Origin: a virus | IMG/VR virus record: IMGVR_UViG_3300045988_103765 | Reading direction: 5' to 3' (one strand) | Length of the DNA: 64,000 nt | Shown: piece after piece, positions 1-64,000 of the stretch | Numbering within the stretch: the first letter of the stretch is position 1 | Layout of the letters: each line of letters begins with the position of its first letter | Translations under genes and position numbers: made by a program | The notes under the pieces: generated by a model | Told to the model about the DNA's origin: nothing | Database searches by the model: none | The model's input: the letters and a program-made list of their open reading frames with translations, nothing else

Positions 1-30
1 AAGAAGTAGTGGCTCGATGAAACGTCAAGT
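1..30. repeat. Copy 1 of a perfect inverted repeat of at least 30 nt (partner 14768..14797); cut by the window edge, so it may be longer
   Basis: AAGAAGTAGTGGCTCGATGAAACGTCAAGT at 1..30 is the exact reverse complement of 14768..14797. The match stops at nt 31 on the inner side. Confidence 0.9.
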
Positions 31-136
31 TGTTCAAGTGTAAGCTTGGATATAAGCGCCTACCGTCTGTGAAGATAGTTTAGATTGATTTTCAATTTTT
101 CATTTTTCATTAAGAGTGATTTTAATATTCTTATAC

Positions 137-168
137 CCTTCTTGCTTGTGAAAGTAGGAAGGTTTTTT
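137..168 (+). terminator. Rho-independent terminator hairpin with GUGA tetraloop
   Basis: An 11-bp stem CCTTCTTGCTT/AAGTAGGAAGG (two G-U pairs) caps GTGA and is followed by T6 (163..168). Confidence 0.6.
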
Positions 169-197
169 GGAACTTTCACAGATTTAAGCTACATTTG
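162..197 (+). promoter_or_regulatory. Bacteroides-type promoter (-33 TTTG, -7 TACATTTG)
   Basis: TTTG at 166..169 and TACATTTG at 190..197 are 20 nt apart, 31 nt upstream of the ATG at 229. The 17-mer GTTTTTTGGAACTTTCA recurs at 55887..55903. Confidence 0.55.
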
Positions 198-228
198 TAG
201 CGAAGTCTAAACTTAAATATTTAACGAA

Positions 229-513
229 ATGGCTGGAACAACTTTTACCAACAAGCGACTTTCCTATCATGTGTCTAACATAAATGGCACTATCACATTG
301 GAAGGTGACGCTACAATCAATTCACAATCATTGATTGATTCATTCAACGGTAGTGTAAACTCTACTACCGGACAGTACGGCAACTTCTCTTATTCTGAAT
401 CCGATGGGGGACAAGTCAACAGAAGCTACAACGGCTCAAAGGACATCGAAGTAGAGGCTTGTGACCTTATTGATTCTGTAATTGAAGACCTCAAAGCAGA
501 AGCGTTGAAATAA
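229..513 (+). CDS. Hypothetical protein (94 aa, Ser/Asn/Gly-rich)
   Basis: The ORF follows the promoter-like motif and its stop overlaps the next start (TAATG). No motif recognised. Confidence 0.55.
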   Translation: MAGTTFTNKRLSYHVSNINGTITLEGDATINSQSLIDSFNGSVNSTTGQYGNFSYSESDGGQVNRSYNGSKDIEVEACDLIDSVIEDLKAEALK

Positions 514-1124
514 TGGTTAATTACGAGCAGACAAAGAGTTTAATGAAATCAAGAGGGGTAGATAACCTCTCTCCTCTTGACTTCTCTTTTTCGTTGATGG
601 TGGCTATTGGTATCAATGAGATACAATCCTATATGGTTACTATCAGAGGGAAAGAGTACGAAAAGAAAACCGAAGAACAAATACCTAAGTTCCGTGAAAG
701 ATGTAGCTTGGAGGTTACAGACTATCTTGAACGGACGGACATTAAAGAAACTATAAGGTTTCTTAGGGCAGAGCATGATAGAAATATCAAAGATACTGCC
801 TTGCAGCTTGAAGACATTGACTTCAACGCAGAAGACCTAAGAAAGATATTGGCGAAGTTCTTGAAAGAGAAATACAAGGACATTGACGCAGCCGATGCAA
901 AGGACTTGCTCAACGCTATCAAAATATATGTGGATAAGTTCGGAGATTCCGGAGAGGACGGAGTTGCTAAGTTCAACCGACACTTTATCCAAGTTTATCC
1001 TCCATATAATGCTGTATGTCCCAATTGCGGAAAAGAGATTGACTTGCCTCGTGGTGTCAACTCTAAATGCAAGCATTGCGACCATCAGTTTGTATGGAGT
1101 GAAGAAAAGGAAAGATATTATTAA
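513..1124 (+). CDS. Hypothetical protein with C-terminal 4-Cys zinc ribbon
   Basis: 203 aa. The start is coupled to the previous stop. Contains CPNCGKE...CKHCDH near the C-terminus. Confidence 0.6.
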   Translation: MVNYEQTKSLMKSRGVDNLSPLDFSFSLMVAIGINEIQSYMVTIRGKEYEKKTEEQIPKFRERCSLEVTDYLERTDIKETIRFLRAEHDRNIKDTALQLEDIDFNAEDLRKILAKFLKEKYKDIDAADAKDLLNAIKIYVDKFGDSGEDGVAKFNRHFIQVYPPYNAVCPNCGKEIDLPRGVNSKCKHCDHQFVWSEEKERYY

Positions 1125-1200
1125 TGACACTCATATACAAAGTGATGTATATAATTGCCATTGATTTGTTTAATCTCATATTTGATAGTGTTAGTAGACG

Positions 1201-1229
1201 GCATCGGTCTGTGAAGATAGATGCTTTTT
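1201..1229 (+). terminator. Rho-independent terminator hairpin with GUGA tetraloop
   Basis: GCATCGGTCT-GTGA-AGATAGATGC forms a 10-bp stem with one mismatch, followed by T5. Confidence 0.55.
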
Positions 1230-1257
1230 AGTAGAAACATTTTAAAACAACATAATA

Positions 1258-1704
1258 ATGAAAACATCTAAAATTGTAAGCGTTTATAAAACAATGAACG
1301 ACAGCAAACTCACTAAGATGGAGGATGCTGACAAGTTTAAAGTTATTAAAGCATTACGTGCTATTAAGCCAATCAGTGAAGGCTATGAGGAATTTGTCAA
1401 GCTGACACATGAAAAGCTGAAAGACGATAAAATGGAAGAGATGCAGAAGAAAGCCCAACACTGGCAGGAAATGCAATCACAAGGGAAGGAAGTCGAATAT
1501 TCTTTTGAGGAGCGCAAGGAACTCAATGAATATTTCCAAAACTTCAACAATACCATTGAGAAGCTGATGAAAGAAGAGGGCGACAAGGAGAACGAACTCA
1601 CCTATGACAAGTTGAGTGAGGACGCTTTCGGAAAGTACATCGCTTCCAACGACTTCAATGTAAGTACCATCATGGACTTGCAGGAAGTTCTTGTAGGAGA
1701 ATAG
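1258..1704 (+). CDS. Hypothetical acidic helical protein (148 aa)
   Basis: ORF bracketed by two terminator hairpins. Lys/Glu-rich. No motif recognised. Confidence 0.55.
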   Translation: MKTSKIVSVYKTMNDSKLTKMEDADKFKVIKALRAIKPISEGYEEFVKLTHEKLKDDKMEEMQKKAQHWQEMQSQGKEVEYSFEERKELNEYFQNFNNTIEKLMKEEGDKENELTYDKLSEDAFGKYIASNDFNVSTIMDLQEVLVGE

Positions 1705-1741
1705 TATTTGTTGCATATTACATAGTTTATTTAGAGGTTAG

Positions 1742-1767
1742 GGGGAGCTTGTGAAAGTTCCCCTTTT
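1742..1767. terminator. Bidirectional terminator hairpin (GUGA tetraloop) between convergent genes
   Basis: GGGGAGCTT-GTGA-AAGTTCCCC forms a 9-bp stem followed by T4. It shares the 12-mer GCTTGTGAAAGT with the hairpin at 137..168. Confidence 0.6.
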
Positions 1768-1773
1768 CTATTG

Positions 1774-2868
1774 TTACGTTATTGGTCGTAGAGGTACTAC
1801 GGAATCTGTATATCTCGATGAATCAAGAGTAACCCAGACTTTATAGGATTCGTCTGCTTCTATATCAAATGTCTTTCTGATAACTGTGTATGTTTCACCA
1901 GCAGCCACAGTGAATGTTCCTAACTTTAATTTTGTTTCACCAACCATCTGTGGGTCAAACAAGTCATGTTTAGCGAAGCGAACCCACAGCCAATTATTAG
2001 TAAAGGTCTTGCTTGAACTTGTCGGGTTCTTGACTTGAACAGTCACGGTCAATGCAGTTGCAATCATTCCAATACCAGCATTGATGATGATATTATATGT
2101 GGTACTTACTACTTGTATCTCGGCAACCTTAGTATTAGGCAAAGTGAAATAGCCAGCAGCCTTATCTGCGTCCAGTCTGCCAAGCTTTACAGTAGACAAG
2201 AACGGATAGACATTATATGTGTTTACTGGCAATCCTCCAACTGGTACTTGTACCAGCATTGTCCCTGGACTGTCAGCAGTCAGTCGTTGCGACCTTGTTC
2301 CTCCTTTCTGAACCATATATACACCAAAGTACATATCCCCTAATGTATAAGTCACACCCTGCCATACCAATCCACCTATATCACTTAACGATAGACTTTC
2401 TCCCGTTGAAGATGATGGATTATAAGCTACTGTGGCAAAAAAGGTGCTGCCACTTAGATTATCTACTTGCTTTGGAACTGTAAACGAGTGAATTGGCGCC
2501 ATTGCTTCCGGCATATACCCTTCAAAGTCAAGAAGCCGGAAAGGTGCATTGCTTCCTCCTTGTGGCGGTGAATACTTATATCCATTTGCTCCGTCAGAAG
2601 TCATTTTACTTACTATATCCTTATAAGTACCAGCCTGCGCACCGCTTGTATCAATACCACAATTCCCATTACTACTTTTCCACCAATTTGAGTTTGTAAG
2701 ATTGATATTTTCTGATGGGTATATTACGGGCTTATACTTTGCCCACATATTTGTTTTACCATGAGTATTCTTGCACAAATAACCTAAGTCATTACTTGAT
2801 ACACCCAATGCTGTGCGGACATCATCAATACTGACGGGTGCTACGATTTTCCCACTTGATATTGGCAT
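1774..2868 (-). CDS. Putative receptor-binding / tail-associated protein, paralog A
   Basis: Start moved from the track start 2949 to ATG 2868 (MPISSGKIVAPVSIDDVRTALGVSS...NMWAKYKPV), where homology to the 3073 and 4563 genes begins. The C-terminal ~300 aa are unrelated to those of the paralogs. Confidence 0.7.
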   Translation of the reverse strand: MPISSGKIVAPVSIDDVRTALGVSSNDLGYLCKNTHGKTNMWAKYKPVIYPSENINLTNSNWWKSSNGNCGIDTSGAQAGTYKDIVSKMTSDGANGYKYSPPQGGSNAPFRLLDFEGYMPEAMAPIHSFTVPKQVDNLSGSTFFATVAYNPSSSTGESLSLSDIGGLVWQGVTYTLGDMYFGVYMVQKGGTRSQRLTADSPGTMLVQVPVGGLPVNTYNVYPFLSTVKLGRLDADKAAGYFTLPNTKVAEIQVVSTTYNIIINAGIGMIATALTVTVQVKNPTSSSKTFTNNWLWVRFAKHDLFDPQMVGETKLKLGTFTVAAGETYTVIRKTFDIEADESYKVWVTLDSSRYTDSVVPLRPIT

Positions 2869-2876
2869 AAATAAAC

Positions 2877-2902
2877 TATTTAGTTCTAAGAGAACTTGGT
2901 AA
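2877..2902. repeat. Left arm of a perfect 26-nt inverted repeat flanking a 136-bp segment
   Basis: TATTTAGTTCTAAGAGAACTTGGTAA is the exact reverse complement of 3039..3064. It contains the internal palindrome AGTTCT-n3-AGAACT. Confidence 0.9.
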
Positions 2903-3038
2903 AAAACATGGCTTTGAGCTACCCGTAGCAGCATTGAAGCCGTTAACAACTCTCACTTTCTTTTTCATATCATTCTTCATAATACATTGTATCTTAAACT
3001 TTTACACAAAGGTAAACATAATTATCCACAAATGCAAG
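2903..3038. promoter_or_regulatory. Candidate invertible promoter segment between divergent paralogs A and B
   Basis: 136 bp bounded by 26-nt inverted repeats. The best -7 match, TACCTTTG, lies on the minus strand (3007..3014) facing paralog A. A weaker TGGCTTTG (2909..2916) faces paralog B. Also contains TTATCCACA (3022..3030). Confidence 0.45.
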
Positions 3039-3064
3039 TTACCAAGTTCTCTTAGAACTAAATA
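3039..3064. repeat. Right arm of the perfect 26-nt inverted repeat
   Basis: TTACCAAGTTCTCTTAGAACTAAATA ends 8 nt before the ATG at 3073. The left arm ends 8 nt before the ATG at 2868 on the other strand. Confidence 0.9.
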
Positions 3065-3072
3065 CTTGCGAT

Positions 3073-4239
3073 ATGTCAAATAGCGGAGGAAAGATTACAG
3101 CACCAGTAAGCATAGAAGATGTGCGTACTGTTTTAGGCGTTTCAAGCTATGACTTGGGTACACTGTGCAAGAGCGAGAAGATTAATATGTGGGCGAAGTA
3201 CAAACCGGTAAGAGTGCCGATGTTCAATGAACTTTATGAAAGCGAATTCAATGAAGCACAATATGGATTACACATACCTTCCTCTTCCTCGCTTGACAGC
3301 GTGATTAATACGCCATGGAGCCACGCAGCCCCAAGAGGCGGAGATTCAGAACCGTATCGGTTGACCGACTTTGATAAGTATAACCATGTATCGGAATTTA
3401 TAATTTCCGGAAATCTCAATCCGAAATATGACTGCAATTCTGAAACTGGTGATTTGTACATTGGTGCGTTGCTATGGGAAAGGTACGGGCAATACAATCT
3501 TAATGCTAAAGATTTGCCGTTATTGATGAAAATGCGGCTTGGCTTGCGGATTGACGGCAACAAAATACTTACAAGCAAGAAAACGGTAGCTGATGTGATA
3601 GGCGATAGCCAGTTATTGGCATGTGTACTAAATCCCAAAAGCGTAGGAAAATCGAGTTTTACGATTGAGCAGTTCCTAACGACCGAAAACTATCCTTCGT
3701 TATCCACATTTCCTACCGTAATACAATGCTATTCGGTTCCAAACTACACGGGAAAGACCAATTCGGCGGTAGTAAATTACACAGAAATCGGTAGCGGAAT
3801 CACGTTCAAAGACCAATACATGTCAAACGAACTCAACGGAGCGTACCAGACGGAAGATTATTACATGACTACGCCTTTTGTCGTATCTTATAACGGAGAT
3901 TATTCGGAGTATTGGAAGACTACATGTTCAAACAGTCGTAGTACGAAAGTTACCGTCAATGTGACAGATTTCACCTTCCACGGATATGATGTTAACGGAA
4001 ATCCAGAAACCGAGACATACAACGAAGATTTGAAGATGTACAATTCTAACAAACAGCAGGTCTATTCCGTAGACATACCTGCAAATGGCTCGGTGACTTT
4101 GTATTTTAAAACAAGAATGATTGGAAACAATTATTCGTCATATAACACTCGCACAAACGTGTTCTATGCAGAAGCAAAAATCAACGGTTACAATCAAAAT
4201 AGGATTATAAGGTTTGAACTTAATTACAGGTGCAATTAG
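3073..4239 (+). CDS. Putative receptor-binding / tail-associated protein, paralog B
   Basis: 388 aa. The N-terminus MSNSGGKITAPVSIEDVRTVLGVSSYDLGTLCKSEKINMWAKYKPV is shared with paralogs A and C. The C-terminus is divergent. Confidence 0.7.
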   Translation: MSNSGGKITAPVSIEDVRTVLGVSSYDLGTLCKSEKINMWAKYKPVRVPMFNELYESEFNEAQYGLHIPSSSSLDSVINTPWSHAAPRGGDSEPYRLTDFDKYNHVSEFIISGNLNPKYDCNSETGDLYIGALLWERYGQYNLNAKDLPLLMKMRLGLRIDGNKILTSKKTVADVIGDSQLLACVLNPKSVGKSSFTIEQFLTTENYPSLSTFPTVIQCYSVPNYTGKTNSAVVNYTEIGSGITFKDQYMSNELNGAYQTEDYYMTTPFVVSYNGDYSEYWKTTCSNSRSTKVTVNVTDFTFHGYDVNGNPETETYNEDLKMYNSNKQQVYSVDIPANGSVTLYFKTRMIGNNYSSYNTRTNVFYAEAKINGYNQNRIIRFELNYRCN

Positions 4240-4335
4240 TAAACATCAACAACTATATTTTTAGAACCTTCCCGGAAAGGCAGAAAGTAGCTCAATGGTA
4301 GGTTCATTCTATACAAGAGTTTATGATAGATAATA

Positions 4336-4422
4336 ATGGTGGATATGGAAAAGAAAGTAGATTTATTAATTAAAGGTAACTTGTTGGTTACCAACAATAT
4401 AACTGGGGGGGGGGATTTTTAG
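4336..4422 (+). CDS. Short upstream ORF (28 aa as sequenced) interrupted just after a G10 tract
   Basis: ATG at 4336. The frame runs through G10 (4405..4414) to TAG at 4420..4422. With G9 the frame stays open to TAA at 4568..4570, overlapping the start of paralog C. Confidence 0.3.
   Translation: MVDMEKKVDLLIKGNLLVTNNITGGGDF
4405..4414. repeat. Homopolymeric G10 tract
   Basis: Ten consecutive G read directly from the sequence, inside the short ORF 150 nt upstream of paralog C. Confidence 0.95.
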
Positions 4423-4562
4423 TACCTCACTTGAACAGTTAGAAGAACATTTTAATGTTAGTGAAGCAGCGATAATTGAAGGGGACTTGAATGTAGAATC
4501 TTTCGATTGTCGCTCTTTGTGTGTGGTTGTGCTTGGTGCAGTAGTTGCGAAAGGAGGTAACT

Positions 4563-5717
4563 ATGAGTAATAGTGGAGGTAAAATAACTGCGCCAGTCAA
4601 TATAGCTACTGATATACCAGCCGTTCTTGGTATAAGTAGTACAGACTTAGGAACTCAATGTAAAAGTGATAGAGTAAATCAATGGTCTAAAAGAAAGCCT
4701 ATGGAATATAATTCTCCATTAGAGCTAAGTGAAGCTACAATGGCAAATAATCATTATGGTGTCTGGGCGTCAGTAGGAACAGATGTGGTATTATCTAACA
4801 ATACAATGAGAAGCTTTCCGTGGACGTATAAAAAACCTACAACATATTTTAGGGCAACAGACTTCAACGGATATTATCATAAGGCTGTACCGCCAATAGA
4901 ATTTACTTTTCCTAAAAAACTTACTATCACGGGAGGAGCAAGCGGTAATCTAATATCGGGAATTAATGCAGGATTTGATGATTTAGGTCAAAGCGGATGG
5001 AATACAGATTGTTTAAGTATAAAAGATGCTATCTATAGTGATACATTAAATTATAGATTTACAGTTTGCGTCTTAGCTAAAAGCTCAACCGGACAAGTAA
5101 AGAAATGGTATGTTACAGACAAAAAAACTTTAAAACAAAGATTTGATAGTAGGGACTATGGAGAGGTAGATGTAGACTTAAACCTTAAACAAGCAGGCAT
5201 TACACAAGGTATGTCTGCACAGCTATGCTATTTCCTATCAAACAACAATATACCAAATGGTGCTCCTTCTTTAACAATTACGGGAGATTGTACATCCTTA
5301 GAGTACACTCCGTATGCTTCTATTAGGTCTTATACAGTAGAATATACCTCACCAACAGCAGGACTGACAGCTACCATAGATTTTGACTTAAATAGCTATA
5401 CTGGAACAACATTCTATGTTACAAGGGTACATTATAAGATAACAAAGGATTCAAGCTATGTTCCTACTACATTCTATCTTGACATACAAGCAGAATTAGC
5501 ATCAGTCAAATGGATTTGGCTTGTAGAAAATATACAGCCAGTATTCAGTGGTAATGTTGCCGAAAGAACCTATTATACTTCGCAACTTCCTACTGACAAC
5601 ATGTTTGTTATGGATTATGCAGAACGGGATGAATTTTCTGTAGTCTTACGTTTTAATGACCCTGCTAATAGTTATACAGAAATATTAGCGACTGAAAATA
5701 AAGATGTGAATTGGTAG
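4563..5717 (+). CDS. Putative receptor-binding / tail-associated protein, paralog C
   Basis: Start moved to ATG 4563 (MSNSGGKITAPVNIATDIPAVLGISSTDLGTQCKSDRVNQWSKRKPM). It is preceded by AAGGAGG, which is unusual in this window. The C-terminus is divergent. Confidence 0.7.
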   Translation: MSNSGGKITAPVNIATDIPAVLGISSTDLGTQCKSDRVNQWSKRKPMEYNSPLELSEATMANNHYGVWASVGTDVVLSNNTMRSFPWTYKKPTTYFRATDFNGYYHKAVPPIEFTFPKKLTITGGASGNLISGINAGFDDLGQSGWNTDCLSIKDAIYSDTLNYRFTVCVLAKSSTGQVKKWYVTDKKTLKQRFDSRDYGEVDVDLNLKQAGITQGMSAQLCYFLSNNNIPNGAPSLTITGDCTSLEYTPYASIRSYTVEYTSPTAGLTATIDFDLNSYTGTTFYVTRVHYKITKDSSYVPTTFYLDIQAELASVKWIWLVENIQPVFSGNVAERTYYTSQLPTDNMFVMDYAERDEFSVVLRFNDPANSYTEILATENKDVNW

Positions 5718-5847
5718 TAATATCAATAAGTTTTCATATATTTGCAGTGGATTGAGCGCATTTCAATTTCAATGGTATATTCCCCATATTGAAAAAGATT
5801 TTAAGTTCCGAGATGCTTAGTCCTGAGATGCGTTCGTCCGCTTTAAA

Positions 5848-5875
5848 AAACAGAGTTGTTGCCGCAACTCTGTTT
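5848..5875. terminator. Bidirectional terminator hairpin between convergent genes
   Basis: AAACAGAGTTG-ttgccg-CAACTCTGTTT forms an 11-bp perfect stem flanked by an A-run and a T-run. Confidence 0.65.
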
Positions 5876-5923
5876 ATCTTGACTTTATATTTAAAAAGCA
5901 TCTGCTGCGAAGTAGGTGCTTTC

Positions 5924-6313
5924 TCATTCCAATATTATCAAGTTGTCATTAGCGTCTATCTGAATGCCAACGAACTTCATTTGAGGCAGGGAGATTATTC
6001 CAAGTATTTCAAGTCCCGTCTCCCTCTTGATACTTGAACGCACTCCAGATATATCGGCAATAAGAAATTGAGAGATGTCTTTCCCTTCAAAATTCGCAAA
6101 AGTATTACAGTAGTAAACATCATTCATTTCTCCTCCGGCACCAACTATCGTACCGGGAAACCTACGTCCTTTGAGAAGTCCGTACTTCTTAACTTTGTCC
6201 TCTGCAATTAAAGCAACACTTGCTCCCGTATCTATCAAGAAATAGGCTGGCTTACTATTTACTGTACATTCAATGATAAGCCTCTTGTCGGAAAGTGATT
6301 TAATCTGTTTCAT
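5924..6313 (-). CDS. Retropepsin-like (clan AA) aspartic protease
   Basis: 129 aa with the catalytic motif FLIDTGAS and a later ILGII flap-like segment. Its size is typical of single-domain retropepsin-like proteases. Confidence 0.65.
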   Translation of the reverse strand: MKQIKSLSDKRLIIECTVNSKPAYFLIDTGASVALIAEDKVKKYGLLKGRRFPGTIVGAGGEMNDVYYCNTFANFEGKDISQFLIADISGVRSSIKRETGLEILGIISLPQMKFVGIQIDANDNLIILE

Positions 6314-6332
6314 AGGATGGTATTTTTAACGA

Positions 6333-6788
6333 TTAAAGATAAGTATTCTCGTCTACACGGTGCATCTTCAAAGTACCCATAATATAGTTCCGACCAGTAG
6401 GACGATTAACTATTATAGTTGTAGGTTCGTAAGAATCCAAACATACAAACTTGCTCTCTGCACCAGCATATTCAGATTTGATAGTCACTTGGTGGCTCGT
6501 CATATAACTAATGAAGTTCTTGTGAACCGCACGGACATCAACCGTACTATCGTGGAAATCATCTATGATAAACGAAATCTCTACATCGGGATTTTCGTAG
6601 CACACTTTATCCGGTACGAAGACATCTTCCTTGTTGCTGTTAATCCAAGAAGCCGTATAGATATTCTTAGGCTCTCCTTGTGCAAGAAAGCCATCCATCT
6701 TCAATATACGAAGACCTTTCCATTTGACTGTAAAGTCAGTATAGTTTTCGATACCAGCTTTTACGAAATATATGTTTGCTCCTATCAT
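6333..6788 (-). CDS. Hypothetical protein (151 aa), possible tail component by position
   Basis: ORF tightly packed downstream of the tape-measure operon, with start and stop abutting 6788..7369. No motif recognised. Confidence 0.5.
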   Translation of the reverse strand: MIGANIYFVKAGIENYTDFTVKWKGLRILKMDGFLAQGEPKNIYTASWINSNKEDVFVPDKVCYENPDVEISFIIDDFHDSTVDVRAVHKNFISYMTSHQVTIKSEYAGAESKFVCLDSYEPTTIIVNRPTGRNYIMGTLKMHRVDENTYL

Positions 6789-7369
6789 TACAGTCTTAAA
6801 TCTTTAGTGAACATTTTTACTTTACCATCATTCTCTAAAACCTTCACTTCACATTTGGGAGAATACATATAGACTACAACATTACTGTGTACGTCTACAT
6901 AGTCAATAGTCAAAACACTTTCATCAAACAGATAAATACGTATGGTGTTAAATCCGTCCAATTCCAAGTGAACATTAGACTTATTGGATATATATATAGT
7001 TGGGCATTTAGTTTCTTGTACCGATATGCGGCTATCACATTGGACGAAGTGAGAAACGTCCTCTTTTAAGGTTATATAATCGTGATTATCTACCCACATA
7101 GAGTAAGTATAACCATCCACTCCATCAACATTATTAAAAGTGTGCTTCCCATTTATATAGTCAGCAAACTCCCTTTTCAAAAAGTCTACGGACATTCCCC
7201 AGCCTTCATACATTGAAGTTGCCATATATGGAATACTCTGTTGCTGCAAGGCAAGCTGCATTAGCTTCTCTCTATCCTCCTTGCAGGCTTTCCACTCCTT
7301 ATTGTACTCGCTACACAAGTCCCGTAACAAAGAGTTTTTGTAAAAGTATAGTAAGTTATGCTCCATCAT
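6788..7369 (-). CDS. Hypothetical protein (193 aa)
   Basis: ORF whose start overlaps the stop of 7366..8055 by 4 nt. No motif recognised. Confidence 0.5.
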   Translation of the reverse strand: MMEHNLLYFYKNSLLRDLCSEYNKEWKACKEDREKLMQLALQQQSIPYMATSMYEGWGMSVDFLKREFADYINGKHTFNNVDGVDGYTYSMWVDNHDYITLKEDVSHFVQCDSRISVQETKCPTIYISNKSNVHLELDGFNTIRIYLFDESVLTIDYVDVHSNVVVYMYSPKCEVKVLENDGKVKMFTKDLRL

Positions 7370-8055
7370 TCTTCTTTAAACAAGGAAACTATAAAATCAC
7401 GTCCAGCACCCGTCCACCTTCTATCATAAATAATGCGTCCGTTATCTAATACAGTTTGCTTAACAGAAGTGTAACCTAAGTCGGCATACTTGGCATATAA
7501 TAGCCATGTACCGTTTTGCTTAAACTGAACTTCCATCTTAGCTAACCGATTGTTAAGTTCTATTGCAGACCTCAAACCAACTTCCTTTGCAATCTCGCCA
7601 GCAGTATAAGTTTTAGAATCATGCACCAAGCGTTTAACATTGTCTTGTGCCTCCTTAGCTTCAAGTAACGCCTGCTGTTTTGCTTCATACTCCAAAGCCC
7701 AAGCTCTTGCGGCTTCTGCCGGATTATTGAAGTTAGGCAATGTGATACCAGAAATAGCTTTCTTTTCACATTCAAGAAAGTAGTTCCTATAATCATAACT
7801 TAAAGGAGTTCTTGCCATCATTGCAATATGTTTAGCAAAGTCTATTGTGATAGCATAATCCTTAGTTTCATTACCGTTCGTCATTGTGACGAACCCTACC
7901 CAATCCTCATTCTCTTTAAAGAAATCATCTTCAACTATGTTTTGAGTTGCCCATCTCGACCAATTAGATTTATCTAATCCAAGTCCAATATACAACTCTC
8001 TTGCCGAAACGACTTGCTTTCCTTCTCTCTCTGAAATTTTAATTAGCTCTTTCAT
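7366..8055 (-). CDS. Phage antirepressor-like protein (AntA-like N-terminus plus KilAC-like C-terminus)
   Basis: 229 aa. The N-terminus (VVSARELYIGLGLDKSNWSRW) and the C-terminal half (TAGEIAKEVGLRSAIELNNRL...LLYAKYADLGY) match the architecture of KilAC antirepressors, recalled from memory. Confidence 0.6.
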   Translation of the reverse strand: MKELIKISEREGKQVVSARELYIGLGLDKSNWSRWATQNIVEDDFFKENEDWVGFVTMTNGNETKDYAITIDFAKHIAMMARTPLSYDYRNYFLECEKKAISGITLPNFNNPAEAARAWALEYEAKQQALLEAKEAQDNVKRLVHDSKTYTAGEIAKEVGLRSAIELNNRLAKMEVQFKQNGTWLLYAKYADLGYTSVKQTVLDNGRIIYDRRWTGAGRDFIVSLFKEE

Positions 8056-8167
8056 ATTTACGACTGTTTATACGACTTGTTAATAATAATGAGAGAGAAG
8101 TAGAAGTCGCCACTACTTTCAATAGAGGAGCTACCTCTATCTATCTCCCTCACTACAAATATACTAA

Positions 8168-11100
8168 TTAATCGGGTAATATCCTAACATTTACACCATT
8201 TCCTGCGGCAGTAGAAATATTTACCGTCCAAACTTGAATGGCTTGAAGTATCTGATAGCTACTACGCATTTGAAGCAACATCTGCGACATTGTGCCTGCA
8301 TTGACATTAGTCATATCCCATATACCCTGCATGATAGTAGTTTGCTGAAATACTTGCTGGCTTACCATATTCATATAGGCTTCTAATGCACCAGCAGTTT
8401 CTTCGGTCACCGAAGAGATTCCTTTCTGTAATGAAGAAAGGGCTGCGTCTTTCACTCCACTACCGAACTCTATACCAAGCTGACCCATCAAGTTTTTTAA
8501 GTCCTCGTTTATCAAAGGAATTAGCTCTTTACCCAAGTCAGCTATCTGTTTGGCTTCTTCGGTGGTAATACCTACACCGCCAGCAGAGTTTTCTTCGGTA
8601 AATCTCTGAACCATAGCAAACATACTCTTCAACCGTTGTCCGACAATCTCAGAAGCAAGCGACTTGACAATCATATTTGTTATTAAATCATCAAAGCTTT
8701 CCTCTAAATTTGCCATTGTATCAGTTCCTTCCTTCCAAGCTGAAATCCAAGAATCGGCAAAGCTTTCTGCGGCAGACTTCACATCTGTACCGAGCAAAGT
8801 GTTTACTATATTAGTAGTAGCATCATCAATGGCATTCTGTAAGTCGGTAACTTGACCCTCTAATTCTATGATTTTGTCTTGGTCGCGGTTTTTCTTCTTC
8901 CGGCTCTTTTCAAGTTGAAGCTGACGTTGAACTTCTGCAAGCTGTGCCTTCTGATTTGCAATAGCTGCCTTCTGCGCTGAAATTTCAGCTTTACCCATCG
9001 ACTTATCAACAGCACGTTCAAGATTCTTATAAGCGTTCTCTAATTGCTTAACTCTTCTCTCGCTCTTTTCAACCTCTCTTGTGATTTTCTTGTTTCCGGC
9101 ATTGAATATGGCTGATACTCCTTGCCAGATACCTCCTAATGTGTTGATTGTTCCACCTAATATATCCCCTCCTGCTATTTGAGCTATTCCTTGTGCAGCT
9201 TGTGAAGCACCTTGTATAGCTTCGCCAATAGTAGATATCGTGTCGGAAACTCCCTCGGAAAATCCCATCTGTTCAAAGATGTTTCCTATGGAACTAACGG
9301 ACATACCCAACTGACTTACATATTCAACAGTACTTTCAAATGAACCGTCAAGTCCTTTAAAGTTATCCTTCAAATTCTCAACTTGGTCTGCAAGTAAAGC
9401 AAAAGGATTACGAGAATTTACTTCCGTCTTTAAAGCCTTAATACGTGCCATTAACTCTTTGTATTCATTAATTGGCATGTTGGCTCTATTAGCTACCGCA
9501 AACCTCTCTATCTCGTCAATCATATTATTCAAAGACACTGTACTGATTGCATTCAAGTCTTGGAATGACTTCTCCCAAGCATTAGAAGTATTCTTCCATT
9601 CCTCAAAAGCTATCTTAGTCTTTTCTTGTTCCGCACCAGTATCAACAGCAATAGAGAGCTTTGGAGCTTTCTCGTTTATAAAGTTCTGTATCTCTTCAAT
9701 CTCACTTTCTATCTCCGCTCTTACATCGGGGCTTTCAGTCACAGACAACTGCAATTCCAGCTTCGCCAAATCAGAAGTTGCATCAGCAACTCTATTGGAG
9801 ATAGAAGCTTGGTCTTCCAAACGTTTTCTTTCGACCTCTGCTATCTTATCCTCCATTTCAGCGTACTTGTCTGCAATAGACTGGAAGTTCTTGAAATCAT
9901 CCAATGCAGCTTTCTTGATAGTATCGCTTAACCTTTTCTGAATATCTTCAATAGCTTTTGAAGCGTCACTCTCATTCTGAACCATAGTATTAAGAGAGCT
10001 TTGCCAACTCTTAACCCTTATGTCGTTAGGATTCTTTTCGATTAAGTCTTGTAATCTCTCTTGTTCTTTTTGGAAGGATGAAACTTTTTCCCTCAAACTA
10101 TTCAATGTAGCGTTAACATCAGCTTCCAATTGTTCAAGTGAAACGGGGTCATACTCAAACAAGCCAGCAAACAGTGAACCGAACTGCCCAGCACCTTCAA
10201 TATCCAATTCTAATTCATAGCCTTGGAACATTCCCTCAATCTTACGTTTTGCCAAAGCAACACTTGCAGAGTTTATAGAGATAGAATATTCAATCTCGCT
10301 CTGTGCCTTCTTCCCGGCAACCAACTGTTTAGCTTCCGGTGATTTGAGGGTTTCAGCTATCTTGTCGTAGAACTTCGGAGCACTTCCTTTGTCAAAAGTA
10401 ATCAAGTCGTTAATATCAACACTGACACCTTTAAACGCATTGTCGAATAAGTCTTGGTAAGCTTCCTTCACTTTTTCGGTAGCATAGGTTATATTGCCAG
10501 TGTCTTTCACAAGCTGCAAGAACTTCTTCTGAATATCATCTACCAACTTAATCTGTTGTTTCAGCAAATCCATTTCCTCCTTTTTGGATTTATTCAAATC
10601 CTTTTGGGAAGTAAGATTTATCCTTAAAGAATTAGCAATCTCACGAACCATCTTAATTCGCTGTTGCGTCCATTCTTTTGATTCATCATCAACTAATAGT
10701 CCCTCATTGATTAAGTCTTCTTGCTTCTTTAATTCCTTGTACTCTTTCTTTAGACGGTCTGTATAATCAAATATACCTTCGTCCTCTTTGAACTTAAAGA
10801 TATTGCCTATCCTTTCATTTTTAGATGTAATATCATCTACAATAGCCTGCCATTTAGATAAGGCTTTTGTTTCATCGTCAGTAGGTTCTTTAAGCCCAGA
10901 CAAGCTATCATTAGCTTTTTGAATGGAAGCGTTTATAGAAGCTAACTCTTTTTGCATTTTCTGCAAATTCTCAAATGCAGCTTTCTCTTCCTTTTCAGAA
11001 GCCGGACGGGTATAAATCTCACCAGCCATTCCAGCTACAACTTCAACAAGCCCTTTATTATATAATTGGGATTGTTTAGCTATATCTGTAATTAATTGGT

Positions 11101-13339
11101 CCCTTCTCTTTTCAAGTTCAGATAGTTGTTGCTCCGTACCTTTTATGTTAGACTGACTTAATGCTTCCGCAAATTCTCTTGCAGCTTTAGTATTAATACC
11201 TAATATCTTACCATATTCATTCATTTTTGAAATAATGGCAGGAGTAGTAGCATCTACCAACTTACTCATTACCTTATCTAATTGGTTATGAGCTTCTTTA
11301 TTAGAATTTACAGCAGTTTCTAAATCTTTGTTGTTCTTTGCAGATTTTTCAGAAGAATCGGCATAGGCATCTATTGTTTCTTGGGTTGTACGTATTGTCT
11401 TTTGTAAATTGTCATATTGAGAAATAAGGTCTTCAACATTTGAAAGATTTTCAAAAGACTTCTTCAAATGTGTGCTTGCTTCGTCAAGTCCTTCTATTTG
11501 CTCCTCTACACTCTTAGCTTTAGGTAATAAGATAGCAAAAGTAGTTAATAAAGCTACAGCGCCAGCAGCTACAGCAGCGTATGGATTAGCAGCTACAAAA
11601 GCTAATGCCCTATTCAATACGCCTTGTGCTCTTGCAGCAGCAAGTGTAGCGGCAGCAGTTCCTTGTGTTGCCCTCGCTCTGGCTACTTCTGCAAGAGTTT
11701 GTTTAATTGTTAATCTTGTTCCGTTTAACGTTTCTATATTAGCTAAGGCTTGCATTGCCTTATAAGCTCCTATTGTCGATATGACTACAGTCAATGCAGA
11801 AGATACAGCGCGCCAATTTTCAAATAATTTCTGTACTACAGATATACTTCCCGTCAATATCCCTTGATGCTCCTTACCTATTTCATTTAACATAAAATCG
11901 TAAGCATCAGTCAAATTTGATAATTTACCAGCTAACGTTTCAGCCTGCTTAGCTTGAAAGTCGTAGAACATGCCACCTTCATCTGTATAACGGTTTAAGA
12001 CTTTCATTACATCAGTGAAGGAAACCATCTTATTAGACATTCTATCCATGACATCACCTACTGAAACAATTCTTTGTTCCTGCTCAGTGTACATCTTGGC
12101 AAGTTCAGAAGTTATAGAAAGACCAGCATTGGCAAAGTCACGAGCATCCCTTGCTGTAAGTACAGTCTGTGCCCTAATCTGACCTAAGTTGTAAGTCAAA
12201 CGTTCCATTGGTACACCAAGAGCGGCACTAATATCTGCAATACGTTTTGAAACATCTACAAGTTCTTCTGCTTCAAAGTTATAGGCAGCAAGCATTTTTG
12301 TTGTACTTGTCAAGTCTATTACGGTAAATGGAGATTTAAGAGCTAAAGTCTGTTGTTCCCGGAATATCTGAGAACCTTTTTCAAAGTCATTAAGTACAGC
12401 ACCGATTGAACGTTCAAGCAATTCATACTGACCTCTAACGTCCATAAGACTTTTTACAAATCCCGTGATAGCTCCTAAACCAGCATAGAAGAGAACTCTT
12501 TTACCTAAGTTCTTGAAGGATTCCATCAATCCGCTATTTACCTTTTGAAGCTGAACACCAGAGGAGATAGCATCAGCATTTGCTTTTTTCAAACTTGCCA
12601 TTTCCTTATTTACAGTAGCAAGTTTTGCAGCATAATTAGCATCATCTGTGGAGAGATTACGTTGTACAATCTGCAAGGCTTTCAGCTTTTCAATTCTTTC
12701 TTGGATTGACTTATTGCCCATAGCCATAGCCTTTTCGTAGCTTTGACCTCCTTGTGATATTCTACTCTTCTCCTCCTCTCTTGCTATTCTTGCTGCTAAG
12801 TTGGCAGTCTGCTGACGGAGCAATATTTCTCTTTGAAGCAGCTTCTCCCTTTGAGCAACATGAACATTAATCCTTGCCTCTTGCACATCAGTTTTTACAG
12901 TAGCCAATTGCTCCATATTATTCTTAATACGGGTTGTGTTCCCTTGTATCTTAGAGAATACTTCTCGCAAATTATTGGCAACTTGCAAGGCTTGGTTCAT
13001 GGAATTAACGTCTACAGATACATTCGTAGTAGTAGCTTGCGTGGCAGCAGTATTACCTTGTGCAATATTAGTTGCCCCCAAACTTTTAAGCTTGGCTTCC
13101 AATTCTGAAATCTTCGTTTCCAAAGGACGGATTTGTTGGTTAAAGCCATCAACTAAGCCCTTGCCAATATTCTTACCTAATTGGTCGGCAAAGCCCTCCA
13201 CACTCGCCAACTTGCCTTCCAGCTTGTTGGTGAAATCTTCCAGACGCTTTTCCGTCTTCTTTAGAGTTTCATCTATGCTTGATAACAAGTCCTTATCAGA
13301 CATTGAAGCACTAATAACTACATCTTTATTGTCTGCCAT
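8168..13339 (-). CDS. Tail tape measure protein
   Basis: 1723 aa. Extensive coiled-coil sequence with central hydrophobic or transmembrane-like stretches (FVAANPYAAVAAGAVALLTTFAILL). Located directly downstream of chaperone-like ORFs and the major tail gene. Confidence 0.85.
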   Translation of the reverse strand: MADNKDVVISASMSDKDLLSSIDETLKKTEKRLEDFTNKLEGKLASVEGFADQLGKNIGKGLVDGFNQQIRPLETKISELEAKLKSLGATNIAQGNTAATQATTTNVSVDVNSMNQALQVANNLREVFSKIQGNTTRIKNNMEQLATVKTDVQEARINVHVAQREKLLQREILLRQQTANLAARIAREEEKSRISQGGQSYEKAMAMGNKSIQERIEKLKALQIVQRNLSTDDANYAAKLATVNKEMASLKKANADAISSGVQLQKVNSGLMESFKNLGKRVLFYAGLGAITGFVKSLMDVRGQYELLERSIGAVLNDFEKGSQIFREQQTLALKSPFTVIDLTSTTKMLAAYNFEAEELVDVSKRIADISAALGVPMERLTYNLGQIRAQTVLTARDARDFANAGLSITSELAKMYTEQEQRIVSVGDVMDRMSNKMVSFTDVMKVLNRYTDEGGMFYDFQAKQAETLAGKLSNLTDAYDFMLNEIGKEHQGILTGSISVVQKLFENWRAVSSALTVVISTIGAYKAMQALANIETLNGTRLTIKQTLAEVARARATQGTAAATLAAARAQGVLNRALAFVAANPYAAVAAGAVALLTTFAILLPKAKSVEEQIEGLDEASTHLKKSFENLSNVEDLISQYDNLQKTIRTTQETIDAYADSSEKSAKNNKDLETAVNSNKEAHNQLDKVMSKLVDATTPAIISKMNEYGKILGINTKAAREFAEALSQSNIKGTEQQLSELEKRRDQLITDIAKQSQLYNKGLVEVVAGMAGEIYTRPASEKEEKAAFENLQKMQKELASINASIQKANDSLSGLKEPTDDETKALSKWQAIVDDITSKNERIGNIFKFKEDEGIFDYTDRLKKEYKELKKQEDLINEGLLVDDESKEWTQQRIKMVREIANSLRINLTSQKDLNKSKKEEMDLLKQQIKLVDDIQKKFLQLVKDTGNITYATEKVKEAYQDLFDNAFKGVSVDINDLITFDKGSAPKFYDKIAETLKSPEAKQLVAGKKAQSEIEYSISINSASVALAKRKIEGMFQGYELELDIEGAGQFGSLFAGLFEYDPVSLEQLEADVNATLNSLREKVSSFQKEQERLQDLIEKNPNDIRVKSWQSSLNTMVQNESDASKAIEDIQKRLSDTIKKAALDDFKNFQSIADKYAEMEDKIAEVERKRLEDQASISNRVADATSDLAKLELQLSVTESPDVRAEIESEIEEIQNFINEKAPKLSIAVDTGAEQEKTKIAFEEWKNTSNAWEKSFQDLNAISTVSLNNMIDEIERFAVANRANMPINEYKELMARIKALKTEVNSRNPFALLADQVENLKDNFKGLDGSFESTVEYVSQLGMSVSSIGNIFEQMGFSEGVSDTISTIGEAIQGASQAAQGIAQIAGGDILGGTINTLGGIWQGVSAIFNAGNKKITREVEKSERRVKQLENAYKNLERAVDKSMGKAEISAQKAAIANQKAQLAEVQRQLQLEKSRKKKNRDQDKIIELEGQVTDLQNAIDDATTNIVNTLLGTDVKSAAESFADSWISAWKEGTDTMANLEESFDDLITNMIVKSLASEIVGQRLKSMFAMVQRFTEENSAGGVGITTEEAKQIADLGKELIPLINEDLKNLMGQLGIEFGSGVKDAALSSLQKGISSVTEETAGALEAYMNMVSQQVFQQTTIMQGIWDMTNVNAGTMSQMLLQMRSSYQILQAIQVWTVNISTAAGNGVNVRILPD

Positions 13340-13351
13340 CGCTGCTACTTT

Positions 13352-13603
13352 TTATTTTATTCTTGGTATGGTATCTAACACACTACGTTTAGGTGCTTGC
13401 AACTCACTTCTATCACTTTTACGTCGTTTCCAAAACTTCTCCCATATCTCTTTATCTTTGCCACGCAAATACTTGATATGGGTGCTGTCTACTGTCAAGA
13501 AAAGAACTTGTGCCATAGACAATCTATAAAGATAATCGTCATACGTAAACTGCGGAAAGCTACGTATGAAATCACCTAAATCTCCGATTTGGCTTGCCGC
13601 CAT
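13352..13603 (-). CDS. Hypothetical protein (83 aa), second tail-assembly-chaperone-position ORF
   Basis: Overlaps the 3' end of 13576..14124 by 28 nt in another frame and has its own ATG. Sits immediately upstream of the tape measure. Confidence 0.45.
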   Translation of the reverse strand: MAASQIGDLGDFIRSFPQFTYDDYLYRLSMAQVLFLTVDSTHIKYLRGKDKEIWEKFWKRRKSDRSELQAPKRSVLDTIPRIK

Positions 13604-14124
13604 AATGTTAATTGTTCCGCTACCTTCTTCCTCATATTCGTCTGCGAAACCATAAGAGCCTTCCCCGATATGAGCACCGTAAAAACCGGTGATAAGTCGA
13701 TGCTGTTAATTGCCTCAATAATGATTGCCGCCCATTGAGCAGGCTCAAATACGGAGTTGAGAATACGAGCCTTCATAAAAGCTATCAGTTTGTCATTTCT
13801 GCTCATAACTTCTATCGCACTCGCATAATCGGTTATATCATCTGGTGAGAAGAGGTGATTAACAAGAATGATTGCTACAATCTCGGAACTTACGTCCAAG
13901 TCTGTACATAGAGCGTACATCATGCTCTTATCATCCTTAATATCCTCTTCCTTTTGTAATTTCAACGCTAATTGGAAAATACGCTGGTATGAGTATGCCC
14001 TCAACCGATGCACCTTATACTGCTTATCTCCTAACTTGACAAGCGTAGGATTGTCAGTCATAATCTCTGATATTTCCCTCTTTAGCTCGTCCGGTATAAT
14101 TAAATCCTTTTCTTCCATTATCAT
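13576..14124 (-). CDS. Putative tail assembly chaperone
   Basis: 182 aa, acidic. The call rests on position between the major tail protein and the tape measure. Confidence 0.5.
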   Translation of the reverse strand: MIMEEKDLIIPDELKREISEIMTDNPTLVKLGDKQYKVHRLRAYSYQRIFQLALKLQKEEDIKDDKSMMYALCTDLDVSSEIVAIILVNHLFSPDDITDYASAIEVMSRNDKLIAFMKARILNSVFEPAQWAAIIIEAINSIDLSPVFTVLISGKALMVSQTNMRKKVAEQLTLWRQAKSEI

Positions 14125-14192
14125 TTGTGCATTAAAGAAAAAAGGACAGCAGCAAACAAGCCACTGCCCTTTCTCTTGATTTATAATGGGTC

Positions 14193-14702
14193 TTAGCCTC
14201 CAACAGAAGGTTCAGCCATCTTCATCTCAACCGTCTTGCCATCATCATCAACCAAAGCGGTGATAGCGATATGCAGTTTCAACGGGGCAGTCTTCAAATC
14301 AGTACCATCCCAATTGGTAGCGACCTTACCTTTGTAAACAACAATGTAGTCAATACCATTGTAGAACTCCAACTTGAACTGCTTGTAAACGTTGGTGAAT
14401 GAAGAAGGCATTGTGTACAAGCCAGTAGAAGCGGTAAACTGACCGCCTTCCATAGCGGCAATCTCTTCCGGTTTGTACTTAACCAAGTCAAATTCAATCT
14501 TGTAAGAACCAAGTGTACCCACGCTATCAAGCGGAGTATCATAGAACTCACCGTTAATAGCACTTTCACTTGCGGTTTCTTGACTGATAGACAAACCTTC
14601 CAACACACCCATAAGAGGAGTATAAGAAGCTTCTGCACCAGCCCCGACTTCCGCATAGCCTAAAGACTTACATTTGTAAGTCAACAAATCTTGTGTAGCC
14701 AT
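14193..14702 (-). CDS. Putative major tail protein
   Basis: 169 aa. First gene of the tail block, upstream of the chaperones and tape measure. Call is positional only. Confidence 0.5.
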   Translation of the reverse strand: MATQDLLTYKCKSLGYAEVGAGAEASYTPLMGVLEGLSISQETASESAINGEFYDTPLDSVGTLGSYKIEFDLVKYKPEEIAAMEGGQFTASTGLYTMPSSFTNVYKQFKLEFYNGIDYIVVYKGKVATNWDGTDLKTAPLKLHIAITALVDDDGKTVEMKMAEPSVGG

Positions 14703-14767
14703 CTCGTCTAATTTTTAAATTATTATTTATATTGATTATAAATGAGGCGTTCATGTCCTTATGGGAC

Positions 14768-14797
14768 ACTTGACGTTTCATCGAGCCACTACTTCTT
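14768..14797. repeat. Copy 2 of the perfect inverted repeat of at least 30 nt (partner 1..30)
   Basis: ACTTGACGTTTCATCGAGCCACTACTTCTT lies in the 171-nt intergenic leader upstream of the major tail gene. Confidence 0.9.
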
Positions 14798-14873
14798 AGG
14801 GAGCTTGCACTCCGGTCGTCCATAGTTGGGTTCTCACCGTCCAATCCCCGATGCGCCAGCGGTTGGATAATTT

Positions 14874-15305
14874 TTACTTTATTAGTACCATAAATGATTT
14901 AATATACATGAAGAACAGATTGTCGCTCTCATTATATATATCATCAGTTGACAATATACCGTCAGTTGATATGTCGTATTTTCCTCCGGCTTTCTCAACT
15001 TCTGCATTCACAATATCGGATATGCTTGTTTCATACTTTTGAAGCAAGGTAGTGTCAAGCCGACCTCTTGTTTTGGGAGGGATATACATCTCAACTGTTA
15101 CCCGAACACTTGCAAAAGCATTCAAGTTGAATTGGCTCTTATCCTTAATTTCTCCCAAACGGATAACCATGAAGCCGCCAGCGTTTATCTCTTCTTCCAG
15201 CTTGGTAGGCATTTCCATCGGATAGATGTACTTTGTGACCTTATCTATAAAGAGAGAATAAACATATTGGTATATCGGCATTCGCCTTGCATCAATTAAA
15301 CTCAT
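14874..15305 (-). CDS. Putative tail terminator / neck protein
   Basis: 143 aa. Call rests on position between the head-completion genes and the major tail gene. Confidence 0.4.
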   Translation of the reverse strand: MSLIDARRMPIYQYVYSLFIDKVTKYIYPMEMPTKLEEEINAGGFMVIRLGEIKDKSQFNLNAFASVRVTVEMYIPPKTRGRLDTTLLQKYETSISDIVNAEVEKAGGKYDISTDGILSTDDIYNESDNLFFMYIKSFMVLIK

Positions 15306-15414
15306 GGGATTTGTTTACAAGGACATTCATATATCCTTGATGGTGTCCCCACTACACCTCTATTGATTACTTGATATAATCTTTCACCAATTACTTTTTC
15401 TTGAAACGGAACGC

Positions 15415-15909
15415 TCATATCCCTATTGTTTTAACAGTTGCCTTCCCTGCAAAATCTTCCTTAATATCGTCATATATGGTTGATAACACCTCAAATCTTC
15501 GTCTTGGATTTCCGGCATTCCCTCCTTCCAATATAGGAGCATAAGGCACTGTTGCTGCCAGCACCAAATCCCATCCTATATAAGTGGCAGGAGTATAGTT
15601 TGCCAAGAACTCGTCAGCAAGCTTTCTTCCATCTATCAGCTTGCCATGATACTTTGAGTTTTTAGTTGCCATCTGATACGGATACAAGTAGCCGCTCCCC
15701 TTCAAATTGCCTTGATAGAACACAGCCCAAATATAACTATCAGCCAAGTTGTAAGTCTGGTCGGTAAATCCGCTTTCAGAATATGCTTTCTTCAACAATT
15801 CGGGTGCATAGGCTATTAGTCGCTGGGTTTGCTCGCCAGCAAGTCTGTCAAACAGTTCTTGCCGAACCCTTTTCAAACCACTCAAATCAACTTTTACTTT
15901 TATCGCCAT
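15415..15909 (-). CDS. Putative HK97 gp10-like head-tail joining protein
   Basis: 164 aa. The segment TVPYAPILEGG resembles the YAxxvExG signature of gp10-family proteins. The position supports the call. Confidence 0.45.
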   Translation of the reverse strand: MAIKVKVDLSGLKRVRQELFDRLAGEQTQRLIAYAPELLKKAYSESGFTDQTYNLADSYIWAVFYQGNLKGSGYLYPYQMATKNSKYHGKLIDGRKLADEFLANYTPATYIGWDLVLAATVPYAPILEGGNAGNPRRRFEVLSTIYDDIKEDFAGKATVKTIGI

Positions 15910-16244
15910 CCACCTTTTCTATTTGCATATATAGTTATAGCACCTAACATCGAAGGTATGCTGTTATCAACTTGCATCTTAATTTGCTCTCCCATAACAT
16001 CACATTCTATCCAGTCTTCATTACGTACTGGATTAATATACTTCCCGTCCTCTCCTTTTATCAAAGGAATAGAAACAACGTAGTCGCTTGTTTGAGCGGT
16101 CGAACCGGATTCAGCAACAGAAAGATTCACGTCCATTACTCCTTCGTAGACGGTATCTTCTTCATCGTCGCCCATAGAACTTTCGATGATTCTGTATATA
16201 CGTCCCGAAAAAGGAAATTCTTCTATGTCACTGAATGAAATCAT
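15900..16244 (-). CDS. Putative head closure / adaptor protein
   Basis: 114 aa. Overlapping start and stop with both neighbours. Call is positional only. Confidence 0.4.
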   Translation of the reverse strand: MISFSDIEEFPFSGRIYRIIESSMGDDEEDTVYEGVMDVNLSVAESGSTAQTSDYVVSIPLIKGEDGKYINPVRNEDWIECDVMGEQIKMQVDNSIPSMLGAITIYANRKGGWR

Positions 16245-16612
16245 ATCACATCTATAATTTTCAAGAGTTTAATCTTTGGACGAGCAGAGATAAGAACCTC
16301 GTAATTAGGGTCATTGTATCTCTTATATATGCCCAAAGCATAACTGATTTTATTACTCTGATAGATGTCCGTCTCTGAACCTACTGTACGCTGGAAGTTA
16401 TTATGAGAGGCAGATTGAGATGCTGTACTTGAAGGGCTTAACAACACTGCGGTAAATATTATATCGGCAGTCATTAAATCCTTTTGTTCTTGGGTCAACG
16501 TCATAGCATCCTCGTTTACATCTGTGATGCCGCGGTCAAGAGCAATTCTCATAAATGTATTCTCCTCAAACGAATACCGACAAGATGAAGAAAGCCATTC
16601 AAGTATAGTCAT
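16241..16612 (-). CDS. Putative head-tail connector protein
   Basis: Start moved to ATG 16612 (MTILEWLSS...) to avoid overlap with the capsid gene. Call is positional. Confidence 0.4.
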   Translation of the reverse strand: MTILEWLSSSCRYSFEENTFMRIALDRGITDVNEDAMTLTQEQKDLMTADIIFTAVLLSPSSTASQSASHNNFQRTVGSETDIYQSNKISYALGIYKRYNDPNYEVLISARPKIKLLKIIDVI

Positions 16613-16628
16613 ATATAACCCTCCAAGT

Positions 16629-17876
16629 TTAAGAACCAACAGACGTAGTATCAACAACAATGTGTTCCATAAACTCGGTCAGCACTGGCATATAACGACC
16701 GATAGCATCAGTATGATATGCCTTGTAGATACCGTTAGGAACTACCTTGTTGATAATATAAATCAAGTCATTCTGTGCAGAAGCGATTGAATAGTCAATC
16801 GTCTTGTTTGCTTCACGCTGCAACAAGATAACATCGGCAACATCAGAATGAACAACCTTACCAGCAAAGCCAATAGGACGCAGAACTGCTACACCCGACT
16901 TCCAGCCTTGTACAGTCTTAATCGTTTTGATGTCTTGTACCACTTGTTCCTCTTTCACAATGCGGATAGGAGAAATCTTAGATACAGAAGAACGAGAATA
17001 CTGAATAAGCTGCTCCCAAGAAATGATGTTAGTATCAATGCCAGAAGCACCATTAGTAACAACAATAACCTTATCGGGCGCATACAAGCGAATCCAACGG
17101 TTAACTTCTTCCTTGAAGTATTTGTTGTTCAGCAAGTGAGTGATAACCATGTCATACGGCAAATCCCATTCCATTGTACCAGTAAATCCAGTACGGTCAC
17201 GGAAATCTTTCTCAATCTTTGCCATTTGTTCCGGAATGTTAGCTTCTGCGTTCGTCCATACTTGCTTACCAGCCTTAACAAAGTTTTCAGTAGGCACATA
17301 CTTCGGGAACTCATGTACGACACCGGACATACCACGAGAATCAGCATTGCTGTACTGACCTCCCTTAGACAAAGCTTGTGCGGCAATGTTAGAAAGACGG
17401 TAGTTGTGTGTCTTAATCAAGTCAGCAACACCACGTACATAACCTTCCAACAAAGTAGCATTAGCTTCACCAAGTTCATTCAAGCGTGCTTTCAATTCCT
17501 CTTTTGAAAGAGAAGTTTCAAACAAACCTTTACCGAACTGAGGGATAGTACCAGTTCTCTGTTCCCAGCCTTCGTTATCCATCTGAGCAACTTCACTCAA
17601 CGGTGTCATTGCATCAGCCATCGGAACGGGGCGGCGAGTAACATTATAGATAGTATAAGCAGGGTCAAGCTTCGGGCGGCTCATGTCAATAGGGTACTTG
17701 CCACCATCAACAGTGAAGTGTTCCTGCCAGAAGAACTGGTTTGCATCCATGACGATTTTCTCGTCAACGAGCGTCTGAATAAATGCGCTCGTACCGTCAG
17801 AGTTTACCAATCCTCTTTGATAGAGTTGGTTTACTAACTCGTCGGGATTAAATTGATATTTATATGCGTTTGCCAT
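16629..17876 (-). CDS. Putative major capsid protein
   Basis: 415 aa. Size and position (after the scaffold-like gene and a 232-aa head protein, before the connector genes) fit an HK97-fold capsid protein. No motif was verifiable by eye. Confidence 0.6.
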   Translation of the reverse strand: MANAYKYQFNPDELVNQLYQRGLVNSDGTSAFIQTLVDEKIVMDANQFFWQEHFTVDGGKYPIDMSRPKLDPAYTIYNVTRRPVPMADAMTPLSEVAQMDNEGWEQRTGTIPQFGKGLFETSLSKEELKARLNELGEANATLLEGYVRGVADLIKTHNYRLSNIAAQALSKGGQYSNADSRGMSGVVHEFPKYVPTENFVKAGKQVWTNAEANIPEQMAKIEKDFRDRTGFTGTMEWDLPYDMVITHLLNNKYFKEEVNRWIRLYAPDKVIVVTNGASGIDTNIISWEQLIQYSRSSVSKISPIRIVKEEQVVQDIKTIKTVQGWKSGVAVLRPIGFAGKVVHSDVADVILLQREANKTIDYSIASAQNDLIYIINKVVPNGIYKAYHTDAIGRYMPVLTEFMEHIVVDTTSVGS

Positions 17877-17893
17877 AATTCTACTCCTTTCCT

Positions 17894-18592
17894 TTAGATT
17901 TCAAATACACCATCGATGTAGTTGCGGTTCTTAGCCAATACGTACTTCGGAAGCGGTTGCATACGTTCAACAAATGCACGCTTGCCATAAACAGTGTTAA
18001 TGTTGTGCTGAACATCAGTAACTCCCCAGCGACCATCAGTCGGAGCAAACTGCGTATCTACTTCGATGAAGGTATTTGGGTTTTTAACTAACACAGTCGC
18101 GTCGGAAGCAGCAGAAGTCGCAACGTCACCTTTTTTGTCAGCAGCTTCAACCAAAATATCATCAGTAGTCAGAGCACCGATTGCAGTGTCAACAGTAAGA
18201 ATAAACTGCTTGTTCTCTTCATCGAACTCAACAGATTTAACCTTACCAGACTGTCCCGCAGTTTCAACTGTATCGGGAGCTTTCATAAGTACATTGCCTA
18301 CTTCGGGAATGTGAGAATAGCCAGAACCATCTACATACAGAGTAGTGTCTGTGCCAGTAGTAGTAGCCTTTGCCACCTTAAACGTTTTCAGAAGGAAACC
18401 CGGTTTCCACAATCTGTATTCGTACAAGTCAGCCGCAAAAGCATAGCCAAAACCCTTATACGGGTTTGCAATGGTAGAGCCATAGAGAACATTGGAACGT
18501 TCCTCGTGATTGGCGTCCTTCCACCATACGAACTTGCCACCTCTAAATTGTTTAGCGGAAGCAAAAAAGGTTTCTAAATTAAATTGTGCCAT
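17894..18592 (-). CDS. Head-associated protein (decoration or auxiliary capsid protein?)
   Basis: 232 aa, between the scaffold-like gene and the capsid gene. Function is inferred from position only. Confidence 0.4.
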   Translation of the reverse strand: MAQFNLETFFASAKQFRGGKFVWWKDANHEERSNVLYGSTIANPYKGFGYAFAADLYEYRLWKPGFLLKTFKVAKATTTGTDTTLYVDGSGYSHIPEVGNVLMKAPDTVETAGQSGKVKSVEFDEENKQFILTVDTAIGALTTDDILVEAADKKGDVATSAASDATVLVKNPNTFIEVDTQFAPTDGRWGVTDVQHNINTVYGKRAFVERMQPLPKYVLAKNRNYIDGVFEI

Positions 18593-18603
18593 TTTTTTAA
18601 TAT

Positions 18604-19248
18604 TTAAAGTTTGACGGGTTTTATGGCAGCAAGGTAGTCTTCCATTGTTGTTTTCTTTCCGTCCGGAGATAATGGTGTAATATCACCAATAGAGCTTCTG
18701 AATATATCTTGATAATCTTTCAGCAGTCTTTCTGCCTCGGCATTAACATCAGCATCAATTGCGATATTCTGCTTACCAAGATAGTTACGAAAAGATTCAT
18801 GTAAATCTTCCCTCACCTTAGACTTGGCTGTATCGTATATCTGATTGCGAACAGACTTCGTTTTCTCTTGCAATTCAAACTTTTCCAGCCTATCAAGTTT
18901 CTCTTTGTACTCGGCAGGCAACTCAAATTTCGAAGGCTTTTGATTGCCTTCTCCACCATCATTACCTTTTTCAGCCTTTTTCTTCCATTCTTCAATCTGA
19001 GATTTATATTCAGCTTCCTTAGCTTCAAATCCCTTAGTCGCTTCTGAGAATGCGTTCTTTCTTGCATGTCCGCTACTTTCAACTGAAATATTCAATGCGG
19101 CTACTAAGCCAGCATCTTCAATCGGAGCATCCTTGTAAGCTTCTGCAAATTTCTCAGAGAACTTATCTCTAAATGTTTCACTCAAATCAAAATTACGTTC
19201 TTCGCAAATCTGATTAACTTTAGATAAAACTTCTTCTTTTTGTGCCAT
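18604..19248 (-). CDS. Putative scaffolding protein
   Basis: 214 aa. Highly charged Lys/Glu-rich helical sequence immediately upstream of the capsid genes. Confidence 0.55.
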   Translation of the reverse strand: MAQKEEVLSKVNQICEERNFDLSETFRDKFSEKFAEAYKDAPIEDAGLVAALNISVESSGHARKNAFSEATKGFEAKEAEYKSQIEEWKKKAEKGNDGGEGNQKPSKFELPAEYKEKLDRLEKFELQEKTKSVRNQIYDTAKSKVREDLHESFRNYLGKQNIAIDADVNAEAERLLKDYQDIFRSSIGDITPLSPDGKKTTMEDYLAAIKPVKL

Positions 19249-19312
19249 TGTTCGTCAATGATTTTATTATTTTGAACAAAAATAAATAGCTTTTTCGTTA
19301 CTCATACTGTGG

Positions 19313-19365
19313 TTATCGAAAAAGTAGCATATTTATTTTAAGGTATGTAGCTTGTTTTTCGATAA
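19313..19365. promoter_or_regulatory. 11-bp inverted repeat TTATCGAAAAA / TTTTTCGATAA in the divergent head-terminase control region
   Basis: Arms at 19313..19323 and 19355..19365 are separated by 31 nt. A third TATCGAA lies at 19373..19379. Confidence 0.5.
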
Positions 19366-19392
19366 GTGGCATATATCGAAGCTTAGATTGCG

Positions 19393-19400
19393 TATTTTTG
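19393..19400 (+). promoter_or_regulatory. Bacteroides-type -7 box TATTTTTG upstream of the terminase gene
   Basis: Perfect TAnnTTTG, 20 nt upstream of the ATG at 19421. Confidence 0.5.
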
Positions 19401-19420
19401 TAGAAAAATAAAGAACCATT

Positions 19421-21178
19421 ATGAGCGAGAAAATACAGAAAGACAAAATTGTTAGTCCATTGCCGGGTTGCCAATATGAAGCCATCCGAAGCAATGCTGA
19501 CTATGTTGTACTTACTGGTTCCGGTGGCGGTGGAAAAAGTTTTACATTAGGTTATGCTCCAATTTCATATCTATATGAAAACCAAGGAGCAAAAGCTGTA
19601 TGGTTCATGCGTAATGTTGGCGACTTTTTTGACGCTGGTAAAGTAGTGGATGGTCTTAAAGAAATATATCCGCTTATTGATAGACGTTTCAGAATACAAC
19701 CAAGAGAACCTATTGGAGAAGTCATTAAGGTTCAAGACGATATGGGTGTGAAGTTTTTCAATAGCTCTGAAATTAAATTCCAGCAGTTAAATAATGAAAG
19801 TCCTACTGTAATAGATAAGATATTCAAAGGATTACAATTCAAGAAGGCTATCTTTGAGGAATGCAATAAATTTGAATGGAGGACTATTTCTACTTGTCAA
19901 ACCCGTCTGCGTGCAAACACTAAGGGTAAAGCTCAAATATATCTTGCTCAAAATCCGGAACGTGAATGCTTCATACGTAAGCTATGTGGCTGTGGCAAGA
20001 ATGGTGGTGGATGGATTGGAGATGATGGAAAACCCATTAAAGAAATGAATGGAGTTGTTCGGTTCTTCCACATTGTAAAGGGTAACTTGGATGAAGTCTA
20101 TTGGGGAAATACTAAGGAAGAGGTTTATTCTAAATGCAAAGACATTATAGATAACCTTTTGCAGATTGACCCGGATATGTCTTATGAGGACTTTATTATG
20201 AGCATGGTATTCTTTACTTTTGATGTGAGGGATAACCAAGCTATGCTTAAAGCAAACAAAGGTTATCGCGCTATGGCTGCAACATCTGTGCTTGCAGATT
20301 CAATGTATGAACCTAATTGGAATTTCTCTATACAAGACGAAAAAGAAGAAGAAGAAGAAGATAATCTTTCCGAAGTGACAGAGGATGATATTCTCAATAT
20401 GTTTACTCATGTTTCTCCATGTAAATGCAAGAAGGAGCGTATTACCGTGGATATGGCAACTACTGGGGAGGATAACTTTGTAATGAAGCATTGGGTAGGT
20501 TTCCATTGTGACGATATACAATATTGTATGAAAAACTCCAATCTTGAAGCTGTAAAGATGATTAAGCAGTTTATGGTTAAGCATGGATTGACTGATAAAG
20601 AGCTAATCATTGATGTGCAAGGTAACGGTTTCTTAAAAGAGATTTTCAATCTTGTATCAGCAAATGGTGGAGGTGTCGCATTCTCCGGAGCGATTGCCGC
20701 AACTGCTAAGGGAAAGAAACTGTATGAAAGGTTTAAAGATGAAGCTGCACACCTTGCTACCCAAATGATAAAGGCTGGATTGATAACCTATGACAGACAG
20801 CTTGCTAAAATGAGATATACACATCAGAAGCTAAAGCGCGAAGGTTCTACTACTGTCTTAAAACAAATGCAGTTTGAGAGCAGAATATTCAAATTTAAAC
20901 GCTTGCCTTCGGGACGAATACAGTTTGAAGGAAAGAAGGAACAACATGCTCTGATAAAAGGCTTTTCTCCCGACCTTACAGACAACATCATTATGCTTTG
21001 TGGGGGATTGTGTTATGACTGTTATAGGGAATTGGCTGGTGCTACTGGTGGAGAATTAAGAAGGAAATTATCTCTTGAAGATATAATGAACCAAGTAAAT
21101 GGTACTGCACAACCAACAAGGAAAAGAGGAAAGATTACTAATTCAGATAAGATATTGAAAATTTTAAGCAGCATATAA
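19421..21178 (+). CDS. terL: Terminase large subunit
   Basis: 585 aa. Walker A VLTGSGGGGKSF and a Walker B-like KAIFEEC. An acidic linker (EKEEEEEDN) precedes a C-terminal nuclease-sized domain. The portal gene follows. Confidence 0.8.
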   Translation: MSEKIQKDKIVSPLPGCQYEAIRSNADYVVLTGSGGGGKSFTLGYAPISYLYENQGAKAVWFMRNVGDFFDAGKVVDGLKEIYPLIDRRFRIQPREPIGEVIKVQDDMGVKFFNSSEIKFQQLNNESPTVIDKIFKGLQFKKAIFEECNKFEWRTISTCQTRLRANTKGKAQIYLAQNPERECFIRKLCGCGKNGGGWIGDDGKPIKEMNGVVRFFHIVKGNLDEVYWGNTKEEVYSKCKDIIDNLLQIDPDMSYEDFIMSMVFFTFDVRDNQAMLKANKGYRAMAATSVLADSMYEPNWNFSIQDEKEEEEEDNLSEVTEDDILNMFTHVSPCKCKKERITVDMATTGEDNFVMKHWVGFHCDDIQYCMKNSNLEAVKMIKQFMVKHGLTDKELIIDVQGNGFLKEIFNLVSANGGGVAFSGAIAATAKGKKLYERFKDEAAHLATQMIKAGLITYDRQLAKMRYTHQKLKREGSTTVLKQMQFESRIFKFKRLPSGRIQFEGKKEQHALIKGFSPDLTDNIIMLCGGLCYDCYRELAGATGGELRRKLSLEDIMNQVNGTAQPTRKRGKITNSDKILKILSSI

Positions 21179-22424
21179 AATGGGCAATTATATAGGACTT
21201 GACACTTAAATGATTATCTTTGTACATGCAGCGAGTAGAAAGACATATAGCAATAGGCAACAAGCGGTTGGATGAACTTTGCTTCCTATCCAAGAACTTG
21301 TACAACTACGTAAATTATCTTATTAGACAAGAGTTTACGCAGCATAAGAAGCTTTTGTCCGAATATGAAGTTACTACCATGCTCGCTAAAGATAAACAAG
21401 CGGACTATATAGCCTTGCTTGCACAGACAAGCCAGCAGATTATAAAGATACTTTTCAAGAATTGGAAGGTATTCTTCAAACTCTGCAAGTTGAAGGACAA
21501 ACTGAAATCCCGTCCCAAGCTTCCCAAATACAAGCACAAGACAAAGGGACGCAACATTGTGGTATTTACCAATCAGCAGTGTAAGTTGAAGGATGGATAT
21601 ATCCATTTCCCGAAACGTGCCGGGATAGAACCAATAAGAACCAAAGTGGATAACTTGTGCCAAGTGAGGATAATTCCACAGTGCAGTTGCCACATAATAG
21701 AAGTAGTTTATGAAAAAGAGAAAGAAGAAGCCACCGAATTAGACGATACGACTTATCTAAGTATTGATTTAGGACTTGACAATCTCGCCACATCATTTGA
21801 CCCACAACACAACCGTTGTTTTGTCATTAACGGCAGACCGCTAAAGTCCATGAACCAATTCTTTAATAAGCGTAGGGCTTTCCTAATGAGTTTGATAGGT
21901 AGTCGGGGAATGAGTAGACGTATCGGACGATTAACTCTAAAGAGAAACTGTAAAGTACACGACTATATGCACAAAGCTTCAAGATTCATAGTAAATTATT
22001 GCAAGGATAACCACATTGGAAATATTGTGATAGGAAACAACAAGGATTGGAAGCAGAACTGTAATATGGGAAAGGTGAACAATCAGAACTTTGTGAGTAT
22101 TCCTTTTGAGAAGCTAATCTCCATGATACAATACAAGTGCGAGGAAGTAGGAATTAAGGTCATAGTCACGGAAGAGAGCTATACTTCCAAAACCGACCAC
22201 TATTCAGACGAAGCCATGTGCCACCACGAGAACTATATAGGAAAGCGCATAAAGAGAGGTCTATTCCGTAGCGCATCGGGCAAACTGATAAACGCTGACC
22301 TAAACGGAGCGATAGGAATTTTAAGAAAAGTAGTCGGTGAACGCCTTTGGCAAATAGCCGATAGAGGTGGAGTGGCAACACCATCAAGAATACAATTTGT
22401 ATAACTTTAAATAAATGTCATAAA
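21179..22424 (+). mobile_element. tnpB-only IS200/IS605-family-like insertion between terL and portal (ends not resolved)
   Basis: A 1.25-kb interval holds a single TnpB-like gene, with only 47 nt and 20 nt of flanking non-coding DNA. No tnpA. Confidence 0.55.
21226..22404 (+). CDS. tnpB: TnpB-like RNA-guided endonuclease (IS200/IS605 OrfB family)
   Basis: RuvC triad motifs are present: SIDLGLDN, VTEESYTSK and INADLNGAIGILRK. The usual CxxC...CxxC zinc finger between the E and the last D is absent (SKTDHYSDEAMCHHENYIGKRIKRGLFRSASGKL). Confidence 0.85.
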   Translation: MQRVERHIAIGNKRLDELCFLSKNLYNYVNYLIRQEFTQHKKLLSEYEVTTMLAKDKQADYIALLAQTSQQIIKILFKNWKVFFKLCKLKDKLKSRPKLPKYKHKTKGRNIVVFTNQQCKLKDGYIHFPKRAGIEPIRTKVDNLCQVRIIPQCSCHIIEVVYEKEKEEATELDDTTYLSIDLGLDNLATSFDPQHNRCFVINGRPLKSMNQFFNKRRAFLMSLIGSRGMSRRIGRLTLKRNCKVHDYMHKASRFIVNYCKDNHIGNIVIGNNKDWKQNCNMGKVNNQNFVSIPFEKLISMIQYKCEEVGIKVIVTEESYTSKTDHYSDEAMCHHENYIGKRIKRGLFRSASGKLINADLNGAIGILRKVVGERLWQIADRGGVATPSRIQFV

Positions 22425-23954
22425 ATGATAACGAGAAAAAACATTGATTGGTATTTGTCAGAACCAACGCGACTGTTGTTGAAGAAGCCTTTTACGAGAG
22501 GTGGAAAATTTCAGTCGTGCAAAACTTATATTGGTGATGTTACACTTAACCAAAAAACAACTGCCCAGTTGAGCGACTTGACATTGCGAGAGGTTTCACA
22601 AGACCTCTATCTGAGAGAGTACGACCCTTCTCTACACAATATAAAGTATAATAATTCAATTCCTAAGATTGCAGTCAGAGTTGGAGATACTGATATAGTC
22701 ATAGATGAACTTGTGCTGACAGTTTCTTTGCAAAAGAATATTCATGCGGCACATGTTCTTCATCTTACTGCTAATCCTATTTCTTTTAATCTCTGTAATA
22801 TAGAGAAGAACGATACCATCAGCAAGAAGTTTCAGAATTTCAAGCTGGAATGGAATATGAGAAATATGGAGCAAATCAAGTACGAACTAATATCCAAGCA
22901 AAAGAAAGTTGGCGATGCTGGCGTACTATTCAAATATGACCCTATAAAGAAAAAGGGAACAGTTAAAGTCTATTCCTATGATGATGGATATTCAGTCATA
23001 CCTAACTATAATGAATATGGAGAAGAAATTTCACGCTCCTTGTTTTATAAGATAGATGATTTGACAGAAGTCATTGATACATTTGATGATAAGTACCTTT
23101 ATCGTTCAATACGAAGCAAAGAAGGAGAACCTACCAATAATGGATGGGTTACTGAAAGGATTCTTCATGGGTTTAGCCGTAATCCTCTTGTCTACCATAG
23201 AGGCAAAGTAGCTTGGGAATATTCTCAAAGTATAATTGAGATAATTGAATTGCTTACAAATATACATGCTGTGACATTAAAGCGGTTTGGTACTTGGGGA
23301 TTAGTCTTAAAAGGGGAAATGAATGAAGACAGTTTCAAGCGAGATAACGGCACATTAGTTATCAATCTCCCGGCAGACGAAGGTTCAAGCTACAAGACAG
23401 AAGCAAAGACTTTGGAGTTTCCAGAGCCGGAAAGTATGATTGCTTATCTGGAATATTTGCTGGAACAAGTTTCAATCGCTTCATCTGTCAGCTTTATCAC
23501 TCCAAAGGATATCACTAATACTGGAAGCGGTGGCAACGGCATTGCATTGTCTATGCGTAATGATATTGCACTGGCTACTCAAAGTGTTGCTGATTGGTCT
23601 GATTCTATCAATGAGATAACCTATCTCTTCCAAGAGATGTTAGGATTGGAAGAAGACCAGACGAATGCTTATACAGATTTGAAAATTAAAGCCAAACTGA
23701 ATATTTGGAGCATGGAAACCAACAATACTAAGATTACCAACTTAGCTATGGAATCTAAATGGATTTCCCGACAAACATTGATTGAAGAATCTCCGTCTTC
23801 TGCACCGGATGAACTTGACCGAGTAGAAAAAGAGAAAAAGCAAGAAGAAGAAGATGCTATCAAGCAAGCTGAAAAAGCTGAACGGATAAGCAAGAACAAC
23901 AATACAGAGATTATCGAAACTTCTAATAAAACTACTTACAGTAGCAACGTTTAA
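22425..23954 (+). CDS. Putative portal protein
   Basis: 509 aa. Follows the terminase with the tnpB insertion between them. Acidic C-terminal tail. Call rests on size and position. Confidence 0.6.
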   Translation: MITRKNIDWYLSEPTRLLLKKPFTRGGKFQSCKTYIGDVTLNQKTTAQLSDLTLREVSQDLYLREYDPSLHNIKYNNSIPKIAVRVGDTDIVIDELVLTVSLQKNIHAAHVLHLTANPISFNLCNIEKNDTISKKFQNFKLEWNMRNMEQIKYELISKQKKVGDAGVLFKYDPIKKKGTVKVYSYDDGYSVIPNYNEYGEEISRSLFYKIDDLTEVIDTFDDKYLYRSIRSKEGEPTNNGWVTERILHGFSRNPLVYHRGKVAWEYSQSIIEIIELLTNIHAVTLKRFGTWGLVLKGEMNEDSFKRDNGTLVINLPADEGSSYKTEAKTLEFPEPESMIAYLEYLLEQVSIASSVSFITPKDITNTGSGGNGIALSMRNDIALATQSVADWSDSINEITYLFQEMLGLEEDQTNAYTDLKIKAKLNIWSMETNNTKITNLAMESKWISRQTLIEESPSSAPDELDRVEKEKKQEEEDAIKQAEKAERISKNNNTEIIETSNKTTYSSNV

Positions 23955-23966
23955 GATAACAATATC

Positions 23967-24359
23967 ATGGATTGGACGCAGATTTTAGTATCAATACTTG
24001 GAGGAGGAGGTTTCTTAGGTGGAATAGTTTCACTTGTAAATATGAAACCTTCTCGCAAGAAAGCGATGGCAGAGGCTCGGACAGTTGAGATTACGAACCT
24101 TGAAAAGTCAATATCAATAATGGAGAAAAGCTACAGTAACATACAGACGTATGTGAACAAGGAAGTAACCCGTATTGAAAACGACCTTTCAGAACTGAAA
24201 AAAAAGTATGAAGAAAAAGTTATCTCTATACGGCAAGCATACATTTGCAAAGTACCAAGCGAAGAATGTCCGGTGCTGTTAAAGCAAGCAAAGTTTGATA
24301 TGGCACATGAATGTGAAGAATGTAGAGGCTGTGAAAAGAATGAAAAGAAGGAGGACTGA
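23967..24359 (+). CDS. Holin-like membrane protein
   Basis: 130 aa. N-terminal transmembrane segment ILVSILGGGGFLGGIVSLV, then a coiled coil. Immediately precedes the endolysin. Confidence 0.4.
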   Translation: MDWTQILVSILGGGGFLGGIVSLVNMKPSRKKAMAEARTVEITNLEKSISIMEKSYSNIQTYVNKEVTRIENDLSELKKKYEEKVISIRQAYICKVPSEECPVLLKQAKFDMAHECEECRGCEKNEKKED

Positions 24360-24361
24360 TT

Positions 24362-24802
24362 ATGAATATAAAGAACTATTTCAATATCAAAGAGCTTGTT
24401 TGCAAGCATGTATATAACAAGTTTGGAGAAATGGCTTGGACGTTTTTTGACCCACGGCTGCTTGAAACAATGTGTGTCATACGAGAAAAGCTTGGCAAGC
24501 CTATAACTGTCAATACTTGGCATTCGGGAGGAAGTCTGACACAAAGAGGACTGCGCTGTAATGTGTGCCAATTAGTAGCTGAAAAGACCCGATTGGAGAA
24601 GGTATATGTATCTGCACATCTGCAAGGAACTGCACTGGACTTTGATGTGAAGGGAATGACCGCCTTGGAAGTTCGTAATTGGATTAAGGCAAATCAGATA
24701 CTTCTTCCTTATCCGGTACGCTTGGAACAAGATGTCACTTGGGTACACTTAGATGTACGTACTGATGGAAGTAATGGCAAAGTAACCTATTTCAAAGGAT
24801 GA
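24362..24802 (+). CDS. Endolysin, peptidase M15 (D-Ala-D-Ala carboxypeptidase-like) family
   Basis: 146 aa. Contains the zinc-ligand pattern SAHLQGTALDF and a late WVHLD, typical of M15 phage endolysins. Confidence 0.7.
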   Translation: MNIKNYFNIKELVCKHVYNKFGEMAWTFFDPRLLETMCVIREKLGKPITVNTWHSGGSLTQRGLRCNVCQLVAEKTRLEKVYVSAHLQGTALDFDVKGMTALEVRNWIKANQILLPYPVRLEQDVTWVHLDVRTDGSNGKVTYFKG

Positions 24803-25182
24803 AAAAGGTTCTTCTCCTAATAATCCTTTTGCCTCTTTTGTTTTCATGCCGAACTGCAAAAGACTTGGAGAAAAATACAGAAATAAAAGAGATTATCAAA
24901 GAACGGCATGACACTTTAATGGTACACACAAGAGATAGTATCTATTTTTCTGTTATTCAAAAAGGCGATACTGTTTTTAATACTAAGTATATTGAAAAAA
25001 TCAAGTACATAGACAGAACAGTCATACAGAATGATACTATATATCAAGAGAAAGAAGTCATTAAGGAGAAAGAAGTCATTAAGAAGCATGTTCCATCATG
25101 GTGCTGGTGGCTTTTACTAATTAATGCAGCAATCATAGGAATAATCGGAATTAAATACTACGTAAAATGGCGAACGAAGTAA
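24799..25182 (+). CDS. Spanin-like lipoprotein with C-terminal TM (unimolecular spanin candidate)
   Basis: 127 aa. Signal peptide with lipobox LLFSC, and a C-terminal transmembrane segment WCWWLLLINAAIIGIIGIKYYV. Start and stop overlap the endolysin and the fibre gene. Confidence 0.5.
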   Translation: MKKVLLLIILLPLLFSCRTAKDLEKNTEIKEIIKERHDTLMVHTRDSIYFSVIQKGDTVFNTKYIEKIKYIDRTVIQNDTIYQEKEVIKEKEVIKKHVPSWCWWLLLINAAIIGIIGIKYYVKWRTK

Positions 25183-28100
25183 ACCCTATACTGAATATAT
25201 ACAATGAAGATGGCACTCCCTTCCACGACATCAGTTTGAGAAAACACACTTTCTCAACTATTGTTATGTCGTTAAATGACAAGATAGAAGGAGAGTTTTA
25301 TTATAAAGACAATTCACTTTCGTTTACTCTGCAAGAATATGTAGAGTATAAAGGAATAAAGTACATTCTTAAAAATCCTCCCGTAGTTGTTAGAAAAGGA
25401 ATGACTTCGGAAAACAGCGAGGCAAAGGGAATGACTAAATATAGTTGTACTTTCTACCATGAAATGATTGAATTGTACAACATTCCCTTTACTGACATTG
25501 CTATTAGTAGCAGTGAGGAAAGTTATCGCAGCGAAAAACGGACTTTCTCGTGGATTGGTACATTAAGCATGTTCGTTCAAAAAATCAACTCATGTCTTGT
25601 CGGAACTAAATGGACTTGCAAGTTACAGCCAACATTTGTAGATGATGGGACAATGAGTGATGTGTTATCATTCAGCAATCAATTTATTTCAGACGTTTGC
25701 AAGACTGCATACGAAACATGGAAAGTCCCATTTGTAGTTGATGGATATACTATTTGGTTTGGCAAGCCATCTAAGGAAATACTCGACGATGAAAACAAGC
25801 CATACATATTCAAATTCGGACAAGGTGTAGGACTGAAAAACAACGATTGCACACCAAAGAATAATAAGGTCATTACTCGTATTGCTGGATATGGTAGCAA
25901 CATTAATATTCCGTATGGCTATCCTATAATTACAGATGCAGACGGAAATCGCATTGAGCACCCATATACTCGTGACACGTTAATGCCATCAGTATATGTA
26001 GAGGCAGTTAGAAATAAAGTCTTGTTTGGTTCTAAAAAACCTCTTATTGACTACTATGACGCAGATAGCAGCTATCCTACTCCTATCAATCCTCTTGCAC
26101 CAGTATTCCATATCCAAGAATTTTCCAGCATACAACCTACTATTGAAGGTATGACATACAAGGGACAAGCTATTGACTTGTTCAAAGAAGTAATAGTACC
26201 AGAAGGTGGCTGGGATGATTATATTGACCCCGAAACGGGAGAGGTTAGACAGTCGTATTTTGATGTGACGCTTTATCCTCTTGGCTTTGACTTATATGCA
26301 CAAGCAGCAGTTACAAGTGGAATGACCTTCTCCATGAAGTCCGGTGACACATTAGGAGCTAACTACGAGGTAGCAGTAGATTGGGAAGATGTAAAAAAGA
26401 ACTTCTATGTAACTGATGAAGCTGGAAACATTGTATTCAAACCAAATGGAGAACAGAGGGACTATGCTAAATATCCAGACAGTACAGACCAAGCTATTAC
26501 TATTAAACTGACAAAGGACTTAGATACATTTGGTACGATAATGCCAAGCAAGTTCCAGCAAGTTAAAACTGGCGACAAGTTTGTCATATTGCACATTGAA
26601 ATGCCACAAGCATATATAGACAAGGCACAAGAACGTTTGGACGTCGCCATGAAAAGATATATGCTTGAAAATAATATGCCTTTGTATGACTATCCTTTGA
26701 GCTTCGACGAACACTTCTTGGAAACAAACCAAGCAATTCTTGCGCAGATTAAGCCTAATACTATTGTCAGATTCTTGTATAAAGACAATGAGGACGCTAT
26801 GGAATTATCCGTAAAGGAAATGTCAATCCAATATGGTACAAATCCCCTTCCTACTTATAATATTACCTTAACGGACGAAGTGTCTATTGTACTGAATCAG
26901 ATAGGACAGATAGCTGATGGACTTAGCAAGTTAGGAAGCCAAGTAGCACAGTTACAAGCTATTTATGGACTTGACATTGTAGGCGAACTGAACAAAAAAC
27001 TCAGCAGAGTTAAAGATGATACCGCACAAGGAATGATAACTTTCTTGCGTGGATTGAAAGTCGGTAGCTATGTGACCGGAAGTACGGGCGGTATATTCTA
27101 TGCAGATACAGACGGAAAATCACATGCAGAGCTTGATTATCTGACAGTAAGAATGAAAGCCATGTTCTATGCTTTGGAGATTATCAAGACCGGAGTTATC
27201 GGAGGTCGCCAAATGATTACTCCCGGTGGTGCAATCGAATGTATCAAGATAGAAGATAGAAATGATATACTTGACGAAGAAGGTAACAAGACTGGCGAGA
27301 ATGTTTGGGACTATTGGAGATGTTACTTCTATCAAGATGATGGTACAGAAGCGTTAGATAATCGTTTCCGCGCTGGGGATATGGCTTTAGCACAAGACTT
27401 CAATATTAAGGAGGGAGTTTATGAGAATGTGTCAAATCATTACTTCTGGCGTTTAGTCGTAAACGTAGGAACTAATTACATTGACATCTCAAAAACTGAT
27501 GCTGATGCAGCCAGTGATGCACCACGAGTAGGAGATACCATTTGCCAATTAGGTAATAAGACCTTTGTTGATGCAAATGGTGTTACTCATGTAGAGGACA
27601 AGACAAGACAGAATGCAATTATCTTTAGTGCAGTTGACACTTTCTCACCAAGTATGACTTTATATGCTGGCATAAACAGCTATTCATACCTCAACAAAGA
27701 GTATGTGTCCTATGGTGTTGATAAGACCACAAATCTCGCTTATATGAACGTCTATGGCAACTCTTATATCGGAGCAAGAGATAAGAGCAGCTATATGAAG
27801 TTTGATACGGTAACTGGTGTTGAGATAAAAGGTAAACTTGTAACTAAATCCGGCAAAGACGTTGAGGAAACATTCAACAGCTTTCAAGACCAGATAGATG
27901 GAGTAAAGGAAACTTGGTACGGAGAATATACACCAACTCTTACTAATCAGCCAGCAGTTGATTGGAACACAGAAGCTTTGAAAAAACGGCATGAAGGTGA
28001 TGTATTTACCAATATCCAAGAATATGTCGATGATGAAACTACTCCCGATGCAGGCAAATCATGGAGATGGGTAAAGACGGGAGATACATGGGGATGGAAG

Positions 28101-31100
28101 CAGATTGCAGATAATGACACTTCAAAGGCTTATCTTGAAGCAGCTAAAGCTCAAAAGGCAGCAGAAGAAGCTAAGAAAGAAGCCAATGACGCAAAGCAGA
28201 CTGTAACCAATATGAAAGACTTCACAGACGAAGCCTTTAAAGACGGTATTGTTGACAGACAAGAAGCTGCTGCGATTGAGAAATATTTGAACTCAATTAA
28301 ATCAATACAGAAGAGCGTAGCTGAATCTTATTCTAAGGTTTATGGTAATCCTTTATTGTCCGGTACTGCTAAGGTAGAACTAAAAACCGCTTATGATGGA
28401 TTTAATGTGGCAACTACCGAGCTTATTACTGCTATTGATGATGCCATAGCTGACGGAGTAGCTACCTCAACGGAAGTCGCTTTGGTAGATGGTAGGTACG
28501 ACACCTTCAATACCAAATATGGAGATTTTATAGCTTATTTGAATGCAGCCAACAACTTTATCCAAGACAAAATAAACACTTCCGCAGAAGATGCGAAGAA
28601 AGCTGCGGAAGAGGCTCAAAAGGCGGCAGATGCAGCTAAAGCAGAAGCGGAAGCAGCAAAACAAAGATTGGATAAGTGGGCAGAAGATGGAGTTATATCT
28701 CCTACTGAAAAACAATCAATCAAAGACGAGATAGTCCGCATAGACGCTGATAAGACTAATATTACAGCAGGATATACTTTGTATTCATTGGGTAGCCCTA
28801 CGGGTTATCTGAATGCTCATAGCAATTATCGTGCAGTGTTGGTTACATTATCTGCTTCTACTCCCGAAAATATAACTATACCTTCTGACTTCGCTTCAAA
28901 GCAATCTGCGTACTACAATCAACGAACGGCAGCTTTGAATGCCATCAGTGACGCAGCTAAGGCGGCAGTAGATACCGTTAAAAAAGACTTGGCTGGTTAT
29001 GAATATCTAAAGAAAGCGTGGAAAGAGAGTACCACAATCGAAGGTGGTGTTATTCAGAATGCGTTAAACATGCTGGGATATACTGACCCGGTAGCTGGAT
29101 TTAAAGTAATGTCCGGTATGAATGGTGTCTATGATGCTACTAAGGTCGGTGGAGGTATTGCTTCTTGGTATGGAGGTTCTATGAAGGATAGAGCAGATTA
29201 TACAGAAGCAAACATGCCATCAGATGTAGCAAAGGCTATCATTCGTATGGATGGCTCTGGCTACCTTGCAAGCGGTGCTGTATGGTGGGGGACTGATGGT
29301 GTTTTCCATGCTGACCCACAATCATTCATCATCAAAAAAAATCAGCTTGGCGACTATGTTTCTCTATTCCAGATTGTATATCGTTCTGGAACTCCGAAGA
29401 CTATTAGCTACATGATACCACAATATCCAATGCAGAAATTGACAGTTTCCGACTACATCGAAATAGGAACAACTGGGTATCGCATTGGAGTGGATAGTGC
29501 CAATAATGCTATTAAAGTCTACAAAGAAGATGGCTCGGCTGTTAACTTCTACGCAAGCGGTGCTGTATCTGCAAAAGGTATCAGTTCCGGTAGTGGCGGT
29601 GGAGGAGGCGGTCTTATTGACACCGTTTATGGATATTCAAGTTTAGGTGGCACTTTTGCTGATTCAACATTATCAGACACCTTTAACGCATACACTATCA
29701 ACAAGTTGGCAAGTAGAATTACTGAACTTGAAAAGAATGGTGGTGGAGGTACTGGCATTGCTGGTATCAAAGTTAACGACCAAACTTATGCGCCAGACAC
29801 AAGCAAGTATATTACGCTCCCAAACTACCCTTCCACTACTATTACTGGAACGGGAAATGTCCTTACCAACGCTACTTATGACAATAGTACGCGAGTACTG
29901 ACATTAACTAAAGGCAATATTGCTACTACCGCCAACCATTTAGAGAGATATGCTCAAATAACCTCTACTGCGATAGATACTGTATCTACATTTACAGCAT
30001 CTAAGACATCTGTATGGGAGGCAAATGGTACTGCATATGGAACTACTGGTGCTAATGATACTGTATTAAACATTGGTTCTGCGGCAAATAGGTTATTCCA
30101 ATTAAGAGCAGCCTATAATTCTGATGATTTTTACTTTAGAGGTGTTGGTGCAAGTTCTTTCAGAACTTGGTATAAAGTTCTGCACGAAGGTAACTACGCC
30201 TCTGCCTTAGATAGTAAATATCTGAAACTTTCTGGTGGAACATTGACGGGAGTACTAACTGTTGGAGATACTTCAACTATTGCAGAAGTAGTTACAATTA
30301 AAACAAGGAATGTAAATGGAAATCATATTCAATTTGTAAGTAATACAATACCTACAGCTGAAGTAGGATATCTTACGTCTTTTGGAGCTTACCTATACAA
30401 TGATAAACTTGATAGCCATCCTACATTATGTTTAGGATTAGCTGATAATTTAAGAGATGCTATAATATACAGATATGCAGGAGTTAATTATAATGTATGG
30501 CATTCCGGAAGTCTTAAACCATACCAATTCACTAATTGGGCTGATACAAAAAGCGTAAATCATGTGCCTAATGACTATGATAGTTTATTTATTATGAGAG
30601 GCATTAAGAATTTAACTACTATTGGGCTTTCCGGTGGTGGAGTTTATGCAACTGTATGGGGTTGGAGAGGATGGCTGGATAGAACTGGAGGGCATGCTTG
30701 GGAAATAGCTTCAACTAATGAAGATTTATATACTCGTCACGGAGAAACTACTTCTTGGACTTCGTGGGCAAAGATACTTAATAGCTCCAATTATCAAAAC
30801 TATCCAAATACAAAAGTAGGAATTAGCGACTTTTGGTTATACCCAGAACATAGTAATGAGATTAACTTTGGAGGCACATATACAGGTAGTAATCATATCT
30901 ACTTTGGATATCGTTCAAAAGATAATAGACCAAGAACTACTGAATATCATTTTGGGCAAAATGATGCAAGTTTACATGGGGAATATTTCCAGTCATATAT
31001 ACCTACTGGCACACAGCCGTTTCAGTGTGTATCTACTACTACGTGCACGAATTTGAATGCGGATATGGTAGACGGATATCATTCTAATGATTTAACTAAA

Positions 31101-32522
31101 AGGGTGTTTATCGCTGGAATATCCGGAGGTGCAGGTTCTAAATGGATAAGAATTGGTGTTTTAAAATATCCGGGTACAGGTGATTCTAACACTGTAATGA
31201 TAACTATATCGAATTCTTATTCATATTCAATGAATAGGTCTGTAACTTTTATAATATCATTGACACATCATGAAAGTAAACCTATAATAACACAATTGAA
31301 TGGTTATCCTGATCTATTTAAAGCAGTAAGAATTTTAGCTCCCAAAGACAGTAATGGAAGTTATACATATGGTGATAGATATGTAGACATATCCTATTCT
31401 ACTTCAGCTGCAAGTGAAGCATCCAATACTATTTATTTAACTGCTATAAATCTTAATTATAAGGATTCGTATCATTTTATTCCAAATAAAAACTTTGTAG
31501 ATGGAACAACTATTCCTTCTAATTATGGTGAAATATGGAATTTTCCTTTTACTACTGGCTTAGGTAGTAATGCTAATATATATTCACAAAATGGTTTGAT
31601 TGAGGGAGGGACTTTAAAACTAAGTTCTACAAGTACTTTTGCTGGTAAAGCTACATTCAACGGAGGGCTATCTGGAACATTGACGGGTTCTCTAAGTGGT
31701 AATGCTACAACCGCTACAACCTTACAGACTTCACGTACAATAAATGGTACATCGTTCAACGGTTCAGCTAATATTACAACTTCTTATTGGGGAACTACAA
31801 GAACGATTTGGGGACAGTCAGTAAACGGGTCGGCAAATGTCAGTGGAGCTATGACTGGGGTTACAAGCATTACTGCAACTGGTCTTATAAGAACTTCAAA
31901 TCTGTTCTCTGCTGGCGATGGAGGAAGCGATAATGCGTATGGTTATTATAACTGTACTCGTCCCAATACAGCTAATACCGGATATGTATGCTATGCAATG
32001 GTTAGAAGTGGTACTATAGCAATGGGACTTGGATATTATAATAATGAAATTGTTTTAGGTAATGCAGGTACTTCAAGACAATTTAATGAAAAATGGTTAC
32101 AAATAAGTGGTTCCAGATTACTAATTAATGGCAATATAGAGGCAACTGGCGCAGTTACAGCCAAGTCTTCCTCTTCTGACATAAGATTGAAGAAAAATAT
32201 CAAAGAATACAATGCTTTGGATATTATTCACAAGTTAAAGTCAGTGAAGTATTACTGGAATGATACCGCAAAAGCAAACTCTCCAATCTTTAATGACAAT
32301 GAGGAGCATTACGGACTTATTGCACAAGACTTGCTAATAAATGGATATAGCCAATGGGTAAGTAACTGTTTTAAAGATTATTATGTAATACAATACGAAC
32401 GTTTAATACCCGTATTATGGCGAGGTATTCAGCAAGTAGATAATGAGGTAGCTACCCTCAAAAAGAAGATAGCTACCTTAGAAAAAGAACTTAGTTCTGT
32501 AAAGAGGCAACTAAGCCTTTAA
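25167..32522 (+). CDS. Giant tail fibre / tail-tip protein with C-terminal S74-type intramolecular chaperone
   Basis: 2451 aa. Central coiled coil (AKAQKAAEEAKKEANDAKQ). Poly-Gly linkers (SGSGGGGGGL, KNGGGGTG). The C-terminus carries SSSDIRLKKNI...HYGLIAQDL followed by a coiled coil. Confidence 0.8.
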   Translation: MANEVNPILNIYNEDGTPFHDISLRKHTFSTIVMSLNDKIEGEFYYKDNSLSFTLQEYVEYKGIKYILKNPPVVVRKGMTSENSEAKGMTKYSCTFYHEMIELYNIPFTDIAISSSEESYRSEKRTFSWIGTLSMFVQKINSCLVGTKWTCKLQPTFVDDGTMSDVLSFSNQFISDVCKTAYETWKVPFVVDGYTIWFGKPSKEILDDENKPYIFKFGQGVGLKNNDCTPKNNKVITRIAGYGSNINIPYGYPIITDADGNRIEHPYTRDTLMPSVYVEAVRNKVLFGSKKPLIDYYDADSSYPTPINPLAPVFHIQEFSSIQPTIEGMTYKGQAIDLFKEVIVPEGGWDDYIDPETGEVRQSYFDVTLYPLGFDLYAQAAVTSGMTFSMKSGDTLGANYEVAVDWEDVKKNFYVTDEAGNIVFKPNGEQRDYAKYPDSTDQAITIKLTKDLDTFGTIMPSKFQQVKTGDKFVILHIEMPQAYIDKAQERLDVAMKRYMLENNMPLYDYPLSFDEHFLETNQAILAQIKPNTIVRFLYKDNEDAMELSVKEMSIQYGTNPLPTYNITLTDEVSIVLNQIGQIADGLSKLGSQVAQLQAIYGLDIVGELNKKLSRVKDDTAQGMITFLRGLKVGSYVTGSTGGIFYADTDGKSHAELDYLTVRMKAMFYALEIIKTGVIGGRQMITPGGAIECIKIEDRNDILDEEGNKTGENVWDYWRCYFYQDDGTEALDNRFRAGDMALAQDFNIKEGVYENVSNHYFWRLVVNVGTNYIDISKTDADAASDAPRVGDTICQLGNKTFVDANGVTHVEDKTRQNAIIFSAVDTFSPSMTLYAGINSYSYLNKEYVSYGVDKTTNLAYMNVYGNSYIGARDKSSYMKFDTVTGVEIKGKLVTKSGKDVEETFNSFQDQIDGVKETWYGEYTPTLTNQPAVDWNTEALKKRHEGDVFTNIQEYVDDETTPDAGKSWRWVKTGDTWGWKQIADNDTSKAYLEAAKAQKAAEEAKKEANDAKQTVTNMKDFTDEAFKDGIVDRQEAAAIEKYLNSIKSIQKSVAESYSKVYGNPLLSGTAKVELKTAYDGFNVATTELITAIDDAIADGVATSTEVALVDGRYDTFNTKYGDFIAYLNAANNFIQDKINTSAEDAKKAAEEAQKAADAAKAEAEAAKQRLDKWAEDGVISPTEKQSIKDEIVRIDADKTNITAGYTLYSLGSPTGYLNAHSNYRAVLVTLSASTPENITIPSDFASKQSAYYNQRTAALNAISDAAKAAVDTVKKDLAGYEYLKKAWKESTTIEGGVIQNALNMLGYTDPVAGFKVMSGMNGVYDATKVGGGIASWYGGSMKDRADYTEANMPSDVAKAIIRMDGSGYLASGAVWWGTDGVFHADPQSFIIKKNQLGDYVSLFQIVYRSGTPKTISYMIPQYPMQKLTVSDYIEIGTTGYRIGVDSANNAIKVYKEDGSAVNFYASGAVSAKGISSGSGGGGGGLIDTVYGYSSLGGTFADSTLSDTFNAYTINKLASRITELEKNGGGGTGIAGIKVNDQTYAPDTSKYITLPNYPSTTITGTGNVLTNATYDNSTRVLTLTKGNIATTANHLERYAQITSTAIDTVSTFTASKTSVWEANGTAYGTTGANDTVLNIGSAANRLFQLRAAYNSDDFYFRGVGASSFRTWYKVLHEGNYASALDSKYLKLSGGTLTGVLTVGDTSTIAEVVTIKTRNVNGNHIQFVSNTIPTAEVGYLTSFGAYLYNDKLDSHPTLCLGLADNLRDAIIYRYAGVNYNVWHSGSLKPYQFTNWADTKSVNHVPNDYDSLFIMRGIKNLTTIGLSGGGVYATVWGWRGWLDRTGGHAWEIASTNEDLYTRHGETTSWTSWAKILNSSNYQNYPNTKVGISDFWLYPEHSNEINFGGTYTGSNHIYFGYRSKDNRPRTTEYHFGQNDASLHGEYFQSYIPTGTQPFQCVSTTTCTNLNADMVDGYHSNDLTKRVFIAGISGGAGSKWIRIGVLKYPGTGDSNTVMITISNSYSYSMNRSVTFIISLTHHESKPIITQLNGYPDLFKAVRILAPKDSNGSYTYGDRYVDISYSTSAASEASNTIYLTAINLNYKDSYHFIPNKNFVDGTTIPSNYGEIWNFPFTTGLGSNANIYSQNGLIEGGTLKLSSTSTFAGKATFNGGLSGTLTGSLSGNATTATTLQTSRTINGTSFNGSANITTSYWGTTRTIWGQSVNGSANVSGAMTGVTSITATGLIRTSNLFSAGDGGSDNAYGYYNCTRPNTANTGYVCYAMVRSGTIAMGLGYYNNEIVLGNAGTSRQFNEKWLQISGSRLLINGNIEATGAVTAKSSSSDIRLKKNIKEYNALDIIHKLKSVKYYWNDTAKANSPIFNDNEEHYGLIAQDLLINGYSQWVSNCFKDYYVIQYERLIPVLWRGIQQVDNEVATLKKKIATLEKELSSVKRQLSL
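31623..31641. repeat. Left 19-nt core of the inverted repeat inside the fibre gene (candidate crossover site)
   Basis: AGTTCTACAAGTACTTTTG, in frame as S S T S T F (fibre codons 2153-2158). Its exact inverted copy lies at 33510..33528. Confidence 0.9.
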
Positions 32523-33567
32523 GCCTATTAATCTCTGATTTAGCATGTTCCAATTCCTTTCTCATTCGTTCTTGCTCTGATTCAACAAGACGGATAGAAA
32601 GGATATTGGCTTGCACAGAACCAATGATTGTTGCGGTAAGGTCGGGAGATAAATAATTCAAGCTACCATATCCATATTCATCCTTTTCGTGACAGAAATT
32701 TGTGATACCAGCTTTCACCGCATTTTGATATACAAGTCCGGTATGACGTTTATTGTCTATCCTATCTTGGTATAAATCCAATGCTTTTTTGTTATAATTA
32801 TAGTCATAAACTCTGCCAAGTTTTAGTAGTCTTTCTCGGTAATCTATAAGCCCATCGTAATTCTCTTTTAATCTAAAGTCAGAAGTAGCTTTAGCGGTGA
32901 TTGCAGCCGTAGCAGTAATACTTCCAGTAAAAGCCCATGTACTACCATCATATTCCATAACATACGATTTATTTGTAGAGCTTGTCGGGTTAGCAGTACC
33001 TCTCCACCAATGCCACAAACCATTTGAATGACAGCCAAGTCCCATTGTATAATTACCTCCAACAATTTCAATGCTATCATGGCTTGTATTTGCAAATCTT
33101 GCTCCTACATTATAAGCCTTAGCACCACTTCCAGTTATTCCCGTACTATTTATCCAACCATGTAGGGTGCAATCTCCAAATTCCATATTTGCCCAAGATG
33201 AACTGCTTCCTGCCCGCCAATACCATTTTTTAGGAACAGACCTACCGCCATAACTTGCACCTCTATAATTAACATGAAACTCAGTGCCTCCAGCTATAAT
33301 AATCTCATTTCCACCGCTTGAAAGTTCCAAATAAGAACCATTTTGGGTTATACCAGATGGATTCATATAAAGACCAGAATTAGCATAGACCCAAGCTTGA
33401 ATATACGCATCTATAAATCTATTGCTACTTGAACCTATTCTGTAATTATTATTGCTTAACGGAAAGATATTACCAGAATACATTCCACCATTAAAAGTTG
33501 CAGTTTCACCAAAAGTACTTGTAGAACTAAGGTTTGTATCAAATTGGTAGCCAGATATTTGGTGCTT
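32491..33567 (-). other. Start-less alternative tail-fibre C-terminal cassette (convergent, inverted)
   Basis: The minus-strand frame is open from just after TGA (33568..33570) to the stop at 32491. It begins with fibre-homologous TNLSSTSTFGETATFNGG. It ends with its own S74-like module (TSDFRLKENY...HTGLVYQNA) plus a coiled coil. There is no N-terminal anchor domain. The 3' end overlaps the fibre gene by 32 nt. Confidence 0.7.
33510..33528. repeat. Right 19-nt core (inverted) of the candidate crossover site
   Basis: CAAAAGTACTTGTAGAACT is the reverse complement of 31623..31641 and sits in the same codon phase on the minus strand. Confidence 0.9.
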
Positions 33568-33581
33568 TCAAAAAAACACCT

Positions 33582-33589
33582 TATTTTTG
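33582..33589 (+). promoter_or_regulatory. Bacteroides-type -7 box TATTTTTG
   Basis: Perfect TAnnTTTG, 16 nt upstream of the ATG at 33606. Preceded by the hairpin GGTGCTTT-caaa-AAACACC (33561..33580). Confidence 0.45.
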
Positions 33590-33605
33590 CACATAACAAA
33601 TTGAT

Positions 33606-34346
33606 ATGAATATGAAGTTTAGAGATTACATTGACCTTGCAGAAAAGTATGAGGTAGAGAGTTTTATCAAGTCTGACCCTATACAATTCCCACGAAGATT
33701 TAAGGATAGAAAAGACATCGAAGTAGCGGCAGTCATAGCAGCTTGGCTTGCTTATGGCAGGCGTTCAGTATTCATTCCCAAAATAGATTATATTCTTACA
33801 GAGATAATGGGGAATAAGCCTTTTCAATATATATATGGCGTGGAATGGAATAAATACAAGGATAATTATACGAGCTTATACCGTATGACTTCTTGGCATT
33901 GCTTTGCTTCCCTTTGTGATAAACTTCATTCCATATACATGAAGTACCCTAATCTTGAAGATGCTCTTGGACGTGTTACTTATTCGCAGAAATGTACCTA
34001 CTATTGCCAAGGATTATGCCATTTATTACATGGTGAAACAATGATACCCAGTCCAAACAGTAATTGTGCAAATAAAAGAGTGAACATGCTACTTAGATGG
34101 ATGATAAGGAAAGATAGTGTAGTTGACATTGGATTATGGAAAACTCTATCACCTTCTCGGCTTCTTGTTCCTTGTGATACACATTCTTTGCAGTCGGCAG
34201 TTGAATTTGGAATTATCCCCAAAGTAGATGAATCAAGAAAGACTTGTATAAAAGTGACTGAATTTGCAAAAAAAGTATTTCCTTCTGACCCTGCAAGGTT
34301 GGATTTTAGTTTGTATGGCTATGGAGTGGAGAAATCAGAGAAATAA
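33606..34346 (+). CDS. DUF2400 / TIGR02757-family protein (HhH-GPD-like fold)
   Basis: 246 aa. The segments AAVIAAWLAYGRR and RVNMLLRWMIRKDSVVDIGLWKTLSPSRLLVPCDTHS match my recollection of the DUF2400 signature (nmfLRWMvR..vDlGlW...L.iPlDtH). Confidence 0.6.
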   Translation: MNMKFRDYIDLAEKYEVESFIKSDPIQFPRRFKDRKDIEVAAVIAAWLAYGRRSVFIPKIDYILTEIMGNKPFQYIYGVEWNKYKDNYTSLYRMTSWHCFASLCDKLHSIYMKYPNLEDALGRVTYSQKCTYYCQGLCHLLHGETMIPSPNSNCANKRVNMLLRWMIRKDSVVDIGLWKTLSPSRLLVPCDTHSLQSAVEFGIIPKVDESRKTCIKVTEFAKKVFPSDPARLDFSLYGYGVEKSEK

Positions 34347-34752
34347 AGGTTATGTCAAGAACACTACGAAAGGATTAGCTGGCTGGCTGAATGTAGAAGG
34401 TATTCACTTTGATGTAAATGCTACTTTTTGGAAAGATGATAAGGGAAAACCATTTATCTGTGTGCAAAGAGCCATAGAGAAGGTGTTTGATGAAAAGACT
34501 TGTACATTTAATGACATTAAACCTCGACCATTTATAGAATGCAATGCCTTTTATACTGGGAAACCTTTCCCAAACGTTTCATATAAGGGCTATTTTTACC
34601 TTGCATCCTTTCGGTTTGAGCTACTTGCAAGCTGGGAAACAAAAGAGATGAAATCCTTATGTATGATTGTAAGCAGAACAACTGAACAACCTTTGATAAA
34701 GAGAATTAACCAGATAATGAAAGAGAAAAACCATGAATTGCCAGAAACTTAA
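34321..34752 (+). CDS. Hypothetical protein (143 aa)
   Basis: Start set at ATG 34321, giving a 26-nt overlap with the DUF2400 gene. No motif recognised. Confidence 0.45.
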   Translation: MEWRNQRNKGYVKNTTKGLAGWLNVEGIHFDVNATFWKDDKGKPFICVQRAIEKVFDEKTCTFNDIKPRPFIECNAFYTGKPFPNVSYKGYFYLASFRFELLASWETKEMKSLCMIVSRTTEQPLIKRINQIMKEKNHELPET

Positions 34753-35131
34753 AAACGATTTTATCAATATGAAAGACAAGACACTCAAAGAAGTGTGTGA
34801 CATTCTTAGGAAATATGATATGAATTGGGAAATTTCATTATCGTATTTTGTTGCCAGCCTATTCGGTGTAGATAGGGCTGATATGCTTTCTAAAGACAGA
34901 AGTAAAGATATAGTTTATGCAAGATGGTTCTATTGGTATGTATTAAGAGAAGTCTGTAAAAAAGACTATGAAACAATAGCACAAGAAGTATCTATTGATG
35001 ATGCTATATTTGTTACAAGTAGTATATACCAGGGAATATCAAACATGCAGGAACTTATATCATCCAATAGCTTTTACCGAGATAAATGGATGATAGTTAA
35101 AAGTATGGTAAGCTTGAAGAAGCCTACTTAG
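34733..35131 (+). CDS. DnaA domain IV-like helix-turn-helix protein
   Basis: 132 aa. SKDRSKDIVYARWFYWYVLREVCKKDYETIAQEV resembles the DnaA C-terminal DNA-binding domain (R..i..aRqiamYL.re.t..s...IG). Confidence 0.5.
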   Translation: MNCQKLKNDFINMKDKTLKEVCDILRKYDMNWEISLSYFVASLFGVDRADMLSKDRSKDIVYARWFYWYVLREVCKKDYETIAQEVSIDDAIFVTSSIYQGISNMQELISSNSFYRDKWMIVKSMVSLKKPT

Positions 35132-35156
35132 TTCTCAAATGCAAAGTTGTGGTGGG

Positions 35157-35372
35157 TTATTTGCCCACCATTTCTTTTTCCTTCGACAAGATATTCTCTA
35201 TATTCTCCTCAGTAAATCCAAAGATAGCTGCGAAGCGTTTAAACTCGTCCATGCGTGACTTAGGTATCATTCTATACATGGAATTAATCGGTTTCTCACT
35301 TTTCATGGCTTTCATTGCCTTCAAAATCTCTTTTCTTTTCATTTCTTTTATTTTTACAACAATCACAGTCAC
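35157..35372 (-). CDS. Hypothetical small basic protein (up to 71 aa; start uncertain)
   Basis: A Lys/Met-rich ORF on the same strand as the upstream metallopeptidase gene. It overlaps that gene by up to 77 nt, so an internal ATG is likely. Confidence 0.35.
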   Translation of the reverse strand: MTVIVVKIKEMKRKEILKAMKAMKSEKPINSMYRMIPKSRMDEFKRFAAIFGFTEENIENILSKEKEMVGK

Positions 35373-35760
35373 ATAAGAAAATCTTAGCTATGTCCCATGT
35401 CCTATCTACCAAATCTTGACCTAAATACTGTACTTCTTCCCCTTCTAATGGAATACCGTAGAATTGGCAGATATGAACGGCACAATGTCCCAATTCATGG
35501 TGATATGATTTAAGAAACTCTTTTTCAGAGTTGGTTATACTAATTACAATAACAGATGTCCTACTGATGTAGTCACTGAATGTAAGCCCAGTATTTACGC
35601 TGCAAGAGGACAAGTTGTCATAAGCAATATCATAACTTTTACTGCCACATTTCAACTTATCCATTGCATCCAAGACTTCATCCAAATAATCACAACTGTA
35701 GTCCAAGAACAGCAATATATGCCAATCATATTTTTCGATATAAAGCTCTTGTCGTTTCAT
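35296..35760 (-). CDS. Putative zinc metallopeptidase (HExxH)
   Basis: 154 aa with the motif YHHELGHCAVH. The C-terminus is Cys-rich (CDCDCC). Confidence 0.5.
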   Translation of the reverse strand: MKRQELYIEKYDWHILLFLDYSCDYLDEVLDAMDKLKCGSKSYDIAYDNLSSCSVNTGLTFSDYISRTSVIVISITNSEKEFLKSYHHELGHCAVHICQFYGIPLEGEEVQYLGQDLVDRTWDIAKIFLCDCDCCKNKRNEKKRDFEGNESHEK

Positions 35761-35874
35761 CTTTTTTTAGTATTTTTGTACAGAGGATAGGACGGAGTAG
35801 CTACCGTTCGATAAGGTGAAGCTGATACACCTTCCTCTATTCTTTTTATCAGCACTTATTAATATCAGCTAATT

Positions 35875-36620
35875 ATGAAACGTACTACAACTTCTCAATT
35901 TATTGCAAAAGCTAAGAGCATTCATGGAGATAAATATGATTACTCTAAAGTAAAATACGAAAAAAGTTCTATTAAAGTCTGTATCACTTGTCCTAAACAT
36001 GGAGAATTTTGGCAAACACCAAATAGTCATTTAAGTGGCAAAGGATGCTTAAAATGTTCTATGTATTCTTTAGTATCTGGAGTTGGAATTAATGATATAG
36101 AGATAAATACCAAGGATAAATGCTACAAGGTTTGGCATAGCATGATGAACAGATGCTATAGTAAAAAATATCATTCTAAATTCCCCACTTATCAAAATTG
36201 CTCTGTCTGCAATGAGTGGACTTATCTATCTAACTTCAAGCGTTGGTTTGATGAAAACTATGTTGATGGCTATGTCTTAGACAAAGACATCTTGGTAAAG
36301 GGGAACAAGGTATATTCTCCAGAAACTTGCTGCTTTGTGCCAGAAGAAATCAATCTATTATTGCTAAATAACAAAAAAAAAGAGGCAATCTACCTATAGG
36401 CGTGACTTTTAGAGATAATAGTTATTATGCCATTATGACTAAACATAATAAGACAAAACATATTGGGATATTTAAAACTCCTATTGAAGCTTTTAATGCC
36501 TATAAAATTGAAAAAGAAAAGTACGTCAAAGAACTCGCTGATAAATATTTCAAAGAGGGCAAAATAAATATAGAGGTTTATAATGCCCTAATGAAATATA
36601 AAGTTGAATATGCAGATTAA
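35875..36620 (+). pseudogene. Homing-endonuclease-like gene with C-terminal AP2-type DNA-binding domain, split by a frameshift in an A9 tract
   Basis: ORF 35875..36399 (FIAKAKSIHGDKYDYSKV...CPKHGEFWQTPNSHLSGKGCLKC) continues in the -1 frame as RGNLPIGVTFRDNSYYAIMTKHNKTKHIGIFKTPIEAFNAY (36381..36620). The two frames are joined across A9 at 36373..36381. Confidence 0.65.
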
Positions 36621-37018
36621 AGCATATCTTCCCAATTAATTACAACTCCCTTAGCAGAGCATAGGGAATAGAAATAACGGAAAGCCATTTCCGGACTGCC
36701 ATCTGCATCCCCTAAGTAATCCTGCACAAATTTGCAAAGCACTTGTTCATTTGCTAATGAAGAGCCAAGATAATCAGATTTTGCCATTGCAAAAATATAG
36801 CATGCGTTATAGCCATTATCGTTTTCTAAGGTCAAGTTATACTTCTTCATCAAAGCGTAAACCTCCTCCTTAGACAATGGAGTGACGGGCTGTCTACCTT
36901 TCATCATTGAAACGGCAAATTCATATAATTTCTTGCTGAAATTCATTCCATTAGTAGCAAGATAAGTCTTTAAACCTTCGGGGATATTGCTATATACATC
37001 AAAAGGAACATTCTTCAT
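36617..37018 (-). CDS. Hypothetical protein (133 aa)
   Basis: ORF convergent with the AP2 gene. No motif recognised. Confidence 0.5.
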   Translation of the reverse strand: MKNVPFDVYSNIPEGLKTYLATNGMNFSKKLYEFAVSMMKGRQPVTPLSKEEVYALMKKYNLTLENDNGYNACYIFAMAKSDYLGSSLANEQVLCKFVQDYLGDADGSPEMAFRYFYSLCSAKGVVINWEDML

Positions 37019-37079
37019 AATTTGAATATTTATTAGTTAAACAAAAGGGGAGAATAATCTCCTCCCCTCTACTACATTA

Positions 37080-37313
37080 TCAACGACGGCGACGGCGACC
37101 TCTACGCTCGCTCATACGGTCTTCCCGGTCATAATCACGGTCGTAGTCTCTATCGTACTCGCGTCCGTAATCTTCACGACGTTCACCCATTTCTTCCATT
37201 TCGTCCAAAAGGGTTTCAAAGTCTTCCTTCAAGCACTTCATGCTCTCTTTGAAGTTATCGTAGGCATCTTTGACACCACCACGACCTCTTTGAGAAATTT
37301 CTATCATTCCCAT
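37080..37313 (-). CDS. Small highly charged protein with YDRD repeats and poly-Arg tail
   Basis: 77 aa ending REYDRDYDRDYDREDRMSERRGRRRRR. Confidence 0.5.
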   Translation of the reverse strand: MGMIEISQRGRGGVKDAYDNFKESMKCLKEDFETLLDEMEEMGERREDYGREYDRDYDRDYDREDRMSERRGRRRRR

Positions 37314-37318
37314 ACTAT

Positions 37319-37852
37319 TTACGTTTTAGATGTTGTTTTACTGTTTCTGTTAGAACTATTCAGTTCTTGAAGCAGGGACTTGATGTCATTCAAATCACCT
37401 TTTAAAGATTTAACTTCTGATTCTAAAGAACCGATTTTCTCTTCCTGCTGTTTCTCTTTGGCAAACTGAGGATTGAGTTGTTTCAATATATCATCGCAGC
37501 TTTCTATTACAGATTGGTGGTAATCTCTACTTTCCACTATCTGACGGCTGGTCTGAATCATATTCTCAACCTCTGAAAGAATTGCTTCCTTCTTGTCCGA
37601 TACAATAGCATTAGGATAGGTAAATACCTCCACATTTGTAGGAAGCTTCTGAAATTCCATAACCTCTTCACCAGCCTTTATCTTCGCATCTATAACTGTT
37701 TCCTGCTGTGCTCCAAAAGGTACAGAAGGATTATAGGTAGGATATTTAGGCATAGGATTAGATACGGATTCAACCGTTCCTATCTTCAATATTGGTTTCT
37801 CACCTTTGATAAGAATATAGCAAATATTCCCTTGCTTTAATGAACCAAACAT
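37319..37852 (-). CDS. Hypothetical protein (177 aa) with C-terminal coiled coil
   Basis: ORF tightly packed in the minus-strand operon. No motif recognised. Confidence 0.5.
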   Translation of the reverse strand: MFGSLKQGNICYILIKGEKPILKIGTVESVSNPMPKYPTYNPSVPFGAQQETVIDAKIKAGEEVMEFQKLPTNVEVFTYPNAIVSDKKEAILSEVENMIQTSRQIVESRDYHQSVIESCDDILKQLNPQFAKEKQQEEKIGSLESEVKSLKGDLNDIKSLLQELNSSNRNSKTTSKT

Positions 37853-37870
37853 AGTCTAAACTTTTAATTG

Positions 37871-38413
37871 TTACTTACTCTTTGCCGATGAAGCAGATGC
37901 AGACTGATTAGCTGCTGTAGCTCCTGCCGGACTGTTGATTGCCGTTACTCCCATAAGTCTGAATATTCCACAGCATTTGTCAATATAGACAAAATGTTCA
38001 GTAGTATATCCTGCTTGAATTTGTGGCGCTGGTGCGGCTGTACCTTGCGGAACAGTTACATCATGCCCAAGAACTTGCGTAGACTTATTGTCAATAACTG
38101 GAATTTTAGTCGTTCCCACATTGCTATTCTCTGAAACTACTGTACTGTTTCGGTTTGCCATCGGAACAACTACATTAACGGGTAATGTAGCTCCTGCTGT
38201 ACTAACCGGGTGACGAACTTTCCAAAGAACTACTGTGCGGTTTGGAAGGGCACGCCAGATACATGGGTTAATCCCATAATTTACCGTAGGAGTAGCTTCA
38301 TCTGTAGTTTCTACATATCCCGAAGTTTCAATTACGGGAATACCTGCAACGTCTATTTTGGGCACAATTACCCTTCTTGCTACGGAAACACCATTGTTAA
38401 AATAGGTAGTCAT
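37871..38413 (-). CDS. Hypothetical protein (180 aa)
   Basis: ORF in the same operon. Thr/Val/Ala-rich with a low-complexity C-terminal tail. Confidence 0.5.
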   Translation of the reverse strand: MTTYFNNGVSVARRVIVPKIDVAGIPVIETSGYVETTDEATPTVNYGINPCIWRALPNRTVVLWKVRHPVSTAGATLPVNVVVPMANRNSTVVSENSNVGTTKIPVIDNKSTQVLGHDVTVPQGTAAPAPQIQAGYTTEHFVYIDKCCGIFRLMGVTAINSPAGATAANQSASASSAKSK

Positions 38414-38468
38414 ATTCCTTGTTTTTAAGAGTTAATATTATAGGGGACACAAAGCCCCCTATGGATTA

Positions 38469-39380
38469 TTAGCCATTGCAACCACAACCGTCATTATAAC
38501 CAAACGGATAACCATTGCCATAGAAGCCACCATTACAGCCCCACGGGTTGCAAGTTATGAAGGCAGGGGTTGGACAAGGACGCAACTTATCCACCAAGTT
38601 TTGTGTCTGTTGCTGTGTCAAAGCTGACATCTGATAACCTTGCTTCTCGTCACGTAACTGCTGGATTTCACGCTGCATTTCACGCATTTCAAGCTGACAG
38701 AACTTATCATTAATGATAGCACTTTGAGCGTCAATCTTACTTGCAATGATGTTGAACTGAGTATTAGCATTAGACTTCAAATCATCTGTCTGGTTGATTG
38801 TAGCAAGTCTATTTTCATATCCTTGACGTTCGATGGCGGTCTTCACATCGCAGCAGCACTGTGCCATCTGACTTGCGATTGAGGCGTTGCCAGCTTGAAT
38901 AGCGTTGATAATCTGCTGTGAAGAAAGACCTACTTGACAGCCAACTTCTGCAACTTTAGCACTTACACCGTTGATAGCTTGCTGAATCTGACCTACTGAA
39001 CAGTTCAAGTTAGTAGCCAGATTGTTGATAGCTTGACCGTTGCCTTGAATTGCGCTCATAAGTAACTCACGACCATTATCGTTGTTGATGAGGTTAGCAA
39101 GCCCAGCACCAGACGGACAACCACCTTCATTGCCACCGCCAAAGCCGTTACCCCAGCCTCCGCGTCCCATCAAAGGGAATAAGAAAAAGAGGAAAATCAC
39201 CCAAAGTAGCCACGAACCATCTCCACCGAACCCGTTATTGCCGTTCTTACCGTTCAATGCAACCAACAAGTTCGGGTCAATACCTCTCTGTTGCAACAGA
39301 GGAGCAAGCATTGCCATCATTCCGTTACCGCCAGCCATACCGCTATCTGGCGAGTAAATTACAGTTTTACTTTCAGACAT
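38469..39380 (-). CDS. Gly/Asn/Cys-rich membrane protein (303 aa)
   Basis: Transmembrane segment WLLWVIFLFFLFPLM flanked by GNG/GFGG repeats, then a central Gln-rich helical region. The tail is Cys/Gly-rich: CNPWGCNGGFYGNGYPFGYNDGCGCNG. Confidence 0.55.
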   Translation of the reverse strand: MSESKTVIYSPDSGMAGGNGMMAMLAPLLQQRGIDPNLLVALNGKNGNNGFGGDGSWLLWVIFLFFLFPLMGRGGWGNGFGGGNEGGCPSGAGLANLINNDNGRELLMSAIQGNGQAINNLATNLNCSVGQIQQAINGVSAKVAEVGCQVGLSSQQIINAIQAGNASIASQMAQCCCDVKTAIERQGYENRLATINQTDDLKSNANTQFNIIASKIDAQSAIINDKFCQLEMREMQREIQQLRDEKQGYQMSALTQQQTQNLVDKLRPCPTPAFITCNPWGCNGGFYGNGYPFGYNDGCGCNG

Positions 39381-39478
39381 AATATTATGATTTTAATTGT
39401 TAATTGCCCCAATATTAGGGCTTGACAAATTAACGGTGAAGTTTGTTACTAAAAGAATAGTTTGTATCAAGTTCGGAA

Positions 39479-39778
39479 CTAATCGCCATTTCGGAACACT
39501 GCAAACGCTCTTTCTTTAGATTCTTGATATTGGCAGTTGACATTGTAACGTTTAAGACGGGATTTGAACTTATTCCTAATCTTATTTGTACAAGGACGAG
39601 ATAAGCCAGTAAGCTCGGCTATCTCATTGTCTGTGTACCATTCTCCCAAGATGCTGACAAGAATATAACGAGCATTCACACATTCCTCCTTCTTTGAGGA
39701 TATGATTTTCTCTTTGCTGACCTTGCAACAATCACTTACAATGCCGAGTGTTTCTTGATAAAGATTGATAATTTTCAT
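39479..39778 (-). CDS. DnaA domain IV-like helix-turn-helix protein
   Basis: 99 aa. ISSKKEECVNARYILVSILGEWYTDNEIAELTGLSRPCTNKIRNKF resembles the DnaA C-terminal domain. Confidence 0.5.
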   Translation of the reverse strand: MKIINLYQETLGIVSDCCKVSKEKIISSKKEECVNARYILVSILGEWYTDNEIAELTGLSRPCTNKIRNKFKSRLKRYNVNCQYQESKERAFAVFRNGD

Positions 39779-39927
39779 AAGGACTTCTTCTTTTTAGGTT
39801 TTGAAACTGTTTCTATCAATTCGTTGGAAAGATTGTGTAGCTTATGTAAAGGAGTATAATCTTCCATCTGGTCCAATATCATAAGACCCCTCAATTTCCT
39901 AACTGTTTCTTTCTTCGGTTTTCCCAT
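39775..39927 (-). CDS. Small basic protein (50 aa), not in the ORF track
   Basis: Encodes MGKPKKETVRKLRGLMILDQMEDYTPLHKLHNLSNELIETVSKPKKKKSL. Its stop overlaps the next start (ATGA). Confidence 0.45.
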   Translation of the reverse strand: MGKPKKETVRKLRGLMILDQMEDYTPLHKLHNLSNELIETVSKPKKKKSL

Positions 39928-40002
39928 ACAAGTATTGTTTTGGTTTGTGCAAAGTAAGTCCTATTCACGCGGAGAACCGAATGAACTTTACGAAGTCCAA
40001 AT

Positions 40003-40035
40003 AAAAAGCCGTAATGTATTGGAACACTACGGCTT
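40003..40035 (-). terminator. Rho-independent terminator after the resolvase gene
   Basis: An 8-bp stem AAGCCGTA/TACGGCTT, followed by a U-run on the minus strand (A5 on the plus strand at 40003..40007). Confidence 0.55.
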
Positions 40036-40067
40036 ACACGAATAACTAATTTATGAAGTAAAAAAAA

Positions 40068-40556
40068 CTAAAAGTGGTTGCGTCGGGCATATTCTGCAAT
40101 TAGAATGCCATCTCTATCTGGGTGTTTAATATTATCAAACTGTGGAAACAAGCGGTTTCCTATATCTAAAGAAGCCTTTTTAAGCTCTTCCCCACTACAG
40201 CCCTTTGGAAGAAGTTCTTTTTGCCATTCCTTAGAATCTACAAACATGTGGCGAATACCCATTACTTCAATCATAATAAGCTCTGCCTCATGGCAACGTA
40301 ACGCTGATGCAGTAGATGCAAAGCGGCTTGGATTTACAAGAGGACGCTCCATCAGAAGCGTAATGTCATTCTTGTTGTATTTGGAAAAAAGTTCCATGAA
40401 TTTGCTGTAATCCAACCGGGACACTTCTTTCTTTGCCTTTGTATAATCTTGCACCTTCTTGACGGGTGTCTTGCAAAAAAAAGATTCAATATCATCTCCG
40501 ACAATACCGATGCTGCCGGAAACACCATTATCTAAACCAACGTAAATTCTGCCCAT
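40068..40556 (-). CDS. RuvC-like Holliday junction resolvase
   Basis: Start set at MGRIYVGLDNGVSGSIG (catalytic Asp in GLD). Also contains LMERP and a C-terminal DRDGILIAEY, typical of phage RuvC-fold resolvases. Confidence 0.7.
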   Translation of the reverse strand: MGRIYVGLDNGVSGSIGIVGDDIESFFCKTPVKKVQDYTKAKKEVSRLDYSKFMELFSKYNKNDITLLMERPLVNPSRFASTASALRCHEAELIMIEVMGIRHMFVDSKEWQKELLPKGCSGEELKKASLDIGNRLFPQFDNIKHPDRDGILIAEYARRNHF

Positions 40557-40701
40557 ATCATTTCGCTTTAAATTTCCACAAAGATACAAACTTTTTTAAA
40601 ACTTCAAAAGAAAAAGCCTCGGATTAACCGAAGCTTCCCCAAATGATATGAAGTTGGTCGCAACACGCACAGTCACGTATTACTCTGCAAATATAAGCAT
40701 A

Positions 40702-41550
40702 TTACTTCTTGCTACCAACGTTTTCATCAACTATTTTAGCATCATCAAACATTGCTGCTACCTTTGATGCTTTATCCTTATCAATCAAAGGCTCGTCACC
40801 AGCAACATCTACATAATCCGGAGTATCTGCACTGCGGAATATAGCTTGGTCATCCCGTATAGCATTCTGCATTTCAACTGACAATGGAGCTTTCCGAGAT
40901 AAGTGCAACTTAATTATGGTCTTTCGGCACATTTCATGGAAATCAGTTACCCATTTTGAACTGTCACGCACATTAGCATACTGACTTTTATATGTCTGCG
41001 AATAGCGCAGACCGTGAGCTTTCAGTTCCTCTACTGACATATATAATGTGCTCTCAAATCCGTTCAAAAGCTGGAAGTAAGATACATAACCGATAATGGG
41101 AAGTTCAGAACGCCTTTTATCGTCTTGTTCAAAATTAAAATCTATTTGACCCGTCAATCGGTTGCGGTTTATAAGCTCTCCTTCTCGTACATCTGTACAA
41201 TTAATGCACTTGAACTGACCGCTTCGCAATGCCAACTGCACATAAGCCTTATACCCAATCTGAAATTGCGCTTCCGTAATACCTAACTTATTGTTCTTGT
41301 AAGGTATCAGATAAGCACAACCGAAAGATGGGTCAAGCGGCAAATCGGATGCAGTAGCACGAATAGCACCATACATAAGCGTTGCTGGCTCACATTCCTG
41401 CAATTTTGCATTGTTAGCTACTAAAGATACCAAGTTGCTTACAAAAGCATCCTTTTTATCACTCAATACCTTTTTCAAATACTCTTGGGTTGCATTGTGG
41501 GATATGTAGCTATTCAGCCTTTGCAATCCCGTTACTTTGTTCTCGCTCAT
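40702..41550 (-). CDS. recT: RecT-family single-strand annealing protein
   Basis: 282 aa. The segment GCAYLIPYKNNKLGITEAQFQIGYKAYVQLALRSGQF is RecT-like. It is adjacent to the exonuclease and SSB genes. Confidence 0.75.
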   Translation of the reverse strand: MSENKVTGLQRLNSYISHNATQEYLKKVLSDKKDAFVSNLVSLVANNAKLQECEPATLMYGAIRATASDLPLDPSFGCAYLIPYKNNKLGITEAQFQIGYKAYVQLALRSGQFKCINCTDVREGELINRNRLTGQIDFNFEQDDKRRSELPIIGYVSYFQLLNGFESTLYMSVEELKAHGLRYSQTYKSQYANVRDSSKWVTDFHEMCRKTIIKLHLSRKAPLSVEMQNAIRDDQAIFRSADTPDYVDVAGDEPLIDKDKASKVAAMFDDAKIVDENVGSKK

Positions 41551-41932
41551 ATTCTTTTAAAATTAATTGATATTGTTCTTCTGTAAATTCCTTCCAGTCT
41601 AAAATCATAACCCTATACCCAGTTTCCTTCTCTATAAGATTACGGTAATACTCCACATTGAAAAAATCATCTTCTTTAGGTAGAAATAAAGAAGCTTGAC
41701 CTCTACTATGATAATAGACAATGTACCAATAAGAAACGGCAGGAGCATCAATACATGAATATACTACACTGCCAATATAACCTAAAAAGAGAATGCCTAA
41801 GACTATCCATACTAATGTACTACTAATGGAGTAAAGAAGATGTCCTATGCAAAGCACACCAATTATAGACAATATGATAAAGAGGAGAGAAACTATCTCT
41901 TTCCCCACAGCCTTTATAATCTTACTTTTCAT
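41510..41932 (-). CDS. Membrane protein (140 aa, 2-3 TM)
   Basis: Hydrophobic N-terminal half (IVSLLFIILSIIGVLCIG, LVWIVLGILFLGYIGSVVY). Overlaps both neighbours. Confidence 0.5.
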   Translation of the reverse strand: MKSKIIKAVGKEIVSLLFIILSIIGVLCIGHLLYSISSTLVWIVLGILFLGYIGSVVYSCIDAPAVSYWYIVYYHSRGQASLFLPKEDDFFNVEYYRNLIEKETGYRVMILDWKEFTEEQYQLILKEYEREQSNGIAKAE

Positions 41933-42905
41933 CCTTCACCTCCTTAGTCTTAATCAGTACATAACCTTTCTTCTTGACTTCCTTCTGGTATTTAGCAAGC
42001 AGTTCGGGATGCTCAGAAGCAAACTTTACCTTATCGAATTGCATAGATATGGCTTCATCTACTCTACTAATAGTGAAATAGGGGGTCTTTACGCTCTTGA
42101 TTTCATTCTTGCACAAGAAATCATAGAAACGGGATTTAAATTCCTCTATGCTGTCCTGCTTCTCCTTTATTGAAACAAGGATATTGTTTACTTGCTTCAT
42201 CTGTTCTTGAACCTCGGCAGGCAAATAATCCCAATCTATTTCCTCACGTTTGTATTCAGTCATTTCGGACACGTACTGGGCGGCAATATCCATGCCAGAG
42301 GAAATATCAAATACTGGCTTCTTGAATATCACTTTCTTTCTGCTTATCTTATCGGGGTCAAAGGCAAACTGTAGCTGAAATTCGTCCTCAAACATAACAG
42401 AAGCATCATAGTGGCAAAGTTCAAGCTTGAAATCAGCACCTAACTGCTCTGCCAATTCCTTACCAAGCACATACTCAACATAAAGTTGTTCCTTATAATC
42501 TTTATAAGTCTGCTCGATGTCAGTAGTAGTAGCCTTACATTCGACCCATAAGAGCAATGGCTTATCCCTACTCTCGTCAAAAAGAGAGAAATCAATATGC
42601 ACGAGCAAACCAAGTCCTTCACGCCCGTATTTCTGACTTCTAAAGCATTTATTGCTCTCCCAACGCTCATCTACTTGCACCAAGCTGTCATAAATCATAT
42701 TTTCTATGAAATCACCGTACTGCATGGCAATATTAGTAATGTTTGGTCTTTCATACAGACCTTTGGCAATGGCAAGACGCTCTACTTGTGCTCTTTGAAC
42801 ACAACCGTTCTTGGCTATAGCGGCAAGAATACGGGCATCTGACCCACCGAGATTCCCAACTCTGGACGATATAATTTCGTCCTTGTAACCATAATTGTTC
42901 TCCAT
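41922..42905 (-). CDS. YqaJ-like / PD-(D/E)XK recombination exonuclease
   Basis: 327 aa. N-terminal GNLGGSDARILA (the YqaJ signature GGSDA), followed by HIDFSL...WVECKAT (a D...ExK nuclease core). Confidence 0.7.
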   Translation of the reverse strand: MENNYGYKDEIISSRVGNLGGSDARILAAIAKNGCVQRAQVERLAIAKGLYERPNITNIAMQYGDFIENMIYDSLVQVDERWESNKCFRSQKYGREGLGLLVHIDFSLFDESRDKPLLLWVECKATTTDIEQTYKDYKEQLYVEYVLGKELAEQLGADFKLELCHYDASVMFEDEFQLQFAFDPDKISRKKVIFKKPVFDISSGMDIAAQYVSEMTEYKREEIDWDYLPAEVQEQMKQVNNILVSIKEKQDSIEEFKSRFYDFLCKNEIKSVKTPYFTISRVDEAISMQFDKVKFASEHPELLAKYQKEVKKKGYVLIKTKEVKDEK

Positions 42906-42906
42906 A

Positions 42907-43143
42907 TCACTTCATTTTGTTAATAAATTGCATAATATCTTCCCTACTTACGTGACCTCTGCCTTTAGGCTGCAACAGCATATCCGCAAAGAGGTCTGCA
43001 ACAACATTGTTGATGAAATCGTGAAGTGTACGCTTAGTCACGCACTCCTCCGATTCAGACATCTCAATCTTAGACTTGATTTCTTTAAGAATTTCATTGT
43101 TCTCTTCCAGCAAAGCTAAAATTCTATCAATCTTCTCTTCCAT
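42907..43143 (-). CDS. Hypothetical small protein
   Basis: Start set at MEEKIDRILALLEENN to limit overlap with the upstream gene. Coiled-coil-like. Confidence 0.4.
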   Translation of the reverse strand: MEEKIDRILALLEENNEILKEIKSKIEMSESEECVTKRTLHDFINNVVADLFADMLLQPKGRGHVSREDIMQFINKMK

Positions 43144-43441
43144 TCTCCCATCGGTTAAAATGCTCCAATGCCCTGCTAAGTGTCTGACAACAAAAAGCAC
43201 TGACACCAAAATCGTTAGCTGTGGGATATAGAACTCTTGCCTCGTAATGAACTGTCTGACCGTTAAGAACTACATCAGTGTCGCTACATTCCCTACGTCT
43301 GAATACTTCATACCAGCGTACACTCGGATTCTCAATAATCTCAACCATATAAATATACGCATCGTTGCCTTTGCTAATCTGCTGGAAACGGAAAGGCTTC
43401 ATACTGCCCTTACCGTTAAATTTTAATTCCAACTCCCTCAT
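43127..43441 (-). CDS. Hypothetical protein (104 aa)
   Basis: ORF packed between the SSB gene and the downstream genes. No motif recognised. Confidence 0.5.
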   Translation of the reverse strand: MRELELKFNGKGSMKPFRFQQISKGNDAYIYMVEIIENPSVRWYEVFRRRECSDTDVVLNGQTVHYEARVLYPTANDFGVSAFCCQTLSRALEHFNRWENGRED

Positions 43442-43454
43442 AATAATCTATTTA

Positions 43455-43904
43455 TTAAAAGGGTAATCCGTCTGGGTCATTTTGGGAAGGCTGATTAAAG
43501 GCTTGTGCTGCTACTTGTTGAGCTTGCTTAATCTGCTGCTGTACGGCTGGGGCTGGCTGCTGCCCAGTAGTAGAAGCTTCCTTCTTTCCACGTTTTATCA
43601 AAACATGAGCATTGTTGGCAATGATACTCCAATATTTCACCTTTGTATCTTGGTTTATAGTAGAACGCATCATACCCGATACCCAAATACGACTACCTTT
43701 CTTAGCATATTGGCATATCTCCTCAGCATCCGCACCAAACAATGTAACATCGAAAAACTCTGGAATCCATTCCACATTAGGAGCTTTGCCTTTAGGATAG
43801 CTTGCGCATACTGTAATAAATGCAAAACTTTGACCGTTCTTACTTGTCTTCAATTCCGGGTCTTTAGTAAGATTTCCCTCTACTTCAATTCTATTTACGT
43901 CCAT
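43455..43904 (-). CDS. ssb: Single-stranded DNA-binding protein
   Basis: 149 aa. OB-fold-like N-terminus (VEGNLTKDPELKTSKNGQSFAFITV), a Gln/Ala-rich linker and an acidic tip DPDGLPF. Confidence 0.8.
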   Translation of the reverse strand: MDVNRIEVEGNLTKDPELKTSKNGQSFAFITVCASYPKGKAPNVEWIPEFFDVTLFGADAEEICQYAKKGSRIWVSGMMRSTINQDTKVKYWSIIANNAHVLIKRGKKEASTTGQQPAPAVQQQIKQAQQVAAQAFNQPSQNDPDGLPF

Positions 43905-43905
43905 T

Positions 43906-44151
43906 TTAATTCAAATTTATGTCAGTTTCAAACTTCTTTTCCAAATCATCTTCGCTCATAGATATTTCATTAAGCATACTCAAACATCTCAGAATATCCT
44001 TCTTTATAGATATGGCACAGTCAAAGTCTTCTTCACATCCATCCTTAACTGCTTGTGAGTACATCTCAAACATAGACTTTATCTCTGAGGTCTGAAATTT
44101 TACCAAATCCTCCAAATCATGGTGTAGAACCAATTTAGTTACTTCTTTCAT
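43906..44151 (-). CDS. Hypothetical protein (81 aa)
   Basis: Packed ORF. No motif recognised. Confidence 0.5.
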   Translation of the reverse strand: MKEVTKLVLHHDLEDLVKFQTSEIKSMFEMYSQAVKDGCEEDFDCAISIKKDILRCLSMLNEISMSEDDLEKKFETDINLN

Positions 44152-44193
44152 TTTTACATTTTTTATACTATAACTTTTAGTTATAATGGTTAG

Positions 44194-44826
44194 TTATTCT
44201 TGTCTTAACAATGCCTTAGCAATAATATCCGGGTCAATCAGCTTTTTTCCTAATTCCCGAATAGCCTTGTTGCACGCATCAGTATTCAAATCCACATCGG
44301 GAACTAAAGCCTTCATAAGCTCATTCATTAGCTGTGACATCTTATTCAAGTCTAAATGGGCAAATTTAAGCCTCTTGAACGAAGGGTCTTTGGCAATCAT
44401 CTCCTGCCTGCGGTACTTCAACTGGCAACAACTATAATCACACATAGTCCTTGCCATTTCCAGCCAACTGAAAAGCTCCGAATCCTCGACACAAGCCTTG
44501 TTATACTCACTTTTAATAGAATTAAACAGAGCATCGATTTCATCTTGAATAGCGTCCATGAAAATATCATTGGAATCGGCAAACTTAGCGGAAGAATCAG
44601 CCATCATAGCATTTATTACCTTCTCATATCTACTTCTTTCAAGCTCAACCTTATTCGCCAACTGCTTTACACGAAAGCGGTAAAAGGGACTTTTCCTTAA
44701 CCTAAACAGTGCAAATATCACTGTAGCACAAGCAAGGTCGTTAGTAGCCATAATATTATAGCTGACAGTGGATATTAGTGCTTCCCGTTCGGAAACAACT
44801 ACATGTGTATCTTCATATTCCTCCAT
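44194..44826 (-). CDS. Hypothetical protein (210 aa)
   Basis: Packed ORF. No motif recognised. Confidence 0.5.
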   Translation of the reverse strand: MEEYEDTHVVVSEREALISTVSYNIMATNDLACATVIFALFRLRKSPFYRFRVKQLANKVELERSRYEKVINAMMADSSAKFADSNDIFMDAIQDEIDALFNSIKSEYNKACVEDSELFSWLEMARTMCDYSCCQLKYRRQEMIAKDPSFKRLKFAHLDLNKMSQLMNELMKALVPDVDLNTDACNKAIRELGKKLIDPDIIAKALLRQE

Positions 44827-44827
44827 A

Positions 44828-45034
44828 TCACTTTTTTCTTATCTGTATGTAGCCACGTGCTTCGGCAACCTTCAAATCCGGAAGGTCACTTTCCTTAACA
44901 TCAACGGGTGTCTCACCATTGATGCTGATATAGTCAGAGAATCCGAAGCGCTTGACAATACGGTCATACATTCTTGGTGAACCATCGGAAGGCTTGTGCA
45001 TAGCCTCCTTGGTCCAGTAAATTATCAACTTCAT
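44828..45034 (-). CDS. Hypothetical protein (68 aa)
   Basis: Packed ORF. Its start overlaps the upstream stop. Confidence 0.45.
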   Translation of the reverse strand: MKLIIYWTKEAMHKPSDGSPRMYDRIVKRFGFSDYISINGETPVDVKESDLPDLKVAEARGYIQIRKK

Positions 45035-45414
45035 TTCTTTTTAACGTATTTCGCCATATATTTGGTCGGAAACAGCTTCATATCAAACAGCCATTTGATA
45101 ATCAGAATGACCGTTTCGCCAAAGCTGTCTACCGGATTGTGAAAGGAGATTAAAGTCTTCTCCCCATGCTTGGTCTTACGGGTATAGGACAAATTATACA
45201 CGTATGTCCCCTTACTTATGGTAAATGAGTATGTATAACCATCATCATCCACAATAAAGCCGGGAATCATGTCTATCAGACGCATCATACTCCAAAGAGG
45301 TATGTCACGTTCCTCGTCGTGCAAGGTCAAATCTGCCGTCCGAGGGTCAATACCCAATCCAAGAAGCAATTTGGACTGCATGACAGTAGTAGAGTTTGTA
45401 TTGAACATGTTCAT
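45031..45414 (-). CDS. Hypothetical protein (127 aa)
   Basis: Packed ORF. No motif recognised. Confidence 0.5.
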   Translation of the reverse strand: MNMFNTNSTTVMQSKLLLGLGIDPRTADLTLHDEERDIPLWSMMRLIDMIPGFIVDDDGYTYSFTISKGTYVYNLSYTRKTKHGEKTLISFHNPVDSFGETVILIIKWLFDMKLFPTKYMAKYVKKK

Positions 45415-45418
45415 AATC

Positions 45419-45784
45419 TCATTCTTTAATTAGTTTCATCCATTTATCTGAATCACACTCGTAAAAAAGATTGCATCCACGATAGCTTTTCCGAATACCC
45501 AAGCAAACACGGATAATAATTGACTTGGTAATGCCCAGCCTGCGAGCCATCTCCGTAGCGGAAGGGTAGTGACCCACAATCCGACCGTCCTTAATGACTA
45601 TTACAGCCTTCTGAAAATGAGGCATCTTGGTAGAACCGTCAGCTATCCTCTTTTTCATAATCTCCGACAGCTTCTTCTTAGTTTCCTCGGAACAAGGTCG
45701 CCCTCCAAATCTCAATCTGTGACCCTTGTTGAACTGCCCCTTGCAATTCCGGTCACGGTAAATAGGTTCTAAATATAACTCCAT
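45419..45784 (-). CDS. NUMOD3 + NUMOD1-like DNA-binding protein (homing-endonuclease DNA-binding module without a nuclease domain)
   Basis: 121 aa. GGRPCSEETKKKLSE is NUMOD3-like. YPSATEMARRLGITKSIIIRVCLGIRKSYRG is NUMOD1/IENR1-like. Confidence 0.55.
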   Translation of the reverse strand: MELYLEPIYRDRNCKGQFNKGHRLRFGGRPCSEETKKKLSEIMKKRIADGSTKMPHFQKAVIVIKDGRIVGHYPSATEMARRLGITKSIIIRVCLGIRKSYRGCNLFYECDSDKWMKLIKE

Positions 45785-45785
45785 A

Positions 45786-46016
45786 TCATTCTCTTAAATA
45801 GTCTTCAACATCAATACGACCCTTCTTGCACTCCGAACCGGAAACAATCAAGCTATCCAAAAAGGTTTCGCCATCGTCAAAGTGAAACGTCACAGATACG
45901 TCCCCGACCTCTATGTTGTCACTCGTATTGTCGTTACCGTATATAGCCTCTTGGCAAGCTTCAATGTAGCGAAGGCACTAGTGAAGGTCTATAGCTTGTT
46001 TAAAACTCAAATTCAT
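45786..46016 (-). pseudogene. 77-codon gene interrupted by an in-frame TAG at codon 13
   Basis: The ATG at 46016 overlaps the upstream gene by 17 nt. The reading is MNLSFKQAIDLH-TAG(45978..45980)-CLRYIEACQEAIYGNDNTSDNIEVGDVSVTFHFDDGETFLDSLIVSGSECKKGRIDVEDYLRE. The stop lies 1 nt before the next start. Confidence 0.5.
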
Positions 46017-46275
46017 AACTATTTTTTTTCATTATTTCCAAAATCTTATCTCTAAACCCACTTCCAGCTTTTTCTAAAGTAGCACGGAACTTAACCATAT
46101 CCTCCTCGGTAGGGGAAAGTAAATAGTCCTCCTTGAAATCGGATTTCTCAATGATTTGTATTCCATCAGCCTCTATATCTATCAAGCAAACTCTATCATC
46201 CGTGAAAAAGCCTACATAGGACAAGTCTTTGGTTATAAACAGACCCCATCCATCAAACAGTTTTCTTTCCATCAT
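46000..46275 (-). CDS. Hypothetical protein (91 aa)
   Basis: Packed ORF. Its start overlaps the upstream stop (ATGA). Confidence 0.5.
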   Translation of the reverse strand: MMERKLFDGWGLFITKDLSYVGFFTDDRVCLIDIEADGIQIIEKSDFKEDYLLSPTEEDMVKFRATLEKAGSGFRDKILEIMKKNSYEFEF

Positions 46276-46760
46276 CCAAACATCATTTTAACCAACAATC
46301 CAGAATAAGCACTCGCAAACAACGCCATTTCCAGCCAGAACAGCCACTTCTTCTTGAACAGCATGACAATGCCGGACACAAAGAAGAAAGTGGAAGGGAT
46401 ATACCACATGCCAGAGAACAGCAGCCACAAGGTAGTGCCCAATCCGGCTACTATAGTTCCACCGAAGTGAACCTTTCTCTGAAACTCCTCCTTGAACAAA
46501 GGGGCTGTACCGACAAACATCAGACCGCCACAAGCCAAGAAAGAGAGAAACTGAACACTGTCAGAGGACAATTCAAGCCATACGGGAACAAGAAGCATAG
46601 GACAGAGAACCATAGCAAGCTGAAACAGCCAAGAAGGACGGTGCTTCTCCTTCAAAATGTAGTAGGTATCTGAAAGCGATGCAGGCAGTCCGCATACCTT
46701 CAAAGCATAACCAATGTATGCAACAAGTGTTAATAAAGATAACAGATATAAATATGTCAT
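46272..46760 (-). CDS. Integral membrane protein (162 aa, ~5 TM)
   Basis: Hydrophobic segments run throughout the protein (LYLLSLLTLVAYIGYAL, LFQLAMVLCPMLLVPVWL and others). Confidence 0.55.
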   Translation of the reverse strand: MTYLYLLSLLTLVAYIGYALKVCGLPASLSDTYYILKEKHRPSWLFQLAMVLCPMLLVPVWLELSSDSVQFLSFLACGGLMFVGTAPLFKEEFQRKVHFGGTIVAGLGTTLWLLFSGMWYIPSTFFFVSGIVMLFKKKWLFWLEMALFASAYSGLLVKMMFG

Positions 46761-46824
46761 TTGTTAACGATTTTAATATTATCTCAATGCAAATATAGGA
46801 AAAATTTCTCTAAAATGTAAACTT

Positions 46825-47247
46825 TTATTGCTGTTTTACAACATTGTGCTGCAAACTTTCACCAATATTGTCGGGATTAAACTTGTGGAAAGGTACAATG
46901 AAGGGAAATTTATCCTTAGCAAAGCCATAAGTACCTATCTTCCAGTTAGCAAGAACCGAAACTGGCTCGTCACTACAGTAAAAAACATAGGAATTATCAG
47001 TTAACTCATAAGAGATGGGACACAACGTATTGTTCTCCTCGTCGTACTTGAATCCACGAGAAGCCCAATGCTCAAACGCAACATCCTCAAGAACACGATA
47101 CATTCCCTTGTCGGAATAGCAATAAGCAATTTTACCATCACCGTCCAAGTAGCTGAACACAACCGTGAAAACACCCGAAACATCAGAAAAACTTATTCTT
47201 CTCGCGGAGAAAGTCTGAAATAGAACGAATAGTACAGCAATTAGCAC
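46825..47247 (-). CDS. Hypothetical protein (up to 140 aa; start uncertain)
   Basis: The ORF overlaps the upstream gene by 65 nt. No motif recognised. Confidence 0.4.
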   Translation of the reverse strand: MLIAVLFVLFQTFSARRISFSDVSGVFTVVFSYLDGDGKIAYCYSDKGMYRVLEDVAFEHWASRGFKYDEENNTLCPISYELTDNSYVFYCSDEPVSVLANWKIGTYGFAKDKFPFIVPFHKFNPDNIGESLQHNVVKQQ

Positions 47248-47569
47248 CTATGACATAGGAATCTTCAACCCAATAAGAACGCCATTCGTCACCTTTGTTC
47301 ACAACATAAAGCTCATGATGGGATTGCTCGTCAACAAACACCCGCCTCGCCTCACAAATCACATGGTCGCAATGGTTCACAAAGATGTGGGAAGAGCCTA
47401 TCATCAAATCCGAATATTCACAAACAATATCCTTAGCATCTAAACAATGCAAGACAAGGCTATTATCCGAATCAACGCCAGATATAACGTACTTATGCCC
47501 ATTAACCGACAAGGGATAACCATTCAACCACTTGCCAGCAGCAACGTTGAAATGCTCACTACGCTTCAT
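47183..47569 (-). CDS. Hypothetical protein (128 aa), first gene of the leftward operon
   Basis: ORF 50 nt downstream of a minus-strand TACATTTG box. Confidence 0.5.
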   Translation of the reverse strand: MKRSEHFNVAAGKWLNGYPLSVNGHKYVISGVDSDNSLVLHCLDAKDIVCEYSDLMIGSSHIFVNHCDHVICEARRVFVDEQSHHELYVVNKGDEWRSYWVEDSYVIGANCCTIRSISDFLREKNKFF

Positions 47570-47618
47570 AAATAAAATCTCCTTTCATATCATTCAAGTT
47601 TTTAGTTAAACAACACCG

Positions 47619-47649
47619 CAAATGTACTAACTAAATTCTGAAATCCAAA
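47619..47649 (-). promoter_or_regulatory. Bacteroides-type promoter for the leftward operon
   Basis: On the minus strand, TACATTTG (47619..47626) and TTTG (47646..47649) are 19 nt apart. Confidence 0.55.
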
Positions 47650-48795
47650 TTATAGAAGCGAAAATTTTAATTTTATTTCGGTCGGACGATAAAATACTTA
47701 GGTCTGTGGGTAAAATACGCAAATAAACGTTGTATAAATACAAATAAGGCATACTACCAGCCAAACCAATATCCAAGATTCTAAAAAACACGATTTCGGG
47801 GGAATTAAAATCATCAGTAGGCAAATATACTACACCCACGGACAATACTTCCCGAAGTCGGAATCACGACAACGGCTGAATATCAGACACTTACAACATT
47901 TATCCCCAATACGGCAATTTACATAGCGGCTGATAATCAACTGTTTAACCACGGACTAAATTTATTTTTTTTTATTTTTTCGGAGTTAGGCTATGTGTAC
48001 CCCACCGTTCCCGGCTACGGTTTACCCCCCCCCATACCCCTATGAAGGATTCTTTGCCCGTCTTGCTTGTTTGCAGGGGCACTGAGAAACGAACGAAGCA
48101 CGGAGAAAGCATTGCATACCCGGAACAATTACGGAGGCTTAAACTGGCTGAATATTTAAACCAAACATCCGTTTACGACAAATATTGCATGCAGCTTTCG
48201 CCTTGTATGCGCGTGCGTGCGTGCTTGGGCGTGATTAATTAACTACTTAGGCTATATAATATACAATACAAATCAGATATAATTATACAATATACAATAC
48301 AGAGTATATATAATTATTATATATATAATATATATCGTGTGTGTGTATGTGCCTGCCTATGTGTGTGTGTAGTTGTCTTGCGAAGCAAGTACAACCGTGT
48401 GCGCGTAAGAAGTATATATTATTGCTCTCTCATATCTCAGCATTGATATAACGCTATATAGAGCGCACGCCCGGATGTGCGCTTGTTGTGTGGGTGCGAT
48501 TATTACGTAGCTTGCAGTGGCGGTTGTGCCTTGCACGGAAGTTCCGTTTGCATCGCCATAGCTACTTGCCTGGATGAAGGCAGGAAAGAAGGGGAGGTTA
48601 CGAAGTTCGGGAACTGGAAAAGTAGGGCTTTCTGTTTTTAGTGGCTACTTGTTTTTTGGTGTTGTTATCCTTCATTATCGGCTGTTTTATGTAAATATTT
48701 GCGTAATTACGTACTTTATATGTGAATAAGGGTTAAAATACGATAGTTGGATATATTTTTAACGTTTAATTAACATATATATCAAAATAAAGCCG

Positions 48796-48803
48796 TATCT
48801 TTG
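48796..48803 (+). promoter_or_regulatory. Bacteroides-type -7 box TATCTTTG for the rightward transcript
   Basis: Perfect TAnnTTTG about 410 nt upstream of the first rightward ATG (49212). No good -33 TTTG was seen. Confidence 0.4.
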
Positions 48804-49211
48804 TAATGTCGAAAGGGAACAAGGAGTTCAACGAAGACAAAGCGATATTTGAAAGACTTACATACTGAATAAGCGTTGACGCATGAATAGTTACACTGGA
48901 TAACATTACATGCGAGGGTAGACGCTGTGAGATATTGATATGGTATTAAGCAAGTGCAATAAACGTAATTGCAGCAAGTATTTAGGAAGTCGTTACCTAT
49001 ACACTACTTAACTATATCTAAGATAATGATATGAAGAAGGAACGGGAAATAGGATATAAGCCTATGGATATATGGCTATAATATATAGCTGTTATCTGAT
49101 AGCCATCTGATTTTCCCGTACTTCATCTGTAATGCAGCCTAAGACGGTTACAAGCCCGTGGAAATGCAGAGTACAGAAAATTGAAAATCAATCACTTAAA
49201 AATATAGAATT

Positions 49212-49346
49212 ATGAAAACTTACGATTATCTGGAGAACGTGAAAGAAGACGTTAGAAACTACATTGAAGAAAATAAAATCGTAGTAACAAGCAGCAACCG
49301 CGAAGAAGTGGACGAAATAGAAATAGAAAACGAAACGGAGGAGTAA
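49212..49346 (+). CDS. Small acidic protein (44 aa), not in the ORF track
   Basis: Encodes MKTYDYLENVKEDVRNYIEENKIVVTSSNREEVDEIEIENETEE. The stop lies 3 nt before the next ATG. Confidence 0.45.
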   Translation: MKTYDYLENVKEDVRNYIEENKIVVTSSNREEVDEIEIENETEE

Positions 49347-49349
49347 ACT

Positions 49350-49565
49350 ATGAGAACTTATACTATAGATGGATGCAACGAAATGTTTTTAACGTTGCAA
49401 GAAGCAAAGAAACATATATGGTTGGCTTATACGCCAAAGGAATGTATTAAGGAACTAACAGACACTTGTATAGTTAGCTGGAAAGATGGCGAAGTACATT
49501 CTTTAACCGCTATCAGAGTAAATAAGAACGGAAAAGTTAGTTATGGTAGAACTGTTAAATATTGA
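49350..49565 (+). CDS. Hypothetical protein (71 aa)
   Basis: Packed early-region ORF. Confidence 0.5.
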   Translation: MRTYTIDGCNEMFLTLQEAKKHIWLAYTPKECIKELTDTCIVSWKDGEVHSLTAIRVNKNGKVSYGRTVKY

Positions 49566-49599
49566 AAATGTAAAATTGGTAATTTAAAATACAAATGAT

Positions 49600-50007
49600 A
49601 TGAAAAAGTTAGAAACATCTCAAATAATCGAAAACATTTTGGCAAACAGAGTAATAACAGAGCGTGAAGTATTACTTTTGAAAAAACGGGCAAATAATGG
49701 TGATAATGAAGCTGCAAACTTTTATCCCAGTTGTGATATCGAAATAGAAGTAACAGAGGAACAAAGCGCGAAGGGGTATAAGTGGCTTATGAACTTGTAT
49801 AAGACACCCACGGGAAAGGAACGAAAAAACAATCCGTTCGGTTATCGGGAAATGAATATACTTGATAATTACAAGGGTGAACGCTTTCAGTTTGTAGGCT
49901 TCTATAATAACGGTAATAGATGGCGCGATTATTATATTCCCATATATTCTTTATGTGGTATGGAATATTACGTAAATAGCGAAGGCAGTATTCATATAAT
50001 CGGATAA
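49600..50007 (+). CDS. Hypothetical protein (135 aa)
   Basis: Packed early-region ORF. Confidence 0.5.
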   Translation: MKKLETSQIIENILANRVITEREVLLLKKRANNGDNEAANFYPSCDIEIEVTEEQSAKGYKWLMNLYKTPTGKERKNNPFGYREMNILDNYKGERFQFVGFYNNGNRWRDYYIPIYSLCGMEYYVNSEGSIHIIG

Positions 50008-50107
50008 TATGAAAAGAAAACGTATTAATAGGTATGCTCTACTTATTTGTAGGGCATATCAAAACAAAGTGTATTTTTTCAGTGTATAACTAAAATGGCA
50101 AAATAAT

Positions 50108-50995
50108 ATGAAAACGAATACATTAAAACATACAGTATCGAAAATATACATCGATAACGGTAATACTTATAAAGTAATAGCAACCATTAAATTGCATGAT
50201 GAATGTAAGAACGGTATGTGTTCATGGAGTATAACGGGCATACTCTATCAAAAGAAAGGAAACGGGCGTTTTTATAATATTGGGTATAGTTGCCTTCTTG
50301 AAGGAATATTAAAAGCTTCGCCAAAGTTAAAAATGTTTGTAGACCTTCATTTATGCGATTGGCATGGTGTGCCATTATATCCAGTTGGAAATGGGTATTA
50401 CCTTTTGCAAAAAGATAAAAAGCAAGCAAAGAAATATTTGCGCGTAACTGATGAAGAACTGGAATTTTTGGCAAAGTGTGAAGACAAAGACTATTTTAAA
50501 TACCAATTGTTTGCGCTTGGTATTGTGGAAAGATGGCAAGAAGAAAGCAGGAAAGCAATACAAGCACTGGAAGAATTAACGGGTGATGTTTGGGTTAATC
50601 CATATAAGGAAAGCGAAGAACGCCACAGACTTGTTTTAAGTGACGAAGAACGCGAAGAAATAGAGGGGAAAATATTATCTGGATATTATACGGAAAGCGC
50701 GATACAAGAACGCCAAGAAGCTAAAAGAATTGCCGAAATAGAGAAAAGAAAAAACGAAGTGATTAAAACCTTTGAAAAAAGAATAAACAAAGCAACAAAA
50801 GAAAAAGATGTAAAATTAGCTATATTAGGGGCTGGATTATTATCAGATAATTATATCTACTATGTTGAAGGTAATAATGTAGTTTTCAATTATTATAGCT
50901 ATCACGACAAAGTAACAGAAGAAGAATATAATAACATGCTTAAAAATATAGACTATTCTCTATTGCCGGAAGGAATTAAATTTGAATTCAAATAA
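50108..50995 (+). CDS. Hypothetical protein (295 aa) with charged coiled-coil centre
   Basis: ORF. No motif recognised. Confidence 0.55.
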   Translation: MKTNTLKHTVSKIYIDNGNTYKVIATIKLHDECKNGMCSWSITGILYQKKGNGRFYNIGYSCLLEGILKASPKLKMFVDLHLCDWHGVPLYPVGNGYYLLQKDKKQAKKYLRVTDEELEFLAKCEDKDYFKYQLFALGIVERWQEESRKAIQALEELTGDVWVNPYKESEERHRLVLSDEEREEIEGKILSGYYTESAIQERQEAKRIAEIEKRKNEVIKTFEKRINKATKEKDVKLAILGAGLLSDNYIYYVEGNNVVFNYYSYHDKVTEEEYNNMLKNIDYSLLPEGIKFEFK

Positions 50996-51008
50996 TAATA
51001 ATAGAACT

Positions 51009-51191
51009 ATGAGTATAACAGATTTTTATAACGGACGCTTTGTTAGCGGTAAAATATTAAAGCGTGATTATCGCATTATATGGCAACGAATTGTAATAGC
51101 TACAGCCGCTTTGTGTGGAATGTTCATTTTTATGATGGCTATTCAGTTAATGTGTTGGTTATCTAATTTGTGTAACTACGTTTTTAGGTAA
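51009..51191 (+). CDS. Small membrane protein (60 aa)
   Basis: Start moved to ATG 51009 (MSITDFYNGRF...). Transmembrane segment IVIATAALCGMFIFMMAIQLMCWL. Confidence 0.45.
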   Translation: MSITDFYNGRFVSGKILKRDYRIIWQRIVIATAALCGMFIFMMAIQLMCWLSNLCNYVFR

Positions 51192-51195
51192 TAGC

Positions 51196-51396
51196 ATGAA
51201 GTTAATAACGAAATTTAAGCCCGAACTAAAAGAGTTTATAAGCCTGCAAGGGTTGAATATCAATGATATAATGAAGGCAGTGAGAAACGGAAATCTGTTT
51301 ATTTATAAGGCAGAAACAAAGCGCGAAATATTGTATCATGGTATTACTAATTTAAAGCACCCGTATATATTATCAGAGCATAAGCTTCCATTATAA
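51196..51396 (+). CDS. Hypothetical protein (66 aa)
   Basis: Packed early-region ORF. Confidence 0.45.
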   Translation: MKLITKFKPELKEFISLQGLNINDIMKAVRNGNLFIYKAETKREILYHGITNLKHPYILSEHKLPL

Positions 51397-51419
51397 CAAA
51401 AAGTTATAACTGTTTTGGT

Positions 51420-51452
51420 AATATATATAATATATATAATATATATAATATA
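51420..51452. repeat. Tandem 9-nt AT repeat (AATATATAT x3 plus a partial copy)
   Basis: Read directly from the sequence. It shares the 17-mer ATATATATAATATATAT with 48319..48335. Confidence 0.85.
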
Positions 51453-51467
51453 ACAATAAAGTAGTGT

Positions 51468-51770
51468 ATGAAAACTTATAAAAATTTTGAAGAAGACTTT
51501 GAGAAGGCAAAAGCAAACATGGAACTTCTGGAAAACATTGTGTCTGTAGGCATTCCAAAGAAACAAGCGGTTTACTTTAATAGCATATCAGTAGATAGTA
51601 AGTACAGCATGGGACAAAGAACGTATCTATACGTAGGTGATAAATTGGTGCATTGCAATGATGAAAGAAAGTTTTATGTAGGGCACAACAAATTTATTGA
51701 AACACACGGAAAAATAGTTGTCCGCTTCAACAAAGGAGAATTTAAAAAGTATATGGCTATGTGCGAATAA
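51468..51770 (+). CDS. Hypothetical protein (100 aa)
   Basis: ORF after the AT repeat. Confidence 0.5.
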   Translation: MKTYKNFEEDFEKAKANMELLENIVSVGIPKKQAVYFNSISVDSKYSMGQRTYLYVGDKLVHCNDERKFYVGHNKFIETHGKIVVRFNKGEFKKYMAMCE

Positions 51771-51929
51771 ATGTATAAAGCCCTTATTATAGAAGCTAAC
51801 GCATCTAAATACATCAGTTTAGTCGATAATGCAAAAGAGCTTATAAAGCCTAATATCAACATTAAAATCAGCCAGTTTAACAGAAACACGGGTTTAGGCT
51901 GCATTACCATATCAAAACAATTTGTATAA
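51771..51929 (+). CDS. Small protein (52 aa), not in the ORF track
   Basis: The ATG directly abuts the previous stop (TAAATG). Encodes MYKALIIEANASKYISLVDNAKELIKPNINIKISQFNRNTGLGCITISKQFV. Confidence 0.4.
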   Translation: MYKALIIEANASKYISLVDNAKELIKPNINIKISQFNRNTGLGCITISKQFV

Positions 51930-51949
51930 CTTCTAAATATTAAAAAACT

Positions 51950-52021
51950 ATGGCATTAATAATAATTATCGGATTTATCGGCTGTTTGTTGTCTGGAGAA
52001 CTCATTAAATTAGGCAGATAA
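51950..52021 (+). CDS. Hydrophobic micropeptide (23 aa)
   Basis: Encodes MALIIIIGFIGCLLSGELIKLGR. Its stop overlaps the next ATG (TAATG). Confidence 0.35.
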   Translation: MALIIIIGFIGCLLSGELIKLGR

Positions 52022-52167
52022 TGGGAAAGTTCATGCTTCTACTATTGGTGTGGGATATTGTGGCTTTATTTGCCATCATACTACGTCCTAACTTCAAATA
52101 TAGTAGTGATGTTATCAGTTGGCTTATAGCCGGAATAGCTTTGTCTGTAATAATAATAATCAGTTAG
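52021..52167 (+). CDS. Small membrane protein (48 aa, 2 TM)
   Basis: Encodes MGKFMLLLLVWDIVALFAIILRPNFKYSSDVISWLIAGIALSVIIIIS. Confidence 0.4.
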   Translation: MGKFMLLLLVWDIVALFAIILRPNFKYSSDVISWLIAGIALSVIIIIS

Positions 52168-52174
52168 TAATAAG

Positions 52175-52774
52175 ATGGATAATAGCAATAATGAGATATG
52201 GAAAGATATTATTGGATTTGAGCAATATTATCAAGTAAGCAATTTAGGTCGTGTTAGAAGCAAAGATAGAATTGTCATAACTCCTAAAACTTCTTATTTT
52301 AAAAAAGGAAGAATATTAATTCCTTCTTTAGATGGCAAAGGAAATTATTTATTTGTAGGTCTACATGTTAACAATAAAGTTAAACTTATCTATATTCATA
52401 GATTGGTTGCTCAGAATTTTATACCAAATCCTCACAACTATAAGCAAGTTAACCATATCAATGAAAATAAAAAAGATAATAGGGCAGATAATTTAGAATG
52501 GTGTACAGCTGAATATAATATGAACTATGGTACAGCCATGCAAAGGGCGAAAGAAACCTATGCTTCACATTATGATAGGAGTGCTATTGCTAAAAATAAT
52601 GCTATTAAAAAGAAAGTTATACAATATACACTTGATGGCAAGTATATTAAAGAATGGGATTCTTTAACAGATATACAAAATGAATTAGGCTTTTGCAGAA
52701 GCAATATCTCAAAATGTTGTGAAGGGAAGTATAAACAAGCTAATAACTTTATATGGAAATTTAAAAAAGATTGA
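52175..52774 (+). CDS. HNH homing endonuclease (NUMOD4 + HNH + IENR1-like)
   Basis: 199 aa. EIWKDIIGFEQYYQVSNLGRVRS is a NUMOD4 motif. HRLVAQNFIPNPHNYKQVNHINENKKDNRADNLEW is an HNH motif. The C-terminus has a helix-turn-helix, WDSLTDIQNELGFCRSNISKCCEGK. Confidence 0.8.
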   Translation: MDNSNNEIWKDIIGFEQYYQVSNLGRVRSKDRIVITPKTSYFKKGRILIPSLDGKGNYLFVGLHVNNKVKLIYIHRLVAQNFIPNPHNYKQVNHINENKKDNRADNLEWCTAEYNMNYGTAMQRAKETYASHYDRSAIAKNNAIKKKVIQYTLDGKYIKEWDSLTDIQNELGFCRSNISKCCEGKYKQANNFIWKFKKD

Positions 52775-52776
52775 TT

Positions 52777-53595
52777 ATGAAAAAGTTTGTATCATGGAGA
52801 AGGGTTTCTACCATATATCAAAAGAAAACCGGGTTGGGTCTTGAATCACAAAAAAATATAATAAATCATTTTGTTCAAATAGAAAACGGAACTTTAATAG
52901 CTGACTTTTGCGAAGTATATACGGGTAAGGACCTAAATGAATGCACTGAATTAAGGAAGGCAATATCTTTTGCAAAAGAAAATAATGCAATATTAATAAT
53001 AGCTAAAACTGACCGATTTAGAAATACGGTTGAAGCATTACAAATATATGACGAAATGGGAGAAGGAAATATTTATTTTTGTGATATTCCACATACAGAC
53101 AAATTTACCCTTACCTTATTTTTCGCTTTGGCAGAAAGGGAAGCTTTATTAGTATCTATAAGAACAAAGGCAGCTTTAGCGGTGAATAAAGCAAAAGGCA
53201 TACTATCTGGACGTGCTAATAGTAATTATCAAATTAAAGATGAAACAAAAGAAAAAGCTATTCTCAAAGGGGCTATTACAAAAAATAAAGCTACGATTGA
53301 AAGTGAAGAATTTTCTTGTTTCTGTAGAATACTACGAAAAGTGATACCTATACTGAATGAAAATTCTACGGATGAAGAACTATTCTTCTTAAACTGGACT
53401 AAATACCGTACAAGTTTTGTCCTTACTAAAGATTACAAAGCGGAAATAAAGGAACTCATGCAGGAAGCTAATAGGAACAACAGCAAACTGTTTATCGGAG
53501 TTGACTTCACGAATGCTAATTTTTATCAGTATATTAGTAGCCGCGTACAAGCTACGTTCAATTCAATTTCTAAATACAAAGAATATAACTTATGA
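52777..53595 (+). CDS. Small serine recombinase (resolvase/invertase family catalytic domain)
   Basis: Start at ATG 52777. WRRVSTIYQ carries the catalytic Ser (YxRVSTxxQ pattern). Also contains ILIIAKTDRFRNT (DRxxR) and ALAEREALLVSIRTKAAL (E-helix). The C-terminal ~110 aa match no helix-turn-helix I can recognise. Confidence 0.7.
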   Translation: MKKFVSWRRVSTIYQKKTGLGLESQKNIINHFVQIENGTLIADFCEVYTGKDLNECTELRKAISFAKENNAILIIAKTDRFRNTVEALQIYDEMGEGNIYFCDIPHTDKFTLTLFFALAEREALLVSIRTKAALAVNKAKGILSGRANSNYQIKDETKEKAILKGAITKNKATIESEEFSCFCRILRKVIPILNENSTDEELFFLNWTKYRTSFVLTKDYKAEIKELMQEANRNNSKLFIGVDFTNANFYQYISSRVQATFNSISKYKEYNL

Positions 53596-54146
53596 AGATA
53601 CTTCAAATAGCCCTAATAACTAAAAAGGGCAACGTCTTTAATGTAAAGATGCAGATTGACGAAGTTGTGTATGAGAGTAAAGAAGAAGTAAGGGAAAAAC
53701 TACTTTCTGTATTTGCAAATAGGAAGGATGCTATAGTAGACGTTGTAATCCATTCCATGCAAGACGAATTAGGGCTTTCCGACTACTCCAATGAACAACT
53801 TAAGGCTGAACTGAAAAGAAGAGTAAATATCGCGCGTATGAAAGCGATTAGAGAGAAGCCCAAGTATTATTATTGGGAAGGAATTGTAGTTGATATTCTG
53901 AGGCGATATAATAGGTTTGCCAAGTGGAAGTTTAAAATAGATTCCGAAGAGTTGGCGGCAAGTGAAAATTTTTCGTATTTGAATAAATGGCACGCCTTTG
54001 AGATGATAAGTGGTGCTTTCAATATGACAACTGCACTAAAGGTTGGGGATAGGGTCAAATTAAGATATCGTGTAGTAAAAAGCCATTTCCGCTCCTATAG
54101 AGATTCTAAAATCGTATCAGTAATAGAACGGGCTGACTTGTCATAA
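53592..54146 (+). CDS. Hypothetical protein (184 aa)
   Basis: Its start overlaps the recombinase stop (ATGA). No motif recognised. Confidence 0.5.
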   Translation: MKILQIALITKKGNVFNVKMQIDEVVYESKEEVREKLLSVFANRKDAIVDVVIHSMQDELGLSDYSNEQLKAELKRRVNIARMKAIREKPKYYYWEGIVVDILRRYNRFAKWKFKIDSEELAASENFSYLNKWHAFEMISGAFNMTTALKVGDRVKLRYRVVKSHFRSYRDSKIVSVIERADLS

Positions 54147-54183
54147 TAGCAGGCAGTGACTTGTAAACTAAAACTATAAAGAG

Positions 54184-54486
54184 ATGAAAGCAATATTAAT
54201 AGCAACCAAAGAAACAATTGACGTAATAAAGGCTGGGGAATATACCAACATTTACGTAACAGAGGACGGGAAACAGTCGTTCTTAGGTGATGAACTTATT
54301 CTTCTTGATGAAGTGAAGAGAGAAGCAAAGGGGCGTGATTGGGAAGAGGTTCGGATAAATGCTGCAATAGCAACAATGCAAACACTTTTAAATAATCCAC
54401 AATATGAGAACAAATCAATAATAGCCATAGCTGACATGAGCGTAAGTATGGGTGATGTATTGATTAAAAAGCTGAAAGGAGAATAA
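54184..54486 (+). CDS. Hypothetical protein (100 aa)
   Basis: Early-region ORF. Confidence 0.5.
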   Translation: MKAILIATKETIDVIKAGEYTNIYVTEDGKQSFLGDELILLDEVKREAKGRDWEEVRINAAIATMQTLLNNPQYENKSIIAIADMSVSMGDVLIKKLKGE

Positions 54487-54543
54487 TATGGGATGTGATT
54501 GTTGCCCGGATTGTGTAGAACAAAAATAACAAATAGAATAGTT

Positions 54544-54738
54544 ATGAAAACAGTAAAGTTGTCAAATTTGAATGTTGGTGATATTTTCATGTTTAAAGAC
54601 GTGATGTATGAAATTATCAACAAAACACAATGGATATCTACATGTAAATATGTTAACGATAAATATCAATATGGAGGCTGGCTATCACATAAGTATCTAT
54701 ATTGTAATTTTAGTAACTATACAAAAGTTGAAATATGA
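54544..54738 (+). CDS. Hypothetical protein (64 aa)
   Basis: Start moved to ATG 54544 (MKTVKLSNLNVGD...). Confidence 0.45.
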   Translation: MKTVKLSNLNVGDIFMFKDVMYEIINKTQWISTCKYVNDKYQYGGWLSHKYLYCNFSNYTKVEI

Positions 54739-54869
54739 AACATATATTGGATTGGTATAATGAAAATACTCCTCAAAATGAGGATGAATACGAAAAAGGA
54801 TGCTTGACAAGTGCTGCAATAATAGCAATAATCTTCATAGCATTAACAGTAGCAATAATAAATATTTGA
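54735..54869 (+). CDS. Tail-anchored small membrane protein (44 aa), not in the ORF track
   Basis: Encodes MKHILDWYNENTPQNEDEYEKGCLTSAAIIAIIFIALTVAIINI. Its start overlaps the previous stop (ATATGA). Confidence 0.4.
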   Translation: MKHILDWYNENTPQNEDEYEKGCLTSAAIIAIIFIALTVAIINI

Positions 54870-54876
54870 TTTGAAA

Positions 54877-55179
54877 ATGGAAAAACAACCGATTAGCATA
54901 CAAGACGTGATACAAGAACTTCGCGACTTGTTCAGAGTGACTAATGGAGCGTTTTCAAGTGAGATGGACGGAATATTCTTTATTGACAAAAGGCAATATT
55001 CTGCGTCTGAGGTACATATGAAGCTTGAAATGTACTTCAATGACAAGTACATAATCAACGGACTCTGTAAGATATATCCAAATTGTGTGACTTATACACG
55101 ATTTGAGATTAAGAGCATTGACAAGCTGATGCCTAACTACAAGCTGATGGGATGTTATACACCAAAAAAGGAGGACTAA
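54877..55179 (+). CDS. Hypothetical protein (100 aa)
   Basis: Start moved to ATG 54877. Confidence 0.5.
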   Translation: MEKQPISIQDVIQELRDLFRVTNGAFSSEMDGIFFIDKRQYSASEVHMKLEMYFNDKYIINGLCKIYPNCVTYTRFEIKSIDKLMPNYKLMGCYTPKKED

Positions 55180-55182
55180 ATC

Positions 55183-55443
55183 ATGGCGAAAAGTATATTT
55201 ACTCCAATGGAGAAGTTCAACGAAATTTTGGCGGTCTATAAACTTAAATCGAGTAATATCGGAGAGTATGAGGGAAAGCACATCAGAGTATTCCACAATG
55301 AGAAGAAACTGTTTGATTACTACCCGTGCCGGATGAAGCTATTTGACTACCACAGTTGGCATCAGCTAAGTTATCCTATGCACGGGAATAAGGATTGGGA
55401 AAAGGAACTAAGAACAATAATTGAAAAACTGATAAGACAATGA
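55183..55443 (+). CDS. Hypothetical protein (86 aa)
   Basis: Packed ORF. Confidence 0.5.
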   Translation: MAKSIFTPMEKFNEILAVYKLKSSNIGEYEGKHIRVFHNEKKLFDYYPCRMKLFDYHSWHQLSYPMHGNKDWEKELRTIIEKLIRQ

Positions 55444-55865
55444 AGAAGTTAGTAATGACATTGATTTGCCTGCTTTCACTGATGGCAAGTATGCAGGCGC
55501 AAACAGACTGGAAGAGCCAGCTAAACTATTTGTACGGCACATGGACTGTGCAATATATACAAGACCGCAACGAGAATGTAAGCACACCGCCAAACTTGGT
55601 GACAATGAAGTTCAACCGGGATATGACTTGTACCATAATCCAAGACGGACATAAGATACAAGGCACATTCAAAGCGGAACAATTCATGCAAGGTGAGTTT
55701 GAGTTGTTTACTGGACTTTTTGTACAAGTATATACCAACAAAAGCAAGAAGACAATTCTGTACTTCCAAGTGTATGACATTAATAACAGCAAGGGAGTTA
55801 TCAGCGTGCCGGAGGTTAAAGAGTATTGGCAGATAAAAAAGAACCTATTTGAGCTGGATGATTAA
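55440..55865 (+). CDS. Secreted protein with signal peptide (141 aa)
   Basis: The N-terminus MKKLVMTLICLLSLMASMQAQ is signal-peptide-like, followed by a beta-rich body. Confidence 0.55.
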   Translation: MKKLVMTLICLLSLMASMQAQTDWKSQLNYLYGTWTVQYIQDRNENVSTPPNLVTMKFNRDMTCTIIQDGHKIQGTFKAEQFMQGEFELFTGLFVQVYTNKSKKTILYFQVYDINNSKGVISVPEVKEYWQIKKNLFELDD

Positions 55866-55924
55866 TAATTGTTAATAGTTTGACTTGTTTTTTGGAACTT
55901 TCAAAAATAACAGCGTTCTTTGCA

Positions 55925-56079
55925 TTGCAATCGAGAGGTAGAATGTTCGGTGATAAACGATATTAGGATTCAATAGCAATTCAACATATAGCTTACATTG
56001 GCACATTCTACCTGCAATCGTGCAGCCTGCCAGTGTATAGCAAATCTAAAAGCACTGGGAGTTTTCTCGGTGCTTTTTG
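55925..56079 (+). ncRNA. Candidate small structured RNA (promoter + 11-bp stem + terminator)
   Basis: A promoter-like TTTG (55891..55894) and GTTCTTTG (55915..55922) share the 17-mer of the 162..197 promoter. An 11-bp stem AGGTAGAATGT (55936..55946) / ACATTCTACCT (56003..56013) is flanked by direct GCAATCG repeats. A terminator AGCAC...GTGCTTTTT lies at 56047..56079. No ORF is present. Confidence 0.3.
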
Positions 56080-56421
56080 CTTTATTATGCTAAACGGCAG
56101 AAGGTTTCTTATCTCCACACCTCGCATACGATGCTTTAACATTGAAAATGGGATATTGTACTAACAAACTATGTAACTGCTGGATAATGATAGCAATGCC
56201 TTGCCAGACAACTATCGACTTCATGCCTTTTAATAACGAAGTAGATTACATAGAACGAAAATATAAATCCTACATAAGTAGGTGGAGGGTACGGGAGTGT
56301 TGTTAGTGCATGTAGGCGTTAAAGTAAGCCGAAAATATTCTTTTTATTATTTATCTTTTAAATCTTTAGATAAATGGTATGAAGGATATAAAAGGCAAAC
56401 TATATTAGTAATTGAAATATT

Positions 56422-56919
56422 ATGAAAAAGAAGCCTAAAAACAAGAAATGGAACAAAGGAACGACTAAGAAGAAACTTATTGTTCAAACTCCATTAGGAC
56501 TTTATAATGCAAAAAGTTATATCAAAGACTATGCAATCATTGCTAAGTTTTCCAGTATGTCGGATAGTACGAAGGATTGGATTGAAGTCCATAGATATGA
56601 TTTACAAAACAAAGCAAATAAGTATGAACACTTTGTGGGAAATTATCTGATTAAAAAAGGTATTAATTTTATCCACCAAGCACCTTTTGTTATCAATCGA
56701 AAGATTTACTTCTTGGATTTCTTTATTCCTACATTAAGAATTGCTTTAGAGATTGATGGTATATATCATTCATCATCAAAACAGAATGAAAAAGATTCGT
56801 TTAGGGATAAGGACTTTAAAACGATTGGAATTAAAACTATTAGAATAAGTAATGATGAAGCTAAAGACGAAAAAATATTAGATATTCGGATGAAAGCGGA
56901 AGGCATTATTAAACTTTAA
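56422..56919 (+). CDS. DUF559 / Vsr-like endonuclease-domain protein
   Basis: 165 aa. YFLDFFIPTLRIALEIDGIYH...DSFRDKDFKTIGIKTIRISNDE matches the DUF559 pattern (DF....l.iE.DG..H......D..Rd..l...G..v.R). Confidence 0.65.
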   Translation: MKKKPKNKKWNKGTTKKKLIVQTPLGLYNAKSYIKDYAIIAKFSSMSDSTKDWIEVHRYDLQNKANKYEHFVGNYLIKKGINFIHQAPFVINRKIYFLDFFIPTLRIALEIDGIYHSSSKQNEKDSFRDKDFKTIGIKTIRISNDEAKDEKILDIRMKAEGIIKL

Positions 56920-56931
56920 AATATAAGTACC

Positions 56932-57774
56932 ATGAAGATTATTTTCTTAGACATTGATGGAGTTGTTTCTACCCATCGTTGCCAATGGCAACTTGACCCA
57001 GAAAAAATGGAATTGATAAAGAGGATATGTGATGCTACGGATGCTAAGATAGTGATTACTTCTTCTTGGAGGGGACATAACTTGAAACAGACCATAGAGA
57101 ATTTGGTTGACTTGGAGAGAGAAGCAGGACACCAGCCTTTTTTATATCCCGAACTTATTGTCGGATGTACTGACAGAATGTATTGCTTCAAACATGGAAA
57201 TAGAGATACTCATTTTACACTTCCTCGCGGTTGCGAAATACAACGTTACTGTTTTGAGCACGAAGAAATTGAAAGTTATGTTATTCTTGATGATGATTCG
57301 GACATGCTTCTTAAACATAAGGACAAGTTTATTCAGACCAATGCCTTGTTGGGTATCTCCGAAGAAGATACAAAGAAAGCCATCGCTATATTGAAAGGTA
57401 AGAAACGTGCTTCGACAACAAGTAAATTATTTGATGTCCGTGCCGACTTGTCCTATGTCAGTGAGGAACTGAAAGATGCTTGGAACATCTGGCTTGACTA
57501 CAAGGACGAAATAAAGAAGCAGTACAAGACGGAACGAGGCGCAAAGATGATGTATTCCAAGTTGGAAAAGTATTCCGATGGCAATCCGATTCTTGCCAAT
57601 GCCATTGTCAACGAAGCCATCTGCCATAGCTGGGACGGATTCTATTCTTTATCTGACAAACAGAAAGACTTTTTCTTATCGGATAAAAGCCCTTATAGGA
57701 GCGAAAATTCCAATTCTTCCTACATAGCCAAGAGATTGCAGGAGTTGGACGAGAAAATCGAAAAATACAAGTGA
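56932..57774 (+). CDS. HAD-superfamily phosphatase-like protein with an unknown C-terminal domain
   Basis: 280 aa. The N-terminus MKIIFLDIDGVV (DxDG motif I) and IVITSSWR are as in HAD domains of phage nucleotide or RNA-repair phosphatases. Confidence 0.55.
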   Translation: MKIIFLDIDGVVSTHRCQWQLDPEKMELIKRICDATDAKIVITSSWRGHNLKQTIENLVDLEREAGHQPFLYPELIVGCTDRMYCFKHGNRDTHFTLPRGCEIQRYCFEHEEIESYVILDDDSDMLLKHKDKFIQTNALLGISEEDTKKAIAILKGKKRASTTSKLFDVRADLSYVSEELKDAWNIWLDYKDEIKKQYKTERGAKMMYSKLEKYSDGNPILANAIVNEAICHSWDGFYSLSDKQKDFFLSDKSPYRSENSNSSYIAKRLQELDEKIEKYK

Positions 57775-57785
57775 TATAACATTAA

Positions 57786-58016
57786 ATGAAGAATATTATG
57801 AAGCGTAGGGAGTTAAATATTGGAGATATTATTCAAGTCGGGTATAATCAAGTCAAAGTTGTACGTGATGAAAAAGTTTCATGTGATGCTTGCTATTTTA
57901 GACCGATTTGTGCTAAAGATTATGAAGCATTAGGATGGAAACAAGAAAACTTTGGATTTTGTTCTGAAAATGAGAGATTAGACAATGTAAATGTTCATTT
58001 TGAATTAGTAGAATGA
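57786..58016 (+). CDS. Hypothetical protein (76 aa)
   Basis: Packed ORF. Confidence 0.5.
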   Translation: MKNIMKRRELNIGDIIQVGYNQVKVVRDEKVSCDACYFRPICAKDYEALGWKQENFGFCSENERLDNVNVHFELVE

Positions 58017-58017
58017 T

Positions 58018-58218
58018 ATGGAAGTAAAGAGTGGAAGAATGTTTGAGAAAGAGATACTTCCTTTTATGGAAGAAATGATTATGCAAAAGCTCCGTACATA
58101 TAACGTATATAGCATAAATGAGTACGAAGACATACGGAAGGCGGTGAGATATTCAATAAGGTTTTGCAAGAAAAATAAAATTGTTAGATATGGAAGTAAA
58201 GAACGGAATAATAATTGA
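58018..58218 (+). CDS. Hypothetical protein (66 aa)
   Basis: Packed ORF. Its start context GATATGGAAGTAAAGA is repeated at 58187..58202. Confidence 0.45.
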   Translation: MEVKSGRMFEKEILPFMEEMIMQKLRTYNVYSINEYEDIRKAVRYSIRFCKKNKIVRYGSKERNNN

Positions 58219-58411
58219 CGGAGTGCTACATGAGGCAATAAATCTTAGAACAATTATTTGCTATTGCGATAAATGCTCTTTGTTTTACACTTGCCGCAAA
58301 TGCTTAAAGGAGGACTGTTTGTGTAATATTTTTGGATTAAGTACAAATAATAGAATACGTTTCATCAGCCGTGGCAAAGTGACTAACATAGAAATAGAGG
58401 AAACAAAATGA
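58190..58411 (+). CDS. Hypothetical Cys-rich protein (73 aa)
   Basis: Start moved to ATG 58190 (MEVKNGIIIDG...). Contains CYCDKCSLFYTCRKCLKEDCLC. Confidence 0.45.
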   Translation: MEVKNGIIIDGVLHEAINLRTIICYCDKCSLFYTCRKCLKEDCLCNIFGLSTNNRIRFISRGKVTNIEIEETK

Positions 58412-58851
58412 AAAATCAAGTTCTAAATATCAAGCAAATGCAGCACCTAAAAGAATTAGGTGTTGATATAAGCAAAGGAAGCATGGTTTGGTTGCCATAT
58501 AGAGAAATGAAAGGTTCTCCCGAAATACCAATAGAATTATGTGATAAGTATTATCATCTGGAATTTGCTTATTCGCTAAGACCTATACTACCAGAGGAAG
58601 AAATGTTATATACTTTTACATTGCAGGATATTATCGAAATGCTTCCACGCAGCATCCAACCTAATCTGAATGAAGGAACATATTATCTTAACCTATATTA
58701 TTATGACGAGTTGTGGGTAGTAGATTACCTGAATAATGAAGGTGACGGAAGTTGGTTTACTACAACATCAGATGATAGCTTTATCAAAGCTGCCTACCAA
58801 ATGCTATGTTGGTGTGTAGAAAATGGATATTTGAAAGGAGGTGAGAAATGA
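58408..58851 (+). CDS. Hypothetical protein (147 aa), paralog of 60979..61296
   Basis: Shares FTLQDIIEMLP and AAYQMLCWCVENGYL with 60979..61296 (YTLQDIIQRLP, AAYQMLCWVIENGHL). Confidence 0.55.
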   Translation: MKNQVLNIKQMQHLKELGVDISKGSMVWLPYREMKGSPEIPIELCDKYYHLEFAYSLRPILPEEEMLYTFTLQDIIEMLPRSIQPNLNEGTYYLNLYYYDELWVVDYLNNEGDGSWFTTTSDDSFIKAAYQMLCWCVENGYLKGGEK

Positions 58852-59069
58852 CAATACGAGATTTAGCGCATTTATTGCTTACTGCACGAGATTTAGACCA
58901 AGATGTAAAGATATCCAGCGGAGGCTATAAATCTCATATTACAAGGGTGGAATTTGTAGAAAACGGTGAGTTCGTAATTGGTTCAAACGGGTACAATAGG
59001 GATAAAATTACGGTAATAACCGAAATTGAAGTAAAATCCCCATACGATGAAGAACCAAAAATATTTTAA
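58848..59069 (+). CDS. Hypothetical protein (73 aa)
   Basis: Packed ORF. Confidence 0.5.
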   Translation: MTIRDLAHLLLTARDLDQDVKISSGGYKSHITRVEFVENGEFVIGSNGYNRDKITVITEIEVKSPYDEEPKIF

Positions 59070-59074
59070 AGATT

Positions 59075-59257
59075 ATGACTGAAAAGATATTTAAAAAAGA
59101 AGACAAGATTTATAGACTTACTTGCGAATTAATTATAGAATATAATAAGGTAAGTTATAGATTAAATCTTACATGGAGAATGAAAGGAAAGCATAGATGG
59201 TGGGTATTGCCCGGATATTATGAATGCAGCCTATCAGATGTTGTGTTGGGTGATTGA
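59075..59257 (+). CDS. Hypothetical protein (60 aa) whose 3' end runs into repeat copy 1 out of frame
   Basis: The last 15 codons lie in the duplicated 3' fragment of the 60979 gene but are read in another frame (PGYYECSLSDVVLGD). Confidence 0.35.
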   Translation: MTEKIFKKEDKIYRLTCELIIEYNKVSYRLNLTWRMKGKHRWWVLPGYYECSLSDVVLGD

Positions 59258-59552
59258 AAACGGACATTTAGAAACAGACAAGTAATGATATGGAACGAAT
59301 AGTAGAATTAAGAGGATTAGAAGGAGTATATTGTAGTGATGTAGTTCATGCTTATATGTCTTGCAATGCAGAAGACGTTCAAAAAGCTTTGGAGATTGGG
59401 ATTCCATGTACTGGAGCAAATGACTACGGAGCGTATAACATCTATTTTGACGATTACGGAAGAATATGTTTTGAATATATGCAACGTTGTGTAACAAGAG
59501 AATACAGATACGTTGAATCAATAGAAGAGGCTATAGACTGGATGAATAGGTT
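59211..59552 (+). repeat. Direct repeat copy 1 (342 nt, identical to 61222..61563)
   Basis: The offset is 2011 nt. Identity is supported by identical translations in two overlapping frames (plus-strand 93-aa ORFs and minus-strand 95-aa ORFs) and by direct reading of the ends. Confidence 0.85.
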
Positions 59553-59571
59553 AATGAATAATGGAGGTTGA
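59290..59571 (+). CDS. Hypothetical protein (93 aa), duplicated gene copy 1
   Basis: Identical to 61301..61582 except for the last residues (RLMNNGG versus RFMNNRR). Confidence 0.55.
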   Translation: MERIVELRGLEGVYCSDVVHAYMSCNAEDVQKALEIGIPCTGANDYGAYNIYFDDYGRICFEYMQRCVTREYRYVESIEEAIDWMNRLMNNGG

Positions 59572-59573
59572 TT

Positions 59574-59900
59574 ATGGGCAAATATAGATACAGAGAAGTA
59601 AAAAACTATATCCATAACGAATTAAAGTTGACTAAAGAGGATATAAAGGAAATTATGATTCCAATCGTGAAAGAAGAAGTCAAACGTATCTTTCATAACA
59701 CCTACGGAAACGACGTTGATATAGAGAGGTGGGTTCGTTGTATGGTTTCCAACGAGATACAAAGACATGGTGATTACTCTATGATAAGGAATTTATGCAG
59801 GGAGATAATTAAGGAGGAAATTGCTGATAGGTTGTCAATTGATATAAGTCTTAAAAGAAAAGGAGATGGAAATAAAAGGGAAAGTACATTGCTTCTTTGA
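59574..59900 (+). CDS. Hypothetical protein (108 aa)
   Basis: Start moved to ATG 59574. Confidence 0.5.
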   Translation: MGKYRYREVKNYIHNELKLTKEDIKEIMIPIVKEEVKRIFHNTYGNDVDIERWVRCMVSNEIQRHGDYSMIRNLCREIIKEEIADRLSIDISLKRKGDGNKRESTLLL

Positions 59901-60597
59901 ACAAAGCGCAACATTCCGTGACGAGTTTAGAAAACTTGGATATGAATCTTTCGATTATGATATACAAAATTCATTCGGAAAGACTGACTATCAGATAGAC
60001 TTGTTTGTAGAGATTGAAAAAGCATATGATGAAGAGGAAAGCATATTTAATAATATCACGAAAGATGATTTAATTATAGCTTTCTTCCCCTGCATTTACT
60101 TTGAATGCATGCAGGCTAATTACTATCAAATGGCATCCAATAATCTTTATCATAAAGATAAAAAAGAGCAATATAGTATAGTATTAGAAAGGGTAAATAA
60201 TAGAAATAAATTCTATATGCTATTATATAAATTGTTTGCTGTTTGTGATTTGAAAGGTTTAAGATTGATAGTCGAAAATCCTGCTACACAGCCGCATTAT
60301 CTTTTATTTCCAGCTAATTTCATACCTTATACTTTTATTGACAAAGATAGAACAAAAAGAGGTGACTATTTTAAAAAACCAACAGCTTATTGGTTTGTAA
60401 ACTGTAAACCAACAAATGGAAGAAGTTATCAGAAGCCAATACAAACTAAAACAATAATGAAAAGTAAAAAGGGAAAGGAAGCAGGAATTTGTTCCGAAGA
60501 ACGGTCAATGATTTCACCGGACTACGCAAGGAATTTCATTTGCGACTTCATACTTGGGAAAGTACAAAAACATACACAACTTGATTTATTTAAATAA
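59866..60597 (+). CDS. Hypothetical protein with weak C5-cytosine-methyltransferase-like motifs
   Basis: 243 aa. FFPCIYFE is PC-motif-like and RLIVENPATQ is ENV-like. No clear SAM-binding FxGxG motif was seen, so the call is tentative. Confidence 0.3.
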   Translation: MEIKGKVHCFFEQSATFRDEFRKLGYESFDYDIQNSFGKTDYQIDLFVEIEKAYDEEESIFNNITKDDLIIAFFPCIYFECMQANYYQMASNNLYHKDKKEQYSIVLERVNNRNKFYMLLYKLFAVCDLKGLRLIVENPATQPHYLLFPANFIPYTFIDKDRTKRGDYFKKPTAYWFVNCKPTNGRSYQKPIQTKTIMKSKKGKEAGICSEERSMISPDYARNFICDFILGKVQKHTQLDLFK

Positions 60598-60609
60598 GAG
60601 AGAATAACT

Positions 60610-60912
60610 ATGAATGAAGAACTTTTAAGATTAGCATATCAATCCCTCAAACGTCAATTTGACAACATTAGCAAAGATAGTTGGATATGGACTGATTTCT
60701 TTGAAGATGAAAAAGTGGGATTTGATTACTTCAAAGAACAAATTGAACAAGATGAAGATTTTGCCTGCCTGCAAGACGAGACATATTACTTGGACAAGGA
60801 TTTAGACGAACTGGCATATGATATAGCTTATGAAATTGCTTTAAAGTTGAAAGAAAATGATTTTTTTCATCAATGTGAACAATGTATGTTAGAAACTTAT
60901 AAAATTGAATAA
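60610..60912 (+). CDS. Hypothetical acidic protein (100 aa)
   Basis: Packed ORF. Confidence 0.5.
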   Translation: MNEELLRLAYQSLKRQFDNISKDSWIWTDFFEDEKVGFDYFKEQIEQDEDFACLQDETYYLDKDLDELAYDIAYEIALKLKENDFFHQCEQCMLETYKIE

Positions 60913-60978
60913 TTATGGACGAGAAATTTAAAAAGAAGTACGGTATCTACGATGGTATAGATACAAGCGCATTCAAGT

Positions 60979-61296
60979 ATGTGTTGGCATGATGAATGCT
61001 ACCCAAATATATCAGAAGATATGAAGTATAATTATGGACGATGCTATGTAAAACTTGGGAATTTAATTGGCTGCTTTCCTGCTTATACCTTGCAGGACAT
61101 CATACAGAGGTTACCGCCCTCTATCAATATATGTATGCTGCATATATATCCTGCTGCTGACTTGTGGTATTTCGTGTACATGGATTCTTACACCCGTACT
61201 ATTCTAAGCACGAAGTATAGTCCGGATATTATGAATGCAGCCTATCAGATGTTGTGTTGGGTGATTGAAAACGGACATTTAGAAACAGACAAGTAA
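60979..61296 (+). CDS. Hypothetical protein (105 aa), paralog of 58408..58851, probably 5'-truncated by a frameshift
   Basis: The upstream 25-codon ORF (60915..60992, MDEKFKKKYGIYDGIDTSAFKYVLA) aligns with the paralog N-terminus (LGVDISKGSMVW). Removing one T in GTGTTGG would join the two frames. Confidence 0.5.
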   Translation: MCWHDECYPNISEDMKYNYGRCYVKLGNLIGCFPAYTLQDIIQRLPPSINICMLHIYPAADLWYFVYMDSYTRTILSTKYSPDIMNAAYQMLCWVIENGHLETDK

Positions 61297-61563
61297 TGAT
61301 ATGGAACGAATAGTAGAATTAAGAGGATTAGAAGGAGTATATTGTAGTGATGTAGTTCATGCTTATATGTCTTGCAATGCAGAAGACGTTCAAAAAGCTT
61401 TGGAGATTGGGATTCCATGTACTGGAGCAAATGACTACGGAGCGTATAACATCTATTTTGACGATTACGGAAGAATATGTTTTGAATATATGCAACGTTG
61501 TGTAACAAGAGAATACAGATACGTTGAATCAATAGAAGAGGCTATAGACTGGATGAATAGGTT
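61222..61563 (+). repeat. Direct repeat copy 2 (342 nt)
   Basis: See 59211..59552. Confidence 0.85.
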
Positions 61564-61582
61564 TATGAATAATAGGAGGTAA
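61301..61582 (+). CDS. Hypothetical protein (93 aa), duplicated gene copy 2
   Basis: See 59290..59571. Confidence 0.55.
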   Translation: MERIVELRGLEGVYCSDVVHAYMSCNAEDVQKALEIGIPCTGANDYGAYNIYFDDYGRICFEYMQRCVTREYRYVESIEEAIDWMNRFMNNRR

Positions 61583-61584
61583 TT

Positions 61585-61776
61585 ATGAAATATACAATTT
61601 CTAAAATTCATATTTATAGGTGCTTACCACCATATAGGAAATGGTACAGCATAACGACTGATAGCGGAATAACTAAAGACAATATTGTAATTGTTGGTAA
61701 AAAGCGATTATTGAAAGTTGCCTTTGCATTGATACTTATGGCTTTATTTAATAAAAGAACCACTATAACCAGATGA
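61585..61776 (+). CDS. Hypothetical protein (63 aa)
   Basis: Packed ORF. Confidence 0.4.
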   Translation: MKYTISKIHIYRCLPPYRKWYSITTDSGITKDNIVIVGKKRLLKVAFALILMALFNKRTTITR

Positions 61777-61778
61777 TT

Positions 61779-61883
61779 ATGGAACAAAAGAACATAACTA
61801 TTGAATGGCTAGGAATGTTTGCCCATGCTTACAAGCTGCATTGTGAAGAATGTGAAGAATGTGAAAAGAAGAAAGGAAAATAA
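61779..61883 (+). CDS. Small protein (34 aa), not in the ORF track
   Basis: Encodes MEQKNITIEWLGMFAHAYKLHCEECEECEKKKGK. Fits exactly between the neighbouring genes. Confidence 0.35.
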   Translation: MEQKNITIEWLGMFAHAYKLHCEECEECEKKKGK

Positions 61884-61884
61884 T

Positions 61885-62229
61885 ATGGGAGTATTAAGAA
61901 ACGTACAGCCAACAGCACGAAAAGAACATAAATGTGAATATTGTGGTGGAATTATACATGTTGGCGAAAAGTATGATAGACAAACAATTGTTTTTGATGG
62001 TTGTATCTATGACTGGATATGTCATATAGAATGTACTCAATTAGTCTATAAGCTTGATATGTTTGACGGTTGCTATGACGGATTGGATAGCGACGCTTTT
62101 ATTGACACCTTAAAACAATATGTTTATGACTTCCATTACGATGAAGAGATAGAAGATATTGCTAAGGATTGGCAATTACCATATCCAGAACTTGTGAAGA
62201 AAGTATTAGAAGAACTGAAAGGAGAATAG
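61885..62229 (+). CDS. Cys/His-rich protein (114 aa)
   Basis: Start moved to ATG 61885 (MGVLRNVQ...). Contains HKCEYCGG...CHIEC. Confidence 0.5.
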   Translation: MGVLRNVQPTARKEHKCEYCGGIIHVGEKYDRQTIVFDGCIYDWICHIECTQLVYKLDMFDGCYDGLDSDAFIDTLKQYVYDFHYDEEIEDIAKDWQLPYPELVKKVLEELKGE

Positions 62230-62231
62230 TT

Positions 62232-62480
62232 ATGGAAATAAAAAAATGCAATAGAAATCCATATTTTCTTGCGGATTTTGTCTATGAAGGCTCATTTTCT
62301 GATAGAAATCCATTTTATCTTAGGATACCAGAAAAAGATGTTATTGAATTTTGCAATACACTTCTAAAAGCATATCAAGATGATATGGATGGGAAAATAG
62401 AAGTTATACCGCCTTATGTATATGTAACTGACAATGGTAATGTTTTTTATGATGGAGAAGTAATAATAAAGGAGGAATAA
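62232..62480 (+). CDS. Hypothetical protein (82 aa)
   Basis: Start moved to ATG 62232 (MEIKKCNRNPYF...). Confidence 0.5.
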   Translation: MEIKKCNRNPYFLADFVYEGSFSDRNPFYLRIPEKDVIEFCNTLLKAYQDDMDGKIEVIPPYVYVTDNGNVFYDGEVIIKEE

Positions 62481-62482
62481 CT

Positions 62483-62866
62483 ATGGGATTTACAACACCG
62501 TGCTTTATACGTAAGAATACTCCAACACTTCAAGAAAGGCTAAAAAATCTTGGTTATCTCTCTCTTGATAATGACAATGATAAGAGAGACGGTCTTGTTG
62601 CTGATAGGAATGGTTTTATGTATTCTATTTTTGAGAAAAACGTTCTTGGTAGTACATATAACTGTGGTATCAATGAAGAGCTTTTTCTTGCCATTGCTGC
62701 ATTGAGATATGATACAGACGATAGCCAATGGTTCACGGATGGGGAAGATTGGTTCTTATGCCAATATCTGAAAGTAGGAATGCACTACCAAGACAAACCG
62801 GAAATACTATTTGATAAGTGGCATAAAGCCTCCGTGGACGAACTGATTGAACACTTTAAACAATAA
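62483..62866 (+). CDS. Hypothetical protein (127 aa)
   Basis: Packed ORF. Confidence 0.5.
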   Translation: MGFTTPCFIRKNTPTLQERLKNLGYLSLDNDNDKRDGLVADRNGFMYSIFEKNVLGSTYNCGINEELFLAIAALRYDTDDSQWFTDGEDWFLCQYLKVGMHYQDKPEILFDKWHKASVDELIEHFKQ

Positions 62867-62870
62867 CAGC

Positions 62871-63059
62871 ATGAGAAAATATAGAATTGAAAACTATGGC
62901 ATTTATAAGAACATCTTTGATGTACAAATGAATACTTGGTGGTGCGGATGGATTACGATAAAAACATTCGTAGCAAGCGATATTGCTCCTGATAGTATTG
63001 ATTATGCAAAAGCCTGCGCACAAGAACTATTAGATAAATTAAGGGAGGAATTACTATGA
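62871..63059 (+). CDS. Hypothetical protein (62 aa)
   Basis: Start moved to ATG 62871 (MRKYRIENYG...). Confidence 0.45.
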   Translation: MRKYRIENYGIYKNIFDVQMNTWWCGWITIKTFVASDIAPDSIDYAKACAQELLDKLREELL

Positions 63060-63400
63060 CAGAAAAAAAAGCTATAAAAATCCTCTATGAGCACAACATA
63101 TGGCGAAAAGGAGGAGAAGGCGAAATGATTACGCCTGCATTATTAAGTGAAGCCATTGATACCATTGTGGACCTATTCAATGAGCGTAATGCGATGAAGT
63201 ATTACTATGTAATTTTTGCTCATCAAAAGAAAGAAAATGAAAAATATAATATTGCTACAGTGAATATGAAATCTAATCAAGATTTTAACCCATATAAAGC
63301 TGCTGATGTCATTAAGGAACAATTAAAAGCAAATGATGTAATCATTCGTTCTTGGCAAGAAATATCAGAAACAGCTTATAACAGTTATGAAAATGAATGA
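63056..63400 (+). CDS. Hypothetical protein (114 aa)
   Basis: Packed ORF. Its start overlaps the previous stop. Confidence 0.5.
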   Translation: MTEKKAIKILYEHNIWRKGGEGEMITPALLSEAIDTIVDLFNERNAMKYYYVIFAHQKKENEKYNIATVNMKSNQDFNPYKAADVIKEQLKANDVIIRSWQEISETAYNSYENE

Positions 63401-64000
63401 GATAACTATTAGACAATGGTATGATACCTTCAAATCGGGTGAAGAGTTGGTTGAAGTTCGTATAGTAGACAATGCTTATAAAAGAACCTATTCCGGCTAC
63501 TTTACTGATGTTGATACCCTGCTCAACGAAATTAGGAAGTACGATAACTGTAACATCTACTTCACATTGAACGCTATCAATCCAGCATGTTATGACAGAG
63601 AGCAGCATGATAGGATTGTCACTAAACCTAAGTCAACTACTTCTGACAATGATATTGTTGGAAGAGATTGGATATTGATAGACATAGATACTAAGAAGCC
63701 ATCAGACACAAACTCAACTGATGAAGAGAAGGAGATGGCGAAAGAAGTAGTCAACAATGTATTTAAGTTCCTACGGGATGAAGGCTTTGAAAAACCAGTA
63801 GTATGCGATAGTGGTAATGGTTTCCATCTACTGTACAAAATAGCCATGAAGAATAGCAATGAGAATACTACAATCTGCAAAGAGTTCCTGCAAGTTCTTG
63901 ATATGCTATTCTCTAATCCGAATGTGAAGATTGATTGTAGTACGTTCAATTCAAGCCGCATTTGTAAACTTTACGGAACATTTAGTAGAAAGGGAAGTAA
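63393..64000 (+). CDS. DNA primase-polymerase (archaeo-eukaryotic primase fold), 3'-partial at the window end
   Basis: The frame is open from ATG 63393 to the window edge, so it is not in the track. It carries LIDIDTKKP (DxD metal site) and CDSGNGFHLLY (sGxGxH motif), typical of phage prim-pol N-terminal domains. Confidence 0.65.
   Translation, partial: MNEITIRQWYDTFKSGEELVEVRIVDNAYKRTYSGYFTDVDTLLNEIRKYDNCNIYFTLNAINPACYDREQHDRIVTKPKSTTSDNDIVGRDWILIDIDTKKPSDTNSTDEEKEMAKEVVNNVFKFLRDEGFEKPVVCDSGNGFHLLYKIAMKNSNENTTICKEFLQVLDMLFSNPNVKIDCSTFNSSRICKLYGTFSRKGS

What the first reader, a model, noticed from the sequence alone, without database searches (positions are those of the whole stretch)
2877..3064. 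136-bp promoter-like segment flanked by perfect 26-nt inverted repeats between two divergent receptor-binding paralogs (candidate inverton)
Paralogs A (minus, ATG 2868) and B (plus, ATG 3073) diverge from a 204-nt spacer. Eight nt upstream of each ATG lies the same 26-nt sequence in inverted orientation (2877..2902 and 3039..3064, TTACCAAGTTCTCTTAGAACTAAATA). The adjacent homologous coding DNA of the two genes has diverged substantially, but the 26-mers are identical, which argues for selection on the repeats themselves. The enclosed 136 bp carries one perfect Bacteroides -7 box (TACCTTTG, minus strand, 3007..3014), currently oriented toward paralog A. Inverted repeats of 20-30 bp flanking a 100-300 bp promoter are the hallmark of Bacteroides phase-variable promoters. 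Here inversion would switch expression from paralog A to paralog B. The repeat contains AGTTCT-n3-AGAACT, and the fibre crossover core contains AGTTCT-n3-AGTACT. The same recombinase might therefore serve both sites; this rests on short motifs and is weak.
Basis: partly seen in the sequence, partly recalled or inferred. Interest (0 to 1): 0.8.

Follow-up and report, generated by a model that had tools for sequence, protein, structure and literature searches.

The report
Flippable promoter switch in gut phage
A Bacteroides phage carries a 136-bp DNA segment that is found flipped in otherwise identical copies of the phage; it most likely acts as a reversible promoter switch between two alternative virion-surface-type proteins, so the phage appears to use the trick its host uses to vary its own surface.

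Summary
Perfect 26-nt inverted repeats (2877-2902, 3039-3064) flank 136 bp, and each repeat ends 8 nt before the ATG of a divergent paralog.

The segment really inverts in nature. Across about 45 related phage contigs it lies in the window's orientation in most. It is exactly reverse-complemented in six: the cultured B. uniformis phage C3_41T2LP, L015, L028, L077, L132 and L133. Flipped and unflipped contigs can be 100% identical over more than 2 kb of flank. Natural sequence variants in the repeat place the crossover between arm positions 3 and 21, which is the palindrome AGTTCT-N3-AGAACT.

That palindrome is enriched in the window (7 sites against 0.19 expected). It also forms the crossover sites of a tail-fibre C-terminus inversion, which is likewise seen in both orientations. 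The only recombinase found in the window besides a RecT/RecE-like pair and a TnpB element is a serine invertase (52777-53595).

One conserved Bacteroides -7 box (TAnnTTTG, 3014-3007, minus strand) points across the segment toward paralog A.

Not shown: promoter activity, which enzyme does the flipping, and whether the paralogs bind receptors (no family or informative fold match).

Verdict: a phage-borne promoter inverton, a new variant of a known kind.

The parts
2877..2902 (.). Left arm of the inverted repeat (A-side), 26 nt, ending 8 nt before the ATG of paralog A
   Evidence: perfect reverse complement of 3039-3064; the same arm precedes a paralog start in every related locus.
3039..3064 (.). 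Right arm of the inverted repeat (B-side), 26 nt, ending 8 nt before the ATG of paralog B
2882..2896 (.). Palindromic core AGTTCT-AAG-AGAACT inside the left arm; inferred crossover and recombinase-binding site
   Evidence: 7 sites against 0.19 expected; markers at arm positions 1-2 move with the segment and position 22 stays with the gene, so the crossover lies between positions 3 and 21.
3045..3059 (.). Palindromic core AGTTCT-CTT-AGAACT inside the right arm
   Evidence: The central dinucleotide co-varies between the two arms (17 TT/TT, 8 CA/CA, 1 mixed).
2903..3038 (.). 136-bp invertible segment
   Evidence: Exact reverse complement found next to paralog A in L001 (phage C3_41T2LP), L015, L028, L077, L132 and L133. 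Flanks are 100% identical between flipped and unflipped contigs.
3007..3014 (-). Bacteroides-type -7 box TACCTTTG (TAnnTTTG), reading toward paralog A in the window's orientation; putative promoter
   Evidence: Kept in all interior variants, with changes only at an 'n' position (TATCTTTG). The motif is enriched in intergenic DNA of this phage (21 against 9.6). Consensus taken from PMC4747536 and PMC7366714. Function not shown.
3035..3038 (-). CTTG, a 3-of-4 match to the -33 TTTG element, 20 nt upstream of the -7 box
   Evidence: the same 19-20 nt spacing is seen at other TTTG/-7 box pairs of the window (190, 33582, 47619). Weak.
2876..2968 (-). Possible 30-aa leader ORF (MKKKVRVVNGFNAATGSSKPCFLPSSLRTK) that starts in the segment, crosses the arm and stops 7 nt before A's ATG. 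In the flipped state it would stop just past B's ATG.
   Evidence: translation in both states. The 34-aa form (from the upstream ATG at 2980) was called as a gene in L131/L143. Substitutions give no clear coding signature. Unproven.
1774..2868 (-). Paralog A (364 aa), the conserved partner present in all related phages
   Evidence: Variation is concentrated in the C-terminal two thirds and spread evenly over codon positions.
3073..4239 (+). Paralog B (388 aa), the variable partner; replaced by other types (T2, T3, T5) in related phages
   Evidence: AF2 model: N-terminal alpha/beta domain plus beta-sandwich domains. No family match.
4563..5717 (+). Paralog C (384 aa), same strand as B, possibly co-transcribed with it
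   Evidence: No strong terminator was found between B and C.
52771..53595 (+). Serine recombinase / DNA invertase (probable ATG at 52777), candidate enzyme acting in trans, about 49.7 kb from the switch
   Evidence: No tyrosine recombinase among the ORFs scanned. Homologs are present in related phages and in C3_41T2LP.
31616..31666 (.). Left arm of the tail-fibre inversion (core AGTTCT-ACA-AGTACT at 31623-31637), inside the 2451-aa fibre gene
33485..33535 (.). Right arm of the tail-fibre inversion (core at 33514-33528), next to the alternative C-terminal cassette 32491-33483 (-)
   Evidence: Simulated inversion keeps the frame (2451 to 2497 aa). C3_41T2LP carries the alternative form.

Best explanation
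The 136-bp segment 2903-3038 is a phage-borne invertible promoter (inverton).

Shown:
- The segment exists in both orientations in natural populations of one and the same phage strain.
- The breakpoints lie inside the 26-nt inverted repeats.

Inferred:
1. Recombination is site-specific. It takes place at the palindrome AGTTCT-N3-AGAACT in the middle of each arm, where the central nucleotides must match between the two arms.
2. The enzyme is the phage's own serine invertase (52777-53595), acting in trans. It also flips the C-terminal cassette of the giant tail-fibre gene at sites with the same half-sites but a different centre (ACA).
3. The segment carries one host-type promoter at its far end (-33-like CTTG at 3038-3035, -7 box TACCTTTG at 3014-3007, minus strand). 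This promoter transcribes across the segment and through the arm.
4. In the window's orientation, which is the commoner one, it drives the conserved paralog A. After inversion it drives the variable paralog B and probably C.
5. The paralogs share a conserved N-terminal domain of about 105 aa and have unrelated beta-sandwich C-terminal parts. They are most likely alternative virion-surface, host-recognition-type proteins.
6. The switch would therefore split a phage population into subpopulations with different surface specificities, mirroring the phase-variable capsules of its Bacteroides host.
For: Inversion:
- The exact reverse complement of the segment lies next to paralog A in L001 (cultured phage C3_41T2LP), L015 (complete: A, arm, flipped segment, arm, partner gene), L028, L077 (mid-contig in 72.9 kb), L132 and L133. 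All other two-arm loci have the window's orientation.
- Same strain in both states: L132 against L131 is 100.000% identical over 2,202 nt, and L133 against L135 over 2,199 nt. In both cases identity starts exactly at the arm.
- Flipped loci share interior haplotypes with unflipped ones. This implies at least three independent, recent events.

Crossover mapping:
- The CC variant at arm positions 1-2 always adjoins the same end of the segment. It sits on the non-A arm in unflipped loci and on the A arm in flipped L077.
- The T variant at position 22 always stays with its gene.

Arms co-vary:
- The central dinucleotide is TT/TT in 17 loci, CA/CA in 8 and mixed in 1. C3_41T2LP has CA in both arms.

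Mixed samples (indirect):
- Flipped contigs end 101-102 nt (C3_41T2LP, L132, L133) or 73 nt (L028) into the segment, which equals k minus 26 for k = 127 or 99.
- Two assemblies end exactly at the inner edge of an arm.
- That is where an assembly graph branches when both orientations are in the reads.

Shared site and enzyme:
- The core occurs 7 times against 0.19 expected.
- The fibre pair 31623/33514 is flipped in many relatives and in C3_41T2LP, in frame.
- A serine recombinase is present. No tyrosine recombinase was found.

Promoter:
- TAnnTTTG is kept in every variant, with changes only at free positions.
- The motif is enriched in intergenic DNA, often 17-100 nt before gene starts.
- Two independent TnpB insertions into the segment both read in the promoter's direction.

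Proteins:
- Homology is confined to the N-terminal ~27% and C-termini are variable.
- Several paralogs occur per phage.
- A homolog lies next to crAss ring-protein genes.
- Variation in A is spread evenly over codon positions.
Against: - No transcript data are available. A single 6-of-8-specified motif in 136 bp is expected by chance roughly once in ten such segments, and its -33 element is only a 3-of-4 match.
- In 14 related phages with a single arm, the -7 box is absent but the first 95 nt of the segment and the arm are retained. Paralog A therefore has another way of being transcribed there.
- The invertase lies 49.7 kb away, is 274 aa long, has no recognisable HTH domain and gives no PDB sequence match.
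- The invertase also occurs in the single-arm phages, so co-occurrence does not link it to this switch.
- The core has an odd 3-nt spacer, which does not fit the symmetric 12-2-12 sites of the Hin/Gin family.
- No read-level data were available, so switching within one clonal population is inferred, not seen.
- The paralogs have no family or informative fold match, so a role in host recognition is unproven.
Confidence: 0.72

Rival explanations
1. The segment inverts by site-specific recombination, but it is not a simple promoter toggle. It may carry no functional promoter, or one at each end. Flipping would then swap leaders, a small leader ORF or promoter strengths, and modulate the two paralogs in a graded way or through translation.
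For: - A 30-34 aa ORF starts in the segment, crosses the arm and ends 7 nt before A's ATG. In the flipped state it would end just past B's ATG. A gene caller predicted it in two contigs.
- Single-arm phages keep 95 nt of the segment without the -7 box.
- A near-consensus box TGGCTTTG lies at the opposite end on the other strand (2909-2916).
Against: - TGGCTTTG lacks the conserved A and has no -33 partner.
- Substitutions in the small ORF are 4 non-synonymous to 2 synonymous, so there is no coding signature.
- The leader RNA is no more structured than shuffled sequence (z = +0.45).
- The TAnnTTTG box is the only consensus match, and it is conserved.
Confidence: 0.15
2. The inversions are by-products of general homologous recombination (phage RecT/RecE-like proteins or host RecA) between the inverted duplicated 5' ends of the paralogs. 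There is no dedicated recombinase and no selected switching function. The identical 26-mers are kept alike by gene conversion.
For: - The phage encodes RecT (40702-41550) and a RecE-like exonuclease (41922-42905).
- The arms are part of a 134-nt, 72% inverted duplication.
- A known precedent is the RecA-dependent sap promoter inversion of Campylobacter fetus (own knowledge).
Against: - 26 nt of identity is very short for efficient homologous exchange.
- The arms contain a perfect 6-3-6 palindrome that recurs at the independently invertible fibre site and is enriched 7 against 0.19.
- The two central nucleotides co-vary between arms.
- Inversion has happened repeatedly on backgrounds with zero flank substitutions.
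- An invertase gene is present.
Confidence: 0.09
3. The 26-mers are a shared operator or 5'-UTR element of a static bidirectional promoter region. The flipped contigs are assembly artefacts.
For: - The arm is retained unchanged in 14 single-arm phages that cannot invert.
- Four of the six flipped observations lie at contig ends.
Against: - A 24-26-nt repeat is shorter than the final k of the assemblers concerned, so it cannot cause a false flip.
- L077 (mid-contig) and L015 carry the complete flipped segment between both arms.
- Six assemblies from different projects, including a cultured phage, agree.
- The lack of variation in single-arm leaders is not significant, given 2 variable sites per 100 nt in the adjacent coding DNA.
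- An operator or UTR role for the arm is not excluded, but it would come in addition to inversion, not instead of it.
Confidence: 0.03

Closest known systems
Invertible promoters (invertons) of Bacteroides, e.g. the capsular polysaccharide promoters of B. fragilis flipped by the serine master invertase Mpi (PMC4747536; Jiang et al. 2019, cited in PMC13501310)
   Same: - A short (100-300 bp) segment bounded by 20-30-bp inverted repeats.
- The segment carries a sigma-ABfr type promoter (TAnnTTTG).
- A serine recombinase encoded far from its sites may act in trans on several loci that share a core.
- The result is a heterogeneous population.
   Different: - The element sits in a phage genome, not in the bacterium.
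- It lies between two divergent paralogs, so it would be an A-or-B toggle rather than an on/off switch.
- The repeat core (AGTTCT-N3-AGAACT) is unrelated to the Mpi repeat (ARACGTWCGT, own knowledge).
- The recombinase is not an Mpi-family member by NCBIfam (18.6 bits against a cut-off of 272).
Host-range switches of phages Mu (G segment/Gin) and P1 (C segment/Cin), and fibre shufflons such as the multi-cassette tail-fibre shufflon of BV01-like Phocaeicola phages (PMC13596623) and the Rin shufflon of bifidobacterial prophages (PMC6109161)
   Same: - A phage-encoded recombinase flips DNA so that one phage stock produces particles with alternative host-recognition proteins.
- The fibre inversion at 31623-33528 in this same window is of exactly this kind.
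   Different: - In those systems the inversion swaps coding cassettes behind a fixed promoter and a constant N-terminus.
- Here the coding sequences stay fixed and 136 bp of non-coding DNA carrying the presumed promoter flips between two complete genes.
- The invertase is not adjacent to the segment.
Campylobacter fetus sap locus (own knowledge: Dworkin and Blaser, 1990s): a single promoter on an invertible element between oppositely oriented S-layer gene homologs
   Same: One promoter flips between two divergent paralogs that share conserved 5' ends, giving mutually exclusive expression of alternative surface proteins.
   Different: - The sap element is about 6 kb, and it inverts by RecA-dependent recombination within about 600-bp conserved 5' regions.
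- Here the segment is 136 bp, and the crossover is confined to a 26-nt repeat with a recombinase-type palindrome.
Salmonella Hin/H segment flagellar phase variation (own knowledge)
   Same: A serine invertase flips a promoter-bearing segment bounded by 26-bp sites, and the outcome is a choice between two alternative surface proteins.
   Different: - Hin is encoded inside the roughly 1-kb segment, and it needs a Fis-bound enhancer.
- The alternative choice there is made through a repressor (FljA), not by pointing the promoter at a second gene.
- hix sites are 12-2-12, whereas here the core is 6-3-6.

Membership tests
Invertible promoter (inverton) phase-variation switch | Short DNA segment bounded by inverted repeats | tested here: met
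   Perfect 26-nt repeats flank 136 bp.
Invertible promoter (inverton) phase-variation switch | Segment occurs in both orientations, with breakpoints inside the repeats | tested here: met
   Six flipped contigs against about 40 unflipped. Markers place the crossover between arm positions 3 and 21. Flanks are 100% identical in both states.
Invertible promoter (inverton) phase-variation switch | Both orientations coexist within one clonal population (frequent, reversible switching) | tested here: inconclusive
   No reads were available. Indirect evidence: flipped contigs, including the plaque-derived C3_41T2LP record, break at k minus 26 nt into the segment or exactly at the inner edge of an arm. 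That is expected for mixed reads, but the assembler settings are not known.
Invertible promoter (inverton) phase-variation switch | A functional promoter inside the segment that drives a flanking gene in one orientation only | tested here: inconclusive
   One TAnnTTTG box is conserved, with changes only at free positions, and the motif is enriched in intergenic DNA. There are no transcription data.
Invertible promoter (inverton) phase-variation switch | A site-specific recombinase that catalyses the flip | not testable with these tools
   A candidate serine invertase is present at 52777-53595. Its activity on these sites is untested.
Hin/Gin/Cin/Pin small serine DNA invertase systems | Serine recombinase catalytic domain with the nucleophile serine motif | tested here: met
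   Pfam Resolvase 3.4e-11 over residues 10-143; PHROG 125 'DNA invertase' 8.9e-16; RRVST motif.
Hin/Gin/Cin/Pin small serine DNA invertase systems | Protein of about 190 aa with a C-terminal helix-turn-helix DNA-binding domain | tested here: not met
   274 aa; no HTH family detected in the C-terminal 130 residues; no PDB sequence match at E of 1e-3 or better.
Hin/Gin/Cin/Pin small serine DNA invertase systems | 26-bp crossover sites made of two 12-bp half-sites around a 2-bp centre | tested here: inconclusive
   The arms are 26 nt and dyad-symmetric, but as 6-3-6 (odd spacer). Two of the three central nucleotides co-vary between arms, as a crossover dinucleotide would.
Hin/Gin/Cin/Pin small serine DNA invertase systems | Invertase gene inside or adjacent to the invertible segment, with an enhancer | tested here: not met
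   The gene lies about 49.7 kb from the promoter switch and about 19 kb from the fibre switch. Enhancer not testable.
Mpi-family master DNA invertase (NCBIfam NF009949) | Sequence membership in the family model | tested here: not met
   E = 0.0012, 18.6 bits against a cut-off of 272, partial match only.
Mpi-family master DNA invertase (NCBIfam NF009949) | One recombinase acting in trans on several dispersed sites that share a repeat core | tested here: inconclusive
   Two independently invertible loci share AGTTCT-N3-AG(A/T)ACT, and the core is enriched 7 against 0.19. The enzyme-site link is untested.
Phage receptor-binding / tail-fibre proteins (for paralogs A, B, C) | Recognisable fibre, spike or receptor-binding domain, or a demonstrated virion location | tested here: not met
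   No Pfam, PHROG or NCBIfam match. PDB fold matches are generic only (TM about 0.15). The PDB profile search found nothing. Viral fold matches are all uncharacterised. Support is contextual only: modular N-terminus, a position past the tape-measure block, and a homolog next to crAss ring genes.

The most novel reading that the evidence does not exclude
A virulent-type Bacteroides phage runs its own 'variation regulon'. One trans-acting serine invertase recognises AGTTCT-N3-AGAACT sites, and the central nucleotides of each site decide which sites pair. The invertase flips two things independently. One is a promoter between alternative host-recognition proteins; this would be the first promoter inverton described in a phage. 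The other is the C-terminal cassette of the giant tail fibre. A hypermutable G7-G11 tract gates a third paralog. A single plaque would then yield a combinatorial mix of virion types that tracks the phase-variable capsules of the host.
Probability: 0.4. Interest if true: 0.85.

Novelty: new variant of a known kind. Interest (0 to 1): 0.75.

Why it matters
Gut Bacteroides escape phages by flipping promoters of capsule and surface-protein loci. How their phages keep up is an open question.

Phage counter-strategies described so far change coding sequence: Mu/P1-type cassette inversion, fibre shufflons, diversity-generating retroelements and poly-G tracts. In the library searched I found no phage-borne promoter inverton that chooses between complete alternative genes. 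The nearest item only 'suggests potential viral invertons' (PMC13501310).

This system is directly testable, because a cultured relative exists: phage C3_41T2LP on B. uniformis MB20-41. It carries the switch in the opposite state, with both arms bearing a matched variant centre.

It would also:
- give a compact toggle part for Bacteroides genetics (136 bp plus 26-bp arms);
- give a set of recombinase sites whose pairing seems to be set by two or three central nucleotides;
- warn that phage reference genomes and host-range assays may represent only one of several interconverting states.

Tried and rejected
1. **Function of the paralogs.** Pfam, PHROGs and NCBIfam gave nothing. A good AF2 model (pLDDT 80.6) matched only generic beta-sandwiches in the PDB (TM about 0.15) and uncharacterised phage proteins in BFVD. 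A PDB profile search found nothing. 'Receptor-binding' therefore stays an inference.

2. **Co-occurrence of the invertase with the two-arm architecture.** The invertase is also present in single-arm phages, presumably for the fibre switch, so the test does not discriminate.

3. **Extra constraint on the lone arm in the 14 single-arm phages.** There are 0 variable sites in 129 nt, but the adjacent coding DNA has only about 2 per 100 nt, so this is not significant.

4. **Structured leader RNA or riboregulator.** Folding energy is no better than shuffled sequence (z = +0.45). Rejected.

5. **Coding test of the small ORF that crosses the arm.** There are too few substitutions (4 non-synonymous, 2 synonymous). 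Undecided.

6. **Second promoter at the other end (TGGCTTTG).** It lacks the conserved A and a -33 partner. Considered unlikely.

7. **Prophage or host context.** No hit in 185,579 representative genomes.

8. **Sigma-70 scan.** Not relevant for Bacteroides, and not above shuffles.

9. **Tyrosine recombinase.** None among the ORFs scanned. Not every small ORF of the window was scanned.

10. **Literature on phage C3_41T2LP.** No paper found in the library.
Full report
**1. The observation**

The window is most of the genome of a tailed Bacteroides phage. Its only relative in the phage collection is Bacteroides phage C3_41T2LP (OR296439.1, 74.4 kb), isolated from plaques on B. uniformis MB20-41.

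At 2877-2902 and 3039-3064 lies the same 26-mer, TTACCAAGTTCTCTTAGAACTAAATA, in inverted orientation with no mismatch. No further copy with up to 3 mismatches exists in 64 kb, and none is expected by chance.

Each copy ends 8 nt before an ATG: 2868 on the minus strand for paralog A (364 aa) and 3073 on the plus strand for paralog B (388 aa). A third paralog, C, follows B at 4563-5717.

The inverted repeat continues into the homologous N-terminal coding DNA at only 72% over 134 nt.

The middle of each arm is a perfect palindrome, AGTTCT-CTT-AGAACT.

**2. The segment inverts in nature**

I collected loci in three ways:
- A scan of viral contigs for the 26-mer gave 28 loci.
- A scan of metagenome contigs for a degenerate version gave 14 more.
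- Look-ups of the exact A and B proteins gave 19 more.

I anchored every locus on the start of paralog A and read outward. The results were:
- Most two-arm loci have the window's orientation ('F', interior position 1 next to A).
- Six have the exact reverse complement of the 136 bp next to A ('R'), with the change of sequence exactly at the inner edge of the arm.
  - L001: the cultured phage C3_41T2LP.
  - L015: the complete structure (A, arm, flipped segment, arm, partner gene).
  - L028: at a contig end.
  - L077: in the middle of a 72.9-kb contig.
  - L132 and L133: two contigs that encode the identical A protein.
- L132 (R) is 100.000% identical to L131 (F) over 2,202 nt.
- L133 (R) is 100.000% identical to L135 (F) over 2,199 nt. 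In both pairs identity begins exactly at the arm.
- The flipped loci share their interior haplotypes with unflipped loci: L077 with the L003 group, and L015 with L020/L078.

Inversion has therefore happened several times independently, and it is faster than point substitution in this DNA.

An assembly artefact is unlikely. The repeat (24-26 nt) is shorter than the final k-mer of current assemblers, and two flipped loci are complete and internal.

**3. Where the crossover is**

Natural variants act as markers.
- **Arm positions 1-2 (CC instead of TT).** This variant always adjoins the same end of the segment. It is on the non-A arm in the unflipped loci that carry it (L003, L006, L018, L021, L075, L082, L084) and on the A arm in flipped L077. 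These positions travel with the segment.
- **Arm position 22 (T instead of A).** This variant is always on the arm of the T2/T3 partner genes, in unflipped loci and in flipped L015. This position stays with the gene.

The exchange therefore happens between positions 3 and 21, which is the palindrome (positions 7-21).

The two nucleotides at positions 14-15, in the centre of the palindrome, co-vary between the two arms of a genome: TT/TT in 17 non-duplicate loci, CA/CA in 8 and mixed in one (L004). Fisher's test gives p = 6e-6, but this is not corrected for shared ancestry.

C3_41T2LP has CA in both arms.

Matched centres are what a recombinase that exchanges strands at the centre of its site requires. 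That is an inference from the known chemistry of site-specific recombinases.

**4. Indirect evidence for mixed populations**

I had no reads. The flipped contigs, however, end at telling places:

| Assembly | Where it ends |
|---|---|
| C3_41T2LP record, end | 101 nt into the segment |
| C3_41T2LP record, start | exactly at the inner edge of the other arm, leaving 35 nt unassembled |
| L132 and L133 (MEGAHIT 'k127' names) | match the flipped segment for 102 nt, then end |
| L028 | 73 nt into the segment |
| L022 (other end of the same contig as L028) | exactly at the inner edge of an arm |

Note that 101 = 127 - 26 and 73 = 99 - 26. In a de Bruijn graph, the stretch arm-segment-arm is shared by both orientations. 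A contig coming from a flank must stop there if reads of both orientations are present. A pure population would assemble straight through.

This argues for coexisting states even in a plaque-derived stock. I do not know the assemblers' settings, so I rate it as suggestive only.

**5. The recombinase and a second switch**

The core AGTTCT-N3-AGAACT, allowing one mismatch, occurs at 7 places in the window against 0.19 expected. The sites other than the two arms include:
- **30153:** a perfect lone site.
- **31623 and 33514:** an inverted pair, AGTTCT-ACA-AGTACT.

The pair brackets the 3' end of the 2451-aa fibre gene (25167-32522) and a convergent fibre-like ORF (32491-33483).
- A simulated inversion between the two cores keeps the reading frame and gives a 2497-aa protein with another C-terminus.
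- C3_41T2LP carries that alternative form.
- Among 35 related contigs the fibre segment is found in both orientations many times.

This phage lineage therefore has an active inversion system of the Mu G-segment kind. The promoter arms use the same half-sites with a different centre (CTT or CCA against ACA).

On the enzyme side:
- The window encodes one serine recombinase, at 52771/52777-53595. It matches Pfam Resolvase at 3.4e-11 and PHROG 'DNA invertase' at 8.9e-16, and has an RRVST motif.
- I found no tyrosine recombinase among the ORFs I scanned.
- The protein is atypical: 274 aa, no detectable HTH, no PDB sequence match, and far below the Mpi family cut-off.
- Homologs, in two clades at 97-99% and about 59% identity, occur in related phages with or without the second arm. 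Co-occurrence therefore does not tie the enzyme to this switch.
- The phage also has RecT and a RecE-like nuclease. These are the basis of the main mechanistic rival.

**6. What flipping would do**

The segment has one match to the Bacteroides -7 consensus TAnnTTTG (consensus from PMC4747536 and PMC7366714).
- The match is TACCTTTG at 3014-3007 on the minus strand, 24 nt from the B-side arm and reading across the segment toward A.
- A 3-of-4 match to the -33 element, CTTG, lies 20 nt upstream of it. Other TTTG/-7 box pairs of this phage show the same spacing.
- In all interior variants the box is kept, and the only change falls on a free position (TATCTTTG).
- The motif is enriched in the intergenic DNA of the window (21 against 9.6 expected) and often lies 17-100 nt before gene starts.
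- A TnpB insertion sequence has landed in the segment at two different positions (in L009, and in L013/L025). Both times it reads in the promoter's direction.

On this reading the common F state transcribes A, and the R state transcribes B and probably C.

None of this is transcript evidence. In 14 single-arm relatives the box is missing while the arm and the adjacent 95 nt remain. A can therefore be expressed in another way there.

The leader RNA is not unusually structured. A 30-34 aa ORF runs from the segment through the arm, but it has no clear coding signature.

**7. What the paralogs are**

The evidence:
- They have no family match.
- 115 homologs, all unnamed, share mainly the first ~105 residues.
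- The AF2 model of B (pLDDT 80.6) shows an N-terminal alpha/beta domain followed by beta-sandwich domains.
- Fold matches are generic in the PDB and uncharacterised in BFVD, where several phages carry two or three paralogs.
- The genes lie just past the tape-measure and Ant genes.
- A distant homolog lies next to crAss ring-protein genes.
- Variation in A is concentrated in the C-terminal two thirds and spread evenly over codon positions (34/33/44).
- A is constant across the phage group, whereas its partner is replaced by at least four unrelated C-terminal types (T2-T5).

All of this fits alternative host-recognition or virion-surface proteins, but it is inference.

**8. Comparison with known systems, and novelty**

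The element works like a Bacteroides inverton and may have an Mpi-like trans-acting enzyme. It differs in three ways:
- It sits in a phage.
- It toggles between two complete genes.
- Its repeat core and recombinase are outside the known families.

It serves the same end as the Mu, P1 and BV01-type fibre switches (PMC13596623). Unlike them, it moves the promoter and not the coding cassettes.

Its logic is closest to the C. fetus sap promoter inversion, which is much larger and RecA-dependent (own knowledge).

In six literature searches I found no description of a promoter inverton in a phage. The library is incomplete, so this is absence of evidence only.

I rate it a new variant of a known kind.

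**9. Verdict**

| Claim | Confidence |
|---|---|
| The observation | confirmed |
| The segment inverts in nature | about 0.97 |
| Inversion is site-specific, at the palindrome | about 0.8 |
| The phage's serine invertase is the enzyme | about 0.65-0.7 |
| The segment is a promoter toggle between A and B/C | about 0.65 |
| The paralogs act in host recognition | about 0.5 |
| Whole model | 0.72 |

Noticed in passing
window 4405-4414 (spacer between paralog B and paralog C): A G10 homopolymer. Its length varies from 7 to 11 among related contigs, and it differs between near-identical ones (L128 has G11, L131 has G10). It lies in a short ORF starting at 4345. G9 gives a 74-aa product that ends over the start of paralog C, G10 gives 25 aa and G11 gives 32 aa. 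This looks like a slipped-strand phase-variable tract, placed just downstream of the inverton-controlled gene.
   Followed up: partly
window 31616-31666 and 33485-33535 (with 25167-32522 + and 32491-33483 -): A Mu-G-like inversion of the C-terminal cassette of the 2451-aa fibre gene. The crossover core is AGTTCT-ACA-AGTACT. Simulated inversion stays in frame (2497 aa). The alternative form is present in phage C3_41T2LP, and both orientations occur in many related contigs. L096 has two sites in direct orientation and an extra cassette.
   Followed up: yes
window 33510-33517 (minus strand): The right fibre crossover site contains a consensus -7 box (TACTTTTG, part of AGTACTTTTG), with a TTTG 22 nt upstream in the fixed flank. 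It points into the invertible fibre segment, 27 nt before the ATG of the silent cassette ORF (33483). This may be chance, or it may be a promoter that expresses the non-fused cassette.
   Followed up: no
window 30153-30167: A lone perfect core site, AGTTCT-TTC-AGAACT, with the same ACCA flank as the promoter arms. It lies inside the fibre gene and has no partner of the same centre in the window. It is conserved at the equivalent place in C3_41T2LP. Weaker one-mismatch sites lie at 19149 and 49539.
   Followed up: partly
window 21220-22404; L013 4043-5227, L025, L009, L137: A TnpB (IS605-family, RNA-guided nuclease type) element sits between the terminase gene and the next structural gene. A 97%-identical copy is inserted inside the 136-bp invertible segment in several related phages, at two different positions, and is always co-oriented with the putative promoter and paralog A. 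The same insertion sequence is mobile within this phage lineage.
   Followed up: partly
window 52175-52774: An HNH/NUMOD homing-endonuclease gene whose stop overlaps the start of the serine invertase gene.
   Followed up: no
L030 35-223 and 213-1580 (phage C3_41T2LP record start): In the cultured phage the partner gene behind the second arm is a 62-aa truncated paralog, annotated 'structural (coat) protein'. It is followed by a full-length 455-aa paralog preceded by the same AAAGGAGGTAACTATG junction that precedes paralog C in the window. The GenBank record is cut inside the inverton, and 35 nt of the segment are missing.
   Followed up: partly
L004 13075-13262: This is the only locus whose two arms have different centres (A arm CTT, partner arm CCA). 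If matched centres are required, this phage would be locked in the F state. No invertase homolog was picked up on its 66.8-kb contig by the pattern-based scan, but that scan can miss genes.
   Followed up: no

Follow-up and report, generated by a model that had tools for sequence, protein, structure and literature searches.

A recurrently inverting segment probably exchanges the tips of a giant tail fiber in a siphovirus of Bacteroides uniformis

A segment extending from position 31623 to position 33528 of the 64-kb stretch of viral DNA analyzed here (the window) is, with high probability, a genuine and recurrently flipping segment that swaps the tips of the phage's tail fiber, presumably through a recombinase acting in trans and as a form of bet-hedging. 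The window is a relative of the B. uniformis phage C3_41T2LP ("Meggiephage" cluster), with approximately 94% identity, and its phage is a siphovirus of B. uniformis belonging to the C3 Meggiephage group of the gut. In the mechanism that we propose, two converging and unrelated tips, each consisting of a head and an S74-type self-cleaving chaperone of its own, are bounded by an inverted core of 18/19 nt, and recombination within this core inverts 1.9 kb and joins the 2,152-aa shaft in frame to either tip B or tip A. The reaction would be a conservative site-specific recombination catalyzed in trans by the phage's divergent serine recombinase, and its purpose would be to hedge the choice of receptor, plausibly in the face of the phase-variable Bacteroides surface.

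An inversion in this phage group has been reported before. Hedžet, Rupnik and Accetto (Sci Rep 2022; PMC9727126) found an approximately 2-kb tail-fiber inversion in C3 Meggiephages during the passage of near-clonal stocks, reported as one sentence and a dot-plot method, and it matches the window in phage group, locus, and inversion size. The original prediction that no such switch had been described therefore holds only in part: the 2022 paper contains no inverted-repeat core, in-frame tip exchange, chaperone-bearing cassettes, second scaffold, or metagenome survey and does not link the inversion to a recombinase (PMC9727126). What is new here is the candidate recombinase, the tip exchange with a short-fiber scaffold and the deletion of that scaffold, and the apparent S74 module on each cassette. 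In spot assays, the only test of host range, C3 phages of both orientations had the same hosts (PMC9727126), so that an effect of the flip on host range is conjectural.

Architecture of the fiber gene and its two tips

The features of the locus are listed in Table 1. The fiber reading frame was present as originally described; its orthologue is labeled "tail protein" in OR296439.1, and PHROG tail-fiber families match its C terminus. The minus-strand frame converging on it, open from 33567 to a stop at 32491 to 32493, with an in-frame TGA at 33568 to 33570 and its first ATG at 33483, was likewise found where it had been predicted, as was the tail-to-tail overlap of the two frames, which also occurs in C3_41T2LP. 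Inversion is predicted to replace a product of 2,152 + 299 aa with one of 2,152 + 345 aa. The two tips are just 27% identical, chiefly within the chaperone part. Tip B matches PF13884 (Peptidase_S74) with an E value of 8.7e-13, above the Pfam cut-off. The prediction of an S74 module on each tip is thus borne out directly for tip B; tip A falls below the cut-off (19.3 versus 22 bits; E value of 1.4e-3) and is supported by the alignment of its C-terminal region with the S74 region of tip B and by 37 to 40% identity to the C terminus of "peptidase" proteins of crAss-like phages. Judged from these similarities, both cassettes seem to be equipped with an S74 chaperone.

Table 1. Features of the invertible locus and of the candidate recombinase gene, in window positions
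Feature	Position	Strand	Basis and remarks
Long tail-fiber gene, constant part plus tip B	25167..32522	+	2,451 aa; ORF list, translation
Constant N-terminal part of fiber	25167..31622	+	2,152 aa; not part of the invertible segment; collinear with C3_41T2LP as far as the core
Left arm, extended imperfect inverted repeat	31616..31666		51 nt, 76% complementary; repeat search
Left recombination core (putative)	31623..31641	+	SSTSTF, residues 2153-2158; exact inverted copy at 33510-33528
Head of tip B	31642..32177	+	Expressed in the current state; to Ser185 of the tip, directly before the S74 module; translation
S74-type intramolecular chaperone, tip B	32178..32519	+	SD-IRLKKNI ... HYGLIAQDL ... C-terminal helix; PF13884
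Tail-to-tail overlap of converging tip frames	32491..32522		32 nt, internal to the invertible segment; ORF coordinates
Probable S74-type chaperone, tip A	32494..32883	-	SD-FRLKENY ... HTGLVYQNA ... C-terminal helix; PF13884 weak
Head of tip A, silent cassette here	32884..33509	-	About 215 aa from the core; translation
Right arm, extended imperfect inverted repeat	33485..33535		51 nt, 76% complementary; repeat search
Right recombination core, inverted copy (putative)	33510..33528	-	Exact match and repeat search
Dead-end flank, remnant 5' leader of deleted short-fiber gene	33529..33605	-	Collinear with the leader of relatives
Candidate trans invertase, serine recombinase	52777..53595	+	272 aa; RRVST ... 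KTDRFRN; Pfam, PHROG, AF2 model

Both orientations in an isolate and in related contigs

The predicted 1.9-kb inversion and its in-frame product were both recovered in the isolate. Positions 31686 to 33535 of the window correspond to positions 11469 to 9620 of C3_41T2LP (L001), that is, reversed, at 98.1% identity and with collinear flanks; the crossover lies inside the core, and the junction partners change exactly there. The C3_41T2LP fiber has 2,498 aa and ends in tip A, the minus-strand cassette of the window (98.6% identity), while its minus strand bears a module resembling tip B. Relatives were divided about evenly between the two states. In a survey of about 45 related contigs, some of which are possibly redundant assemblies of one phage, tip A was found on 15 long-fiber scaffolds and at 13 far ends and tip B on 16 and 14, respectively, with tip B occurring on every scaffold type. 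The paired states were long-A/X-B (7), long-B/X-A (5), long-B/R-A (4), and long-A/R-B (2), and both states gave intact in-frame fibers. Segments only 0.26 to 0.4% apart were found in opposite states (L023/L012, L030/L013, and L075/L013), and Fitch parsimony on a neighbor-joining tree of the segments required at least 5 state changes, implying at least that many flips.

The junctions of both orientations are present together in one metagenome assembly, in contig OIFB01000023.1. At one end of this contig, 125 nt comprising the 5' end of tip B and the core run into the long fiber, and at the other end the identical 125 nt run into 108 nt of short-fiber sequence; the exact reverse complement of these 108 nt lies 1.9 kb upstream and there adjoins tip A. 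Five contig ends lay approximately 30 to 125 nt from a core (L010, L025, L054, L048, and L069). Chimeric tips were also encountered, in which a B head was combined with an A-type chaperone or an A head with a B-type one.

The inverted core

The 19-nt core AGTTCTACAAGTACTTTT(G) was found, exact and inverted as predicted, in two copies only in the 64-kb window, and none of 100 shuffles contained at least two matches to it. Its codon phase is identical in the two arms (AGT TCT ACA AGT ACT TTT, coding for SSTSTF). Differences between the arms had been said to fall mostly at third codon positions, and 8 of the 12 located 3' of the core do so; the homologous fiber stretch LKLSSTSTFAGKATFNGG comprises residues 2150 to 2167 and not 2151 to 2168 as first given. 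Across the family, conservation covers 18 nt of the core, not 19. In 27 genomes, whose 50 junctions were located through protein homology, these 18 nt were exact in 48 junctions, and the codons flanking the core varied at synonymous sites. Since the identity of the core spans six synonymous positions and persists although the flanks of different lineages are 72 to 90% identical, the sequence looks recognized.

This conservation bears on an alternative that we regard as unlikely, in which the flip occurs by homologous or single-strand-annealing recombination, through the phage RecT and a YqaJ-like exonuclease or through host RecA, and the serine recombinase is otherwise employed. A recT gene at 40702 to 41550 does adjoin a gene with an orthologue in C3_41T2LP that bears the annotation YqaJ recombinase, the similarity of the arms extends beyond the core (Table 1), and the chimeric tips described above and flank variants such as L2, which resemble gene conversion at the locus, are consistent with such a route. 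So are the breakpoint of the 1.6-kb scaffold deletion (see below), which falls in a 6-nt microhomology, AGTTCT, off the core center, and the presence of the recombinase family in phages without a nearby fiber. However, for homologous exchange it would suffice that the two copies agree with one another, and the same 18 nt would not have to recur in nearly every junction; an identity of 18 to 19 nt is very short for efficient inversion, and the flips arose within a few laboratory passages; and every junction changes partner exactly at the core.

A candidate recombinase encoded elsewhere in the phage

The original prediction noted that no invertase gene is adjacent to the segment, which is correct, yet at a distance of 19 kb there is a gene for a serine recombinase, whose product is our candidate invertase. 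The protein matches PF00239 (Resolvase; 3.4e-11) and PHROG 125, "DNA invertase" (2e-15), and its AF2 model (pLDDT of 89.7) matches serine-recombinase catalytic domains. R9-V10-S11-T12 and D79-R80 are invariant in the family alignment. An orthologous recombinase has been tabulated as "integrase ... dna-invertase (Phyre2)" (PMC9727126). Searching the PDB with phmmer found no relative, and the helical C-terminal domain had no match among known invertase DNA-binding domains. Of 25 related contigs, 15 carry a homologue, and so do 7 of the 8 among them that are at least 70 kb long; no recombinase match was found in a 108-kb contig that carries the switch. Core-bearing phages have two clades of the recombinase, in which the C-terminal domain is 86% identical and the catalytic domain is swapped (39%); the conservation of the C-terminal domain may alternatively reflect simple shared ancestry. 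The family, with 971 homologues, is widespread among the early genes of gut phages without a nearby fiber, so that another role is possible.

That no recombinase gene adjoins the segment would also suit a host Bacteroides invertase flipping it in trans, either an Mpi-like serine or a Tsr-type tyrosine recombinase. Global invertases of Bacteroides are established to act on distant sites, and the phage enzyme itself matches the NCBIfam Mpi family weakly (E value of 9e-4 over 58 residues). We consider this quite improbable, because the phage has its own serine recombinase, kept in most near-complete relatives, and because nothing in the phage sequences compared here connects the core with a site of a host invertase.

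A short-fiber scaffold and its loss in the window lineage

A second gene, encoding an 817-aa short fiber, contains the far end of the segment in many relatives, so that a flip exchanges tips between two scaffolds. No orthologue of this scaffold was found in the window. The cassette had been predicted to have no start and no anchor, and this is so, but the flank from which it opens is more than random DNA, being collinear with the short-fiber gene's leader up to "...ACAAACYTT AGTTCT". Judged by this alignment, a 1.6-kb deletion removed the short-fiber scaffold in the window lineage, which would have turned the far tip into a start-less silent cassette. The silent, start-less cassette is a derived state of this lineage. 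Among the 13 genomes with a deleted scaffold, the silent cassette was truncated or disrupted by TnpB in 5, and the long-fiber tip was always intact, indicating that the switch is not always maintained.

Other readings of the minus-strand frame and of the two orientations

The leftover leader also offers some basis for reading the minus-strand frame as an independent gene, since a promoter was possibly retained with it; a 330-aa reading frame opens at the ATG at 33483 and could yield a free virion or accessory protein, and GenBank has a "hypothetical protein" at the equivalent position of C3_41T2LP. This is very improbable. The start is not conserved, and with tip B in place there is no ATG until about 75 codons into the frame; in C3_41T2LP, the start chosen by GenBank is a Met inside a repeat; and the product would have neither shaft nor anchor. 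The damage to the far cassette, set against the ever-intact long-fiber tip, argues in the same direction. Upstream, a sigma-70-like site was not found, and the Bacteroides TAnnTTTG motif was not seen by eye.

There is scarcely any likelihood that the orientations represent a polymorphism fixed long ago, or an artifact of assembly, with no present-day switching: no opposite-orientation pair of IMG/VR contigs has flanks more than 98% identical over their whole length and short-read assemblers can mis-join at repeats, but the inversion arose among C3 isolates 2 to 10 SNPs apart, during plaque purification (PMC9727126), the segment tree and the single assembly described above hold opposite states of near-identical and identical sequence, and the core, being far shorter than assembly k-mers, cannot produce mis-joins alone.

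Comparison with known inversion systems

The G segment of Mu with Gin, the C segment of P1 with Cin, and Pin of e14 are tail-fiber host-range switches. The window resembles the Mu and P1 systems in that short inverted repeats bound a segment within the fiber coding sequence, either of two converging C-terminal parts can be joined in frame to a constant N-terminal part, a folding helper travels with each variable part, the unexpressed part has no start or anchor in the architecture of the window, and the likely catalyst is a serine-family recombinase. It differs from them in several respects. An S74 domain that is fused to the tip and cleaves itself off serves as the helper, instead of the product of a separate gene (U/U'); the gene for the candidate recombinase is distant rather than adjacent; the fiber is a single giant protein of a siphovirus; and many relatives have complete genes at both ends of the segment. 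With Bacteroides as the host, a Fis/enhancer mechanism would not be expected. Unlike Hin and Gin, which have a short helix-turn-helix, the 272-aa candidate has the unmatched helical C-terminal domain. Min of p15B is a multi-segment shufflon, whereas the window has two cores and two cassettes.

Mpi of Bacteroides fragilis is a master serine invertase that acts on distant sites, and the mode proposed here is likewise that of a serine recombinase acting in trans on inverted repeats remote from the gene that encodes it. The targets of Mpi are promoters of surface-polysaccharide loci of the host, whereas the segment in the window is coding sequence, and the recognition sites of Mpi are apparently unrelated to the phage core.

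Mavrich et al. (2018) described the Rin shufflon of Bifidobacterium prophages together with a second, recombinase-less inverted locus and raised the possibility of a trans-supplied invertase for a phage locus (PMC6109161). There, as in the window, phages of gut bacteria vary the C terminus of a receptor-binding protein by inversion at short intragenic repeats; the Rin system relies on a tyrosine recombinase encoded next to it, its sites measure 11 bp, and it has several cassettes (PMC6109161), in contrast to the serine candidate and the paired cores and cassettes found here.

An exact core repeated in phase at the tail-fiber locus

The 19-nt core AGTTCTACAAGTACTTTTG was found in two exact copies in the 64-kb window, one on each strand (see table), and two matches to it occurred in none of 100 dinucleotide-preserving shuffles of the window. 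The imperfect arms surrounding the core extended over 51 nt with 76% complementarity. Within the fiber coding sequence, the core is read as AGT TCT ACA AGT ACT TTT (SSTSTF) in the same codon phase in both arms, and inversion within it therefore swaps the last 299 aa of the fiber (tip B) for 345 aa (tip A) in frame. Repeat search and translation thus agreed with the original prediction of an exact, in-phase inverted core, and the ORF coordinates agreed with its description of a fiber ORF facing a start-less minus-strand frame, the two overlapping by 32 nt. An in-frame TGA at 33568-33570 bounds the cassette frame, in which ATG first occurs at 33483. The fiber stretch LKLSSTSTF... starts at residue 2150 rather than 2151.

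Coordinates of the features discussed, in the window or in the named related contig
Feature	Contig	Position	Strand	Remarks
Long tail-fiber ORF	window	25167-32522	+	2451 aa
Cassette frame (tip A)	window	open from 33567 to stop at 32491-32493	-	converges on fiber ORF
Core, fiber copy	window	31623-31641	+	19 nt
Core, cassette copy	window	33510-33528	-	19 nt
Short-fiber gene	L013	7856-10309	-	817 aa; example relative
Degenerate third core	L013	10370-10390	-	12/18 positions; equivalent in L012; window 33529-33535
Candidate recombinase gene	window	52777-53595	+	272 aa
HNH/NUMOD homing-endonuclease gene	window	52175-52774		abuts recombinase gene
TnpB gene splitting silent tip A	L004	8252-9589	-	445 aa, intact
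TnpB gene splitting silent tip A	L027	8240-9577	-	445 aa, intact
Tandem duplication	window	25048-25083		18 nt, perfect
First ~390-aa ORF	window	1774-2949	-
Second ~390-aa ORF	window	3073-4239	+
Third ~390-aa ORF	window	4545-5717	+
Inverted repeat, two arms	window	2769-2902 and 3039-3172		134 nt, 72%
Inverted repeat, two copies	window	1-30 and 14768-14797		30 nt, perfect
Direct repeat, two copies	window	59204-59503 and 61215-61514		300 nt, 99% identity

The invertible segment held no ORFs beyond the two tip frames, that is, no separate U/U'-type assembly genes. A promoter and terminator scan of 31400-33900, made with a sigma-70 model that does not cover Bacteroides promoters, returned fewer sites than shuffled sequences did, and Rfam families gave no match anywhere in the window. 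No third core with up to two mismatches was present in the window, and the relatives likewise had one inverted pair; with only two cores, a shufflon of the R64 Rci, p15B Min, or Rin kind, which has at least three crossover sites, was ruled out. The core admits two possible readings: 8 + AA + 8 with an inner TAC/GTA dyad, or a sequence holding the palindrome AAGTACTT. For the window genome, the junctions of the flipped state are predicted to be ...TTTAAAACTA-core-GGTGAAACTG and ...ACAAACCTT-core-GCTGGTAAAG. The ORF immediately upstream of the fiber gene start contains a tandem duplication of GAGAAAGAAGTCATTAAG.

The opposite orientation in phage C3_41T2LP

The window region was approximately 94% identical to Bacteroides phage C3_41T2LP (OR296439.1), a 74.4-kb phage from Slovenia whose isolation host was B. 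uniformis MB20-41. It serves as the reference phage for the C3 "Meggiephage" cluster and is a siphovirus whose tail is unusually long and carries a terminal fibril (PMC9727126). No other C3 isolate genome is in GenBank. The inverted form, whose presence in related genomes had been set beforehand as a test, was found here: window positions 31686-33535 aligned to C3_41T2LP positions 11469-9620 on the opposite strand with 98.1% identity, both flanks being collinear. The 2,498-aa "tail protein" of C3_41T2LP reads ...LKLSSTSTF-GETATFNGGMYSGNIF...LQN, which is the constant shaft of the window fiber followed by tip A, and a variant of tip B is encoded on the minus strand of this phage. The predicted in-frame fusion of the 2,152-aa N-terminal part to the alternative 345-aa tip is therefore realized in this fiber. 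The change of partner fell exactly at the core, and comparison of the junctions placed the crossover somewhere inside 18 nt of it.

Hedžet, Rupnik and Accetto (Sci Rep 2022; PMC9727126) described nine C3 phages that were 2 to 10 SNPs apart, among whose stocks the inversion arose, and they placed the genomic divergence in the purification passages. Since it arose among near-clonal stocks during passage, the inversion is experimentally real. In spot assays on those authors' strain panel, both forms had identical hosts, and their annotation table lists the orthologue of our candidate recombinase as "integrase ... dna-invertase (Phyre2)" (PMC9727126). A literature search for tail-fiber inversion in the C3 group returned no further paper. 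No description of the switch was known when it was predicted; its existence is partly anticipated in print, the inversion itself having been noted in 2022, while the core, the frame logic, the cassettes, and the enzyme are not described in that paper (PMC9727126).

Both orientations among relatives and within one assembly

A protein-seeded scan of IMG/VR yielded 25 loci, and an exact-core scan of metagenome contigs yielded 61 stretches, approximately 35 of them from this phage group and the others chance matches from unrelated environments. Of the loci with both cores, 9 were oriented as in the window and 11 were opposite, these and the following counts being approximate because some contigs may be redundant assemblies. 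After clustering of the tips, tip A (345 aa) was found on the long-fiber scaffold 15 times and at the far end 13 times, and tip B (299 to 362 aa) 16 and 14 times. At the far end, the core lies either inside a short-fiber gene (X type) or, as in the window and C3_41T2LP, where the short-fiber scaffold is deleted (R type). The paired states were long-A/X-B (7), long-B/X-A (5), long-B/R-A (4, including the window), and long-A/R-B (2). On a neighbor-joining tree of 19 segments of the A/B class, the orientation changed at least 5 times, and segments merely 0.26 to 0.4% apart were in opposite states (L023/L012, L030/L013, and L075/L013). These segment-only comparisons told more than whole-flank comparison, in which the best identity for an opposite-orientation pair sought in IMG/VR was 97 to 98%.

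One 80-kb contig, OIFB01000023.1, contained both states. Its initial 125 nt, comprising the 5' end of tip B and the core, were repeated identically near its end; they ran on into the long fiber at the start and into 108 nt of short-fiber sequence at the end, and those 108 nt recurred in exact reverse complement 1.9 kb upstream in this contig, there joined to tip A. Because the short-fiber scaffold was joined to both tips, reads of both orientations must have been present in the sample. The lengths of 125/126 nt are compatible with a k=127 assembly graph. Four more contigs (L010, L025, L054, and L048) ended 29 to 108 nt from a core, where we estimate the chance expectation at about 1 such end per approximately 100. 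Taken together, the relatives, the tree, this assembly, and the published passages (PMC9727126) demonstrate that both orientations coexist and interconvert in phage populations of this group.

Tip exchange between two fibers and loss of the second scaffold

In many relatives, the far core lay inside a complete minus-strand gene consisting of a 518-aa scaffold, SSTSTF, and a tip, so that in those phages the long fiber and the short fiber trade tips when the segment flips. The short-fiber scaffold was absent from the window and from C3_41T2LP. The window flank at 33529-33605 was collinear with the short-fiber leader as far as "...ACAAACYTT AGTTCT," beyond which the relatives have a degenerate core, AGTTCTTTCAGAACTTGG, and then 1.6 kb of scaffold. 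The X-type relatives have this degenerate third core at the 5' end of the short-fiber gene, pointing in the same direction as the true core. The collinear leader followed by the missing scaffold indicates that the Mu-like silent cassette of the window is a 1.6-kb deletion derivative. A deletion caused by the invertase was considered and set aside, the breakpoint lying off-center in the first 6 nt of the core (AGTTCT), which microhomology fits better. In 5 of 13 genomes with the R architecture, the silent cassette was truncated or split by a TnpB gene, the long-fiber tip being intact in all; in the window, both tips were intact. The TnpB proteins that split silent tip A inside the segment have HTH_OrfB_IS605, OrfB_IS605, and Cas12f1-like TNB domains.

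Tips with probable S74-type chaperones

The two tips shared 27% identity over 201 aa (E value of 0.013), chiefly in the C-terminal chaperone part. Each had been predicted to carry an S74 module. The C terminus of tip B matched PF13884 (Peptidase_S74) with an E value of 8.7e-13 and 48.8 bits against a cutoff of 22, and that of tip A scored 19.3 bits, below the cutoff. The subthreshold match is backed by the S-D-x-R-L-K-x-N and H-x-G-L motifs of tip A, which line up with those of tip B, and by the 37 to 40% identity of tip A residues 117-344 to the C termini of "peptidase" proteins of crAss-like phages. These are proteins of ~1,549 aa from cr112_1 and cr106_1 (NC_055881.1, positions 48715-53364, designated L209, and NC_055871.1, positions 7677-8312), and the identity indicates that tip-plus-chaperone modules are common to unrelated Bacteroides phage families. 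The tips would thus carry putative self-cleaving S74-type chaperones in place of separate assembly genes. A sequence search of the PDB gave no match for either tip.

Chimeric tips were also found. A B-like start was joined to an A-type chaperone end (208 aa) in L016, L020-L022, L054, and L056, and an A head was joined to a B-type chaperone end in L043 (361 aa), indicating that the cassettes also recombine with each other near the head/chaperone boundary. The far tip of C3_41T2LP (L001; positions 10633-12000, minus strand) had two additional tandem repeats of ~82 aa (246 nt; ...NGSANITTSYWGTTRTFYINDPSGAHYNSYSVNGSGNV...) relative to tip B of the window, so tip length differs with repeat number. 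Further variants of 358 to 394 aa occurred in L004, L006, and L009.

A divergent serine recombinase as the candidate enzyme

As had been noted from the sequence, no recombinase adjoins the segment, whose neighbors include DUF2400 and a DnaA-C-like protein. The sole serine recombinase of the window, a divergent one, is 19 kb away. It matched PF00239 (Resolvase) at 3.4e-11 (43.9 bits; cutoff of 23.3) and PHROG 125 "DNA invertase" at 2e-15, and its R9-V10-S11-T12 (motif RRVST), Q15, and D79-R80 were invariant in 38 homologues. In an AlphaFold model (pLDDT of 89.7), the catalytic domain resembled those of resolvase, Sin, and TP901-1-type enzymes, and the C-terminal domain (residues 155-271, ~110 aa) was confidently all helical with no structural match in the PDB. 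Pfam gave no match to any helix-turn-helix, the C-terminal DNA-binding domain of Hin/Gin-type enzymes, and a PDB search by sequence gave no match for the protein.

Homologues were present in 15 of 25 related contigs and in 7 of the 8 contigs of at least 70 kb. They formed two clades in these phages, 86% identical in the C-terminal domain and 39% in the catalytic domain, the reverse of the pattern in other homologues. The conserved C-terminal domain could fit a tie to the invariant core or simply common descent, the N-terminal half having been replaced; exchange of the catalytic half with retention of the other suggests a localized swap of gene halves, and the recombinase gene directly adjoins one for a homing endonuclease. 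Counting against the assignment as the invertase, the 971 members of the family are frequently encoded among early genes and distant from fibers. A related recombinase type with a different C-terminal domain (P0111) was absent from the switch contigs without a hit and belongs to other phages, and a distant homologue (P0009), located among early genes, had no fiber within 10 kb.

The inversion would be carried out either by this recombinase or, as the main rival explanation holds, by homologous recombination at the core. The phage encodes a RecT, and the adjoining gene has an orthologue in C3_41T2LP with the annotation YqaJ recombinase; the chimeric tips show that general recombination is active in the locus. 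However, in the 27 genomes found by protein homology, the same 18 nt were kept exactly in 48 of 50 junctions while adjacent codons varied synonymously. Homologous exchange needs only a match within each genome, so the retention of a single sequence by different lineages argues for a recognized site. We lean toward site-specific recombination by the candidate enzyme.

Comparison with Mu and P1 and possible function

Mu and P1 made programmed tail-fiber inversion a textbook mechanism, and the documented cases known to us are not numerous, most of them being in enterobacterial phages. Sites of the gix/cix type in Mu and P1 are 26 bp long, exchange strands over a 2-bp crossover, and require an enhancer and Fis. 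As in Mu and P1, the inverted repeats of the window are inside the fiber gene, and the constant part is joined to either of two converging C termini. Mu G/Gin and P1 C/Cin differ in having an invertase of ~190 aa of the Hin/Gin family adjoining the segment, whereas the 272-aa candidate here is remote, and in having a separate assembly gene (U/U') for each variable part, whereas the tips here end in putative S74-type intramolecular chaperones. The relatives add the two-scaffold architecture. The original model was essentially right and the finding is real: the switch works like Mu G/P1 C in its in-phase repeats, in-frame tip exchange, and two states, and departs from them in lacking an adjacent Hin/Gin invertase and separate assembly genes.

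The flip is most naturally read as a putative change of receptor-binding specificity, given the unrelated heads, their distal position on the fiber, and the tip modules common to crAss-like phages, although the spot assays showed no difference in hosts (PMC9727126). Possibly, the tips recognize different phase-variable capsules of one strain, a level of detail that spot assays between strains would miss. We offer as a tentative and less probable scenario that, in widespread gut Bacteroides siphoviruses, a trans-acting divergent small serine recombinase flips a 1.9-kb segment ending in two fiber genes (~2,400 and 817 aa), reciprocally exchanging self-chaperoned receptor-binding tips as a countermove to phase-variable capsules. 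This exchange, rather than an on/off switch, would be the ancestral state, and the silent cassette of the window would have arisen from it secondarily and be in decay.

Bacteroides is among the most abundant gut genera, and the inversion described here belongs to a cultivable group of its phages with dozens of metagenomic relatives. Its build is unlike the classical one, with apparently self-chaperoned cassettes, a nonadjacent candidate recombinase, and often an exchange between two complete fiber genes. With isolate C3_41T2LP and its host available, the system is testable and could reveal how gut phages meet constantly varying host surfaces; it could also account for strain-level host-range assays missing such effects. 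For annotation, "hypothetical protein" ORFs converging on fiber genes and contig breaks at fiber ends can mark switches.

Other repeats in the window

The three ORFs of ~390 aa near the window start were considered as integrases and had no Pfam match. The first two diverge from each other, and the 134-nt inverted repeat extends across both of their starts; they may therefore be paralogues. The 30-nt inverted repeat AAGAAGTAGTGGCTCGATGAAACGTCAAGT has its copies 14.7 kb apart, and the first may reach past the window start. Approximately 110 nt around the repeat (~14768-14870; C3_41T2LP positions 12180-12285) are the same as the 3' end of a TnpB gene of the IS605 family, of which L013 has an intact copy (positions 11999-12820). 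The copies look like solo, intergenic right-end (omega-RNA-like) remnants of TnpB elements, with no Rfam match. The two copies of the 300-nt direct repeat are 2 kb apart in the early-gene region.
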